NCBI GenBank assembly: GCA_046563655.1
Contig: CM102286.1
Span: forward strand, 10,788,001-10,852,000
Origin: Yuukianura sp. NJ FZ-2021
Lineage: Eukaryota
Direction: 5' to 3'
DNA length: 64,000 bases
The notes under the pieces are model-generated. The model saw only the letters and a program-made list of their open reading frames with translations. It was not told where the DNA came from and ran no database searches. Numbering within the stretch: the stretch's first letter is position 1; every line of letters starts with the position of its first letter. A program made the position numbers and the translations under genes. Positions 1 to 64,000 of this stretch are shown one piece after another.

Positions 1-1
1 T

Positions 2-271
2 ATCCAGCGACACGGAGGACAAAAGCCGTTGAACTGCAAATTGTGTCCAATTCAGTTTTTCCTAAAAAGGGACCTAGCTGTCCACGTTAGAGAACATACC
101 GGGGAGAAGCCGTTTGTGTGCCAAGCATGCGCAGGCGAGTTCGCAACGTCGCAGATTTTAAAGAAACATGAACAAAATACTTGTAACAAAAATGAAGCTG
201 AACTACGTCAATACCACCTGAAGTTGGAAAAGCGGGAACTCAGAGTCGTTCTTAAACGAATTCAAATTTAA
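2..271 (+). CDS. C2H2 zinc-finger protein, 3' end (gene starts upstream of window)
   Basis: Open frame from base 2: HGGQKPLNCKLC...HVREHTGEKPFVCQAC...H, with a canonical TGEKPF linker; stop TAA at 269-271. Confidence 0.85.
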   Translation: MQRHGGQKPLNCKLCPIQFFLKRDLAVHVREHTGEKPFVCQACAGEFATSQILKKHEQNTCNKNEAELRQYHLKLEKRELRVVLKRIQI

Positions 272-1077
272 TTTCGTAAAAGCAAAACTTGAACCTTAAA
301 ATTAAATGTTTGAAAAAGCTAATTTAGCTGAACTTACCTATATAAATATTTAATATTTCCAGAATATAATATAATAAGTTTAAATTAGTGTTGAAGTGTA
401 AAATAGCTAAGAAACAACTAGTACTAAAACAGCTTGATTACATTACATGGTATTGTCAACTCTCTTACTTTCAACTCATCTTCAATTCAACTCGACTTAG
501 CGTCTGCAACGCATTCCTTTATCATTTCGATCTTATAATTTTAAGTTTTTCGTAATTTTTTTTTATTAGTTTGTAACTTTATGCCGCGTTCATCTAAAAA
601 TTTTTTGTACGTTTAATTCCTTACTAGTTAAGAGTTAGTTGAACACTTCAAGCATTTCTCAATGTTTTCGGCGTACCAAAACTTTTGGTAGAATTTGGTA
701 GCCGGTCTAAAAGCCGTATCAATTACCAACTGACTAATCGAAAAAATAGCGACTTTTAGTTTTGACGGAGATGTGAAACAGTTCGGCTGACACAACGCTA
801 GATAGTAAATTAGTCAATCCGTCCGAGAAAGCCTCTGAACTGGTCAACCAACCAAAACTACGGCAAGAAGATACCAACTGCTATACTTTTATTTATTATG
901 TAAATTAATTTATAGCCAGACTCTATAATCCGATCTTCATGTACAAACGATTACCATGGCCCCGTGGGCTGAGTGCCCGATGGGCCTAATAAATAAATAA
1001 ATAAATAAATAAATTACCAACTCCCTCCAGAAGACCAATGCTCAACCCTTCAGCATCGCCCTACCTTGTTTATAGTA

Positions 1078-1738
1078 CAAATGCTAAAAAAGAGTTGGAA
1101 GGCAAGTGCGGAAACATTGAGTGAAAATTGATGCCTGAACCATTTTCAATGAGGAATCCAAAAATGTAATTTGTTTTCTCCCAGCTTCGGTCCCGTTTTT
1201 CAACTTTTTCGAAATTTCACTTTTTTAAGGCAAAAATGCTGAAAAAGAGTTGGAAGGCAAGTGCGGAAACATTGAGTGAAAATTGATTTCTGAACCATTT
1301 TCAATGAGGAATCCAAAAATGTAATTTGTTTTCTCCCAGCTTCGGTCCCGTTTTTCAACTTTTTTGAAATTGCACTTTTTTAGAGCAAAAATGCTAAAAA
1401 AGAGTTGGAAGGCAAGTGCGGAAACATTGAGTGAAAATTGATTCCTGAACCATTTTCAATGAGGAATCCAAAAATGTAATTTGTTTTTACCCAGCTTCGG
1501 TCCCGTTTTTCAACTTTTTAGAAATTGCACTTTTTTAGAGTAAAAATGCTAAAAAGGAGTTGGAAGGCAAGTGCGAAAACATTGAGTGGAAATTGATTTC
1601 TGAACCATTTTCAATGAGGAATCCAAAAATGTAATTTGTTTTTACCCAGCTTCGGTCCCGTTTTTCAACTTTTTTGAAATTGCACTTTTTTAGAGTAAAA
1701 ATGCTAAAAAGGAGTTGGAAGGCAAGTGCGGAAACATT
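1078..1738. repeat. 155-bp tandem repeat, about 4.3 copies
   Basis: GAGTTGGAAGGCAAGTGCG recurs at about 1092, 1247, 1402, 1557 and 1712. Confidence 0.95.
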
Positions 1739-2569
1739 TGTTTTACTTTTCAGGAAAAATATTGGGAAAACAGGTTCGAAAACCAATAGGGATATACTGG
1801 GTGAAAGTTATTTCCTAGTTATGTTAAATGATTGGTTTTTTTAAAAACTTCTCCGTTGGAGCAAGTTATTTGAAACAATAGCATGGAGCCTGTGGTTTGT
1901 TCCTAGTTTTTGCAAAAAGTATTTCGAGATGCGAGGGAAACTCCTTCAAGTTAGATAGAGAATGATAATAGTTTACGAATGTTTTGCTTTAAATTAAATG
2001 TTTAAATTACTTATAAAAACACATTGGAATACATTTGTACGCCAAAATACGTGTTCTTTAGCATTTTTCTGACATATCCGACAATTCTGAGGATTAGTCA
2101 GCCCCGTGTACACCGCGAGGAGAATTAAATTGACGATTCTGAGGATTAGTCGGGCCCTCCTATACCGCGGTTAAACCGCGGTCCAAATTCACGCAGGTTG
2201 AATTTTCTCGGTTTCATGAGATGCATTTAGCGTTGGTTGATCTTCTCTCTGCATCTTCTGGTCACATCATCTGTTTTCATTTTGCAAGATTGAGGAGTTT
2301 GGAAGGAAGGAAATTTGAAGAGGACGAGTATCGATCAACATGAGGTCAAAGGTCACTGATTTCCAGTAATGTCAACAACATGCACTGACTAACCAAAACT
2401 ACTACGCTGACAGAATTTTGAGGTAAAAGACGTTTAACAAGTTCACGTTTCAGGTTCAAGCATTGGATGGAACATTACAGTAAAATTTATTAGCAGTAAC
2501 TACAAATTATACTGTTTTCCCCTAAAATTTCACCCACTACTGCATTTCTTGTATTTATTTTTCCAGACG

Positions 2570-4683
2570 ATGACGAGACAACATGTCCTCACTCGCCTAC
2601 TATGTATTTTTTTAACATCGCAATTTCCAGTGCGGGCCGAAGAGTTAGCTCAAAGTTTAATTGAAAACAATTCAACCAACTTCCTGTTCCAGGAAAGAGC
2701 TGATGACCTTCCGATCAGTCCCTCAGAAACTACTGTCTGGGGCCCTGGACTCAGACCTCATGAAATTGTACTGCCTGCGAGATACTTTTATGTTGAACTC
2801 AAAGGAAGAGGTGGTAAGAAGTAAGCAAGTTAATAAGTGTATTGTGCATCTTTAGCATAAGCGGATACTAAATTATTAATCGGTTTAAAGGTTAAAACGA
2901 AAAGACGTTGACAAGGATGAGCTTCGCGTACGAATCGATTGTTCGGGTGATCGCGAAGTGTGGACTCAAGTGCTGAGTGCCGGAGACGAGGATGAAGCTG
3001 TCTTTGTCGTCAGATACAAAACGCTTCAGTCGTGTCACAACGAATTTCGAATCATCATTACGTATTCTCATATGCATTTGGCCCATTCCCCAATACTGAT
3101 TAGCGGTACAATTCTAGCAATTCTTATAGATGGATATGGAGAATTGAATATTTGGAAACTGAAATGAAATTGTCTTTTACAGCTCCAGTACTTCCAGATG
3201 CTTGTGACTGTCCACAAGTACCAGCAAAGGAGTGGCTTGAAAGTGTCGGATGTCCAAAAAGTAACGAACAGTTGACGAGTGACCTTCGACCATTTCCGAA
3301 TGGTTCGGTCGATTTCGACAAAGTTGTTGAAGCCGTGTTAAACAAATTCCATCGACCCAGTTCTCACAGTTTTTGTCACTATGCAATCGTGAAGAATGTC
3401 GTGAGTTTTTTAATTGACTAAATACAATTACTAAATTCTTCGGAAAAGAAATCGTTTGAGTAATCGTTAACATTTTATATTGCTTACTTTGCTTAATCAG
3501 GTGTATCGAAAATGTTATGGTGAGCATACCGGTTTCCATATTTTTCCGGATGCAATTCTTCTGTTCCTCACTCGCCGGATGTGGATGCCCGATGTAGAAT
3601 TTATTATGAACCTTGGCGACTGGCCACTGGTGAAAACCGAAAAGTCGAAAACCAACGACCTTCTACTACCAATTTTTTCTTGGTGTAAAACTGCTCAAAA
3701 CCTGGACATTATAGTTCCAACTTATGAACTTACGGAGGCATCTCTAGAAATGATGGGCAGGTACACTCGCAATAATTTATACAAATTATTGATCTCCAAA
3801 ATGATTGACGACTTCACAAGTTTGTTGCAGAGTATCTGTTGACATGGTCAGTGTTCAAGGAAACGTTGGAGTTCCATGGAACGACAAAAAGGCAAAACTG
3901 TTTTGGCGTGGACGAGATTCTCGTGAAGAACGATTACACTTGATTCGGATCGGTCGAGCGCATTCGGGCCTTTTTAATGTTTCCTTAACCAATTTTTTCT
4001 TCTTCCGAGATAGAATGGACGAATTCGGTCCAAAAGAACCTCAAGTCTCTTTCTTTACTTTTTTCAACGTAAGTTATCATTTTTTGACAGATTGAAGTCG
4101 ATTTTTGCTTACAAAGGTGTTGTGATTGACTAATTTCAGTACAAATATCAATTGAACATCGATGGCACAGTGGCCTCGTATAGGTTTCCATTTTTGCTGG
4201 CAGGGGACGCTGTTGTGTTCAAAGTAGATTCAGCCTACATTGAACACTTCTACCGTGACCTTTCGCCGCTGACTCACTACATTCCAGTCAAAGACAACAT
4301 GGACGACCTAGTGGACAAGGTCAAGTGGGCTCTCGAGAATGACGAAATGGTCAAGGCCATTGGGGACAACGGGAGAAAATATGCCAGAGAGAATCTGATG
4401 CCATTAGACGTTTTTTGTTACCATGCATCTGCGTATACCGTAAGCGAGAAACAACAGATAAACTGGCTAGATTTTCCTGCAAACACTGATTCGGTTTTGG
4501 AGTGCATTAATCGCTTAATATTAAATAATCAAAACTATTTCTTAGGAATGGGCACAAAGACTAAAGAAACCCATTTTTGTTCGACCTGGAATGGAAGTCG
4601 TTAAGCAAGCCAAAGTGAGCCATGGAAGAATATGCGACTGTCATGCACATCTAACTGATGCCAAGGGGAAACTGGAGCTTTAA
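2570..4683 (+). CDS. POGLUT2: KDEL-motif-containing protein / protein O-glucosyltransferase 2-3 family (filamin-like + GT90/CAP10 domain); about 7 coding exons
   Basis: Signal-peptide-like N-terminus; motifs [41 protein letters not shown] and [18 protein letters not shown]. Approximate exons 2570-2820, 2891-3105, 3183-3401, 3501-3760, 3830-4068, 4140-4439, 4547-4683; ends GKLEL-stop. Confidence 0.9.
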
Positions 4684-6015
4684 CCGTGTCACAAAACCAG
4701 TGGTGTTATGAAAACTAATATAACTAATAATTAAACTGCTTAGTTCATGCATGACATGTTAAAAATTAAGCAACAGTGGGTACGGTTGAAACCGAACAAA
4801 CCAGACAGTAAAGTTGTTGCGGCGTATCCGGTCTGAAAGAGGCTTAATGCTCAAAAACATAACTCAAGTTTTTGGAAAGTGATAAATTTGTGCTGTGCAT
4901 TTTTAGCAATGCATGTATACCTCAATTTGAATCACGAGACAAGACAATTTATGACAACCAGTTAAAACTTAGCACGAGTTTCCCCTGCGAGCTGTTCGAA
5001 AACTTGGCAAATAATGTTATCTTTCATTGTCACACATTTAATTATGTTATCTGCATTTATTTGTTCATCATACACTAGCAGTAGCTGTGCTCGTCATAAA
5101 GTTAAAAACACTCGAAAAGATACTATAAGAAAGCAATTATTTTCCAATGCAATTACAGAAATTTAATATGAAGAGTATAATAGGGAGTTTGCGTTTTCCG
5201 GAGGTTATAGAATTTATACACTTTAAGGAACTTATGCAGCCAAATGACGTCACTTTCATTGATCACGTGGTTAAAATATTAAATTCTATTAATTAGAAAC
5301 CAACAGTTTGCGCTAAATTTGACCAAACCAAAATTTATAGAATTTATCCCCTTTATAGAATTTATCTATCCAAATGACGTCACTTCAGCTGGTCACATGG
5401 TACTTTTCCAACTTATGCCATTTATAGATCAATTCTATAAAGTTGTGGTTTCAGAAAAGTTGAAAAATTGATGCGGACGTTCAGGCTTCTTTTAAAACCG
5501 GGAAAATGGCTGACACTTAACGGGATAGTCAAATCTATACTACCCTGAAATGTATTTAGCTTCACTGGGCATTAAATTAATCAATTTGGTTCTAAAAATG
5601 CCAAGTTCATAGGTAACAAACGTTAATGCTAGTGCAAAGCAACCTACGATAAGTTGCATTACCATGACATTTGGAACGGTAATGAAGCTTATTCCAGGAG
5701 CTTAACCTTCTTAATCCATGACAATTAGACTGTGGATTCTGGGTGAATGCATTACCAGCAGTGTTGCTGGATAACCACTTTTCGACATTTCATCCACGGC
5801 TGGATATCCAGTGCAAGAAATGCACGAAATGGATTAATCTAAAGGGGCGGAACTTTGCCCGCGAGGTATGAATAATTTGAAAATAATCAGAGGAAAGAAA
5901 TTAAAAAAAAAACTACAAAAGCAACAACAAATCGTTGCACATTCTAATACCAACACCAATTTGCAAAAGCGGTTTAAATAGTTAATTTAATTATAATATA
6001 ATATTTTATTTAAAC

Positions 6016-6224
6016 TGCTTGATGAAATCTTGCTAAGTGTGAGGAATGCCTCAAATTTCCGCTTGATGAAATCTAGCTATGTCTGAGGATTGCCTAAAAT
6101 TTCCGCTTGATGAAATCTAGCTAAGTGTGAGGAATGCCTAAAATTTCCGCTTGATGAAATCTAGCTAAGTGTGAGGAATGCCTCAAATTTCCGCTTGATG
6201 AAATCTAGCTATGTCTGAGGAATA
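6016..6224. repeat. ~41-bp tandem repeat inside the hAT element (continues at 7530-7620 after the pogo insertion)
   Basis: GCTTGATGAAATCTAGCTAAGTGTGAGGAATGCC-like unit repeated about 5 times; the array resumes after 7529. Confidence 0.9.
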
Positions 6225-7527
6225 CCGTATTTTCCCAAATAGTACACCTGGTGTACTAATTTTGTTTTCGACTTCTGGGGGTGGTGTACTATTAGGGACC
6301 TGGTGTATTATTAGAGACGGTGTACTAATTAATTTTTTAAGAATGAGGATTTTATTCTTAGCTAAAACGTTTAGGAATCAGGAGAAAATAATTTCTAAAT
6401 TACTAAAAACTACTCCACTTCGTTTTCAGAATCCGTATCCACAGTGTCCAGCTCGTATTCTTCTTCTCCACTTGAGTCAATTAACACTTTGGTAACACAA
6501 TTAAGCTTTGTTCCGTCACCTTTGGCCGCTAGAACAAGCGTTGCGTGTGCCTTCTCATTTCTAGTCGACTTTAGTTGAACAGTTTTAGATCCAGTTGGAG
6601 CAATTGTTGTGTTGCTCAGCATGTCGAACCACAAACTGATTTCATCCATTGCAATAATTTGGGACGGTTCGATCTTACGCTGGCGTACGACTTTACTTAT
6701 AAATGTAGCCAAATCTGCAACTTTTGAAAACAATTGATCCGGATCCTTTTGTCCTACTGTAGTCCTCCGTCTTAATGATAGTGAGTGTCTTTTGAGAAAA
6801 CGATCCAGCCAGCCCAAACTTGCGACGAACTTCGTTCTGTTTCCGTTATCCAATGTTGGGAAAATCCTCTTCGCCTGCTCTTGAATCGAACGCCGTGAGA
6901 CTCTTAACGATTTGTTTCGTTGTTCCATAATCCAGTAAAAGAGTGAATCATTCAACTCAGGTATCAATCGTTTCCGTCCAGCGCCGATCAACCTTTTGTG
7001 TTTGATCTTGGATGATTTCACGTTTGACACTGTAAACAAAATACTGTTTCAGTATGAATGTAATAATTAGGAAAAAATATTTTATTCACAATAAATTACT
7101 CACCTAAATCATTTTCCTTTCTAATCCATGTCCGAATACTCTGTCGATCAATGTTGTATTCTTTAGCAGCTGCCGCAATTGATTTATCCTTGGCCAATTT
7201 CACCACTTTCAATTTGAACTCCAGGTCAAATGATCTTTTTTTGTTGGGAGACATTTTAAAGTAAGAATACGAATTTTAAGTAAAACAATTTGGAGAGAAG
7301 TAACGTGGGGCCAAACACAACAAAGGAAGAGCTATAATAGTAGCTCAGCTAACTGCTCCGGGTGGTATACTCCTAATGCTACATTCCCAAAGACCCTGGT
7401 GTACTATTAGAGACCTGGTGTACTATTTGGGACGGTGTACTAATTAATTTTTCGACTTCTGGGGGTGGTGTACTATTAGGGACCTGGTGTACTATTTAGG
7501 TATGGTGTACTATTAGGGAAAATACGG
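6225..7527 (-). mobile_element. pogo/Tigger-family transposon, internally deleted
   Basis: TIR CCGTATTTTCCC.AATAGTACACC on both ends; TA TSD at 6223-6224 and 7528-7529; repeated GGTGTACTA subterminal motifs; contains a transposase. Confidence 0.9.
6410..7254 (-). pseudogene. pogo transposase (N-terminal HTH + CENP-B HTH + truncated DDE); exons 7254-7104 and 7029-6410
   Basis: MSPNKKRSFDLEFKLKVV...IRTW, then ASLGWLDRFLKRHSLSLRRRTT and IIAMDE...AAKGDGTKL. It then jumps straight to an acidic tail, so most of the DDE domain is missing. The phase-1 GT-AG intron joins in frame. Confidence 0.8.
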
Positions 7528-8753
7528 TACGTAAAATTTCTGCTTGATGAAATTATCTTGCTAAGTCTGAGGAATACGTAAAATTTCTACTTGATGAATT
7601 CTGGCTAAGCCTGAGGAACACCTATTTATTTGAAATTCGCGCTGAATTTTCAAACTCAGCTGATTTCTTCCATCCACCGTCCAGTAGGACCCCATTTCAT
7701 CCACTGGAATTGGATGTCCAGTGGAAGTGGCAATTACGCCACTGGACGTTTAAGCATCCAGCAACACTGATTACCAGGCATTCCTTTCTCAGAACTTTCC
7801 TTCTGAGCAAAATGAGAAAGCTCTGCTCTCTGGCGCCAAATTTATAGAAATTACAGACTTTTAAGTTCTATAATTTCTACAAAGTAAGTTGACGCAGACT
7901 GTTCCTAAAGTTGAAAATTATTAGAAAAACTTTTGTTCTATAAATTCTATAACTTTTTTCTGACATTTATAACGCAAACTCCCTAATATAAGGGAAACTC
8001 CAAATTTCAAAAAGCTAGAAGTTTAATATGAAAGGAAAATGTATTTGTTTTTCGGGGAATTAGTTCCAACACATTTAAATTATCGATATCGCAAAATTTC
8101 CATAATCGTTTTGCCCACATTTCATAAGCAGAGTATATGGAGGTACATTCTACCAGTTCATCAGAAATGAGATTCCAAGTCGAATGTATGCCTTCGTTCT
8201 CTTAATGTATGAAGATCTTGACTGTGGTGTGACGTCAGAAAGGCGGCTAGTTTAAGCGTTCGAATTCACCTCATGCGCGACGTGAGGTGACTAACAGACG
8301 GGACGCATTCTGATTGAATCATGGCCTCGTGAATCGTGATTTACCTTTTGTGTGAATTGCTTCGGTAGCGAAATCCTCATCAAAATTTACGGAAGAAACC
8401 AACCAGTTGACGAAACAACGACTTTGATTGCACTACTGCGGAATCCTCCACTTAAGTCACAGATCATACTTTATTACTAACACAGGTATGTGTTTCTTAA
8501 ATTTCAGAATTCCATAACGTAGCAATTACCACTAACGTTAGTTACTGTTAGTGTTAGTTAATTAATTACCTCGTTAGCTATTGTAAGATCAACACATCAA
8601 ATAACATTTCAATGGTTTAGGTTGGAAAACGTTCCTGGACTGGACCAGACGGGCAAGGCAATTTACCATTAATCCTTCATGCTCTTTTCGGTTTCAGTAT
8701 CAGCAGGGTTATTTATTTGATATGTATATTTAGTTGATAAGAAGCGGACGAAG

Positions 8754-9092
8754 ATGGCAACGCAGAAACATAGAAATTTTGTCTCTGAGCCAATGGGTGA
8801 GAAACCAGTTACAGACTTGCCTGGGATCGGAAATACCTACGGGAATAAATTGGCGCATCAAGGAATTCATAAAGTGAGTAGTCTACTTCTAAGTACATTT
8901 TGTAGAAACGTTACACAAAGCTCGTATTTTCCTTTTGAATAGGCCAAATTCCTGTTTGGGAAGTATCTCGTTTTGAACGAGAATAAAATGCAGTTCATTG
9001 CCTGGCTCAAGCAAGTGACTGGGGCCAACATGCACCAGGCTAGGATGTGCTTCAAATGTCTCAAAGCTTGGGCGGCAAACTTTCTGCACTAA
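8754..9092 (+). CDS. Barrier-to-autointegration factor (BAF)-like protein, 89 aa; exons 8754-8873 and 8943-9092
   Basis: [92 protein letters not shown] signature [16 protein letters not shown]; phase-0 GT-AG intron. Confidence 0.9.
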
Positions 9093-9647
9093 ATTGCAGC
9101 TCATGTCTACCGACTCGTGATGGTTTCCCGGAAACTTCAAAAGTATTATATGGGGTTCAAGAATGGCGACAAAAGGTTATAGTAAAAGTTAAGTAAGTTA
9201 ATATTATCAACAAACACTAAAGTGGAGTATGTAAGTGAAAATCATATTGCAATGACTTTTATATATTTTTATACAAATATGCTAGCATTTCCACTACCTA
9301 GCAACTTATATAATGAACAGGGATCTTAATGATATGTAGTCTCCACGCCATTAGTGTTAATAAAAAAAGTTGTTTACGGGACTTTTGTTGGTACAAATCA
9401 AGGTAACTAAACAAAAAGACACACTGCATTGCTAAGGTAGTATCACGAGCGGTTTTCTAATTGTTTTTTTACGAAAGTTGGTGGTATCCAATGAGGTAAA
9501 TCCGTTCTAAAATTGGTTGAGGTAACCATATGTGTTACTTGTAACCAGTGTTCGATATTTTTTACAAAATCAACTATTTGCCATTGAGTTGCAATGAATT
9601 CTAAGTAATTATAAGTGTAAAACTTGTACAATACCATTTGCCAATCC

Positions 9648-9792
9648 TAATAATATTAATAATAATATTATTATTAATAGTTTAATTAGATTGATTAGAT
9701 TAATAGTTATTAGATCAAACTAATAATATTATTAGTTAATTAATATTAATAATAATAATAATATTAATAATACTAATAATAATATTAGATTA
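9648..9792. repeat. AT-rich low-complexity (TAA/ATT) tract
   Basis: Almost pure A/T made of AATAATATT-type units. Confidence 0.8.
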
Positions 9793-11115
9793 GAGTGGAA
9801 ATGCTGTTGGAGTGTTTTACAGTCACCAGGGATACACTAAACTCGGAATGGCTTACGCTTACGGGAGCTTCCGATTCGCCAAAACTTTTGATGGGCCGGA
9901 AGAAGAACTGAAGAAAATTGGGGTAAAGTTTTCAAAAGTTATTGGAATTTTGAATTTTTCAGTTTTTTTTTTCAGGGTGTGCTGATTTTTTCAGATCAAA
10001 TCAAAAGTGGATCTCCCTGTGGGAAAGAACTTGCAAGATCATATACCGGTTTACGTTTTTCCAATAACTATCAACCGGTCTATCAGCGTCATTTTTGAAC
10101 ATCACCTTGGACTGAGTGGATTTTATGAGTATTGGCAAAGCGCAAAGGTCAAAAACAAAATTTTCCCATCAAAATTTATTTCGATTTTAGTTTCGAAATT
10201 TTCTGGTTTTCATTTTGAGTTCGAGTTGTAAGCAATTTTTCGTTTTGTATAGGAGATCTCACTACACCGTCAGCAATGTCTGGGCAGGGATTCATTAGTA
10301 CTGTACGTGCACAGGCGCGGAATGAATTTGGCGGGAAATGGCCGAATATTCAAATTAGGTTTTTTCCACTGGGTCCTTCAGCAGCTTTCAAAGATAGGAC
10401 TCATAAGGGCCTTGTTTTTTAAGCCATATGTCGCTGGCGAACTGCTGGATGCGCATGACGGACAAGATGGATGGATTCATTCTCTGTCCGATTTTGGTCC
10501 GACCGAGGTCAAAAGGTCATGTGACACTCAAAGACAAAAATCCATTTTCAGATCCACTCATAGGTAAATTATGAACTATTTCCTTCAAAAATATTATTAA
10601 AATATATCTAAGATTTTTATATCTGCTTTTAGATCCCAATTCTTCGAAGATTCGAGGGATCTGAAGACAATGTTGGAAGGTGAGAAAAAAAAACAAAAAA
10701 TTGTGAATTATACGAAATTTTCTATCTTTAGTCTTTAAGTTTCACCCAAGTGCTCCTTTTATAAAATAAATTTTAAAAAAGTGAAAAAAAAAAAAATTGT
10801 GAATCTTAAATTGAAAAGTTTCAATTGATCCTACGAAATTTTCTGCGATCAAGTTCAGTTTGCGGATGATCGAGACCAAATCATTCCAGGAAGTTGGAGT
10901 AACACTGTCACAGCTGTTTGCATTGTCAGATTGCAAATCTCATGAATTCAAAAGTGACGCTTACTGGGAATGCGGCATCCGACATGTTCTCGGCACAGTT
11001 TGGAACGAACTTCAAAATCATCAACTTTGCAAAAAAAATGCATCATAAAAAAGTCTGAAATTTTGAAAAATTCAAAGAGTTTTGGAGGTGAAAGGACTTC
11101 GAGTGATAGACGCGT
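9793..11115 (+). pseudogene. GMC oxidoreductase (glucose dehydrogenase-like) pseudogene, C-terminal half
   Basis: Fragments SPKLLM..GPEEELKKIG, DLPVGKNLQDH, CKSHEFKSDAYWECGIRH and GNANAPAIMIG lie in different frames with deletions; no N-terminal FAD-binding exon seen. Confidence 0.75.
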
Positions 11116-11734
11116 CCATTTTGCCAGTGATTGTCACGGAAATGCAAATGCTCCTGCAATTATGATTGGACATGATTTTGGAGCACTGGGCACATCAGAC
11201 ATTGGTTTGCCGGACAACCGAAATTTTGACACCTCTAAGAGGCCAATGCCACTATGTCTAAAAATCCACCATTAATTTCTTGTTTCTAAGTATAATTTAA
11301 ACATATAAACTTAACATTTCAAATAGAAGAACGCTTTTTGAATTCATATTTTATGAGAGTTTATGATGTTGTTTGTAAATTTTATTTTAAAAATCCGAAA
11401 AATCATTGTATAAGCGACACCTGTAATAATAATAAATGGTTCAATTCAAATGTGGATCTGATCTTAATAAACCTTTGAAAATTTTATTTACAAATACAAC
11501 TGCTGTTCATTTTCATCAAAAACACTTTGGAGCATAAAATATTTTGAAGTGTTAGCCAAAAAACTTGGACTTCCTGTAGCCCACATTTTATGTACCTTAT
11601 TTCAACAAAAAAAAATGTTGATAGATGAACATTTAATGTCCTGAGTTGTTTCAGACGCATTTGCTGCTCATACGAGCAGCAAATATATATACATTAATCT
11701 AAAAGTTGGAAAAGTGAACATCGCAGTGGAATGG

Positions 11735-14700
11735 TTAAGCCATCATAGTACAGGCAGTACTAGTCCCAGCAGCAAGGGGGTTTCGAAAGTGAGCATAAAC
11801 GCCATCTCGTGTTGACACCATGAGGCATTTCCAGCAAAAATGGGTTTTGCATTTGAAGCATTCCATATGATTGCACCCGCCATTTTTCTGGAAACCGGAA
11901 TATTTCTTTGGTTAACTTTTCCCGGTAATTCTTGAAGAATTTGCAAGTTAGCATTAAATTGTATTGCTATTACCTCAATATCCGCTTTGCAATTTGGGCA
12001 TTTCTTGCAGTTTGTCGCCAAAAATGCTTTTGTCAGAATCGATTCCACTCCTTTTTCTAATTTCGTCTTCCCGTATCTCTGTTCCAACTTTTGCTTAGTT
12101 GCTGCAGACCCTTGGGCATATTGTGTCAGGATTATTTGACGTTCCGTTTCATTTTCAAATTCGTCACAAGGATTGTTGCCATGGTAGGGATCGTTGCAGT
12201 TAGTGCAAAAAGTGAGGTCACAGAGGTCACAGTGACCACGCGTTGGCTCCGAGAAGTCTAGTTCGATGAATGCATCACAACCTGGGGTAGGACAATGTAC
12301 CTAAAACATAGAAACACTCGGAGTAAAAGAAAACATATAGAAAAACAAAACAAGATTTTTGAAAAAAATACATTTTACATTCCATCAAAAAAAGGTTTTG
12401 GAAAACATTCTTGCAGTTTTTTTTATTCCTTCTTGCAATTATAACTGTAAGAAGTAATGGAAAAACATCGGAATCAAGTTCCAATGCATAAACGAAACGA
12501 AACGAAACCATTTCCGCGGCCGTTTCCGCATTTGCTGGAAACGATATAAAAGTTCCGTTTCCGTTTCGTCTCCAGTGTGGTGGAACCGTGTCTGCTTCTA
12601 GATGAAGCTGGAAACGCAGTTCCTCAAATTTTTAAATTTCCGGCATTTTTTTGAATTTTTCATAGTAAATTTTGTATAAAAAATGAATTAAAAATGCAGA
12701 ACTCATGTTGAAATTTTGTGCTTATGTGCTCTTCGCGGTTATTTCTCACTAATCTCTGACAAATGAAGAAACCACAAAAGCTGCCCCCATCACTCCGACC
12801 CTATTTTGCTCAACATATTCCTACATATCGGTTTCAGTTTTGTTCCGTTTCGTCCCGGTGCCGTTTTCTTTCTATTTCCCAATTTATAAACTTGTTTCGT
12901 TCCAATTTCAAAAACTCGGTTCCAGTGCCGTTTCCGTTCCCTAAACGGAACGGAACGGACCTTGAACAACCTTAGAATTTTTTTTAGGAAATGAATTTTA
13001 TATTTTATGAAAAAAAAAGTTCAGAGAACTTTTATTTGTAGTTTTTGTTCTTACGATATCAGATTGGGTAGCCAAGAAGTTCTCCAGCAAAATCCGGTCA
13101 TAACTTTTGTACAATTCCGGGCCGACCAGGGTCTTGATCAAAGCAGGACTGATTTCCATGTCACAGTTTTCACCCAAGCATAGGATGGAGTTGACTTGGC
13201 GTTCATTAATTAACACTGTAAACCAATCAGTTAAGCAACTTTTGCAATTAACATGACAGCAGTCAAACATGACACAAGCGGATGGGTTGTTCTCCATGTA
13301 GCAAATGTTGCATAAATCGGTTGCTTCTCCAGGCAAATTTACGACGTTAGCGCTCCCTCTCCGTGTTGTTGCTTGCTGAATTCGATTTGAACCAGCAGCG
13401 GCCGCGTTCAGTCGGAACTTGTTCCTGAGTTCCACTTGCCGCTCTTCCTTCTTTTGTGCCTCTCCACAGTACAGCAATTTCCCGTTTGATAATTGTGACA
13501 AATGCATTACTCTAATGGCAGTTTGGGCGTGGAGGGGATTTTCAAAACAAACGAATCCGAAGCCTTTCGAAATCCCAGCTTCGTTTTTCATCACTACACA
13601 TGACAGAATCTTGCCAAAATGAGTAAAGGCATGGAGAAGTTCACGGTCGGTGTCGATGAATCCCCGAATGTTTTTGACGTAAATGTTATTTTTCCAGCGG
13701 CGCAGACTTGTGGAAGCTGCTGCAGTGCCACGAGGCACTAAATTTGAATCACGTTTGAAATTAGAATTAGAAGCCATGGCGCGTTTGAAATTAGAAGCCA
13801 TAGCAACTCCTCTCCGAGCAACAGTTGTATTGGCGTTCTGTTCAGAATTGTTGTTGTGTGATATTATTGTCACGGGTGAGGCTCGCACTGTAGTTCCCAA
13901 CGCCAAATTTGAATGTACAGGCGTACGAGCGTAAGTTGGCACAATCAACCCATTGTGTATAGCACGAGGCGATGAAAATTTTGAGCTTCGGTGCTGTTCC
14001 TTAGTCAAATGTTTGGCCACGTAGAGTCGCTTACCATTGGAAAGTGGGTGACCGTCCAGTTTTGCGAAAGCCTGCAAAGCATCTTCTGGATTTTGAAAAC
14101 AAACGAATCCAAATCCTTTTAGAATGCCATTCTCGTCACGCTCAAGTTTTGCTGAGGTAATCGTTCCATAAGGACGGAACAAATCGATCAAGTCACTATT
14201 TTCAGAAAACGCGCCAAGGAAGTTCTTGACGTATAAGTTTGTAAAAGGGCGGGCCTTTTCACGCTCTTCAGCAGTTTGATACTGCTGTACTTTGACCTCT
14301 TGGCCTTTGTATATCAAGCCACTGCACTTTTCAATTGCTTCGCCAACTGATGATGGATTTTCAAAATGAACAATTCCGTATCCAAGCGATTTTCGGGAAA
14401 TTTTGTCCCGAGCAATACAACTAGATTTGATGTTGCCAAATTTCTGGAATATGTATATCAAACTGTCTTCCCCCACAGAAGGGTGTAGGTTGCTTACGTA
14501 AATGGCGGTGCATTTTCGAGGTGCGGTTGAATTGGAAGATAAGGTCATGCCTTGTAAGCGTCTTGAACAGGTTGGAATTTCGTCATCTTGGACGACCACG
14601 ACAGGACTAAAAAGAAACCCGAAAAAAAAGACTAATGTGAGTTCAGAAATTTTTTCAAAAAAAAATATTTTTGTTTCTTCACAAATTGATGGTTTATTGT

Positions 14701-15095
14701 TTGTTCAAGAGTAGGAATTTCCCAGCGGAAGTCAATTTTTCACTTTTTTCTATTTTTTTTAAAGTTTGAAAGAAATTCTAAAAAAAAAAAAAAGAAAAAT
14801 TTTGAGATTTTTTTTTGAAATTTTGAAAAAAAATCGAAAACAGTTGGAAGACTGGTCTCCGCTGGCAAATCTTAGTACACTAAAAACCATCAAGTTATGA
14901 AAAAGCAACAAAAAAAAATTTTTTTTTTTGTCAAAAGTATTAACCCCACGATAGTAATTTTTAAGCCAACTCCGAAATTAAGAGATTCACGGTAACAACA
15001 TTTGACAGACTTGAAAAGTACATGATAATTACTCACCGAGTTGAAGTTGATCTTGGTCCAGAATTTGACACTGTCGGGGGAAAATGCTTTGTCAT
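11735..15095 (-). CDS. 3xRRM (PABP-like) + RING1-IBR-RING2 (RNF14/ARA54-like) E3 ubiquitin ligase; exons 15095-15037, 14606-13055, 12300-11974, 11887-11735
   Basis: RRM motifs [33 protein letters not shown] and [15 protein letters not shown]...[19 protein letters not shown]1 [51 protein letters not shown]2 [30 protein letters not shown]. All three introns are GT-AG and splice in frame. Confidence 0.88.
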
Positions 15096-16313
15096 TTTAT
15101 TAACACAAAAGATTTGGAGTGGTTGGTATAATTTGTGTTAAAATGCCGTTTTTTTGAAAAGTTTTTTCAGAAAACTGCCAGTTTTCAAGTGGTTAAAATG
15201 AAACGGATTGTGAGATTTCACTAATTTTTGGACACAGTTAAAGAAAAAGAGGGTGCAGATTTAGTTAAGTCAGGAGTTATATATAAAAGTCAAAGTTTGG
15301 TAGTAAAGCAAACCTAATCATTATTGGAATAACACACTTACACAAAATGTTAAACTATCCTTCCATCTTTCCTCTGTTTGATTAAATATGTTATAAATCC
15401 TACAATATGTAGCACTGTAGCAGCTTTATTAGTTGTTCTGTTCAGTTCATGCCATTGCCAACGAACCACACGAACTCTTATTCTGAAATTATTATGGCAG
15501 TTTAAAGAACAAATGAGTCATCGATACAAAACTTCACTTAGAGTAACTCCATGCAACTGCAGTCAGTCTGCTGATTCTGTTGTCAAGATGTTGAATTTGA
15601 GATTGTGATAAGCGTTACAATCTCCATCTCATTTACCATCATTATCCCTAGTCATTTGTGTGTTTGCTTGATTGTAAAGCGCCAAAATGACACGAAAACC
15701 GTTAAAATTTTTTTCACTATAAAAATCTAGGTTCTGCTCCTTTGAAAGCTTAAACCACTACTGGGAATCCTATCGCGACTCCCAAGGATTTTAAATGGAT
15801 TTTCTAAAAATAAAGATCAACAACTTTTGTAATCTTATTGTTGCCATTTCCAGTGACGCAGAACACTTGACGCTATTTACGTTAGCAGTTCTCCAGCATC
15901 TCAACAACAACAACTTTGGAATTGTCAATTGCTAGATCTGACGAGAGGATTTCTCACCATTACTACCAAAACGATTATGAAATTTTTCGGGCATTGTTAA
16001 ATCTTCAACTTGTATTTTACATCACCCGATTATAAATCTCAAGAAATTCTGAGTTTGACATCGAAAATGTCCGAATGCATAAAATATTTTCCAGGTCAAA
16101 TTCAGAATTTAGGTTAGGTAGCAACTGGCGAAGTGCCTCAATTAATTGAATCATTTTACCGGAATAAGTTGAACACTGAGATTAAAACCACCTAAATACT
16201 TATGCAGAGAAACAAAACCAAAACTTTAGCTTAGTAGTTTCAAATTTATGCTTTTTTTTTATTTAAGTAAGTCACACTGACGTTGAGATTAGCGTTGTGC
16301 TGCCATTCCAAAT

Positions 16314-17715
16314 TCAATGAATCGAAAGACGCTCAAGCTGTGAAAGCGAAGCGCCTTCGCAGCATTGTTCAACTGTCCAACCTACGGCTAATTTGTCCAA
16401 ATTTCGAAGAGTTTCCATAGCTTTGTTGATAAACGCATTCAAAACTTCCCGCATTTCTGTTGTTTCCTTTCCCAGCTCGTGTGAAATATTGTTGTACGGA
16501 TTCACAGGATCCACGACCAAAGGCATTCCCGACCTCATCTGCATTCTTGCTACAGAAAAGAGTTTTACCAAAGAGTTATTACGGTAAAATACACATGGTT
16601 GATTTGCAAACGTGCCAAAAATATTTTGTTCCCATTGCTGTAATGTTAACAAAGTCAATATTTCAGTTCCTTTCGTTATTACGTAAATATTTATTTACGT
16701 ACTCATGCCCTTTGGTGTTAAGTTCGTGAATATCTCGACCTTTTTCAGTAAATATTATATTTACTTAAGTATTTCGATGGTAGTAAATATTTTTGGCACG
16801 TCTGTTTATTAGTGACTGACAACTTACCATAGGCACCTTCAGCGTCGAAAGTACTAAACCAAATTTGCATGGAATCCATTGTCGTCATGGCAACCAGGAA
16901 ACGCTTAAATCCAGTTAACAAGTGTTTTTTCTTTTTGCGCATGTTGGCATGAATTGCAATGAGTTCGATCATTGTTGACCTCCCGGGAATGTATACGTCT
17001 TTTTTTAATAGGAACTTGCTTGTTCCAGTACTTGGCGAGTCGAATGACATCGTCAACAAATTCGGAATATCCAAGAACGAAGCTGACCGCGTACTCCTGC
17101 AAACTGGAACTGAATACCCCGCCTGATTCTTTGGACGAAGGTCTTCGGCTTCCTTCAATCGCCTTAATAGTATGGTAGATTTGTGCTTCTCTGCCTTTTC
17201 TTGACCCCACTTCAAAGTTCACGGCAGGAAGCAAATCGAACTTGTAAATTCCAATTTCAAACTGTAATCCAAACTTTGTTGCTCTTCCGTAGACAAAATC
17301 CGGCCCAAATGTCTTCGTTCCTTCTACTGCGAACTTTTGGTCAAAAAAGTTCAAAAATACTGTAAACGGCGGAAGTTGGTTGTTCAGAAAAACAACCAAA
17401 TCGTAGTCAGGGTTAAATGCATCTCCTAGTCCAGTATTTTTTCCCATACTTCCTCCAATCAATGTCCTGGCAATTTTGAACTCTTCGAACTGCTGCAAAT
17501 ACTTGAATATTTTGTCAGCAAGTTGGTTTCCTGTTCGCCTGTACTCCGGGCTCGGGGTTAGCTGTTTTCGAACAAACGTTTCCAAACGCCTATCCATTTC
17601 ATTGATTATGTCAACCCGAAATGAGCTTTGTCTCCGTAAATACTCCCTGGAATTAACAAAAAAAAAACAACAAATTATATGTTACTCATTTTTATAAATT
17701 TATTGTTTCTTACAT
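16314..17715 (-). CDS. 2'-5'-oligoadenylate synthetase (OAS)-like nucleotidyltransferase; one-base frameshift in A7 run at 17000-17006 (assembly error or pseudogenisation)
   Basis: GGSMGKNT, DYDLVVFL, FDLLPA, VIRLAKYW, STMIELIAIH, GFKRFL and PLVVDPVNPYNNI occur in OAS order. Model: ATG split as AT(17715-17714)|G(17646); exon to 16828; intron 16827-16550; last exon 16549-16314. Confidence 0.85.
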
Positions 17716-17875
17716 CTTCTCCAAACGCAACGCTGTATTTTTAAAGACAATTCTCGGTCGAAGTGCTACCTACCACTGTGAAACTGTTTGAAATTCAATA
17801 AATAAATATAGTAAGTTCGCATGTCATTCCGAAGTCACAGCACACTGGGGAACCTCTACAGCAAAAGAGTCAAGT

Positions 17876-18693
17876 TATTAAGTAGCGAAGCTACTTTATA
17901 CATCGACCTTGTCTGTCTGGCCGGCCGTCCGTCCGTCCGTCTCCGGCAATTATCTCGGAAACGGATGAACATTTCCGGGATCTGTTTTCACCGGTGGACA
18001 CCTAGCGACCCGATGATGTTCACTATTGAATATCACCCCGGTGGGTCAACTCCTTCCGGGTCAAAGGTCAAGGTCAACCGGTGCCATCCCCGGTAACATA
18101 GAAAATGACCTCTACAAAAGTTGTTCGTCTCATCGAGACCAACAACTTTTGTGTATGTCACATGACCCCAAGTGACCTCCTTCCGGGTCAAAGGTCAAGG
18201 TGAACCGGTTTCATCCCGGCAACATGCAAAATGACCTCTACAAAAGTTGTTCGTCTCATCGAGACCAACAACTTTTGTGTATCTCACATGACCCCAAGTG
18301 ACCTCCTTCCGGGTCAAAGGTCAAGGTGAACCGGTTTCATCCCGGCAACATGCAAAATGACCTCTACAAAAGTTGTTCGTCTCATCGAGACCAACAACTT
18401 TTGTTTACGTGACGTGAACCCAGGTGACCTCCTCCAGGATCAAAGGTCAATTTTTTTCGCTTTAACGCCCTGATAGGGGGCAACCCATCTTCACCCCCCG
18501 GGTGAACCCATCTCCACTCCCCCGGGGGGAACCCATCTCGACTCCCCCGGGGGGAACCCATCTCGACTCCCCCGGGGGAACCTATGTCCACTCCTCCGGG
18601 TGGGGGCAGAAAAGTAAGGGGTCCACCCCCCTCTCCCCCCGGTGGGAGCCGCTATCTTCGCTACTTACGTACACCGGTTTACAACCGTTTATT
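17876..18693 (+). mobile_element. Helentron-associated non-autonomous element (HINE/DINE-1-like)
   Basis: 5' subTIR AAGTAGCGAAG with adjacent CTACTT fold-back; (GTCY)n microsatellite; central 126-bp tandem repeats; 3' subTIR CTTCGCTACTT followed by a short hairpin-like tail. Confidence 0.7.
18048..18450. repeat. 126-bp tandem repeat (about 3 copies) inside the HINE
   Basis: AAAATGACCTCTACAAAAGTTGTTCGTCTCATCGAGACC at about 18102, 18228 and 18354. Confidence 0.9.
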
Positions 18694-19075
18694 ATGTGTG
18701 AATGGGTTTGTTTGTTACTGTTACATTCTGATGCCCCTGTCAGTGCAATTAGTAAGCAAGCGCCTGCACGCATAAAGCGCGTCAAGTCAAATGCGCTTAA
18801 CCAAAAAGCGCCAATTTAGCCATAAAATAGCTTGCAATCAAATTATAGTCGGCAAGATTGTTTACTTCACTTTGACTATACCTTTCCGCGCCGAAGACGC
18901 GATATTTAAGTTGCTATAATAATAAATTCTATAATGAGTTGTGATTTGCAATACCAAAGCCTTGTAGTGAAAAATCAATACAACTAATTCGCCTAGAGCC
19001 TGAACGCAAATTAGTTGTATTGATTTTTCGCTGCTAAGTTATTATTTTTTCTAAAATAATAACTTCGAAGTTATT

Positions 19076-19722
19076 GCATTACTTCATTGCGGTGCATCAG
19101 TATCGAGTGACGGTTTACACGGCCTAAGTTGCACCAGAAGCGCCGGAAGACATTCAAGACATGCTGCTGTGAACGACATCATCTCAAGATCCCTTCATAC
19201 AGCAGGTATACCTTGCATCAAAGAACCCGCGGGTTGTTCTAGAAAAGATGGGAAGAGACCAGATGGCATGACAGTCATCCCGTGGAAAAATGGCCGATCC
19301 ATGGTATGGGACTTTACCTGCCGTGACACTTTTGCACCATCTTATATTGCTACATCATCATCCTCTCGCGGTCATGCAGCTACATTAGCCGAAATCCATA
19401 AACACGACCTCTACCGTGACCTTGAAAACAAATTTACTGTTTCCATCATCGCCGTCGAGACTACTGGAGTTTACGGTGAAGAAGGCCTCCGACTGCTGAA
19501 TTCTATTGGTCATCGACTTTGTGAAACATCCGGTGACAATAGAGCAACTTCCTTTCTTTTCCAACGTATCAGCCTGGCCATCCAGAGAGGAAACAGTACT
19601 TCAATATTGGGAACCCTTCCGGCCGGGAGAGAACTTTACGAAATCTACATGCTTTAATTTCTTCTGTTTGTTTTTGCTAGTACAAAATAAAATTTTAAAA
19701 AGTTATATAAAAAAAAAAAAAA
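19076..19722 (+). mobile_element. 5'-truncated non-LTR retrotransposon with C-terminal restriction-like endonuclease (CRE/R2-group type)
   Basis: CG...HGLSC...RHAAVNDII...KRPDG...VWDFT (zinc knuckle + PD-(D/E)xK) ending at 19657; poly(A) tail; 15-bp TSD AACTTCGAAGTTATT at 19061-19075 and 19723-19737. Confidence 0.88.
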
Positions 19723-21772
19723 AACTTCGAAGTTATTATACTTTCTAAAACGGTTGCAATTTGGAACCTTTTGTTACCTTCTTATCAAAACCGTGCTAAA
19801 ATGTCAAAAATCGGGATTCTCTGATTGGTTTTTAAAGGTGTTTTTGATTGGAATTTTGGAAGAAGTGAATTGCTTGTTCGATGAGACTTCTATAAATAAT
19901 TATATTTGTGAAATTTGTTCTTTTTCTGCTCTCTCAACTTTAACCAATTTTATGCACATTTGACTAAAATTTACATTTAAGATGAAATTTTCGACTGTGT
20001 ACGTGTACTGCTAGTGCTTTTGCACCAGTGTGCTTGCAGTGTTGCATGCTTTTAGTATTCGGATATTATCAAATCCCTTATCTGTTCTTTTGTATGCAAT
20101 TTGGGTTGGTTTTACATGCTGACAGTGCACATAAGCTCTGAAGTTAAGTTTATGATAAGAAGTTAAGAAATGAATCATCAGCGTCGTTTAGAAGCTGCAT
20201 ACAAGTGATATTCAATGGGCAATTCAAAATGATGTTGTTGTGTAGACAGTTGCTGAAAAGACAAGAAGTTTAAGAATGACTCATCCTACAGGTTATGTTT
20301 GGTTGTATGATAAATCTCGTTGAAAAATGATTTCTGAAATCTAAATTTTGAAAAAGGTACCGCAAGTGAATATATTTTTTTGAGAACGCAGGGGTTCATT
20401 TAGGTTTTATTTTTTATAAAAGAAATTGAATTCAACATGTTGAATTGGCAACATTTTGGAATGAGTTTAGAATATTGTATAGTTCGAGATAAGCCTTTCA
20501 AAAAATTTTATTTACAAACCCAACTGCTTTATATTTTCATCAAAACAATTAAAAATTTTGAAATTTTTGAAACTTTATCACTTTATACTATAAAAACGGA
20601 CTTAGGTTTCTAGCTTTCTAACAGCTTCGCAATTTTCGAATCTTACTCTTGTTAATTTCCGCAATTGGAATTTTACACCAGTAGAAGTTCAGCCAAGTTA
20701 TTCCCTCCCAATTCTTCACTAGAGTTGCGTGGTTGAGTTGTACTAAAAAATTAAAACAAAACGAAAACATGAAACCAACAGAAGATCGCGAAAATTAGGA
20801 CTTTGATGGTTCTATCGAAAACATTAACGTATTTGCAGGGTAAACAGTTGAACTGAATTTGTATTGGGAATGTTTACCCCGTCATGTTTTAGCGAAAACA
20901 AAATTTGGATACAAAAATGGCTGCCATTCCAACTTTGTTCCAGTTGACAGTAGAATGCTGAAGACGGAATTTTTGACGCGCAGATGCCGCATGTCCGTTC
21001 GGTTTCCAATTTTTGAAATTTACCGGGTTCAGACGGTTTGTTCATAGCAACTTCCAGAGAATGTTGACCACACGAGTTCGTTTCCAGCAAATGATGACCT
21101 TGACCTTGGAGAGAAGCGATGCAGGCTGTGGTGAATTTTGAAATTGAACAAGAGAGTAACGGATTCCAAGTGGTTGAATAATTTTCAGTGGACGATGAAT
21201 TTTGATGTTTTGGAGAACTTTTGCTCAAAAAGTATCCAGGGCGGATTCGAGGGTCAATTACATAAAATGGAAGCATCACCATTTTAGATGTAACTTTTGA
21301 TTTTTAAAGACCAACAACACTAAAAAAAACTTCTCCTTTTTTATTTTTGAAACATTTACAAAATTGGTTTGCTTGATTTCACTCCCATCTGATAAAATTT
21401 AGTTGTTGTAACAAATATCTGATTAAAATCTAAAATCCATTTTCAATGACTTGAAAATTTTTAAGTTCGATGCTGATGAAGACGATGTGATGATGATAAT
21501 TATGATGATGCGATGATGCTTAAAAAGTGATGACGATGATGTGATGATGATTAAGGAATTGACATTGATTATGCCTGATTAGTCTGCTGGATCAAAATCA
21601 AAACCAGTTTTAATGTTCAAAAAACAAATTGAAAGCTGAGGCGAATTTCTTTGAGGATTATTCACAAAGTCATTGAAACACAAAGACAAAATTTTTTAAA
21701 AAAATTTCTTTTCGTTTTGAAAAAAGTTCATTTTTTGAAAAAGTCAGTACAGTGAATTCGTTGCTCTGATTG

Positions 21773-22465
21773 GCAGGGGGTGGGCTACCGTATTGAACGC
21801 TCGTTGGTCCAAACTGACAAGATCATTCGACTGAAAATCAAGCACAAGTTATTTCAGTGTCTCCGCCAAGAAAAACATTTGCTGAACGTCGTCAAATTGT
21901 GGCGTGCCCGTTGCATCGTAGACATCTAAAACTCCGAAGTAGCCCCGCCCACGCTCCCCCTTTGTGGCTGCATGAATCGCTTGCACTGCCTACCAAGCCC
22001 ACTCACGGTATTTTGTTTCTCCTGTGATTCGATACAGGACGAAGTAGCTTCAATCACTTCCGGTCTCAGGCCGCATACCACGCTTCTCCAGCAATATCCG
22101 TCGTCGCTTCCAGACCAAGAGTGTCATTGAACCGAAACAGTTCCGGTCCGACCTGAGATGCCGCTCGGACGTACGATTCGTGACAAGTGGTGGCAACTTG
22201 CACCGCCGAACTCGTGGTGGCTCCGAGTGCGAACATTCCACCGGCAAAACATGCCAAATGACCCATCTTGTTCTGGATTTCGTCTCCGACTTTGTCGGCA
22301 GCAAATAACCAGTGACTTTGTTGCGAAGTTCGGAGAAGATCGTTGGCTATGAAAGCGTCCATGGCTGCGTCGTACATCTCACGCAATGCGCATCGTTAAA
22401 CATTATGGAAGCCTTGAGCAAGTATTCATAGAATGAGTCACCTCCACCTCCGAGAGTGACGTATT
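21773..22465 (-). pseudogene. Class I alpha-1,2-mannosidase (GH47) pseudogene fragment
   Basis: GGGGDSFYEYLLKA, KMGHLACFAGGMFALGA, CHESY..GPELFRF, DDVQQMFFLAETLK and FNTVAHPLP, with frameshifts and stops; no introns seen in this stretch. Confidence 0.85.
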
Positions 22466-23551
22466 CTGTCATCCCTTTTGTACAGGGTGGGCTCGCAATG
22501 TTCTAGTACAACAAAGCAAATGTTCTTTAGAAAGTACAAAGTAAACCGAGAAACGACGCTTACTTGAGATATTGTCGAGCATGCTAAATGGAATCTGACG
22601 GCAGTGGGGTGGTTCTAAGATTCTCCCTTTAGCCCTTTTTCGTAGAGCTAACGTCGCTAATTATGTAGTGAAGGTTAAATTTTTTTTTTCAATACATTAG
22701 TAGACGTTGATGCTTATATCATCTACGTCACTGTCGACGCTAGGTGCAAATTCGAAAATTTTGTGGTCTTTTCAGTGTCAGTGAAACGTGTTCCTCGAAT
22801 CCGCATTATTTTTCGTTTCTTGCGTGAAATAATGCAATTAAGTCATTGGAATCTAATCAGTTACTTACCACAGTGGTAAGTAAGTTACCACAGTATAATT
22901 AGTAATGTAAGCAGGTTAGAGTAGAGAGTCTCTCTCTACTCTAAACGAAATACTAAGACATGAGACCTTGTCATAATCTGTTGGTTTGATTTGAAACAGC
23001 AGCCTTTTAAAAAAAAACTTAGGACGACCGCCCGCCCGTGTCCTTCATACTGGTAAAATCATCATAACGTGAATAGAATAGGAAAAGGAATTTCTGTCTT
23101 AACACCTCTGTTTTTCCTGCAATACTGCACTACTTTTCCATTTCTTTCTATTCCAAATCAAATTCTAAACCGCAAAAAGGTAAACGGCAAGTCCAACTTG
23201 AGTCAAGTGTGAAGTGTCAGTCTCAGTGAAGTGTTTTGTTTTGCAAGCAATGAAAGTGTCAGGAACTCGTGACATTGAAATAAAAGCTACCTTTTAGAAC
23301 AATTCCCACAGAAGTAATCCCAACAAAAAGTGGTCGCTACAAATTTTATAGTGAGTTTTGGTAATTCAACTACAATATATTAGATCTTCAAGTTCACAGT
23401 TTTCCTATGTACTTATCATAACAGTTTGAAATTCAAACTTTGAATTAATCTACTACTTACTATCTATCTCTCTATCCTCCAGACTCACTGCAACGACGGG
23501 TCACTCTGCTCCTGTGCGGCCTCCTGAAAGTGTTAACACATTCTTGAGAGA

Positions 23552-25608
23552 ATGAGCGATATAGACGAAATCCGAAAACGGGGATCAGTGAATACCAAAG
23601 CCAAAAATAGAAAACCTACTGCTAACTCATCACCAGCTACAGGCTCTCATGGAAATGGAAATGGAACTCTGAACAAGTCGCAAAAGAAAGTCAAGAGGAG
23701 TAAGGAAAGCAGTGCTGGTGGTGGAATGAATAAACAATTGAAGAAGATATTTTTCCTTCTCATTGGATTGGGTTTCTTCGTAATTGTTTTCTGGAGTGTA
23801 ACCAGGGACAGACGTTCTGTTCCCCATCATAGTGTGAATTGGTGGGATGAAAACGTTTTCCTCAGATTCGGACTGCAGAAGAAGACATATGCTGTTATCA
23901 TCGATGCTGGATCGACTGGATCTCGAGTTCTTGCTTTTGAGTTCCATCAGGATCTTAGAGGTTGATTCGCCAATTTCATAGCATGAAACGTTTAATTGTT
24001 GATATTTTTGGTCTTCAGATAAAAACCTCAAACTGAAGGCTGAAGTGTTCGGAGAGGTCAAACCAGGTCTTTCAGCGTATGCGGATACACCAAGTGCCGC
24101 AGCGAAAAGTTTGGAACCACTCATTGAAACAGCTAAGAAATTTATTCCTCAAAGTGAATGGAGTTCAACGCCAATTACTTTGAAAGCCACAGCTGGACTG
24201 CGATTACTTTCTAAGGAAAAGGCAAATAATATATTGAAAGAGGTATGAATAGTAACATCGATCATCTAATCCAACACGAAATATTATTTTTGATTGTAAA
24301 GAAAGGAGACATTAATCCAGCAATTTATATTGTTTGAAGGTAACTGAATTAGTCGTGAAATCCGGATTTCATAATCCAGTGGGTGCCGTAGGAATTCTTG
24401 ATGCAGTAGACGAAGGCATATTCTCCTGGTTTACAGTGAACTTTTTACTAGGTCTGAATTCAAGGACATTTCAATTGAATATTATTAGATAAAAAACATT
24501 GTGTTTGTGTTATTAATAACTTCTTGTCCTTTGCTACGATTGAATTCATAGATAGGATTGGAGATTCTGTTGCAACAACCGTCGCTGCGTTGGATCTTGG
24601 AGGAGGCTCAACACAAATCACGCTAGCCACCAGCCCACATACGATTGATTTATACCCTAAAGAAAGTCTTGTGAATATCAGTTTGTTTCATCAGCCGGTC
24701 CCGATTTACACTCACAGGTACGATATTATTTTCTAACAAAAAATCTCGTCAAACCAAACCCGTCAAAATGACTGTCATTTTTCATAAAGCACATTAGTAT
24801 AACAAACAATAATTGTCATGTGATTTTTTAGTTATCTTGGTCTTGGACTGCAATCTGTTCGTAAAGCTGTGCTTGCCTTCAATCACAGCGATCCAGATTC
24901 GAAAGTATTGTCTAGTCCTTGCGTAAATCCGAAGGTGTCCAGGGAATGGACTCATGGTGGGATAACATACACCATCAAGTAAGAACAAATCTCTCTGACT
25001 TTTCGCTTCGCTTCTTATATCCAGTTACACACGATCTGACATTTTTACACACGATCTGACATCCTAGGGGTCTCCCAAATACCAAATTTCAAAAGGTCCA
25101 ATACGATGGATTTACGCGGAAGGAGCCTGTAGCAGATTGGGATGCATGCTACAAAATTATTGTCGATATCATCAAGGAAAAGAATCCACTCAAATCCAAA
25201 GACTTCAATCGCCAAGTCGTTGTATTCTCTTACTTTACAGAACGAGCAGCTGAAGCCGGTCTTGTAGGTAAGTCATGAATGAACTTCGTGATTTAAGTTG
25301 TTACTCAACTTCATAAGTTTTTGCAGATTCAATTATATATTTTTGATTTTTCATTTACACAAACAGATGCCATTGAGGGCGGGAAGCTGACGCTGAAACA
25401 TTATTTTGATGCTGGCAAACAAGCTTGTAACACTGTGAACGTCGACCTCCCTCTTTTATGTCTGGATCTTACATACATGGGAGCTTTACTTCACAATGGA
25501 TATGGATTGGCAAATCACACACCTATCTTAGCACTCAAAAAGGTTCATGGTCACGAGCTAAGTTGGGGCCTAGGAGCTGCGTATCATATCCTACAGAACG
25601 GTGCTTAG
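23552..25608 (+). CDS. Ectonucleoside triphosphate diphosphohydrolase 5/6 family (GDA1/CD39), type II membrane protein; about 7 exons
   Basis: N-terminal TM segment; apyrase regions IIDAGSTGSRV, LKATAGLRLL, DEGIFSWFTVNFLL, LDLGGGSTQI, SYLGLGL and ELSWGLGAA. Confidence 0.92.
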
Positions 25609-26126
25609 GATTACCTTTGCTCAACGATAACGTTCCCAGGAGACGAAGGAAACAATTATTCCAGTCAACATTTGTATTCCACTATGTTCCACTTTTGCTC
25701 CATAGTATTTCCTTACAGCAAATTCCAGAGGCTTTGCCCTCTCGACGCCAAAAGAAATATTTAGTCATTCTGGCCATTTTCTAGGTAAAACTGTAAATGT
25801 CCCGTACCTTTGCAATTAAAAGACTTCAATGCACCGAACTAATCTCGGCTTTCAAGCATTTTAATTAGTTCAGTCAGATTTTTAGCCCGATGCATCGGCC
25901 TAAAAATCTTGGCGTCCATTACTTCCATCGTGAGTCGCGATGGAAGAAATAGATACACCTTGTACAATTTTGAAAAAGAAGTGTTCAATGCCAAATCATC
26001 TTCCAAACCATATTTATTTCATCTGAAAGGCATCCCTCCTAAAAGAAAATTCTTAAAGACAAAATAGCAATACGGAAATGAAGACCACATCCCAAGATTC
26101 GGCGTATTAAAATGGATTAATCGTAC

Positions 26127-28086
26127 TTATTTGAAGACTTTTCCTTGATTGAACTTGCGTCCATCCTTGTCAGTTCCCACCCACGAGAAGTACTCCTGGA
26201 CAAGGCGCTTAGTCTCCGCATCATTCGGGTCCAATTTCTTCCAATCGTAGCTCTCGTAATCAATTTGCCAGTCAGGAGATTGCGGGAACGCCAGCTCATG
26301 GCCACGCCAAACCCAGACTCCGGAAATAGTGCTGTTGTTGTCTTCTCCAAAGAGGTTTACAGAGGCAAATGCGTTCTTCCTCATCTTATCCAGGCGCTGA
26401 TACATTCCTGCAGAGTTCAAAATGCCAAAATTGTAAATTGCTGAAATTAATTTGAACTAAGGAGAAAACTGTTTACCTGTAATAAGGTTGCAGCTCATGA
26501 ACACCTTAGACAATTCATTGCTGTATTTGTATTCGCCAAACCAAATAGAGTAGTTTTCCGGGTCGAACTTCTCCCAAAAGTATGGGATGGACTTATCTAC
26601 GTCATTGTTGGAGTAAAATCGCTTGAAATCATCCATGACAAAAGTTCTGGAAATGAAGTCATTGCATTACAAGACTTGTTGAATTTTACAATACATACAA
26701 ATTGCGAAGTATGTTGAAAAAGAATTTTAGATTCCAGAAATGTTGATTACCCCTTTGGAAGAGCATCCAACGGGTCCTTGGCTTTAGGTTCGGCTGCGAG
26801 TGCTGCCTCAGTTTCATCCATTTCTTCGGCTGGCTGCTCGGCGGTTTCTTTTGCTTTGGGAGCGGAAGCGGGAGCAGCTTTTGGTTTTTCCTCCTTCTTT
26901 TTCTCCGCTTTCTTCGACCCTTGCGCTGCACCACCTTAAGGTCAATCAGAACATGAGCATTGTATTGCAAACATAAAGCAAAGCAGAATTGTTAAATACC
27001 GGTAATCTCTTTGAGCTTGGCTCCGTCAAATTTGACTGGAGTAACGCAGTACGAGAATTCAAATTTGGCCTTAGTCAAAACTTCCTGCACCTTGGTTTGG
27101 TTTAGAATTGTATCAAACCAACGTGACACATTGACAAAAATCTTCCTGCTGTCAGCATCCAACAAATTTTTGAAGGTTTCGAACAGAGTGGAGAACACCG
27201 CGATATCTGCTAGAGTAATTGACTCGCCGACCAGGTAAGTGTGAACCAACAGATGATTATCCAAAATATGCAGTAAGCGTTCGACTTCGGTTTTAGCCTT
27301 CGCAACTTGCTGTAATTAAAACATATACAGGTTATTATTACTTCAATTTTGCTTTTGCCGTTTCCGTTCAAATTCGCAACCTACTTACATCCTTATTGAA
27401 TTGCATTATGGAGAGCGATGGGAAGAGCCAACCAAAAACTGCGGGGACTAACTCAGTCTGTGCGAAAGACAACCACTGTACTACTTGTGATCGTGCAAAC
27501 GTGTCGTTTCCACCTTGAAGTGCCTCGTTAGAAACGAAGTACGCGATGGCTTCGCTTTGTGTCAAACATTTCCCGTCTTTGGTCTCGTACGCTGGTACCT
27601 GTCGAATACAAGAAACGGCACGTTTAGTAAACTTGTTTGATCTTCAAGCGTCAAAGAACGAAAGGAAACATGGATCTTACTCTCCCCGATGGAAATTTCT
27701 TGAGAAACGCATCGGAGTTGTTAGTGTCACCGAAAACGAAACTGGGATCAACTTCTACCTTCGTGCCACCGTAGTTTGCAGCGATGAGAACATTGAGGGC
27801 TCGGAAGTTCCCGTCATATGTATACAGAGTCTGAAAAAAGGTAAGAGGTTAGAGATTTCTTAAATGTTTTCTATAACTATAATAGATTTTTCGGTACTAT
27901 TTGGTAGCTATTCCAAATTATTGTAAAATAGTAAAAGAAACGTTGAGCCATCCATCATAATTGTAGAGTCAAAACCCTAAATCTCCATCACGAATCTGGA
28001 CACACGATCTGATCTAACTACTACTTAGTAACATCTACATAACTAAGCAAATTAGTAAATTATTTACTCACGCCGTGTTTCTCCAT
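26127..28086 (-). CDS. EEF1G: Translation elongation factor 1-gamma (GST-like N-domain + EF1G C-domain), multi-exon
   Basis: [16 protein letters not shown]...[14 protein letters not shown]...; [64 protein letters not shown]; ends KFNQGKVFK. Confidence 0.95.
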
Positions 28087-28178
28087 TATGTCTGCGGTGT
28101 AGTGGACTGAACGATTAATGTCCCCGATGAAATTGACAAATCACGAAAGCACGTTACCTCACCAGTTGAAGTACCGAT

Positions 28179-28188
28179 GAAAAGAGAC
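28179..28188 (-). promoter_or_regulatory. Putative TCT / 5'-TOP polypyrimidine start site of EF1-gamma
   Basis: Minus strand reads TCTCTTTTC followed by a short non-coding exon ending GAG|GTAACG, typical of translation-factor genes. Confidence 0.55.
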
Positions 28189-29499
28189 AGGGTCGACACA
28201 ACAGACAGATGGGCTGCTTTGATGGAAAGAGAGATGAACATGCACACCACCAGAGAGACGACATAGCGGCCGGCCGGCAGTAAGGGTTAAAATACGGCTT
28301 ACGAATAACTATTGTAACCACACATTATATTCCTTGCTGTAGCCACTCCGCTGATGCAATGTACGACTTCGTCAGCGTATGCGGTAAATTATTTTATACC
28401 TGATAGTGTATGTGACGACAGTAGTATGGCGTGCGTTATCAAAACAGCTTGTCCTAGAAAAACCGCATACCCCAAAACACAGCCCGAACAACAACGTGTG
28501 TTAATCCTTATGTGTATGGTCGTGGTGTTGGGTGCCGTGTGGCAGTGGGTTTAGCGGTGCCGGCTATTGAATGAGTGTGGAGGCACACGCACAGGCGCAA
28601 GTTGCGCCGTGCAACTCGTTTTCTTCTTCACAGTTTTTAGGAAGCTGCACAGAAAAACCTGGGATGGGCTATTACACTGATTCGGCGATCTCGTCGAATT
28701 CAAGCTTTGAATTGAACGGGATGAGGATCTTTCGACTTGCCTTGCGACTTGTGTGCCACAGAACCATATACCTTTATATAAGAACCTAAGATCGCAGCAC
28801 ACACAAATTCCGATTCGGCGATAAAGCTCACGATGAATTGCACCCATAAATTTTTGCCTCCTGGGCGGCGTTGAAGATTGAAATTTTGAATACAAAACAT
28901 CTGCAGTTATTGGTGTTGATAGCCTTATATATTTTGCGGATATGCTTTTTAAATTAGCGTTGTGCCAGCGCATAAGCCAAAAGGCTGCTATGCACAGGTC
29001 GTAATATGGTCAAAATATTGGTTAGATTATCGTTTCTGGGGTAGTTCAAATTTTTTTCCAAGTTTTTTGGTCAAAATTTTCGAAAAAAATTTTTTTTTTC
29101 GTTTTTTTCACTTTTTATCACTTCTCAAACGTTTTTGGAACGTTTGGAGCAAAAAAAATTTTTTGACCCCAAGGGTCCCCCCTTCCCATTTTTTTGAGAA
29201 TCGGGACTCGAAAATTTTCTAAGTACAAAAACTGAAGTGGTCACCCCTGACAACCTCAAAAACGACCCCTACGAAAGTTGTTCAGAATCATGAGGGGAGT
29301 ATTTTTTGTCCTATAGACTATGACCCTACGACCACTCCCTGAGGTCAGAGGTCATCCGAAACATTTCCACAAATTTATTTTGGGTTGACCTGAGTCAAAA
29401 AGTGAATTGATCGGAAGTAAAATGTAACAGGAAATGGTCGGACAATTGGGAAAAGGAAAATTGATGTCGAAAACCGAAAAATTGAGTATAAATAAAAAA

Positions 29500-32400
29500 T
29501 AAGACCACTTCTATTTGTCAACTTGAGTGCAACGGAAAAACGTTGCAAAAAATTTGAGGCTATAGGAATATATGAGCCGGTCAACACCGGTACTCACAAA
29601 AATTCAAAATTGAAAAATTCACAATGCGCAAACGAGGCCGTCGTTTCCTCCTAACTCCCTCGGCTTTTACAGTGAAAATACACGAGGTATGGCAATTTTT
29701 GGTTAGGGCCATAATTAGTAATATAAGACCTTATCTATTTGTCAACTTGAGTGCAACGGAAAAACGTTGCAAAAAATTTGAGGCTGTAGGAATATATGAG
29801 CCGGTCAACACCGGTACTCACAAAAATTCAAAATTGAAAAATTCGCAATGCGCAAACGAGGCCGTCGTTTCCTCCTAACTCCCTCGGCTTTTACAGCGAA
29901 AATACACGAGATATGGCAATTTTTGGTTAGTGCCATAATGAGTAATATAAGACCCTTTCTATTTGTCAACTTGAGTGCAACCGAAAAACGTTGCAAAAAA
30001 TTTGAGGCTATAGGAATATATGAGCCGGTCAACACCGGTACTCACAAAAATTCAAAATTGAAAAATTCACAATGCGCAAACGAGGCCGTCGTTTCCTCCT
30101 AACTCCCTCGGCTTTTACAGCGAAAATACACGAGATATGGCAATTTTTGGTTAGTGCCATAATGAGTAATATAAGACCCTTTCTATTTGTCAACTTGAGT
30201 GCAACGGAAAAACGTTGCAAAAAATTTGAGGCTATAGGAATGTATGAGCCGGTCAACACCGGTACTCACAAAAATTCAAAATTGAAAAATTCGCAATGCG
30301 CAAACGAGGCCGTCGTTTCCTCCTAACTCCCTCGGCTTTTACAGCGAAAATACACGAGATATGGCAATTTTTGGTTAGTGCCATAATGAGTAATATAAGA
30401 CCCTTTCTATTTGTCAACTTGAGTGCAACGGAAAAACGTTGCAAAAAATTTGAGGCTATAGGAATATATGAGCCGGTCAACACCGGTACTCACAAAAATT
30501 CAAAATTGAAAAATTCACAATGCGCAAACGAGGCCGTCGTTTCCTCCTAACTCCCTCGGCTTTTACAGCGAAAATACACGAGGTATGGCAATTTTTGGTT
30601 AGGGCCATAATTAGTAATACAAGACCTTATCTATTTGACAACTTGAGTGCAACAGAAAAACGTTGCAAAAAATTTGAGGCTGTAGGAATATATGAGCCGG
30701 TCAACACCGGTACTCACAAAAATTCAAAATTGAAAAATTCGCAATGCGCAAACGAGGCCGTCGTTTCCTCCTAACTCCCTCGGCTTTTACAGCGAAAATA
30801 CACGAGATATGGCAATTTTTGGTTAGTGCCATAATGAGTAATATAAGACCCTTTCTATTTGTCAAATTGAGTGCAACGGAAAAACGTTGCAAAAAATTTG
30901 AGGCTATAGGAATATATGAGCCGGTCAACACCGGTACTCACAAAAATTCAAAATTGAAAAATTCACAATGCGCAAACGAGGCCGTCGTTTCCTCCTAACT
31001 CCCTCGGCTTTTACAGCGAAAATACACGAGATATGGCAATTTTTGGTTAGTGCCATAATGAGTAATATAAGACCCTTTCTATTTGTCAACTTGAGTGCAA
31101 CGGAAAAACGTTGCAAAAAATTTGAGGCTATAGGAATATATGAGCCGGTCAACACCGGTACTCACAAAAATTCAAAATTGAAAAATTCACAATGCGCAAA
31201 CGAGGCCGTCGTTTCGTCCTAACTCCCTCGGCTTTTACAGCGAAAATACACGAGATATGGCGATTTTTGGTTAGTGCCATAATGAGTAATATAAGACCCT
31301 TTCTATTTGTCAACTTGAGTGCAATGGAAAAACGTTGCAAAAAATTTGAGGCTATAGGAATATATGAGCCGGTCAACGCCGGTACTCACAAAAATTCAAA
31401 ATTGAAAAATTCACAATGCGCAAACGAGGCCGTCGTTTCCTCCTAACTCCCTCGGCTTTTACAGCGAAAATACACGAGATATGGCAATTTTTGGTTAGGG
31501 CCATAATTAGTAATACAAGACCTTATCTATTTGTCAACTTGAGTGCAACGGAAAAACGTTGCAAAAAATTTGAGGCTGTAGGAATATATGAGCCGGTCAA
31601 CACCGGTACTCACAAAAATTCAAAATTGAAAAATTCGCAATGCGCAAACGAGGCCGTCGTTTCCTCCTAACTCCCTCGGCTTTTACAGCGAAAATACACG
31701 AGATATGGCAATTTTTGGTTAGTGCCATAATGAGTAATATAAGACCCTTTCTATTTGTCAACTTGAGTGCAACGGAAAAACGTTGCAAAAAATTTGAGGC
31801 TATAGGAATGTATGAGCCGGTCAACACCGGTACTCACAAAAATTCAAAATTGAAAAATTCGCAATGCGCAAACGAGGCCGTCGTTTCCTCCTAACTCCCT
31901 CGGCTTTTACAGCGAAAATACACGAGATATGGCAATTTTTGGTTAGTGCCATAATGAGTAATATAAGACCCTTTCTATTTGTCAACTTGAGTGCAACGGA
32001 AAAACGTTGCAAAAAATTTGAGGCTATAGGAATGTATGAGCCGGTCAACACCGGTACTCACAAAAATTCAAAATTGAAAAATTCGCAATGCGCAAACGAG
32101 GCCGTCGTTTCCTCCTAACTCCCTCGGCTTTTACAGCGAAAATACACGAGATATGGCAATTTTTGGTTAGTGCCATAATGAGTAATATAAGACCCTTTCT
32201 ATTTGTCAACATGAGTGCAACGGAAAAACGTTGCAAAAAATTTGAGGCTATAGGAATATATGAGCCGGTCAACACCGGTACTCACAAAAATTCAAAATTG
32301 AAAAATTCACAATGCGCAAACGAGGCCGTCGTTTCCTCCTAACTCCCTCGGCTTTTACAGCGAAAATACACGAGATATGGCGATTTTTGGTTAGTGCCAT

Positions 32401-35400
32401 AATGAGTAATATAAGACCCTTTCTATTTGTCAACTTGAGTGCAACGGAAAAACGTTGCAAAAAATTTGAGGCTATAGGAATATATGAGCCGGTCAACACC
32501 GGTACTCACAAAAATTCAAAATTGAAAAATTCACAATGCGCAAACTAGGCCGTCGTTTCCTCCTAACTCCCTCGGCTTTTACAGCGAAAATACACGAGAT
32601 ATGGCGATTTTTGGTTAGTGCCATAATGAGTAATATAAGACCCTTTCTATTTGTCAACTTGAGTGCAACGGAAAAACGTTGCAAAAAATTTGAGGCTATA
32701 GGAATATATGAGCCGGTCAACACCGGTACTCACAAAAATTCAAAATTGAAAAATTCACAATGCGCAAACTAGGCCGTCGTTTCCTCCTAACTCCCTCGGC
32801 TTTTACAGCGAAAATACACGAGATATGGCAATTTTTGGTTAGTGCCATAATGAGTAATATAAGACCCTTTCTATTTGTCAACTTGAGTGCAACGGAAAAA
32901 CGTTGCAAAAAATTTGAGGCTATAGGAATATATGAGCCGGTCAACGCCGGTACTCACAAAAATTCAAAATTGAAAAATTCACAATGCGCAAACGAGGCCG
33001 TCGTTTCCTCCTAACTCCCTCGGCTTTTACAGCGAAAATACACGAGGTATGGCAATTTCTGGTTAGGGCCATAATTAGTAATACAAGACCTTATCTATTT
33101 GTCAACTTGAGTGCAACGGAAAAACGTTGCAAAAAATTTGAGGCTGTAGGAATATATGAGCCGGTCAACACCGGTACTCACAAAAATTCAAAATTGAAAA
33201 ATTCGCAATGCGCAAACGAGGCCGTCGTTTCCTCCTAACTCCCTCGGCTTTTACAGCGAAAATACACGAGATATGGCAATTTTTGGTTAGTGCCATAATG
33301 AGTAATATAAGACCCTTTCTATTTGTCAACTTGAGTGCAACGGAAAAACGTTGCAAAAAATTTGAGGCTATAGGAATATATGAGCCGGTCAACACCGGTA
33401 CTCACAAAAATTCAAAATTGAAAAATTCACAATGCGCAAACGAGGCCGTCGTTTCCTCCTAACTCCCTCGGCTTTTACAGCGAAAATACACGAGATATGG
33501 CGATTTTTGGTTAGTGCCATAATGAGTAATATAAGACCCTTTCTATTTGTCAACTTGAGTGCAACGGAAAAACGTTGCAAAAAATTTGAGGCTATAGGAA
33601 TATATGAGCCGGTCAACACCGGTACTCACAAAAATTCAAAATTGAAAAATTCACAATGCGCAAACTAGGCCGTCGTTTCCTCCTAACTCCCTCGGCTTTT
33701 ACAGCGAAAATACACGAGATATGGCGATTTTTGGTTAGTGCCATAATGAGTAATATAAGACCCTTTCTATTTGTCAACTTGAGTGCAACGGAAAAACGTT
33801 GCAAAAAATTTGAGGCTATAGGAATATATGAGCCGGTCAACGCCGGTACTCACAAAAATTCAAAATTGAAAAATTCACAATGCGCAAACGAGGCCGTCGT
33901 TTCCTCCTAACTCCCTCGGCTTTTACAGCGAAAATACACGAGGTATGGCAATTTCTGGTTAGGGCCATAATTAGTAATACAAGACCTTATCTATTTGTCA
34001 ACTTGAGTGCAACGGAAAAACGTTGCAAAAAATTTGAGGCTGTAGGAATATATGAGCCGGTCAACACCGGTACTCACAAAAATTCAAAATTGAAAAATTC
34101 GCAATGCGCAAACGAGGCCGTCGTTTCCTCCTAACTCCCTCGGCTTTTACAGCGAAAATACACGAGATATGGCAATTTTTGGTTAGTGCCATAATGAGTA
34201 ATATAAGACCCTTTCTATTTGTCAACTTGAGTGCAACGGAAAAACGTTGCAAAAAATTTGAGGCTATAGGAATATATGAGCCGGTCAACACCGGTACTCA
34301 CAAAAATTCAAAATTGAAAAATTCACAATGCGCAAACGAGGCCGTCGTTTCCTCCTAACTCCCTCGGCTTTTACAGCGAAAATACACGAGATATGGCGAT
34401 TTTTGGTTAGTGCCATAATGAGTAATATAAGACCCTTTCTATTTGTCAACTTGAGTGCAACGGAAAAACGTTGCAAAAAATTTGAGGCTATAGGAATATA
34501 TGAGCCGGTCAACACCGGTACTCACAAAAATTCAAAATTGAAAAATTCACAATGCGCAAACTAGGCCGTCGTTTCCTCCTAACTCCCTCGGCTTTTACAG
34601 CGAAAATACACGAGATATGGCGATTTTTGGTTAGTGCCATAATGAGTAATATAAGACCCTTTCTATTTGTCAACTTGAGTGCAACGGAAAAACGTTGCAA
34701 AAAATTTGAGGCTATAGGAATATATGAGCCGGTCAACGCCGGTACTCACAAAAATTCAAAATTGAAAAATTCACAATGCGCAAACGAGGCCGCCGTTTCC
34801 TCCTAACTCCCTCGGCTTTTACAGCGAAAATACACGAGGTATGGCAATTTCTGGTTAGGGCCATAATTAGTAATATAAGACCTTATCTATTTGTCAACTT
34901 GAGTGCAACGGAAAAACGTTGCAAAAAATTTGAGGCTGTAGGAATATATGAGCCGGTCAACACCGGTACTCACAAAAATTCAAAATTGAAAAATTCGCAA
35001 TGCGCAAACGAGGCCGTCGTTTCCTCCTAACTCCCTCGGCTTTTACAGCGAAAATACACGAGATATGGCAATTTTTGGTTAGTGCCATAATGAGTAATAT
35101 AAGACCCTTTCTATTTGTCAACTTGAGTGCAACCGAAAAACGTTGCAAAAAATTTGAGGCTATAGGAATATATGAGCCGGTCAACACCGGTACTCACAAA
35201 AATTCAAAATTGAAAAATTCACAATGCGCAAACGAGGCCGTCGTTTCCTCCTAACTCCCTCGGCTTTTACAGCGAAAATACACGAGATATGGCAATTTTT
35301 GGTTAGTGCCATAATGAGTAATATAAGACCCTTTCTATTTGTCAACTTGAGTGCAACGGAAAAACGTTGCAAAAAATTTGAGGCTATAGGAATATATGAG

Positions 35401-35420
35401 CCGGTCAACAGCGGTACTCT
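29500..35420. repeat. 224-bp satellite array, about 26 copies, with higher-order repeat structure
   Basis: CCGGTACTCACAAAAATTCAAAATTG recurs exactly every 224 bp; units differ only by substitutions. Confidence 0.98.
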
Positions 35421-35705
35421 GTAATTGAAATTGTTTCCGAGGAAACGGATTGAAAACTTGTAAACAATGCGGGCAGATTTGTGGCATAAGTGCTACTCAA
35501 AATCTAAGTCCAAGAAATGTGTGGAAAAATTTCAGAAACTTAAAAATAACGAGCCTTATTTCCCTCCATGTTTTGAAAAATAAACAAATTCTGTAAATCG
35601 GGGTGTCTACTTTTAAAAGAAACTCACTGTATATCTTTAATTTTTTTTTTTATAAGCGAATGCTCAGCGTGAGTCAGTCACCTAAAATATAGGTGACTGC
35701 TCCCC

Positions 35706-35732
35706 CCTAACCTAAACCTAACCTAACCTAAC

Positions 35733-35761
<29 letters not shown>
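35706..35761. repeat. Short (CCTAA)n run followed by (TA)n microsatellite
   Basis: CCTAACCTAAACCTAACCTAACCTAACCT then about 14 TA units; preceded by hairpin CAGTCACCTA/TAGGTGACTG. Confidence 0.8.
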
Positions 35762-35764
<3 letters not shown>

Positions 35765-35976
35765 TGAGGGGCACGAAAACCTGCACACCCGAAATTTGTT
35801 TCCATGGTAACATCTAAAACTGTGGAGGCGAAAACATAACTTTTTCGTTGAAAACTTTAAATTTGATGCAAATCTCTCATTTTGAGTTTTTTTCGTGAAA
35901 CGATTTTCCCCCCACAATTTAGCAAAATAAACAAAAAGCTACTTTTGAGGTGTGCAGGTTTTCGTGCCTCTCACTG
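35762..35976. mobile_element. Tc1/mariner-type MITE
   Basis: TIR CAGTGAGGGGCACGAAAACCTGCACACC / GGTGTGCAGGTTTTCGTGCCTCTCACTG; TA on both sides. Confidence 0.88.
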
Positions 35977-37027
35977 TATATATCTTTAATTTAACTCAAT
36001 AAATAAGGCAATTCCTGAAGGAGGTTATAAACCTTTTTTTTTGGTTGTTTGGTAAATATGCGAAGGTTTGCTTCGATTAGGTATTACGCACTTTATATAA
36101 ATATAATGCTTCATGTGAATTTACTCCTTACGTATTTCTGGTTTAACTTATTTGAACTTGTACAACTAATTCCATTTTATCTATTTTTTCTAATCTACGG
36201 GTATGGGCGCGTCTCAGAATGTTGTATAACGTTTTTGCCGTTTAATTTAGAATCCGATAAGCATCAGTCAGTGGAAGTCGGCTAACACAATTTAACTGTG
36301 TCTACACAAACCTACCTTATGTACACATAGCATGAAAACAAGAAAAAGGTTATGTTGTAGGAATTATTTCGTAGTCATTTTACCAGAATTTATTTTAGAC
36401 AGTGCCGTGTGCTCTTATTCAAAACAACTCTCCCAGTACAATTTGCAAAATTTAGATGATGCAAGAAAATCGCAATTTTGAAGTGAATTCAAAAGAATTA
36501 TTCTAACTCCGATCCTTAAGTCGAATCATATAAAGAACAGCGTATACATATTTTATTGCCGTCCAGTCCTAGGCGTGGTTTTTGATGTAGAAAGTCAAAC
36601 GTTTTAGGTTAAGTCCGGACTTCATAAACATCACTGGGGCAAGATTTTGATTAACGTACATGTACATGTACATGTACTAGGTAACATGACAAGAAAATCT
36701 TTATCAGTGCTACGTATATCAAGATGAAGAAGGGTTGTTTGTCCCTACAGTAGTTACCAGAGTTCATCAACATGAGAATGTTCGCTTTCGCTGAAAATGC
36801 GAAAAGGCATATACCTGAATACGGCAGTTCACGCTGAAGTTTTACACCGTATACAATAACCGGCTGCAGCTTACAGCATTACAATTTCCAACCGAAACGT
36901 CTCTTTACAAGTTGCAAATTACAACTAACCATATAAAAAGGAAATTGATCCTTTGACTATTAGTTTAAATCACTGGCGAGAATTTTTTTGTACCTACTAT
37001 CTACATAGTGTCCCAATTAATATTGCA

Positions 37028-39049
37028 ATGTTGCATCCTCGAGTTATGAATCTTTTCATTTTCGTTACAAATTCGGCTTACCACTTGAAAACAATTCCGT
37101 TTCGTTATATCCAACAAGAAAACCGTTTTCGCCGTGGCGATTTATTTGACGTAGGACTTTGGCGTTTGACTCAAGTGGCAATGTGGGCCAATCAAATTTT
37201 CTTGGTAAGCCGGTTTCACAAGGCACTGATCTCTGCAAATGTCCAAGAACAATATCAACTAACTGAACTTATTATCCAATTCATTTACACTTTTGCTTTT
37301 ATTGTACCATGTTTCATTGAATGTGCTCTTGTATTCAAAGAAGCAGAGGTAGTGGAAATTGTCAATTTGGTTCCAGGATACTTCGTTCACCTTCATGGTG
37401 AGTTCAAGGACTTTGTACAGTATGATTTGATTCAAGCATTAAACCGGTCTAGCATTTTTTTTAATATTTCAATTCATTTATTCCTGCAGAAAAATATGCG
37501 CTGAATACAGCTAAGAGCCCGACAAGCAATGGATGCGCAACTATCATGAAGCTATTCATCGTTATCACTGCCGTATTCCCTACAGTCATTACCTTAATGT
37601 ATCTACACAATCCTTTCAGGTCAAATGCATTTCTAACGTCATTGTTACCCGTGACCCCTGGTAGTACACTTGGATGGGCAGTTGGAATACTCCTTGCAAT
37701 GCCTTTCCAATACATAATGGTAATCAGGTAAGCACTAAATATCTTATATATTAAATATGGCGCAGACGTCAGTTTTGGTTATACTTTATCTACTTAAGTA
37801 CTAACGAAAGCTACTCTGTGGTTTTACAATGTCTGTCTGCCCAACTGTGTATCCGGTTGGCCCTCCGTCCGGAAACAGTTCAGCATTCTTCGTCTTCCTT
37901 CGTCTTCTTCAACGTCTTCCTTCCCCACAGGAATCTTTGTTCAAAACTGAACATTCAGTAACCAAGAGACCTTCACTTTTGAATATCATCCCATTTATGT
38001 CAACCCCTTCTGGGTCAAGAGTCAAGTTTTTTTTTTACTTTTACCGGCCGTAACTATACTACATTATGGTTCACCATGATTGGTCGGAGTAACTCATCTG
38101 AGTAAGCGTTCGCGATATACAACGCCATCTTTGACCGTTTTCGTACACTTCGAGATTTATTGTAAAGAGTTTTAGTCTAGTGTTGGAAGAAAGATGAACA
38201 AAACTGGAAACGGTTAGAATATTACCCGTTAAGATGTGCGCATTAAATTTTGTTTAAAGGTTGGTATTACGCGTAGCCCTAAAATAGATCAAGATGTTGA
38301 CAACAGACATACAACTATGACGAATATGATAACTATTACAAAATAAAACTATCAGTATTTAATATTTTTTCCTGTACACTAGCTGGGCGATTGATGCTTT
38401 CATGGTCTCTGTTGGCGTAATTTGCATCTATAACTTAATATTCGTTCTACGTGAAATCAAGTACGAATTGCTTAGTGGCGTAAAGTTAAATTTTTATAAA
38501 GACGTTTTTCAATTAGTAAATTTACTTTTACCTTTTCACAGTCCAACAAGGAATAGTGACTCATCTCATGAAGACATCCGGATTCCTCATAATGCATTGT
38601 TTGTTTACAAATGCTTGCAACTTCTGAACATATCTATAAATAACTTCATCCAAAACTGGATGGTTCTTGTGAACACGACATGTCTAACCTTCACTGTCGT
38701 TTGCGCATCAATAATCATTCGATACCACAGCCGTATGCCCTCATTGGCCACTATGGCCGCAGTAATCTTAACATCCATTTGTACAATCTACACAATTGTA
38801 GTGACGGTCAAATTGAGCCAATGCTACGAGCTTGCAAAGCAGTTTGCTAACTCCTGGAAACATAGAGGAGTTCTGCTGGTTACTCCTGACGACAGACGGT
38901 TGTTAACTAAATACAGGAGAGCTATTCGACCATTGAGGTTCTCTATTGCCAGCTTCGACTTTTATCAAAAGCCTCAAGTTACAAAAGTAATTGGACGGAT
39001 TATTTATCTTACTGCCAGATTTCTAATTTTCACCAGGAATATTATGTAG
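37028..39049 (+). CDS. Putative 7TM chemoreceptor (gustatory/odorant receptor superfamily-like); approximate exons 37028-37398, 37490-37727, 38384-38460, 38542-39049
   Basis: Multiple hydrophobic helices over GT-AG-bounded exons; C-terminal RAIRPLRFSIASFDF...IIYLTARFLIF resembles the last loop and TM7 of arthropod chemoreceptors. The family call is by resemblance only. Confidence 0.6.
37792..38050 (+). mobile_element. Degenerate HINE fragment in the chemoreceptor intron
   Basis: AAGTACTAACGAAAGCTACT, TGTCTGTCTG, CCGTCCG and GAATATCA...TCAACCCCTTCTGGGTCAAGAGTCAAG resemble 17880-18075. Confidence 0.55.
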
Positions 39050-39717
39050 TAATGTGTTAGATATGTAGCTATTCTGTTAAATTTCGGTAAATAAGAATTC
39101 TTATTATGCCAGGAAAATAAAAATAATTATCAATTTTTTCGTAACATCAACTTCCGTTAGCGAGGAATACTTTGATGCTCAAGTATGAACTGGCTACCAA
39201 AAATGAATTTTCGTTGAAGAAAGTGAGTTGCGTTTTTACTATGTCCAATATCTGTAGCTTACTACACTTCATACGAACTTTCTACCTACCTTGAACAGTA
39301 TTCCAAATTAAATAATAATTTATTGTGTACTTTATGTTTAATAATTTAAATAAAATGTTTAAAGAAGTATTCGGAAGATCGCGGAGAAAGCGGTAGCTGA
39401 AAAAAAAAGGAGAGGGAGAGACTTTTTCTTTGGTTTTCTATTTCCACCCTCCTCTACTCAAAACCAAGATGCAATTTCGCTTCCACTTTTAGTTTCAAAT
39501 CAGAAAACGACTGGGAGGGTTGTTCATGAGCCTCTGTTGTTCAAAGTTTTCGACATTAGGGAGTTTGTGTAGTTTAAATAACTTCAGTGAACGCACTAAC
39601 ATTAAATTACATTGAAATAAATAAAATAACCCAGTTTAAGTTAACACCTAATGTGGTAAAATTTATGTGTTCAGTAACATAAAATTCCTTATTTGAACTT
39701 GGCGTCCCAAAAGCAAA

Positions 39718-40593
39718 ATGGAGGAAGAACTGAAGTGTCAAGTGTGTAAACAATTGTTTAGTAATCCCGTTCTGCTTCCCTGCTACCACTCCATCTGTCT
39801 CAATTGTGCCGTCCAAATCCAGCAGCCAATCTCCTCTGGATCTGGTAACAATGGATTCCACACGCATGCGTCCCAAACCAACTTCCACGGTCAGTCCCAC
39901 CATATTGTGGTCACTACAGCCACGGTCCACCATCAAAGCCACCATCACTCAGACAGTAGCATTAGTAGTGGGGCCGGTGGGTCTGACTCTTCCGGTACTG
40001 AAGATTCGGACAAAATTTCCATTTTGAGTGAAACTGATTCCGGTGTGGTCGTTTGCAGTGCCAGCAGACCGCCATCTAGCTACCTCGCCACAGCAAATAT
40101 GCATGGTCTCCTGTTCCCACCGATCCAGGCGACGGTCCTGTCCTTGTCATGTCCAGTGTGTCACAAGTTGGTGTACTTTGACGAAGCTGGAGCTCAGAAC
40201 TTGCCAAAGTACCGAGTCATGCAGAACATTGTGGACAAGTACGTCGAATCCAGGAACCTCGGAACGAAGTGTCAACTGTGTGAGAAGAATCCGAGACCTG
40301 CGACGACAATGTGCGAACAATGTGAAATCTTTTACTGTGACAAATGTCGTGAGAGTTGTCATCCCACCAGAGGGCCCTTTGCCAAGCACTCCTTACTTAC
40401 TCCCCAAGAGGGCAAAGTTCAACTAAAGTTGAAAACGGGTCCCTTGGAGTATCGTTGTCCGGATCATCCCACACTGCTTCTCAACATGTACTGTATCGTC
40501 TGCAAAGTACCGGTTTGTGGCGGCTGTCTTCAAGAAGGAAAGCATTCGGGTCATGACGTTCAGCCGATTCAGACGATGAGCAAGGCACAAAAG
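39718..40593 (+). CDS. TRIM9: E3 ubiquitin ligase TRIM9/TRIM67 family, first coding exon (RING, B-box1, B-box2); remaining exons not found in window
   Basis: MEEELKCQVC..PVLLPCYHSICLNCA; DSDKISILSETDSGVV insert; CQLCE..CEQCEIFYCDKCRESCHP.RGP.AKH; B-box2; ends SKAQK|GT at 40594. Confidence 0.93.
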
Positions 40594-43451
40594 GTGAAAC
40601 AACTTTGTATTTAAGAATTTCTCATTTTTGTTTACAATTTCTGTTAGGTACATATTTTATAAGTACCTAAAATTTTATGTTTGAGTTTTAGGTAAGCATT
40701 ATCTTTTCGTTTAAGGTTCAAGGGCTACTGTTTGAAGGGTTTAACTTCAGTAGTGGTTTAATTTCAAATCTTTCTTCGTTCACCTGCCCCTATTGTTGTC
40801 ATTAAATGGGAAGGGACATGGACCCTTAAGGGTCTCTAATATCTATACTTATCAAAATACAAAATACCGAATACACACGCATACACACGCTCCCCTTCGT
40901 TCTAAATACAAGTGAACCGTGATTTTTTTTTTTTTTTGTAAACTCACCTGGTAGTACCGTTTCGTTTTTTTAAGCCGAACGGATTCCATACCTGTCGGTT
41001 TTGTTGTGCACCCATGAAATAGTGTTCTGTATAATTCAAAATCCGAATTCTTCCAAACATGAAGCATTTCAATTTTGTAATCCATTCAGCTTGATAGTTT
41101 GACCTACTCAATACTCAAACACGCAGTTCAGCGCGACCTTTCGACCTGCCCTGAGCACTGCTTTTTGAATTCTAAAAGCCTCGCTTTGACTTTATCCATT
41201 CTGTCGCTTCATCCTTTTCAAATCATCCATCCATCACTTCCGCAATTGGAAGTGACTTAAATCCTTTCCATGGAACCTGAAACCATTGTCAGCCTAATTA
41301 CAATGAGAATAGAAGACCAAGGAGCTTTCGGAGTGACAGATTGCCTTCACTAGAACGAAAAGGAAATTGGAACGAATTTTGAAACTGGGTTTCACACCCT
41401 GGGACACTCCATTCCAACGGCGGCAGAATTCAAATCTAAACTCCTTTTGTTCCTAATTGCTCCTTGGATAAGTGGGAAATTTAAATTGAGCAATGGATCT
41501 TCCGTCTTATCCTTTCTCAGTTTACATTTTATGGCTCTACGTTTCCTACTTGATTTGGGAGATTCACGTCTAAGATTTGTTGATACACAACTCCTCCCTA
41601 GGATTCCAAGGGAGCCACCATATGGTGGTGGTGGCTCAAAGGGCCCCACCAAGGGACCCCTATTCAGTTTTTATAGCCCATTGTCCATAGAACAGCATTC
41701 TTCTCTGCCGGGCTGTAGCCATCCGGCGCCAACTTCACCTCTGGAATTTCCTTTGTCCGAAACAAGGTTTTGGAAGCCTCATGAATGAAAGCGAACCAAA
41801 ATGAATAGAGTTCAACTTCACTAATAATCCAACGGACCCCTTCATCAAAAGGTGTTGGCTTCAAATTACGCCCATCCAAATTTTAAATTTTTTCGAATTA
41901 CCGCGCTACAGCACAGTCTCAAGGCTAAGCACTTCTGCACTTCTTGCAAAGAGTGAAAATGACGCTTTTGTCACTTTAAAGTGAAAGTTAAACTGAGAAG
42001 ATTTGAAATTTGACGTTTGTTTGATTAAGATATGGTTAGTGACCTTAACCTTAGAAAGTTGACCTTTGACCTCAGGGGTAGGTGTGTTTGCTATAATGAA
42101 GTGGAGGGGGAGTTTTTTGTTTTGCGTGTGCTGTTCCATTTGAATGAGTTGGAAGGAGTGTTGCTGGAAAGAGGAAGTGCATGTTGTTGTTCCTTTGTTT
42201 TGAACTTTGGGATGCTCGCCAAGTTTTCGTACCTCGCACTGCTTGTTTTTGTGATGATGGTTTGTCGTGTCTTGAACAATTGCTTTTTAAAACAAAACGT
42301 GTTCTGTTTGATTTTGAAAACGGAAGATTTTGCAAGTACTTGACATGAGTGGGAGAGATTTCGTTTGGCACTGATTGCAATTTTCATTAAAGTGGAACGC
42401 CAAGTGGAAGTCACTCGCCTGTCCTCTGGTTCATTTGATACACATCTTTAAACTGCCTATGCCTTGGCAAACTGACGTTTCAAATAATTCAAATTGTTTG
42501 CCCGGGCGCTAAAAATGGGGCGGCAAGTTACAAATTCTATTTTTAAAAGGCAGAATCTCACTTAAAAAAAATCAAAGTTTTTTAGGACCTCGTGGGTTTT
42601 GAATTCGCAAATTTTTTTTAAAAAATTTCAAAAAATTATTTAAAAAAAATTTTTTTTTATGTCGGTTGCTGTAAATGGTCTATTGAAATTTTTTACAATG
42701 GTTGCTAAGGTTGAGGATTCTTTGCTCCTTCCGCAGAAAGGCGCCCATTTTGAGTACCAGAATTGACAACAAAGCTACATTCATTCATTGAGGAGTCAAG
42801 TAAAGATGGAGTCAAATTCTAAGAAAAAACGCTAGAAATTTTTGTTTAGTTTCTAAGTGTCGTATTCTCCATGAAACTTTGGAACCAAACCAATTTAGAT
42901 TAAGTTGATGTCAAATTTGCCGCGAAAGAAAAAACAAACACAGCGCCCGCCATGTTTTGTTTTACGATTTTTAATAATTCATTTTTGTTTTAAAGGTTTC
43001 GCGTAATTTTACATTTTCTTATACTTAGTTTTTTTTTTTTTACATTTTACTTCCCAATTACGGAAGAGATCCTGTTCGTTTTTTTTTCTTTGGGAATTGC
43101 ACTGATGCAAATTTTACCGTTATGAGTCATTAAAATTCTATTTTAGACTCCCGGCTTTTAAAACGGCGAGTGTAGTTTAAGACTTTCTTAGAAAATCAAA
43201 ACCCATTCCTTGTTTACTTTCCAAGAAATTTCAATTCATTGCCTTTTTTTTTCAGCGTTTTAGTGTTCCAGTAAGGCTGTGCCTGATCAACTGGAATTTT
43301 AAAACAAGTAAATCTTATACACTTCTTGGAAATGATGTCACTTTCAATTTTGTTTGAAAAACTACTTTTTGAGACACGTTCCAAAAATGCACAAATTCAA
43401 AGTCCAAGATTCATAAAAAAAAACTCCGAACAGAAGTAGTGCCCTTTAAAC

Positions 43452-44160
43452 GGTTCCATGCCATTGGTGCGAATGAATTGGTGCGAAGCGCAATGGTGCG
43501 AATGAATTGGTGCGAAACCAATTGGTGCGAATGCTGCATTGGTGCGAATGATTTATTGGTGCGAAAGAGCATAAGTGCGAAACCAATTGGTGCGAAAGAT
43601 TAATTAGTGCGAATAAAGATTAATTGGTGCGAATCCTAAATTGGTGCGAAAAGATTATTTGCGTAAGGGCATCGAACATTCCCTAAAGGTTAGGCATTGA
43701 AATGACTACGAAATGATTTTTGTAATCACTACTGTCAATTCAATAACCCAACTCCGCGCCTTCGGCGCGGGAAAATTAAAACAAAGTATAAACGACTACC
43801 GGTTTGAATATTGTAATTCTCAAAATGGTTTTTAGGACCTAAAAATTGTGAGGGCCTAAAATTTTTGTGGGCCTAATTTATTTGGGCCTAACGGCAGGGA
43901 GGGCCAAATTGTTTTGAAGCTAATTCATTGGGCAATGGCGTGCTTTGTGTCGTAGCAATTAATCTTGCGGAGGAAATAATATTTTGCACCAATTAATCCT
44001 TCGCACCAATTAATCTTTCGCACTAATTGGTTTCGCACTTAAGCTCTTTCGCACCAATAAATCATCCGCACCAATTCAGCATTCGCACCAATTGGTTTCG
44101 CACCAATTCATTCGCACCATTGCGCTTCGCACCAATTCATTGGCACCAATGGCGTGCTAC
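43452..44160. mobile_element. Mutator-like foldback MITE with ATTGGTGCGAA subterminal arrays
   Basis: Long imperfect inverted arms built of ATTGGTGCGAA / TTCGCACCAAT units; ~9-bp TSD CCTTTAAAC at 43443-43451 and 44161-44169. Confidence 0.85.
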
Positions 44161-46980
44161 CCTTTAAACAATCCAAAAAATTCAATCTCAAATAGGGTGA
44201 AAGGTGACAAGAAAAGTTTTTCGAAATTGGAGAAAAATTGGAAAAATTCTTCCTTTCATTTTCGCTCCAGAAGCCGAGATCAAAAATGAATGTAAAAGTA
44301 AATTGCAACATTTGAAAGGGGCTAAACTGAGTTCCATTTGCTCCATTTTGTCACTTTGTGCGGGAAGAAACTGCTTTTTGAAGAAACTGAAAGACTGAAA
44401 ATGGAAATATAGAAGAGAGGTTGGATAGCGTAAGGAAATGGAGGATGTAAATTCAAATCCTGCCGCTCCCCTTCACTCGCTTAGGATCATTCTGTTTCCT
44501 GTACGAGAAGATGAACGTCGTCCATTTACTTCGTGTAAAGGGTTGTACACTTTCTTCTGTAAAGGGCGCTTAGTTTGAATTCATACAACCTGAGAAAGTT
44601 CGCTTCCTCGAGCGAATGACAAAGCGTCTGCCTGGGCTTTGCAGATAAGCCACTACTGCCAATTCTTCTCGCAACACGATTCTTCCCTACGCTTTATTTC
44701 CATACTTCGTCTAAAGCTCATGCATGCACGCTTTGGGTGCGGCGAATATCGGGTGAAGGGCGCGCCGAACTTTCATCTACCGAACTTTTAGCTACCGAAC
44801 TCTCAGCTACCGAACTTTCAGCAGGAAATGCTTCGAAATCTTGCCGCCATGATTCAACTTATTTATAGTGCTGCCAAATTTCAAGCGATCGTTGCACAGC
44901 ATATAGGGTGCGGAAATACTCGAACCGAAACCAGTCACCGCATCAATACACGGTTTGAAAGAGATATCAAATCTTGAACGCAAAATCGTTTTCCGTCGAA
45001 CCAATTCCCATTTTCAGTTTTCAGATCCAAGCTTCATAACACCAAAACATTTTCTGGTTCGACGAAAAAAAAGTGAGCCGCTTCGCAGGTTCACATGAGT
45101 GGTGTAAGGCAGGAAATGGTAAAAGAGTATTCGATTGAGTATTCCAGCCGTTCACTGCCGCCCTGTCAACCTTCGAAAGGGCAATTCACTCCCTTCAATC
45201 TCGCATTTACATGGAACTTATTTCCCATTCTGGACGAAGAGTCCCTGGAAAACGATTTTGCAAAGAATAGGATCCTTTCCTTCCAGTCACTTACACTCCC
45301 AGCAGAGTGTCTGTAGTTACTCCCTTCAACTCCTTATTGTGTAACTGGAGCAACGGATTACGACTTTTGGGATTTCAAAAAACTTTTCTATGTTCAATCC
45401 CTGTTGGACGGGTCAAAACCTTATGGTTCCGAAAAGTCTCACTCTCTCGACAGCTGCTTTTATTTTCAAACCTACAAAAAATCTCTTTTCAATTTTTTTT
45501 TTTGAAAATCCGCTTCCTCTGCAAAATTTGAAATGTAGGGTTTACAGGAAATTTCATGTTACTGCGTGTTCAAATTGTCGTTCAAAACAAAGTTTTCAAC
45601 AGCTTGCAAAATTTTATTACTTGCAGAAACAACAACAGCAACATTTTATTACCAGCTGTAATGCAACTCTTTGCTCATAATTCTTTTGAGAAAATATTTT
45701 TTTCATAAAGTGTTCATTTCCACATTAGCGTCTGACATGAACAAGTTACAAAAACTTTTAACCTTTTGACCTAATCGAATTTAACTTTTGACCCCGGAGT
45801 TTTTTTTCTTCTTTACTTCGAATTTGGAAACTTTTTTTTTGCCTCCCGTGGCTTTTCCTGGATTTCACTTTTATTTTGACAAGAAAACTGAGGTTTTTGG
45901 CTGAAGCTGTCAAATGCCCAACTTTCGTTTCTGGCTCCTTCTTCGTGAGTAGTAAACTGAAGAGTCGTAAGCTGTCATGACATGACATGCAATTCCTGTG
46001 CAGCATCGTTAATAATTACAACATGCAGCACACACCTTTAACTACTTCTGGAAAACTAGGATAGGATTTTAGAAAAAAGCGTTAGGTTGTGGAGGGGACT
46101 GATATCGCTGGTTCACGTAAGAGACACTCAATTGTACAGTGTTGTTCAACACCAAACACTTTTGACAAGAACGCCCAACTATAAGTTGTAGGAGGATGAT
46201 TAACGACTGACACTTTTACACTAGTTTACACAAAATCTGACTTACGCATCCCTTGAGTAGACTTTGGAGTAACTAATTGTAAATAGCAGATGAACTAGGA
46301 GGGAATGTCACCCTGTAGATTACCTCGTCTATCGTTTGTTTACTTGTTCTAATCAATACATAGCGTATACGCACAGGCATGGGCATCGACTTTGTTGTGT
46401 AATCCACCGCTTGTAACAGTCATCTCACGTTTCATGGAACATAACTTTCCTGTCTGACATGAAATTGACATTAGGTTTCTGTTAAGCACACATAATGAAC
46501 TGTTCACCTGTTCAAAATTTTGAACATTTTTCAAGATTTCAAAAAATAAAAATGTTGAAATGTATTAACTCCACTTGCTATTGCCGACGTCCTTCAATGT
46601 TTTGATGAAGATTTAAGTTGAGTTTGTATAAGAATATATTATAAATCTTCAGAAGTTCTTAAAATTAAATTTTCCTTTGATTTTTCGAAGCTTACTTTGA
46701 AGATGATTTGTTCGATTTACGCATTATGTAGCCAAATCCAATTTATTTGTCAGCTGTTAGGTAGATTTCAGGCGAAAAATTCCATGCAAGGAAGCAAATT
46801 TTAATTTAATTTTATTAAATTTTTATTAAATATAAAATTAAATATTAAATATAAAAATATATAAAAATTAAATATGTTGAGTTGGACAATGCACAAATTC
46901 AGGACTTTTTGGAAAATAATCACGAAACAATTTCATGACATCAAAGTTATTCGTATACTTCAAGGACTTTAATCGAATTT

Positions 46981-47283
46981 GACAACATTTTTGGCGACAA
47001 ACTGCAAGAAATGACCAAATTGCAAGGCGAATATTGATGAAATGGCAACACAAATTTATGCTCGCCGGCAACTTCTTTAAAAATTAATACCGATAAAAAT
47101 TAACCAACAAATTTTTCCGGTGTTCAGAAAAATGGCCGGTGCTCCCATATGCAATGCCAACCCGAGACGGCGTGTATACTCACTTTCGAAACCCCATTGC
47201 TGCTAGGACTATTACTGCTGGCACTGTGATGGGTTAACTATGATACTCCACTGCAACGTTGACTTCTCCAACTAAGATTAGTG
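46981..47283 (+). pseudogene. Degenerate duplicate of the 3' end of the RRM-RBR gene (RING2 region, intron and 3' UTR)
   Basis: CATTTTTGGCGACAAACTGCAAGAAATGACCAAATTGCAA...CAGAAAAATGGC...CTCACTTTCGAAACCCC aligns to the reverse complement of about 12030-11695; Cys TGC is changed to TGA, the splice donor is lost and there is an internal deletion. Confidence 0.85.
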
Positions 47284-47397
47284 TTAGTTAATGTATTAAT
47301 TAGTTATAATGAGTTAATTTAATTAACATATGCCGCAAATGTATGCAAAAGAGATCATTCAACTTATTCAACATTCTTTCGTTAACCTATATGAAAC

Positions 47398-48023
47398 GGT
47401 TCCATGCCATTTCAACGAATGAATTACCACGAAGTGAATTACCACGAATGAATTTCCCCAAAACTAATTACAACGAAAGTTGAATTACCACGAAAGTCCA
47501 ATTACCACGAAAGTTGAATTACCACGAAAGTCCCATTACCACGAAAGTTGAATTACAAAAAAATACTTAAATTCTAAATTGTTCTGAATTTGAGTTTCCT
47601 TTGTCAATATTTATTTTGAAAAATGGATCAACAGATCTTGTCAAAAACCAACGCAAACGATTGTCGAATAATTAAACTAAATCATCGCCTAACCAAAACT
47701 ACTAAAAATCCTAAAAAAAAACACAACATTTTAACAACCTAAAAAAATTTAAACGTAGAAACCAATATTGTACGTGCGATTCCTAAAAGGTAGTCTGAGG
47801 CAGTCATGTTTCCAAAATGCAGTATTTTATTTTATTGCTCTTTACAACTACATATTTGCCTGCGTTGCATTTGGACTTTCGTGGTAATTCAACTTTCGTG
47901 GTAATTGGACTTTCGTGGTAATTCGTTTCGGGGTAATTCAACTTTCGTTGTAATTGGTTTCAGGGAAATTCATTCGTGGTAATTCACTTCGTGGTAATTC
48001 ATTCGATGAAATGGCGTGCTCCC
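47398..48023. mobile_element. Mutator-like foldback MITE with AATTACCACGAA subterminal arrays
   Basis: Termini GGTTCCATGCCATT / AATGGCGTGCTCCC; inverted arrays AATTACCACGAAAGT / ACTTTCGTGGTAATT; 9-bp TSD ATATGAAAC at 47389-47397 and 48024-48032. Confidence 0.85.
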
Positions 48024-48580
48024 ATATGAAACCGTTTTCACGAATTATTGACCCCTTAGCTATAGGTAGCAAAAGAAGCAAGAAATTCGACAATTACTTC
48101 CGTAACACCTAAGCTATCCAATTTGTGGTAACGTGTGCTTGATGCGAAAACTGTGACTGTAGATTTCTGAGTGTCGGAGCAACCATTCAAAAAATGTTCT
48201 AAAAGTTTTCTTATGGAAACTCGTAGGCTAACAACTATGCCCAACCACTCATTAAACTTGTAGTGTAAATGTTTACTTGAGAATTCCCCGAATAGTGTTG
48301 ATGAAAATGCACAACAGTTGGGTTGGTAAATGAATAGTTCTACTAGTTTGGAAGGTGATTTGCTACATTATCCATTATGTACAACCAAATCCATTTATTT
48401 CTCCGCTGTTATAGATTCCAGTCCAAAATTCCACATGAAAAAGGAAACAAGTTGCATTTAAGTATCCCGAGAATATACTGACCGAGTTGAACAAGGGCAA
48501 AAATTGTCGACTTTTTGGAAAATAATCGGGAAACAATTTCCTTACATGAAAACTAGTATTGACCTGATTTCCACTGCAAA

Positions 48581-51000
48581 TCACTCCAGGAACATGATAT
48601 CAATTAATTGAGACGCTTTTGTTGCCATCCTTTCGTCCTTGACAAGTTCCAGGAACTCCTTCTTGTTAGTACGGGCAAATGCAATTAGGTGTGAACATTC
48701 GGTTAGGAAGATGTTATTACTGTAAACAAAAAGTCAAAACACAAATTCGGATTTGTGAAATACACTTTTCTAGAATTTCTTGAGTAAAACATTACCTAAT
48801 GATGAATTCAATTGCTTGTGACTTCAAACTGTCAAGTCTGTATGTTATAGAGTGCGTGAGCACCTGCGCTGCATTTTCCACGGTTAAATTTTTTGAGAAA
48901 ATTGACTCCGCCTCACATTTCAATTTGTCCAGAATGTAATAATCGGCAATTTGAAGAAATTCTGCAGCTAGCGTTGGAGTGACCGCGGTAACATCATCCG
49001 AGTACAAGTACTGCAGCATTCCCTTCACCACTTCTGGCGAGAATTCGTCAATTATTACTGTATTTGTAGCGGCTTCTTTCATTGGAGCCTCTAACATTGC
49101 CCTGAACACTGGGCTTCGTCCTACGCATTAAAGAATATGCGCCAACATGAAAATCATGTACATACATTGATGAATGTTTGCAATATCTTTTTTATCTAGG
49201 AATTCCGGTCGGGGTAAACCTAAATTGCATTCGTTGTAATCACAGTGCAACCAGCGACGCACTGTGGTAACAATGGATGGTTAGCGCATCCATTGTTATA
49301 TAACCATGGTAGTACTAACTGGTAACATATGTAACTGTACGTTAGGGTTTCTTAAAGTCACATACAGTTGCTACATGGTGCGAGTGACCACACAGTGTAT
49401 GTGGCGTTTGGAAACAGTCCCACTCGTCACAAGATGGGGATTGCATGGAAGATATAGGTTGGATAGCTGCCTTCAAATTGCTCCATCCTTCATGAGGTTC
49501 GCAGAGTTGTCGCTGCTAGCTTAACGGTCAGAGCTGTCTCCCCAGATTGGAGAAACGCGTGGGTATCGAATCTCACCCGGTCACTTATTTTTCTACATAC
49601 TCGTTGTTTTTCAAGCCATGTGGCTGTCAAATGTCACATGTATACATAGTGTCGTTACAAATATGGTGGAGATAGGTACATTGTATGGGTACAACGGATG
49701 CAATTTGGATATACCATAACCAAATCTTCTTTCAGACTAATAAAAATCGAAATACTGACCGGCTAGTATGACTTTGTGAGCTGGGAATTTTTCTGCTCCA
49801 GAGCAAATTGTAACGTCAGAAAATGTTAGATTTTGAAACATTAAGTTGAAATCAGAAATCAACGTAGAAGGAGCATTGTTATCTTTGTAATGTATTTTGG
49901 TTCCCAATCCGCATTCCTGCTGTGGGGGTCTCACCAAGCGAACTTGAATTCTGAGGTTGCCATTGTGCAGTAACAATCCCAAATGCTCACGCAAGTCAAA
50001 TGGAAGTCTAGTTGATTGACGGGCGGGCCAAGATTCCCAATCATCTTCATCACCCACTAAATTTACAATGTGGAAAAGCAAGCGTACGCTAATATTTAAA
50101 AAAAATAGTGAATTGACATATCCATCATACTTGATTTCCATCCTTCTGGTTCAAATATTTTCCCGTGCTTATCCAGAAAGTGCACAGCCGATGTATGATC
50201 CGTATAATAATACTCTACAAAAAAAGGGGTATTTTTTAATATTTGAATGAAAACAACTTTATTATCGGCTTATGTGTTTTACCTCCAAGTTTGTCCCGAA
50301 GACGCAACTCCAACGATTGTCCCTTGCAGTTAAGGTCAAGAGAAAGATGCCTAAACATAACATAACAGAGAAACCTTAATTAGTAAGATATTACGTTGGT
50401 TTTAAAAAATGAATTCACAATTTTCACCATAGGAATCCGACGTTATCAGTGAAACATGGCGATTCAACTTTCACCTGATCTGTAAAGGCGAAGTCGTGAC
50501 AGGTCCAAACGTGCACGAAGTCGGTTTTAACAAGCTACGTGAACATAAATCAGGATTGTGTTTATAGACATCGGCATATAAGGCAGTTTCAAATAAAGCG
50601 ATTATAATCGCTTTTCAGATTAATCTGCCGAAACAGATTAATCTGAGCCCGCGCGCAGGCGCAATGCGCCACTTTTTGGATTATAATCGGCCAAAAAAGA
50701 ATCCACAAAAACCACGATTCTCTTGGATTAATCTGCTCCCTCCACCCGACCATCACCATCCACTACTGTTGTTATTTTTGAAATTTTCAATTCCCGCCCT
50801 TCCACATCAGCTGATAATCCGCCGAAAAAATCGGATACACTCAAATAAATCGATTATAATCCAAGCCGGGTTAATCCGCGGAGGAATATAATCTTTTATT
50901 TGAAACTGCCTATTGTAACTCGACCTTTGGCCTCTTGAGGATTCATTATGGCTAAAGATTTTGTAAATCATAATACCCGTGTCCAACTGGCAGTCTCCAT
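48581..51000 (-). CDS. MATH-BTB (SPOP/roadkill-like) cullin-3 adaptor, divergent; about 7 exons; start codon tentative
   Basis: MATH-like FVHVWTCHDF..ESPCF..WHLSL..HFLDKHG..LLHNGNLRIQV; BTB FSDVTICSGAEKFPAHKVILA|GRSPVFRAMLEAPMKEAATNTVIIDEFSPEVVKGMLQYLY..ADYYILDKLKCEAE; stop at 48581-48583. Confidence 0.8.
49212..49716. mobile_element. MITE-like insertion in the BTB-gene intron
   Basis: Imperfect TIR GGTAAACCTAAATTGCATTCGTTGTA / TACAACGGATGCAATTTGGATATACC. Confidence 0.6.
49509..49583 (+). other. Degenerate tRNA-like / SINE-head sequence
   Basis: A-box-like TAGCTTAACGGTCAGAGC, anticodon-like stem TCTCC/GGAGA, and T-arm-like GTGGGTATCGAATCTCAC; the acceptor stem does not pair cleanly. Confidence 0.45.
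50582..50910. mobile_element. MITE (PIF/Harbinger-like termini)
   Basis: TIR GGCAGTTTCAAATAAA / TTTATTTGAAACTGCC; internal GATTATAATC / GATTAATC palindromes; TSD imperfect (TAA/TAT). Confidence 0.7.
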
Positions 51001-51121
51001 TACTTATATTCGGCTGTTTGAAACTGAAAATTCAACCAAATCAATTATTTCCGAAACCATAAAATTAGTAACGACTGGCTGAAAACATTTTCTTCTACGT
51101 TTTTAGCAAATGCCACGTAAC

Positions 51122-52022
51122 AAATAAACCGTTGTAAACGCCGTACGTAAGTAGCGAAAGGAAGCTAGAGTGCACAACCTGGAAACTGTCGACTTCCGGT
51201 TAAACCGGAGCCGTATTAATCACGTCCAGGCTATGATAAATTGATTTGCAAAACAGATTGCAAAGCGGTTCAGTGGTGTCGGAGGTATAGTTAGTTATAG
51301 TGCAGACAGACAGAGGGGCAGACAGACAGACTCGGGGGAAAACACAAAGTAGGTCATACTTTCCCGAGTAGGACGAGGGGCGCCATTTTGCAACTTCAAT
51401 TGTCAGTATCTCTGGAACCGTAGGTCAAAAACCAGTGACCTTCACAAAAGTTGCTCACCACAATGAGATAGGTAAATAACTTTTGTAGAGGTAATTTTTT
51501 CCATTCCGTCAAAAAAGTACTTGACCTTCACCTTTGACCCGGACCTGGACAACTTCAGGTCAAGTTGGACACCGATTAGACACCCCTGGAACATGTGAAG
51601 CGCAACTGTGAAGGCAGATTGAAAATCGGCCAAGTGGTTCTGGAGTTATAGACGCGAATATCATGATCGACGCCATTAATTCAACTTCTAAAGGTTCATA
51701 TCTCCAGAACCCCAGGTCAAAGGTCAAGATCACACATAAAAAAGTTGCTCGACTCGATGAGATGAACAACTTTTGTAGGGGTCATTTTTCGATTTCCGTC
51801 AAAAATGTATTTGACCTTGACTTTTGACCCTTAAGGGGTCTACTTCCGGTAAACCGGTCACCTATTGTTCACCCCCAGACAATGTCAAGTACATCTGCGA
51901 AGACAGATTGAAAATCTGTCCAGCGGTTCCAGAGCTAGCTTGACAAGCAGACAGACAGACTGACAGACAGACAGACAGACTCGACAAAAAACATAAAGTA
52001 GCTCATACATTGACTACTTAAT
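51122..52022 (-). mobile_element. Helentron-associated HINE, reverse orientation, composite
   Basis: AATAAACCGTTGTAAAC..GTACGTAAGTAGCGAA resembles the reverse complement of the 3' end at 18656-18693; (CAGA)n microsatellites at about 51303 and 51948; shared AAAAGTTG..CATCGAG..CAACTTTTGT core. Confidence 0.7.
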
Positions 52023-53409
52023 AATCGTAAGAGTCTGACATTAACCAAGCTAACTAGAAGCATCGAAGTCGAATTTAGCCACATATTAAAACGCATATGC
52101 TCATCAACTTTTTAGTTGCAAAACCTGAAGGCTTTTTCACATGCTAACATATAAAAGGGTAAATTTTAACTTACCTTAAGAAATTTCGCTAATTAAACTG
52201 CTCAAATGAAAACACGAACTTTTGATATAAAACGCTGACCTAGAATTAAACCAAACGTCTGAAAATTCTGATATTAAAATTGAAATTTAATTAAAAAAGT
52301 GGACCAAATACTAAAGGTACTCCACACATGTCGTTCTGAAAATGAAACTAAAAGTAATATTGTTATCTCAGCGAGTTGTGCATAACATAAGTACTGATAA
52401 AATTTACCAAACGAGATTAGAAATCATGGCCAATGTGTAAAATTAACCTAGTGGGCAACAAACGTTTTAGGACAATATTTGATCAAAGTGACACGGCAAC
52501 TTTATTTGGTGAAATATGAAGCATGAAGACTGGAGTCCGTTTTCTGAACAACAAAATGCACACAACAAAATATTTTGTCCTTCCCAAGGGCGTTAGACAA
52601 ACCCCGTAAGAAGGTAAAGTCGGTGCGTTTTGGCTGAAATTTTTACCAGTTGTTTGGATTGGCATGAAGATTATTTGGCCAAATTTTCAGGTTCGTATAA
52701 GAACTGCGTCACGAGAAATATGTGGTCAAAGGTTATCAAGCGACCCTATGATGACTCCCTGCAAGTAGGTTATCGCTTGACCGGATAATAAATTTGCAAC
52801 TGACTAACTGCAGTTGCATGAAGTTACGGTAAAGTGAAGTGTTGTATCAATGACTCATTTGTTCCTTATAGTAATTTCAGAAAAGCGTGTGGTAGGTTGG
52901 CAATGGCAAGAACAGAACAGGACAAAGTATAAAGTCGCCATTTATTTTAGCATGTATAGTAGCATATCCGAGATCAAACAGAGGAACAATGGGAGGGTAG
53001 CTGCTCATTTTGTATAAGTGTGACATTCCACTAAGATTAGATTTGCTGTATTAACCAAACTTTGACCTTTGGATATTTTGCGGACTTAACGAAATCAGCA
53101 CCCAGTCTTTCATGAATCCTTTTGAAATCACTTCTGAAATGAATTCGTTTCATTTGAACCACTAGACTGGCAGTTCACTGAAACAACTGTTCAGAAAACG
53201 GAATTTTAATATGCATTATTCGGTTATCGTGGTTACTAAATTTAACGATTACTGTTTATTAGACGAATACCACACGTGCTTAATGTGTATAAAATAAGTT
53301 AAATAGAAGAGAGTATAGGAAGGTGATATTATTTACTTTTTACTTTTGAAAAATTGATTTGCTTAGCGTAAATTTTTTTTCTTGGCCCTACCATTGTTAA
53401 ATTCTTTTG

Positions 53410-54330
53410 AGTTGAATTTCGCATGAACGCCCCAATGAAACCCACCAAAACGTGATCCCACCATTCGTGGCAACATTTTGGTGTAAGCCCCAGGCGGCAG
53501 AAGCTCTTGGGAAAAAAATTTCCAGAGTTGGATTTGAAATGTCGGGAAAAGCGGAAAATTCGTGTTTCTCAACTTCAACTGCTTCGGTTTTTGAATTTCA
53601 CATGAACGCCAATGTGAAACCCACCAAAACGTGGTCGCACCATTCGTGGCAACATTTTGGTGTAAGCCCGAGGCGGCAGAAGCTCTTGGGAAAAAAATTT
53701 CCAAAGTTGGATTTGAAATGTCGGGAAAAGCGGAAAATTCGTGTTTCTCAACTTCAACTGCTTCGGTTTTCGAATTTCACATGAACGCCAATGTGAAACC
53801 CACCAAAACGTGGTCGCACCATTCGTGGCAACATTTTGGTGTAAGCCCGAGGCGGCAGAAGCTCTTGGGAAAAAAATTTCCAGAGTTGGATTTGAAATGT
53901 CGGGAAAAGCGGAAAATTCGTGTTTCTCAACTTCAACTGCTTCGGTTTTTGAACTTCACATGAACGCCCCAATGAAACCCACCAAAACGTGATCCCACCA
54001 TTCGTGGCAACATTTTGGTGTAAGCCCGGGGCGGCAGAAGCTCTTGGGAAAAAAAATTTCCAGAGTTGATTTGAAATGTCGGGAAAAGCGGAAAATTCGT
54101 GCTTCTTAACTTCAACTGCTTCGGTTTTTGAATTTCACATGAACGCCCCAATGAAGAGGCAGCAGTACCTCTTGGAAAAAAAAAATTGGGAGTTGTTTGA
54201 AATTCTTAAAAAAGTGAAAAATTAAAAAAAAAATGCGGTTAGTTGAAATTCTTACAAAAGTGGAAAATTCGTGTTTTACAACTTCAAAGTGCTTCAATTT
54301 GTGAATTTCACATGAACGCCCCAATTAAAC
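53410..54330. repeat. 179-bp tandem repeat, about 4 full copies plus a degenerate one
   Basis: CATGAACGCC..TGAAACCCACCAAAACGTG recurs at about 53421, 53600, 53779 and 53958. Confidence 0.93.
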
Positions 54331-57125
54331 CAACCCAAGGTGTTAAAATATTACAGGATTATCGACTTGGATTAATCCGTAGAATCGCTTCAGTTTTCAA
54401 CTTTTCTTAGGCGGACATCCGAGCAGCTTCGATTTCAAGTCGCGTTGGCAGCCATCTGCAGAAAAGTGGTCAGAGAGAGCACACGAAACACTTGTTGGGG
54501 TATATCTTATCCTTTCGACGACATTGTTAAGTTATCCAGTGCTTACAAATCAACTTCCGCTTTGTTGGAAATCGATGGTACTTTGTGTATTCTGTATCAC
54601 TGTAACAATCTGCAACGGCACAGGAATTATCTCTTACAACTAAGTTCCTTGATTACTGCTATTGATTAATCTCAGTATCATCAACTTAATTATATTGATA
54701 TGAATCATGAGGATTTGGGCTTACACGTCTGAATTCAGATTTTTGGGATTTTGATGTTTTTTTCGACCTGTCACGTCACAAAGGACAGCTCAAACATCAA
54801 CAACGGTTGCTACATGGGAACGCTGTAGGCTGGCCATTGCCATTGCCAGATTATGAAGCCATGGTTATTATTCTTATTTATGCGTACGGACACGTGTTTT
54901 TAGAAGCGCGCTACATTTGAAATTTTTGAAATTAAACAGAAATTTCAGTGTTTTCAGTAGAAGACCAGAAGCCCACCGACGGTGCTTCCAGATCCCCTCC
55001 AGTTGGAATCGTGTTGAGAGAAAACTGCTTGAATAAGACTTAAAAAATGAAGAACACAGAAAACTATTGATTTGAATTTAATAAAAGATGTCTTACTAAG
55101 AGTATCTATACAATATAATGGTACGTAAATTGTGAAACGAAAATAATTCCCGCTCTTTTACAAGTGTTTAAAAATGACGCTAGTTGTTTCCTTGTTTCCG
55201 TTTCTGGTTTTCTACTTTTGGTTAATGTCAGAACGATTCAGTCAGTTGAAGACGTTAGCAACAAGCCGTCAAGAAACTTTGGAGATGAATTTTAAATCTT
55301 GCCGCCGCTTCGAATACTTTTATATACCACGGAAACTTTCAAAAGATGACGCATGACGGATTGGCTTTTGAGTAGATGTTTCTCTCAGCCGTGAAATATC
55401 TGACTTAAAGTATGGGAAAACCAGTGCTTTTAAGATCTTACAAGTTAAGGCAAAGATAATCAGCGTGTCATGTCAAAAGTTGAAGAGAAAAATTTTATTT
55501 ACTGTAAAATCTAATTCCGAGTTTTAGTCAAGCTCATGGGAGCTGCGTGTTTTCTTCCGCTTGCAAATCGCTTTAAAGTTCAAAATTTTCGGCACACGTG
55601 CCAGCGCCAAGGTTCAAATCTTTTTCTTCTGAGACAGTCCATTTATTTACGCACCAGAACTGGGCCTCCTGCCATGTTCGCATCACCAGGACGTAATTTC
55701 CGTTGCGTTTTCACACCTTTTCTCAAGTACTGAAGGAAAAGTGATGCATTTCAGTCTAAGTCTCCCGCATCATGCTCTCCACCATCGTAAACAAATCACA
55801 CTCCAAAATCCCTAAACAAACAGTCGAATCACAGAAATAATAAAGTCAAGGTTTCTGTGGCCGTTGGAAAGTGTTGACATGAAAAGGAGCTTCACAGGGC
55901 GCCAATTCTGAACAAACATTTGAACAATGAAGTTTGAACATCCAGGTACTAAAAAAAATGGCTAAGGAACAAATTCAGACGAATCAAAGCCCTCGGACAT
56001 CCTGCTAGAGATGAAGTTTGAATATGAATTTCTTTGCTTGGACTTTCTATTGTGTTCAGAACTTGAAGGCTGTGTTACTCTTCCTCCCTTCGGCCAATCA
56101 CCGCTGGTTATTTCATGACAGTTCGATTGTTTGCTTGACCTCTGAGGTCATTTGCATTGTTTCTAAAAATAATTATGTAAATTGAGCCTAGGTTAAAAAT
56201 AGATTTTGCAAAAAGAAATGTCTTTTAATGGTTATGTTCAAGAAAAATTTTCATTTGTCAACAAAGTAGGAATTTTACGAATTATGATTAATGTCACTTC
56301 AAGTTTCACTTGACTTCAAATTTGTCTCGGAACGCATTTGACAAAATGTTGACAGATGCAAAATTTGAAAATGCAAGTCGAAGGCTTTCTTTTTATTCGA
56401 AAGGAGATGGCACAAAACCCTATCTAAATCTTCGCCGGTGCGATTCGAATGAAATTTTAACCAGTTGTTAGGGTCAATAGTGGGATCATTTTTGCAAATT
56501 TTCAGCCCCCTAGAAACAACGGGTCGCGGGTAATGGGGGGTCAAAGGTCACGATGTCATCCTATGATGACCCCATGCAAGTAGCATATCGTTGGAAAGGG
56601 CATGACGTCCTGATTCAGAAAATGTATATATGTTGGTATTTACGACTAAAGACAACAAAGTTACAGGGCCCAAAAGTCGAAAACACAAGTCACCATCGCA
56701 CATACCCATAAATCCACTTGATAAAAACAGCCGATACTAATAGTTAGCAAAATCAGTCTGAAAATCGAAATAAAGTAAATGCTAGTAGGGTTTAGCCGGC
56801 CAAGCCGTTGCCCAGGTCACGCCACGTGGAGGCACCCTACATGTGACCCGACACTTATGCTTTCTGGCTAATGAGACCATACTCACATAAGCCGCTAAGT
56901 TTAACGTCTTCAGCCAGACGAATGAGTTTAGCGTCATCATTAGGACGTGGCGCACACACCCCCACCCATTGTGCGCCTCCCCGGCCACCAAGTTGGTCAC
57001 TAGCAAGTTTAGTAACCAACTTGTGAGGGCCCTCCGTCGTTTTGTTGTATTTTGGTACAACTCAACGACTGCCGGGGTTACTGCACGGTTTGATGACCCA
57101 GGTCCCACTCTGGGATTCCACCTTT

Positions 57126-57343
57126 CCCTCGGCACATTTGTTTTCGGGGCCGCCGGTAGCCCCGCCATGAGCTCACATGGTTAGGGAGTGATGGTCAACT
57201 CCCCTCGGCACATTTGTTTTCGGGGCCGCCGGTAGCCCCGCCATGAGCTCACATGGTTAGGGAGTGATGGTCAACTCCCCTCGGCACATTTGTTTTCGGG
57301 GCTGCCGGTAGCCCCGCCATGAACTCACATGGTTAGGGAGTGA
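57126..57343. repeat. 76-bp GC-rich tandem repeat (about 3 copies) directly 3' of the transposase stop
   Basis: CCCTCGGCACATTTGTTTTCGGGGCCGCCGGTAGCCCCGCCATGAGCTCACATGGTTAGGGAGTGAT at about 57126, 57202 and 57278. Confidence 0.95.
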
Positions 57344-57344
57344 T

Positions 57345-59405
57345 TCAGTCGATGATAACAGGGAGAGTACGTTGGCCAGCGTCTTGAACAAGATGAAGTA
57401 GCCTGTCTGATGGGTATGTCACAGCTGTATCATGCCTTGCATAGCCAAGATACCAGAGAACGCTTGCAATATGAGCGCAGCAACCAAGTGTTCGCGCACC
57501 CGACTTGCACTGACAATACCAACCAAGGATGGGATCTGTTTGAATTTCTTCCATTTCTTCCTCGGTGTCTCTGCCAGTGGGCTCTTTGTAAGTAATGAAT
57601 ATTTGGTATTTTGTAGAATTTGAAAATCTTGAATAGATCCTTGCATGTAGTAACCCATCCTCATGAACCGAAACTTGAAATTCATAATCCCCTTCTCTAC
57701 GGATTTTGTCCTGCACATACGATCTCGCAAGTTTAAGTTGGTATACTCCCATAGTTAAATCCTTTAGATAGTCAATTGAAAGTTTGGGGAAAATTGGAAG
57801 GTTTGCTGTAGTCATCGGCACCCAATCCCTTCTAATCCGAAGCATATTATCTGCCTCAACTTTTATTTGGAGTTCATTTGGCATTGTGGCTCTGTCCATC
57901 ATTTCTCTCGCGTACTGGTCAGGTAAGTTCATATTTACAATCGGAAAATACTTATTTAGTAAGGCACAGGCAATGCGAAAATAGTCACCGATGTTAGGTA
58001 AGTGATGAACAGGAATTAAATCTTTCAGAAACTTGTACTTTAACTTTACGTGGGCATTACGGGCTTCAACAATCCACCTCATCTTGGTCACTAGGCGGGA
58101 AGCGTTGCTTTCCTCATAGGAATGCTGGCGAACTCCTTGTGGAAGATAGTTTGGCATTTTGTGGTTTATGCCTAAGGATTCCAGGAATGGAAGACTGTCT
58201 CTGTAGCCTCTATCGACTAAAAGAATGTCGTGGGCTTGAAGCCAATTACGTAGTCCGTTGGCGTCTTGCTTTTTAAGCTCATTGAGTAAAAGCGAAGCAT
58301 CATTGTTTTGAGAATCTGAGAAGTAGGGTCCATGAACGTCCAGTATGTAGCCATCTGGCGCTGTAACCATCACAGGTTTAAGTAGATGGCGGCCCTTATG
58401 CAAACAATAAGATTGTCGCAGTACTTTGAAGTTGGAAACTTTTGGGACGTACACGTACGTACCATCTACTATAGCAATTGCCGCTTGTTCAGTGCGGAGC
58501 TCCCCATTCTCATCTCTATTGTACAGCTCATTTGCGAAGGAAGTCACGTGCTCCTGAATATACCTCTCTCTGGTAATTGCAGATAGACCTAGATTCATTG
58601 GTACAAAGTCACGCATTAAAATCTTTCTTGCTGTTTCAACTGCACGTGATACAGCTTGACGGGAGCTGTATTGAAACATTGTTCTCAAAAATTCATCCGT
58701 TAGTCCTTGTCTCAGCTTTGTTAAAAACAAGATTAAGTCGGATTTTTTTAAGTATCTGCCATCGACGGGTTCTGATATATGAAGATTGGTCCACAAATCA
58801 CGAAAAGCTTCAGCGGTGAGAGAAGTCATGCACACCAAGTCTTCATCACTCAACGAATTTTCATCTTCAAATCTTTTCTTCCCATATGAATGAACTTCTC
58901 TTTTTAAAACATGCATCCAGCTTACAATTTCATCGCTAGTAAATTCGACTGGACGTGAAACGCCAACAAGACCGTTCAGCAGAGTTGACAGAAGTTGTGT
59001 CCTGTCGTCATTAAAATGATCATAGCACGATCTTGTTTGCTTAGGTATAAAAATTCCAGTTTCAACAAAAATGTGTATCTTGACAGGTTCTGGAATTTCA
59101 TGGACATCCTCACCCCGGCCACAAAATATGCATAACCTTCGCTGGTTTGACACACTGCATCTGAGCGTGATCTCTATTTTTTGGTTACGCTTGTTATGTT
59201 GTGCCCACACCCTTTGACTGCAATTAATGCATAATCTGTCACCGTCATCGACCTCTTTTTGCGGACTTTGTAATTCAACTCTCAGGCGTTGAGCAATACC
59301 ATGAACAGGTTCTTTTTCAGGTGTATTAAGTTTGGACATTACGGAGGCTGGATAGGCTTTACCACATACAAAACAATTAGTTTTTCCCGCTCGATCTCTA
59401 GGCAT
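57345..59405 (-). CDS. Transposase, 686 aa: N-terminal Cys/His zinc motifs, HTH, Harbinger/ISL2EU-type DDE, C-terminal SWIM-like finger
   Basis: Uninterrupted ORF; IVDGTY, APDGYI, NDA, VDRGY and RWIVE catalytic motifs; CQCKSGARTLGCCAH SWIM-like motif. Confidence 0.9.
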   Translation of the reverse strand: MPRDRAGKTNCFVCGKAYPASVMSKLNTPEKEPVHGIAQRLRVELQSPQKEVDDGDRLCINCSQRVWAQHNKRNQKIEITLRCSVSNQRRLCIFCGRGEDVHEIPEPVKIHIFVETGIFIPKQTRSCYDHFNDDRTQLLSTLLNGLVGVSRPVEFTSDEIVSWMHVLKREVHSYGKKRFEDENSLSDEDLVCMTSLTAEAFRDLWTNLHISEPVDGRYLKKSDLILFLTKLRQGLTDEFLRTMFQYSSRQAVSRAVETARKILMRDFVPMNLGLSAITRERYIQEHVTSFANELYNRDENGELRTEQAAIAIVDGTYVYVPKVSNFKVLRQSYCLHKGRHLLKPVMVTAPDGYILDVHGPYFSDSQNNDASLLLNELKKQDANGLRNWLQAHDILLVDRGYRDSLPFLESLGINHKMPNYLPQGVRQHSYEESNASRLVTKMRWIVEARNAHVKLKYKFLKDLIPVHHLPNIGDYFRIACALLNKYFPIVNMNLPDQYAREMMDRATMPNELQIKVEADNMLRIRRDWVPMTTANLPIFPKLSIDYLKDLTMGVYQLKLARSYVQDKIRREGDYEFQVSVHEDGLLHARIYSRFSNSTKYQIFITYKEPTGRDTEEEMEEIQTDPILGWYCQCKSGARTLGCCAHIASVLWYLGYARHDTAVTYPSDRLLHLVQDAGQRTLPVIID

Positions 59406-60675
59406 TGTTCTTCAGAATGTGTTGAGGGTAACCCTAACTAGAGCACAACACGGACTCCCTCTCTAATGTATGAGTTCGTCCGCTTCCAGTCTAACCTGGC
59501 GCCGTGCCCTTGAACCCTATCGGTCTAGCTAGGGACCCCCATTCGCTGACTACTCGCGATTGTAAAGCATTGCTTTAAAATGAACCTTAAAACGGGCTAC
59601 GCCCTCACCTCCCCCGCAGTAACTATGATCATCGCACCGGGGTTTTCGCCGTGGGAGGTGGGTTCCTTCCCGGTGCTCACATAGTTACCTTCGCGGCAAT
59701 GACGGCAACAGACGTGTTGGTTAAGTCTTTGAACCCCAAAATATTCTATATTAACTTTAGGAATAAATCGGACGCTTCTGTGACTTGTGTTTTCGACTTT
59801 TGGGCCCTGTAACTTTGTTGTCTTTAGTCGTAAATACCAACATATATACATTTTCTGAATCAGGACGTCATGCCCTTTCCAACGATATGCTACTTGCATG
59901 GGGTCGTCATAGGATGACATGGTGACCTTTGACCCCCCGTAACCCGCAACCCCTTGTTTCTAGGGGACTGAAAATTTGCAGAAATGATCCCACTATTGAC
60001 CCTAACAACTGGTTAAAATTTCATTCGAATCGCACCGGCGAAGATTTAGATAGGGTTTTGTGCCATCTCCTTTTGTGCTTACCGTTGCTCCCTATTCCGT
60101 AATATCCGACGACTTATACAGATTAAAGGATTTAAATTATAATAATTTTCTTTGGAGTTTTTGGGTGCTGACATTTCCACTTTGCTTGGAGAATCTTTTT
60201 GTTCCAAAGTTGAGATTTGTCCTTGCAATTTAAATTATCAAAGAAGGCAGGATTTGTCTTTTGCCAAAGACAAATTGTTGTTTTGGTTTTGTGGATTTTG
60301 AGATCTCGCCTTAGGTTGTAGGTTGCTGAAAAGAAGTTGAAAGTTTTTGGTTTGTGGTAATGGGTCTTTGCTTCCAAATAACAGTTTCCTCCAATTCTAC
60401 TTCTTTGTTCAACGAGTGGCAAATTCATGGTTTTTGCACAAGTAACGAAAAAGAAAGGGAAGAGCCTCCTAGTCTGATCTTCTTAAATTGAGAAAGTTTT
60501 GTTGAGCGTCTCAATCTCACTTTCTCCTTTGTTACTAAAACTTTGTAAATAGATCCACAGCCGAAAATTTTGGAAGACAAAGATTATATAATCATTTATT
60601 ATTTTATTTATATTATTAAATTTAAGTAATTTTTGTAACAAGGCAACAGAAGGAATACAACTATTCACCTTCCTA

Positions 60676-60799
60676 CCGTACACTCATTTGCTAACTTTAA
60701 AATTGGGTCCGACTATTCTCCTGACCCTTTTTTTTTATTGAATTAGACGAGAAAAATAGCGGGGGTGCGTTTGTTTAAGTTTAGCAAATGAGTGTACGG
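60676..60799. mobile_element. 124-bp pogo-type MITE
   Basis: TIR CCGTACACTCATTTGCTAA / TTAGCAAATGAGTGTACGG with TA TSD. Confidence 0.8.
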
Positions 60800-63700
60800 T
60801 AACTTCAAGTTTGCGTTCCCAAATTCTGTAGGGGTTTGGAAATAATTTGTTGAGTTGTTGTATTGGCTACTCGCTTGAATGGAAATGAAGCATTTTCTTA
60901 TCTGATTTTTTAAGTAAAATATTTCTTTGTGATATTTCTGCTCCAGAAATTCTGGAATTTTTCAAATCATATCCAAGATTATTGAGTTGACTTTTGGTGT
61001 CCACTGGGAATGGAAGTGGGGTTGGATAGATGAAATGCGTTTGATTTTGATCAAATGAAGCCAAAGAAAAGAGACTCCATTTGTACAACAATTTCCTCAA
61101 ATTTGTGGGTATCTCATAGATAGAAAGCATTTCCAAGGATTTTTTCATTTTCTAAATTAAAAACATGGACGTGACTTTCTCTGTTCGGCAGAGAAAGCTC
61201 TCCACTTGTGCTCACAAATCCTGCGGATTCTGTGCCAAAGTTGGACAATGTCGTAAACTCTACTTCAACATTTTATGGTTTTTAGTTTCAAGAACAGATA
61301 CCGAGGGAAGTGAACTCTTTTAAACCGAAAATTCCCGCTTCTCCTCTTCCTGTTTTTGTCTTTTCCACCACAAAACTATTTTTGTGAAACCTTCTTAAAC
61401 TTTATGGCAGTTGAACCTCATTGGATTGAACAAGGAGATTCAGAACTTTTCAGTGGTTTAGGCTACACATGAGACAACTATAAAAAGAATTCCCTTCGCC
61501 AGTGTTTTGATACACAAAAACAAAACTTTTACTAAGTTTATCTACACTTTAAAAAAAAAATTGTACCAAAATGAAATTCTGAAAACAATGGAGCTTCACT
61601 TTTGAAATTTTGGGACCGTTATTGGAGAGACTGGAGAAAGAGCTTCATTTCCCTGGGCATCCAAATCCTAATGGGAGATGATTTGGGCGAGATTATATTT
61701 TCGGAAATTCCAGCCACGTTGTGGATTATGTCACACACAAAGCGAAACGTGACTGGACTTTGCTTTTGCGACCGATTCCGGTAGGTTAGCAACCTAACTA
61801 ACCTATAACGCTTTGTTGCTTTCCTCGCATCAACTGAAGGAAGTATACGTTGTGACATATGCGGACGGACATTGGGATCATTTTCTCTTGTGCCAGGTAC
61901 CCATTTGGGTTATGACTTTCTCTCTTTAGGTTACGACTCCCTCTTTTGTCTTCCATTAAACCTCCAGTTTCCTGGCGGGTTTAGGAAGTGATTTCACTCT
62001 CCCCAAGGAAATCAACAGGACTCTGACACTGATTAACGACCGCCATGAGCATTTCATCTTTCGTGCTCCTAGCCTAACCTAATCGATTAGGATTAAGGAA
62101 CATAACCTAACTTCAGATTGAAATTAACCCAACAAATCAACAACTCCGAAAAAGAGCCAAAAGTACCACTAGGACAGTTACTGAAGCTGAGCCTTGAAAA
62201 AGTAAGCGGAATAAGCGGGCACCGAAATAGGTCAAGCTAGGTTAACATTTTAGGCTGGACTATTGGAGCAGGTAATGTCTTTTGGGCAGATGAGTGGTGA
62301 AAGCGTGGATGATCAACAGGGAGAAATGAATTTAGAACCTTGTGTTTCTGATCGTGCTCATCCTACACTTCGTTCCCACTGGAATCTGCTCCATCTGCTG
62401 CCCCTGGAAACTTTGAGCCTTATAAATGAGTTTGTTGGTTGTGGGAAGAAGGCCCTTAAGGGCCACTGCTTCTGCACCCCTAAGCCCTTTGAAAGGTTAA
62501 TCATACCCTTAAAATTACACAAGCGTTTCGTGTTCAGTTTCATAAACTCATCTTCTGCCAGAACACAAAAACTGAAGCTGTGAAATGATTTAAAGGACTC
62601 GGCTGGCGCCAGCTTGTCCAAAGTCCTTCACTCCAGAGGTCCCTTCACATTCATCGCTTTGGACACCATGGACATTAGTTCCAAAGGGACCCCCGATGGT
62701 AACTCCAAGTCACTCAAGGGGCCTTGGGAAGAAAGTTGAGACGGCCCTGCAGAGACCCTTCAAAAGTGGTTATTAGGACAACCAAAGGGCACTCGTAGAT
62801 CAGGTTCCACAACGACTCATTTCTCACGTAATTTATCCGTAATTCCAGACAACATTTTCTCACCAACGTTTTCAATTTTGAAAGTCTTCAAAAATAATCA
62901 CTTCTATTAATTAACACACTTCGGAGATGAAAACCAATCGTGAGTACACACAAACCCACAAACCAATCAGAGCATAGGAGGATCATTCGGAATGCTTTAC
63001 ATGTAAATTAAAGGAACGCGCCAAAATCCCTCAGTTCATCCCCCTTCGCATTAATTTTCTTGAAGATTCGAGCGAAGAACAAGCCTTTTGGACAGATATT
63101 AGATTTCATATCTCCAGCTCTTTCTTGACTTCGTCTCATATTGCCTCGCAGCTTGAAACCTTTAATTCTCCCGCGACATGAGTTCGTCCTAATAACTACT
63201 ACGCCCTATAACACAAACCCTCCTCCCTCTACAAAAGACACTATTTGCCTTTATTAACACTCTGGAACAAAACTTTTGGGCCGTTTTCTCATGTATTATT
63301 TCAAAAGTTTTTGAATAGTTTATTACTAGAGAGAGCTCCTTATGATTACAATTGTGAAGCATAAATTTCAGCTGGGTTTAGCAACTCCATTGAGTCTTGA
63401 CCTAAATTTCATTATCTCTCTCCTAGCGGGAGTTCATTCCTTAGCAGATTTTCAATTTTGGGATAGTAGCTCCACACTTTGATTGATTGTAGCACAATAC
63501 AAATTACAGTGAACAGAGGATTGAGTTTGAACGCTCAAGACGATCAGCTGATGTTATCTTGTCAATCAACGGGATATCGGATAACGGGATAATCAACAAC
63601 GATACTCCAACATCCTAAACCGGGGATCAATTAACTATCCAGTTAGTTGACGACAGCAGTAGTGAAAGATCCAGTTAAACCAAATCGATCAATTTGAAAG

Positions 63701-63853
63701 TGAAAGGAAAACAACTGTTGAAGACCACGAACCAGTACTCATCGTCACCTCATCACCTCAAAATCAACCTCATCAACTCCAAAGGCATTCATTCTCGTTC
63801 ACTCAATTACGTACTTTCTACATCCTTCCGTCGACTGATTATGTAAAAACGAA

Positions 63854-64000
63854 ATGCCAGGGCCCGTCGAACGTTCACCTCCCCAACCCTCAACCAACAA
63901 TCAAAGAAAATCAACATCGTTTACCGAAAATCTAGCAAAGTTTAAGAAGCGCCCAGCAGAACTCATTGATTCTCCAATTTCACCGGCCCAAAAAAGAGGA
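63854..64000 (+). CDS. Possible start of an ORF running off the window (LINE ORF1-like N-terminus?)
   Basis: MPGPVERSPPQPSTNNQRKSTSFTENLAKFKKRPAELIDSPISPAQKRG is open to the window end; the call rests only on composition. Confidence 0.25.
   Translation, partial: MPGPVERSPPQPSTNNQRKSTSFTENLAKFKKRPAELIDSPISPAQKRG

Follow-up and report, generated by a model that had tools for sequence, protein, structure and literature searches.

The window, a stretch of 64,000 nucleotides from contig CM102286.1 of the Yuukianura sp. NJ FZ-2021 assembly, carries on its minus strand (15095..11735) a four-exon gene model encoding a predicted protein of 696 amino acids, in frame and with GT-AG introns. Putative exon 1 (15037..15095, 59 nt) begins with an ATG at 15095, ends at a GTGAGT donor and joins exon 2 in frame (phase 2). 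Exon 2 (14606..13055, 1552 nt, acceptor TTTTTAG, donor GTAAGA) encodes an N-terminal stretch, two RNA recognition motifs (RRMa and RRMb), a low-complexity spacer, a third motif (RRMc), a linker, RING1 and the start of the IBR region. Exon 3 (12300..11974, residues 538-646) contributes the IBR domain, a helical linker and the first Cys pair of the Rcat domain (RING2), and exon 4 (11887..11735, residues 647-696 and a TAA stop codon) the Rcat core with its FCWKC. An earlier note on this DNA had counted four splice junctions, whereas the model contains three introns and three junctions, all of which are predicted. Exon 2 has no in-frame ATG 5' of the Met codon at 14548, and an upstream coding exon is supported because the residues preceding this Met (DDEIPTCSR) are conserved in an orthologue on a metagenome contig (L001, identical to library entry P0004; DDGQRPTCSR). 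The predicted exon-1 peptide has no counterpart in L001, and exon 1 with its start codon at 15095 is a plausible prediction only. Short repeats of the GGAAACGG type and a single weak inverted repeat occur in intron 2 (12301-13054), and a search of the whole window against Rfam gave no match. A divergent OAS-like gene is located directly upstream on the same strand.

All domains of the product were assigned to minus-strand positions. Pfam RRM_1 matched the exon 2 product three times (E 6.2e-42). The envelope of RRMa spans residues 53-131 (14273..14509), and RRMb covers residues 142-221 (14003..14242) with LYVKNF as RNP2 and KGFGFVCF as RNP1. It is followed by a spacer of 104 residues (222-325, 13691..14002) with a short internal repeat (MASNFKR / MASNSNFKR) and by RRMc (residues 326-405, 13451..13690), with IYVKNI and KGFGFVCF at the corresponding positions. 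RING1 (residues 452-501, 13163..13312) has a complete Cys/His pattern of the C3HC4 type (C-x2-C...C-x-H-x2-C-x2-C...C-x4-C), although its matches to Pfam RING models remained sub-threshold (zf-RING_2, 18.2 bits with a cut-off of 27.3); in an alignment, the zinc-ligand pattern was conserved in L001 and in the mite proteins P0127, P0272 and P0273. The IBR domain (12166-12297) was recognized by Pfam IBR with 34.9 bits (cut-off 24.3), and the Rcat domain in exon 4 by Pfam IBR_1 with 28.1 bits (cut-off 27). Between them lies a long helical linker with the motif LEQRYGK (12016-12165). The Cys in the GGCNHM motif of the Rcat domain (residue 651, 11873-11875) is invariant in six of six aligned family proteins, including P0273, and we take it to be the catalytic Cys by analogy with other RBR ligases. 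The analysis thus agrees with the earlier note in placing three RRMs and RING1 in a single intron-free exon and the IBR and RING2 domains behind them; LEQRYGK, described there as RNF14-like, the catalytic-type GGCNHM and the other motifs quoted were found in the minus-strand frames, positions included.

The RRM-RBR architecture is rare, and the RRM-RBR family seems to be restricted to a few little-studied arthropod lineages. The fusion of RRMs with an RBR module is conserved in a second species, judging from L001, which has the same order (RRMa-RRMb-spacer-RRMc-RING1, IBR, Rcat), its two 3' introns at the same codon positions as the window gene and a counterpart of exon 3 at 1926-2252. L001 was the only RRM-RBR gene among five loci found in a metagenome scan; in L002-L004 the match is confined to the RRMs and in L005 to 45 residues around the start of RING1. 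Among the best 150 of 13786 matches in a representative library, a single match spanning RRMc into RING1 was obtained for P0004, P0127 and P0128. The latter two are NCBI proteins of Leptotrombidium deliense and Dinothrombium tinctorium, respectively, deposited under automatic names, and with P0272, a second L. deliense paralogue, they bring the annotated trombidid mite proteins with RRMs and RBR to three. The architecture, which the author of the earlier note did not recognize, is therefore already present in public databases and not unique to the window genome. By Pfam, P0127 contains three RRMs, RING, IBR and IBR_1, and P0128 contains four RRMs, IBR and IBR_1, the fourth RRM occupying the place of the spacer in the window protein. 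In an AlphaFold2 model of P0127 (mean pLDDT 82.8), three RRM folds are predicted with confidence, and three helices in a row separate IBR from Rcat in the RBR; in a Foldseek search of this model against the PDB, the listed top matches were all multi-RRM proteins, with nothing on the RBR. A clade of the RRM-RBR proteins to the exclusion of P0273 was neither shown nor rejected (p-AU 0.368). If they share one origin, the fusion, which the earlier note traced to a possible retrocopy of PABP, predates the split between the window lineage and the trombidid mites and is not recent.

Exon 2 is 46% identical to L001 across the alignment and the RBR region 60% identical overall. Domain by domain, identity amounts to 39% for RRMa, 54% for RRMb, 60% for RRMc, 66% for RING1 (over residues 451-537), 56% for IBR and 72% for Rcat, compared to 23% with 19 gap columns in the spacer and 32% in the linker between RRMc and RING1. 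Such a distribution would be expected if purifying selection acts on both halves of the predicted protein; dN/dS relative to L001 is uninformative, as synonymous sites are saturated at 23-72% amino-acid identity.

With regard to the origin of the RRMs, the close resemblance to poly(A)-binding proteins (PABPs) that had been proposed was confirmed, in so far as PABPs are their nearest relatives. Among the 120 matches listed in the RRM search, P0004 and P0005 aside, the named entries were almost all polyadenylate-binding proteins (E about 1e-62 to 1e-72), with about 30-40% identity over the matched stretches. Yeast Pab1 was the best solved relative with 243 bits, and solved chains with two RRMs reached 91 (PABPC1 RRM1-2), 68 (PUF60) and 60 bits (HuC). 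The assignment to individual PABP positions was ambiguous. RRMa scored best with the RRM2 profile (72.5 versus 67.0 bits), RRMb with RRM3 (88.3 versus 85.2 bits for RRM4) and RRMc likewise with RRM3 (99.2 versus 96.0 bits for RRM4). The position margins of the window RRMs were 3-11 bits, whereas all of 100 held-out genuine PABP RRMs (25 per position) won by at least 14.6 bits. In a quick free tree of 84 RRMs, RRMb and RRMc were placed among RRM3 sequences and outside the starred RRM4 clade. This tree was rejected as unconverged because constrained searches scored better, by 25.4 lnL units when the last RRM was joined to RRM4 and by 29.6 when it was joined to RRM3; both of these constrained trees were accepted. 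None of the window RRMs can be assigned clearly to a single PABP position, and the suggestion that two of them are copies of RRM3 finds no clear support in a preference of only about 3 bits and the acceptance of both groupings.

The RNP1 and RNP2 motifs of RRMb and RRMc are canonical and intact, and close variants occur in all five family members. It may be asked whether the RRMs bind RNA at all or rather serve in autoinhibition or as contacts to other proteins, such as the partners of PABP, so that the ligase would be aimed at proteins. Protein binding is known from a number of RRMs, among them RRMs of PABP. Such a function would fit with RRMa, the least conserved domain, in which RNP1 reads LGYGIVHF with a non-aromatic Ile at one of the aromatic positions, and with the lack of a clear copy of a PABP position among the three. 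However, the canonical motifs are kept precisely in RRMb and RRMc, the two best-conserved RRMs, and in their relatives, and we regard a purely protein-directed role of the RRMs as unlikely. Specificity for poly(A) is not guaranteed by the PABP-like character of the RRMs.

The RBR module is closest to that of P0273, a canonical RWD-bearing, RNF14-like mite protein. With 37% identity, the window RBR reached 156 bits against P0273, compared to 82, 68, 67 and 47 bits against four other RBR proteins; the other three near-full-length matches scored 67-82 bits. The RBR of P0127 matched P0273 with 39% identity (E 2.5e-43). RING1 alone was 43% identical to P0273 (78 bits) and closer to it than to the mite RRM-RBR proteins, whereas the Rcat segment alone was about equally close to the non-RNF14 proteins P0274 (61 bits) and P0275 (56 bits) and to P0273 (57 bits). 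Against solved ARIH1/2, CUL9, parkin, RNF216 and HOIL-1, P0273 scored at most 50 bits and P0127 at most 57 bits. In a tree, the five RRM-RBR proteins and P0273 grouped apart from three other RBR proteins with a support of 87/91, which is not starred and involves long branches. Exon 3 alone was little informative: a word-indexed search of longer proteins yielded 55 candidates, none of them significant; its matches to solved RBR chains were weak (parkin IBR, E 0.23; ARIH2, E 0.4), and the ESM Atlas returned only generic IBR clusters and nothing on the subfamily. The top matches of exon 3 among solved chains, to Sen34, were spurious alignments to the helical linker and were discarded.

These comparisons favour an RNF14-type RBR, although the comparators were few, namely a single RWD-bearing protein, four RBR proteins without names and solved chains, with no RNF14 chain among the matches and RNF19, RNF144, RNF217, ANKIB1 and HOIP outside the comparison. 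The RBR could accordingly belong to another or a separate subfamily, its similarity to P0273 reflecting limited sampling, and the single RWD-bearing comparator, the indifferent Rcat segment and the unstarred tree support leave some room for this. Against it stand the distance in score between P0273 and all other RBR proteins over the full module, the closeness of RING1 to P0273 rather than to the mite RRM-RBR proteins, the low scores of P0273 with the solved chains of other subfamilies and the long helical IBR-Rcat linker with an RYGK-type motif that the window protein has in common with P0273. We consider an origin outside RNF14 quite improbable.

No RWD domain was detected in exon 2 at E values up to 0.1, where about 50 residues precede RRMa, and P0273 as a control matched RWD at 5e-19. 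Similarly, Pfam detected no MLLE domain in any exon product, while the control PABP P0141 showed MLLE at 2.7e-26. Of the chimera proposed in the earlier note, with PABP RRMs on an RNF14-type RBR, the nearest relatives of the two parts and the missing RWD domain are supported, and the derivation from two RRM3 copies is ambiguous.

About 32 kb from the gene, on the plus strand and hence inverted, lies a dead partial duplicate of its 3' end (46962..47284, approximately 70-80% identical) that covers the end of exon 3, intron 3, exon 4 and the start of the 3'UTR. A deletion of 43 nt has removed 15 residues from it, the donor GT is lost and GGCNHM is changed to GRCSHM. Although this fragment demonstrates local duplication and decay, and although start exon and splice junctions of the gene itself are predicted, it is very unlikely that the gene is a chimera in decay, a join made in assembly or a prediction that merges two genes, with no fused protein as its product, given that RRMc and RING1 lie within one uninterrupted open frame of 568 codons, that this frame is likewise continuous in three mite proteins and an independent metagenome contig, and that canonical splice sites and domain-specific conservation accompany a model free of stops and frameshifts. 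Overall, we think it likely that the locus contains an intact, functional and conserved gene for an RNA-binding RBR ligase with an RNF14-type core, in which the RWD domain was lost and three PABP-like RRMs are present instead.

RNF14/ARA54 is the most similar known ligase in its catalytic half, with the RING1-IBR-Rcat core, the conserved Rcat Cys, 37-39% RBR identity to the RNF14-like P0273 and a long, helical stretch linking IBR to Rcat that carries, as in P0273, a motif of the (E/K)xxYGK type. The window protein differs from it by the three RRMs in the place of RWD, which has been described as the special domain of ARA54/RNF14 (PMC3940038). RNF14, a ligase recognized recently, removes translation factors caught on stalled ribosomes. 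It is described as having its catalytic Cys417 in RING2 and a RWD domain tied to GCN1 binding, by which it is presumably recruited (10.1101/2022.03.21.485216). Since D. tinctorium possesses both the RRM-RBR protein P0128 and the canonical P0273, the RRM form is an extra paralogue in this mite. With cytoplasmic PABPs (PABPC/Pab1), the best matches of the RRMs in every search, the window protein shares tandem RRMs and a junction between RRMa and RRMb that resembles the RRM2-RRM3 junction of Xenopus PABP. In contrast to the four RRMs in fixed order of cytoplasmic PABP, it has three, and it also differs by the absence of MLLE, the long spacer before RRMc and a C-terminus of E3 ligase type.

Ubiquitin ligases with an RNA-binding domain of their own are described among RING-type enzymes, such as CNOT4 with RING and RRM, MKRN1, MEX3 and TRIM25 (PMC5970261, 10.1101/516005, PMC7432607, PMC11445558, PMC12419896). 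These are scaffolds without a catalytic Cys, whereas the window ligase, as an RBR enzyme, should form a ubiquitin thioester and relies on an array of PABP-like RRMs for its predicted RNA binding. Plant Helicase/Plant I RBR proteins likewise combine the RBR supradomain with domains that probably act on RNA, but these are helicase domains of the DEAD/DEAH type, separated by about 750 residues from an RBR of another subfamily (PMC3904995, PMC2904391), while in the window protein the fusion of RRMs with an RNF14-like RBR is direct. A literature search at the level of titles and abstracts retrieved no published description of an RRM-RBR ligase, and the terms RNF14, polyadenylate, RBR and 'RNA recognition' do not occur in the main text of the trombidid mite genome paper (PMC6275457). 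As far as this search shows, the window protein would be the first case of an RBR-class ubiquitin ligase that uses RRMs to bind RNA.

From its domain composition, a mode of action can be proposed. The RRMs may hold the ligase directly on mRNA that is single-stranded and possibly A-rich, the Rcat Cys would take over ubiquitin from an E2 bound at RING1, and ubiquitin would be passed on to proteins on the bound RNA or on the ribosome translating it. Binding of RNA may additionally relieve the autoinhibition of the RBR. As the RWD domain is missing, recruitment via GCN1, the route of RNF14, has probably been replaced by recruitment via RNA. A more far-reaching and rather doubtful idea is that the RRM-RBR family constitutes a GCN1-independent branch of the RNF14 pathway, with ligases whose PABP-like RRMs read mRNA directly and which, for mRNA surveillance or as antiviral sensors of RNA, ubiquitinate proteins stuck or crosslinked on A-rich RNA or at the 3' ends of messages; the antiviral variant was prompted solely by the adjoining OAS-like gene.

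The family is of value chiefly as a starting point for biochemical work and for studying how domain shuffling evolves. In this naturally occurring paralogue, PABP-type RRMs appear to have taken over from the targeting domain of RNF14, so that nature has provided an experiment on how RBR ligases find their targets. If the proposed branch exists, the RBR core of RNF14 would be a portable effector that was re-aimed in evolution by a swap of its targeting domain.

The minus strand carries a 568-codon open frame (12998..14704) in which a RING-like Cys/His pattern comes immediately after three RRM-like segments, and two shorter frames downstream contain an IBR and an Rcat-like motif. Joining these frames at canonical splice sites yielded a gene model consisting of a putative exon 1 (15095..15037, with ATG and donor GTGAGT), exon 2 (14606..13055, 1552 nt, donor GTAAGA), exon 3 (12300..11974, donor GTAATA) and exon 4 (11887..11735, stop codon TAA), all on the minus strand. 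The resulting CDS of 2091 nt is in frame and predicts a protein of 696 residues. When single-exon products were analyzed with Pfam, three RRM_1 domains (E 6.2e-42), an IBR in exon 3 (34.9 bits, cut-off 24.3) and an IBR_1 in exon 4 (28.1 bits, cut-off 27) were detected; RING1 gave RING matches below threshold only, and RWD and MLLE had no match in these exon products. All motifs quoted in an earlier note, and the combination of RRMs with an RBR that it described, were thereby recovered, whereas the model contains three introns instead of the four splice junctions proposed there.

The same architecture was found in other organisms. When 1.84 billion representatives were scanned in full with HMMER, 13786 matches were obtained at E up to 0.001, and among the best 150 of these a single match extended from the last RRM into RING1 in three proteins: P0004, encoded by the metagenome contig L001, P0127 from the trombidid mite Leptotrombidium deliense and P0128 from Dinothrombium tinctorium. 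According to Pfam, P0127, present in NCBI/UniProt under the automatic name 'RNF14-like isoform X2', contains three RRMs, RING, IBR and IBR_1, and P0128, named 'polyadenylate-binding protein 7-like', contains four RRMs, IBR and IBR_1; six other proteins scanned alongside them had RRMs only. L. deliense has a second RRM-RBR paralogue (P0272). The architecture is therefore already represented in public databases by at least two trombidid mites and one metagenome organism, in addition to this genome, and further members may be present beyond the best 150 of the 13786 matches. The spacer between RRMb and RRMc (13691-14002, minus strand, residues 222-325) is of low complexity and includes a short peptide repeated in tandem (MASNFKR / MASNSNFKR). 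The extra, fourth RRM of P0128 occupies the position of this spacer, so a former RRM may have decayed here, or P0128 may have acquired an additional one.

In a word-indexed protein search, exon 2 had its best match in P0004 (530 aa), a protein with RRM and RING domains, which aligns to 94% of the query at 44% identity (E 3.7e-120). L001 was recovered in a metagenome scan in which 351 pattern matches led to five confirmed loci, and it also carries the IBR and Rcat exons; its introns fall at codon positions identical to those in the window gene. The intron after its IBR exon (L001 2250-2260) has a GC donor (GAG/GCAAGG), compared to GAG/GTAATA in the window. Identity between the window protein and L001 follows the domains, with 39% in RRMa, 54% in RRMb, 60% in RRMc, 66% in the RING1 region, 56% in the IBR, 46% in the helical linker and 72% in Rcat, against 23% in the inter-RRM spacer and 32% in the linker between RRMc and RING1, indicating that both halves of the chimera are under constraint. 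Residues of exon 2 preceding an internal Met are also conserved (DDEIPTCSR in the window, DDGQRPTCSR in L001), which points to an additional coding exon upstream, although the proposed exon 1 is still putative.

An origin of the RRMs from PABP, as suggested in the earlier note, is well supported by sequence comparisons. Among the listed matches of exon 2, nearly every named protein other than P0004 and P0005 was a polyadenylate-binding protein, and the best solved relative was yeast Pab1 (243 bits); two-RRM solved chains scored 91 bits (PABPC1 RRM1-2), 68 bits (PUF60) and 60 bits (HuC). When scored against position-specific profiles derived from a set of 222 four-RRM PABPs, RRMa matched RRM2 best (72.5 vs 67.0 bits), and both RRMb (88.3 vs 85.2 bits) and RRMc (99.2 vs 96.0 bits) matched RRM3 best. 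Each of the five family members showed this same order, the margins being 3-11 bits; in a held-out control, 100 of 100 genuine PABP RRMs, 25 for every position, were assigned to their own position by at least 14.6 bits. A quick tree placed RRMb and RRMc among RRM3, but constrained searches grouping the last RRM with RRM4 (lnL +25.4) or with RRM3 (lnL +29.6) both gave better trees (p-AU about 0.82). Given the small profile margins and the improvement under both constraints, the two RRM3 copies suggested previously and a simple collinear derivation from RRM2-3-4 are both possible.

The RBR of the window gene was 60% identical to that of L001 (310 bits), 36-38% to those of the mite RRM-RBRs P0127, P0272 and P0128 (144-181 bits) and 37% to that of P0273 (156 bits), whereas the other RBR proteins P0275, P0274, P0276 and P0277 reached 82, 68, 67 and 47 bits. 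P0273, a D. tinctorium protein of 447 aa, combines a clear RWD domain (5e-19) with an RBR and thus represents a canonical RNF14-type protein. The RBR part of P0127 matched it at E 2.5e-43 and 39% identity, compared to E 5e-14 or worse for four other RBRs, and RING1 of the window gene alone was 43% identical to P0273 vs 33-37% to the mite RRM-RBRs. The aligned proteins have in common a long linker between IBR and Rcat that includes an RYGK-type motif, and the Rcat cysteine is invariant; the short Rcat segment alone was equally close to non-RNF14 RBRs and P0273. Against solved ARIH1/2, CUL9, parkin, RNF216 and HOIL-1, P0273 scored at most 50 bits and P0127 at most 57 bits, and no RNF14 chain was among the solved-structure matches of either protein. 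A careful tree separated five RRM-RBRs and P0273 from three other RBRs (support 87/91), with no clear branching order inside the former group, and monophyly of the RRM-RBRs was not rejected in this tree (p-AU 0.368). Since the comparison with RNF14 relies on one RWD-bearing protein, several RBR subfamilies are absent from the set and Rcat is ambiguous, we name the RBR only 'RNF14-like'. The earlier proposal of an RNF14-derived RBR is in line with P0273 as nearest relative lacking RRMs, but the protein is not assigned to the RNF14 family, because the defining RWD domain is absent.

On the plus strand, 46962-47284 holds an inverted partial copy of the 3' end of the gene, which runs from the last part of exon 3 through intron 3 and exon 4 into the 3'UTR. 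It is about 70-80% identical, has a 43-nt deletion inside Rcat and GRCSHM in place of GGCNHM, and has lost the splice donor; this dead fragment was made by duplication at the DNA level. Directly upstream on the same strand as the RRM-RBR gene, a gene (16314-17681, minus strand) looks like a divergent 2'-5'-oligoadenylate-synthetase-like (OAS-like) nucleotidyltransferase, with weak Pfam OAS1_C matches in two collinear exons (E 0.014 and 0.0027) and phmmer matches in PDB to OAS2 (E 1.3e-5), bacterial CdnC (0.006) and OAS1 (0.05). A probably dispersed repeat of about 430 nt (15138-15568) starts 43 bases upstream of the putative ATG; another copy, inverted and 74% identical, lies 38 kb away (52802-53209). 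Other features are transposon remnants on the minus strand (57345-59411, a 688-codon frame with DDE_Tnp_4, 1.9e-14; 6410-7048, a frame with a Tc5-type HTH, 6.2e-16) and, on the plus strand, exons belonging to other genes: a TRIM-like exon with RING and two B-boxes (39697-40614), a glycosyltransferase family 90 exon (4134-4604, 1e-32) and a weak GDA1/CD39 start (23537-23965).

RNA-binding E3 ligases are described as a known class of RING-type enzymes (PMC5970261; 10.1101/516005; PMC7432607; PMC11445558; PMC12419896), and plant Helicase-RBR proteins join an RBR with helicase domains (PMC3904995; PMC2904391). Judged by titles and abstracts, we found no paper describing an RRM-RBR ligase, and the publication on the trombidid mite genomes (PMC6275457) does not mention the architecture in its main text. 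The combination is real and conserved, visible in databases yet uncharacterised, and as far as seen confined to few arthropod lineages.

RNF14, an RBR ligase, is reported to carry an RWD domain at its N-terminus and its catalytic Cys in RING2; the interaction of RNF14 with GCN1 needs GCN1's RWD-binding region, and RNF14 is required to degrade eEF1A that is trapped on stalled ribosomes (10.1101/2022.03.21.485216). According to a review, the special domain of ARA54/RNF14 is RWD (PMC3940038). In contrast to RNF14, the window gene has RRMs in place of the RWD domain, and RRMb and RRMc retain intact RNP1/RNP2 motifs. In an AlphaFold2 model of P0127 (mean pLDDT 82.8), three RRM folds are predicted with confidence, and within the RBR three helices follow one another between IBR and Rcat, while the model's pTM of 0.35 makes the relative domain placement uninformative. 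Certain PABP RRMs dominate poly(A) recognition; as the RRMs of the fusion do not map to these, RNA specificity is not readable from sequence. Most likely, the gene product would be an RNA-tethered RBR ligase, in which the RRMs would bind single-stranded, possibly A-rich, mRNA and the RBR would then ubiquitinate proteins on the bound mRNP or ribosome. RNA binding may double as an activating input for the RBR.
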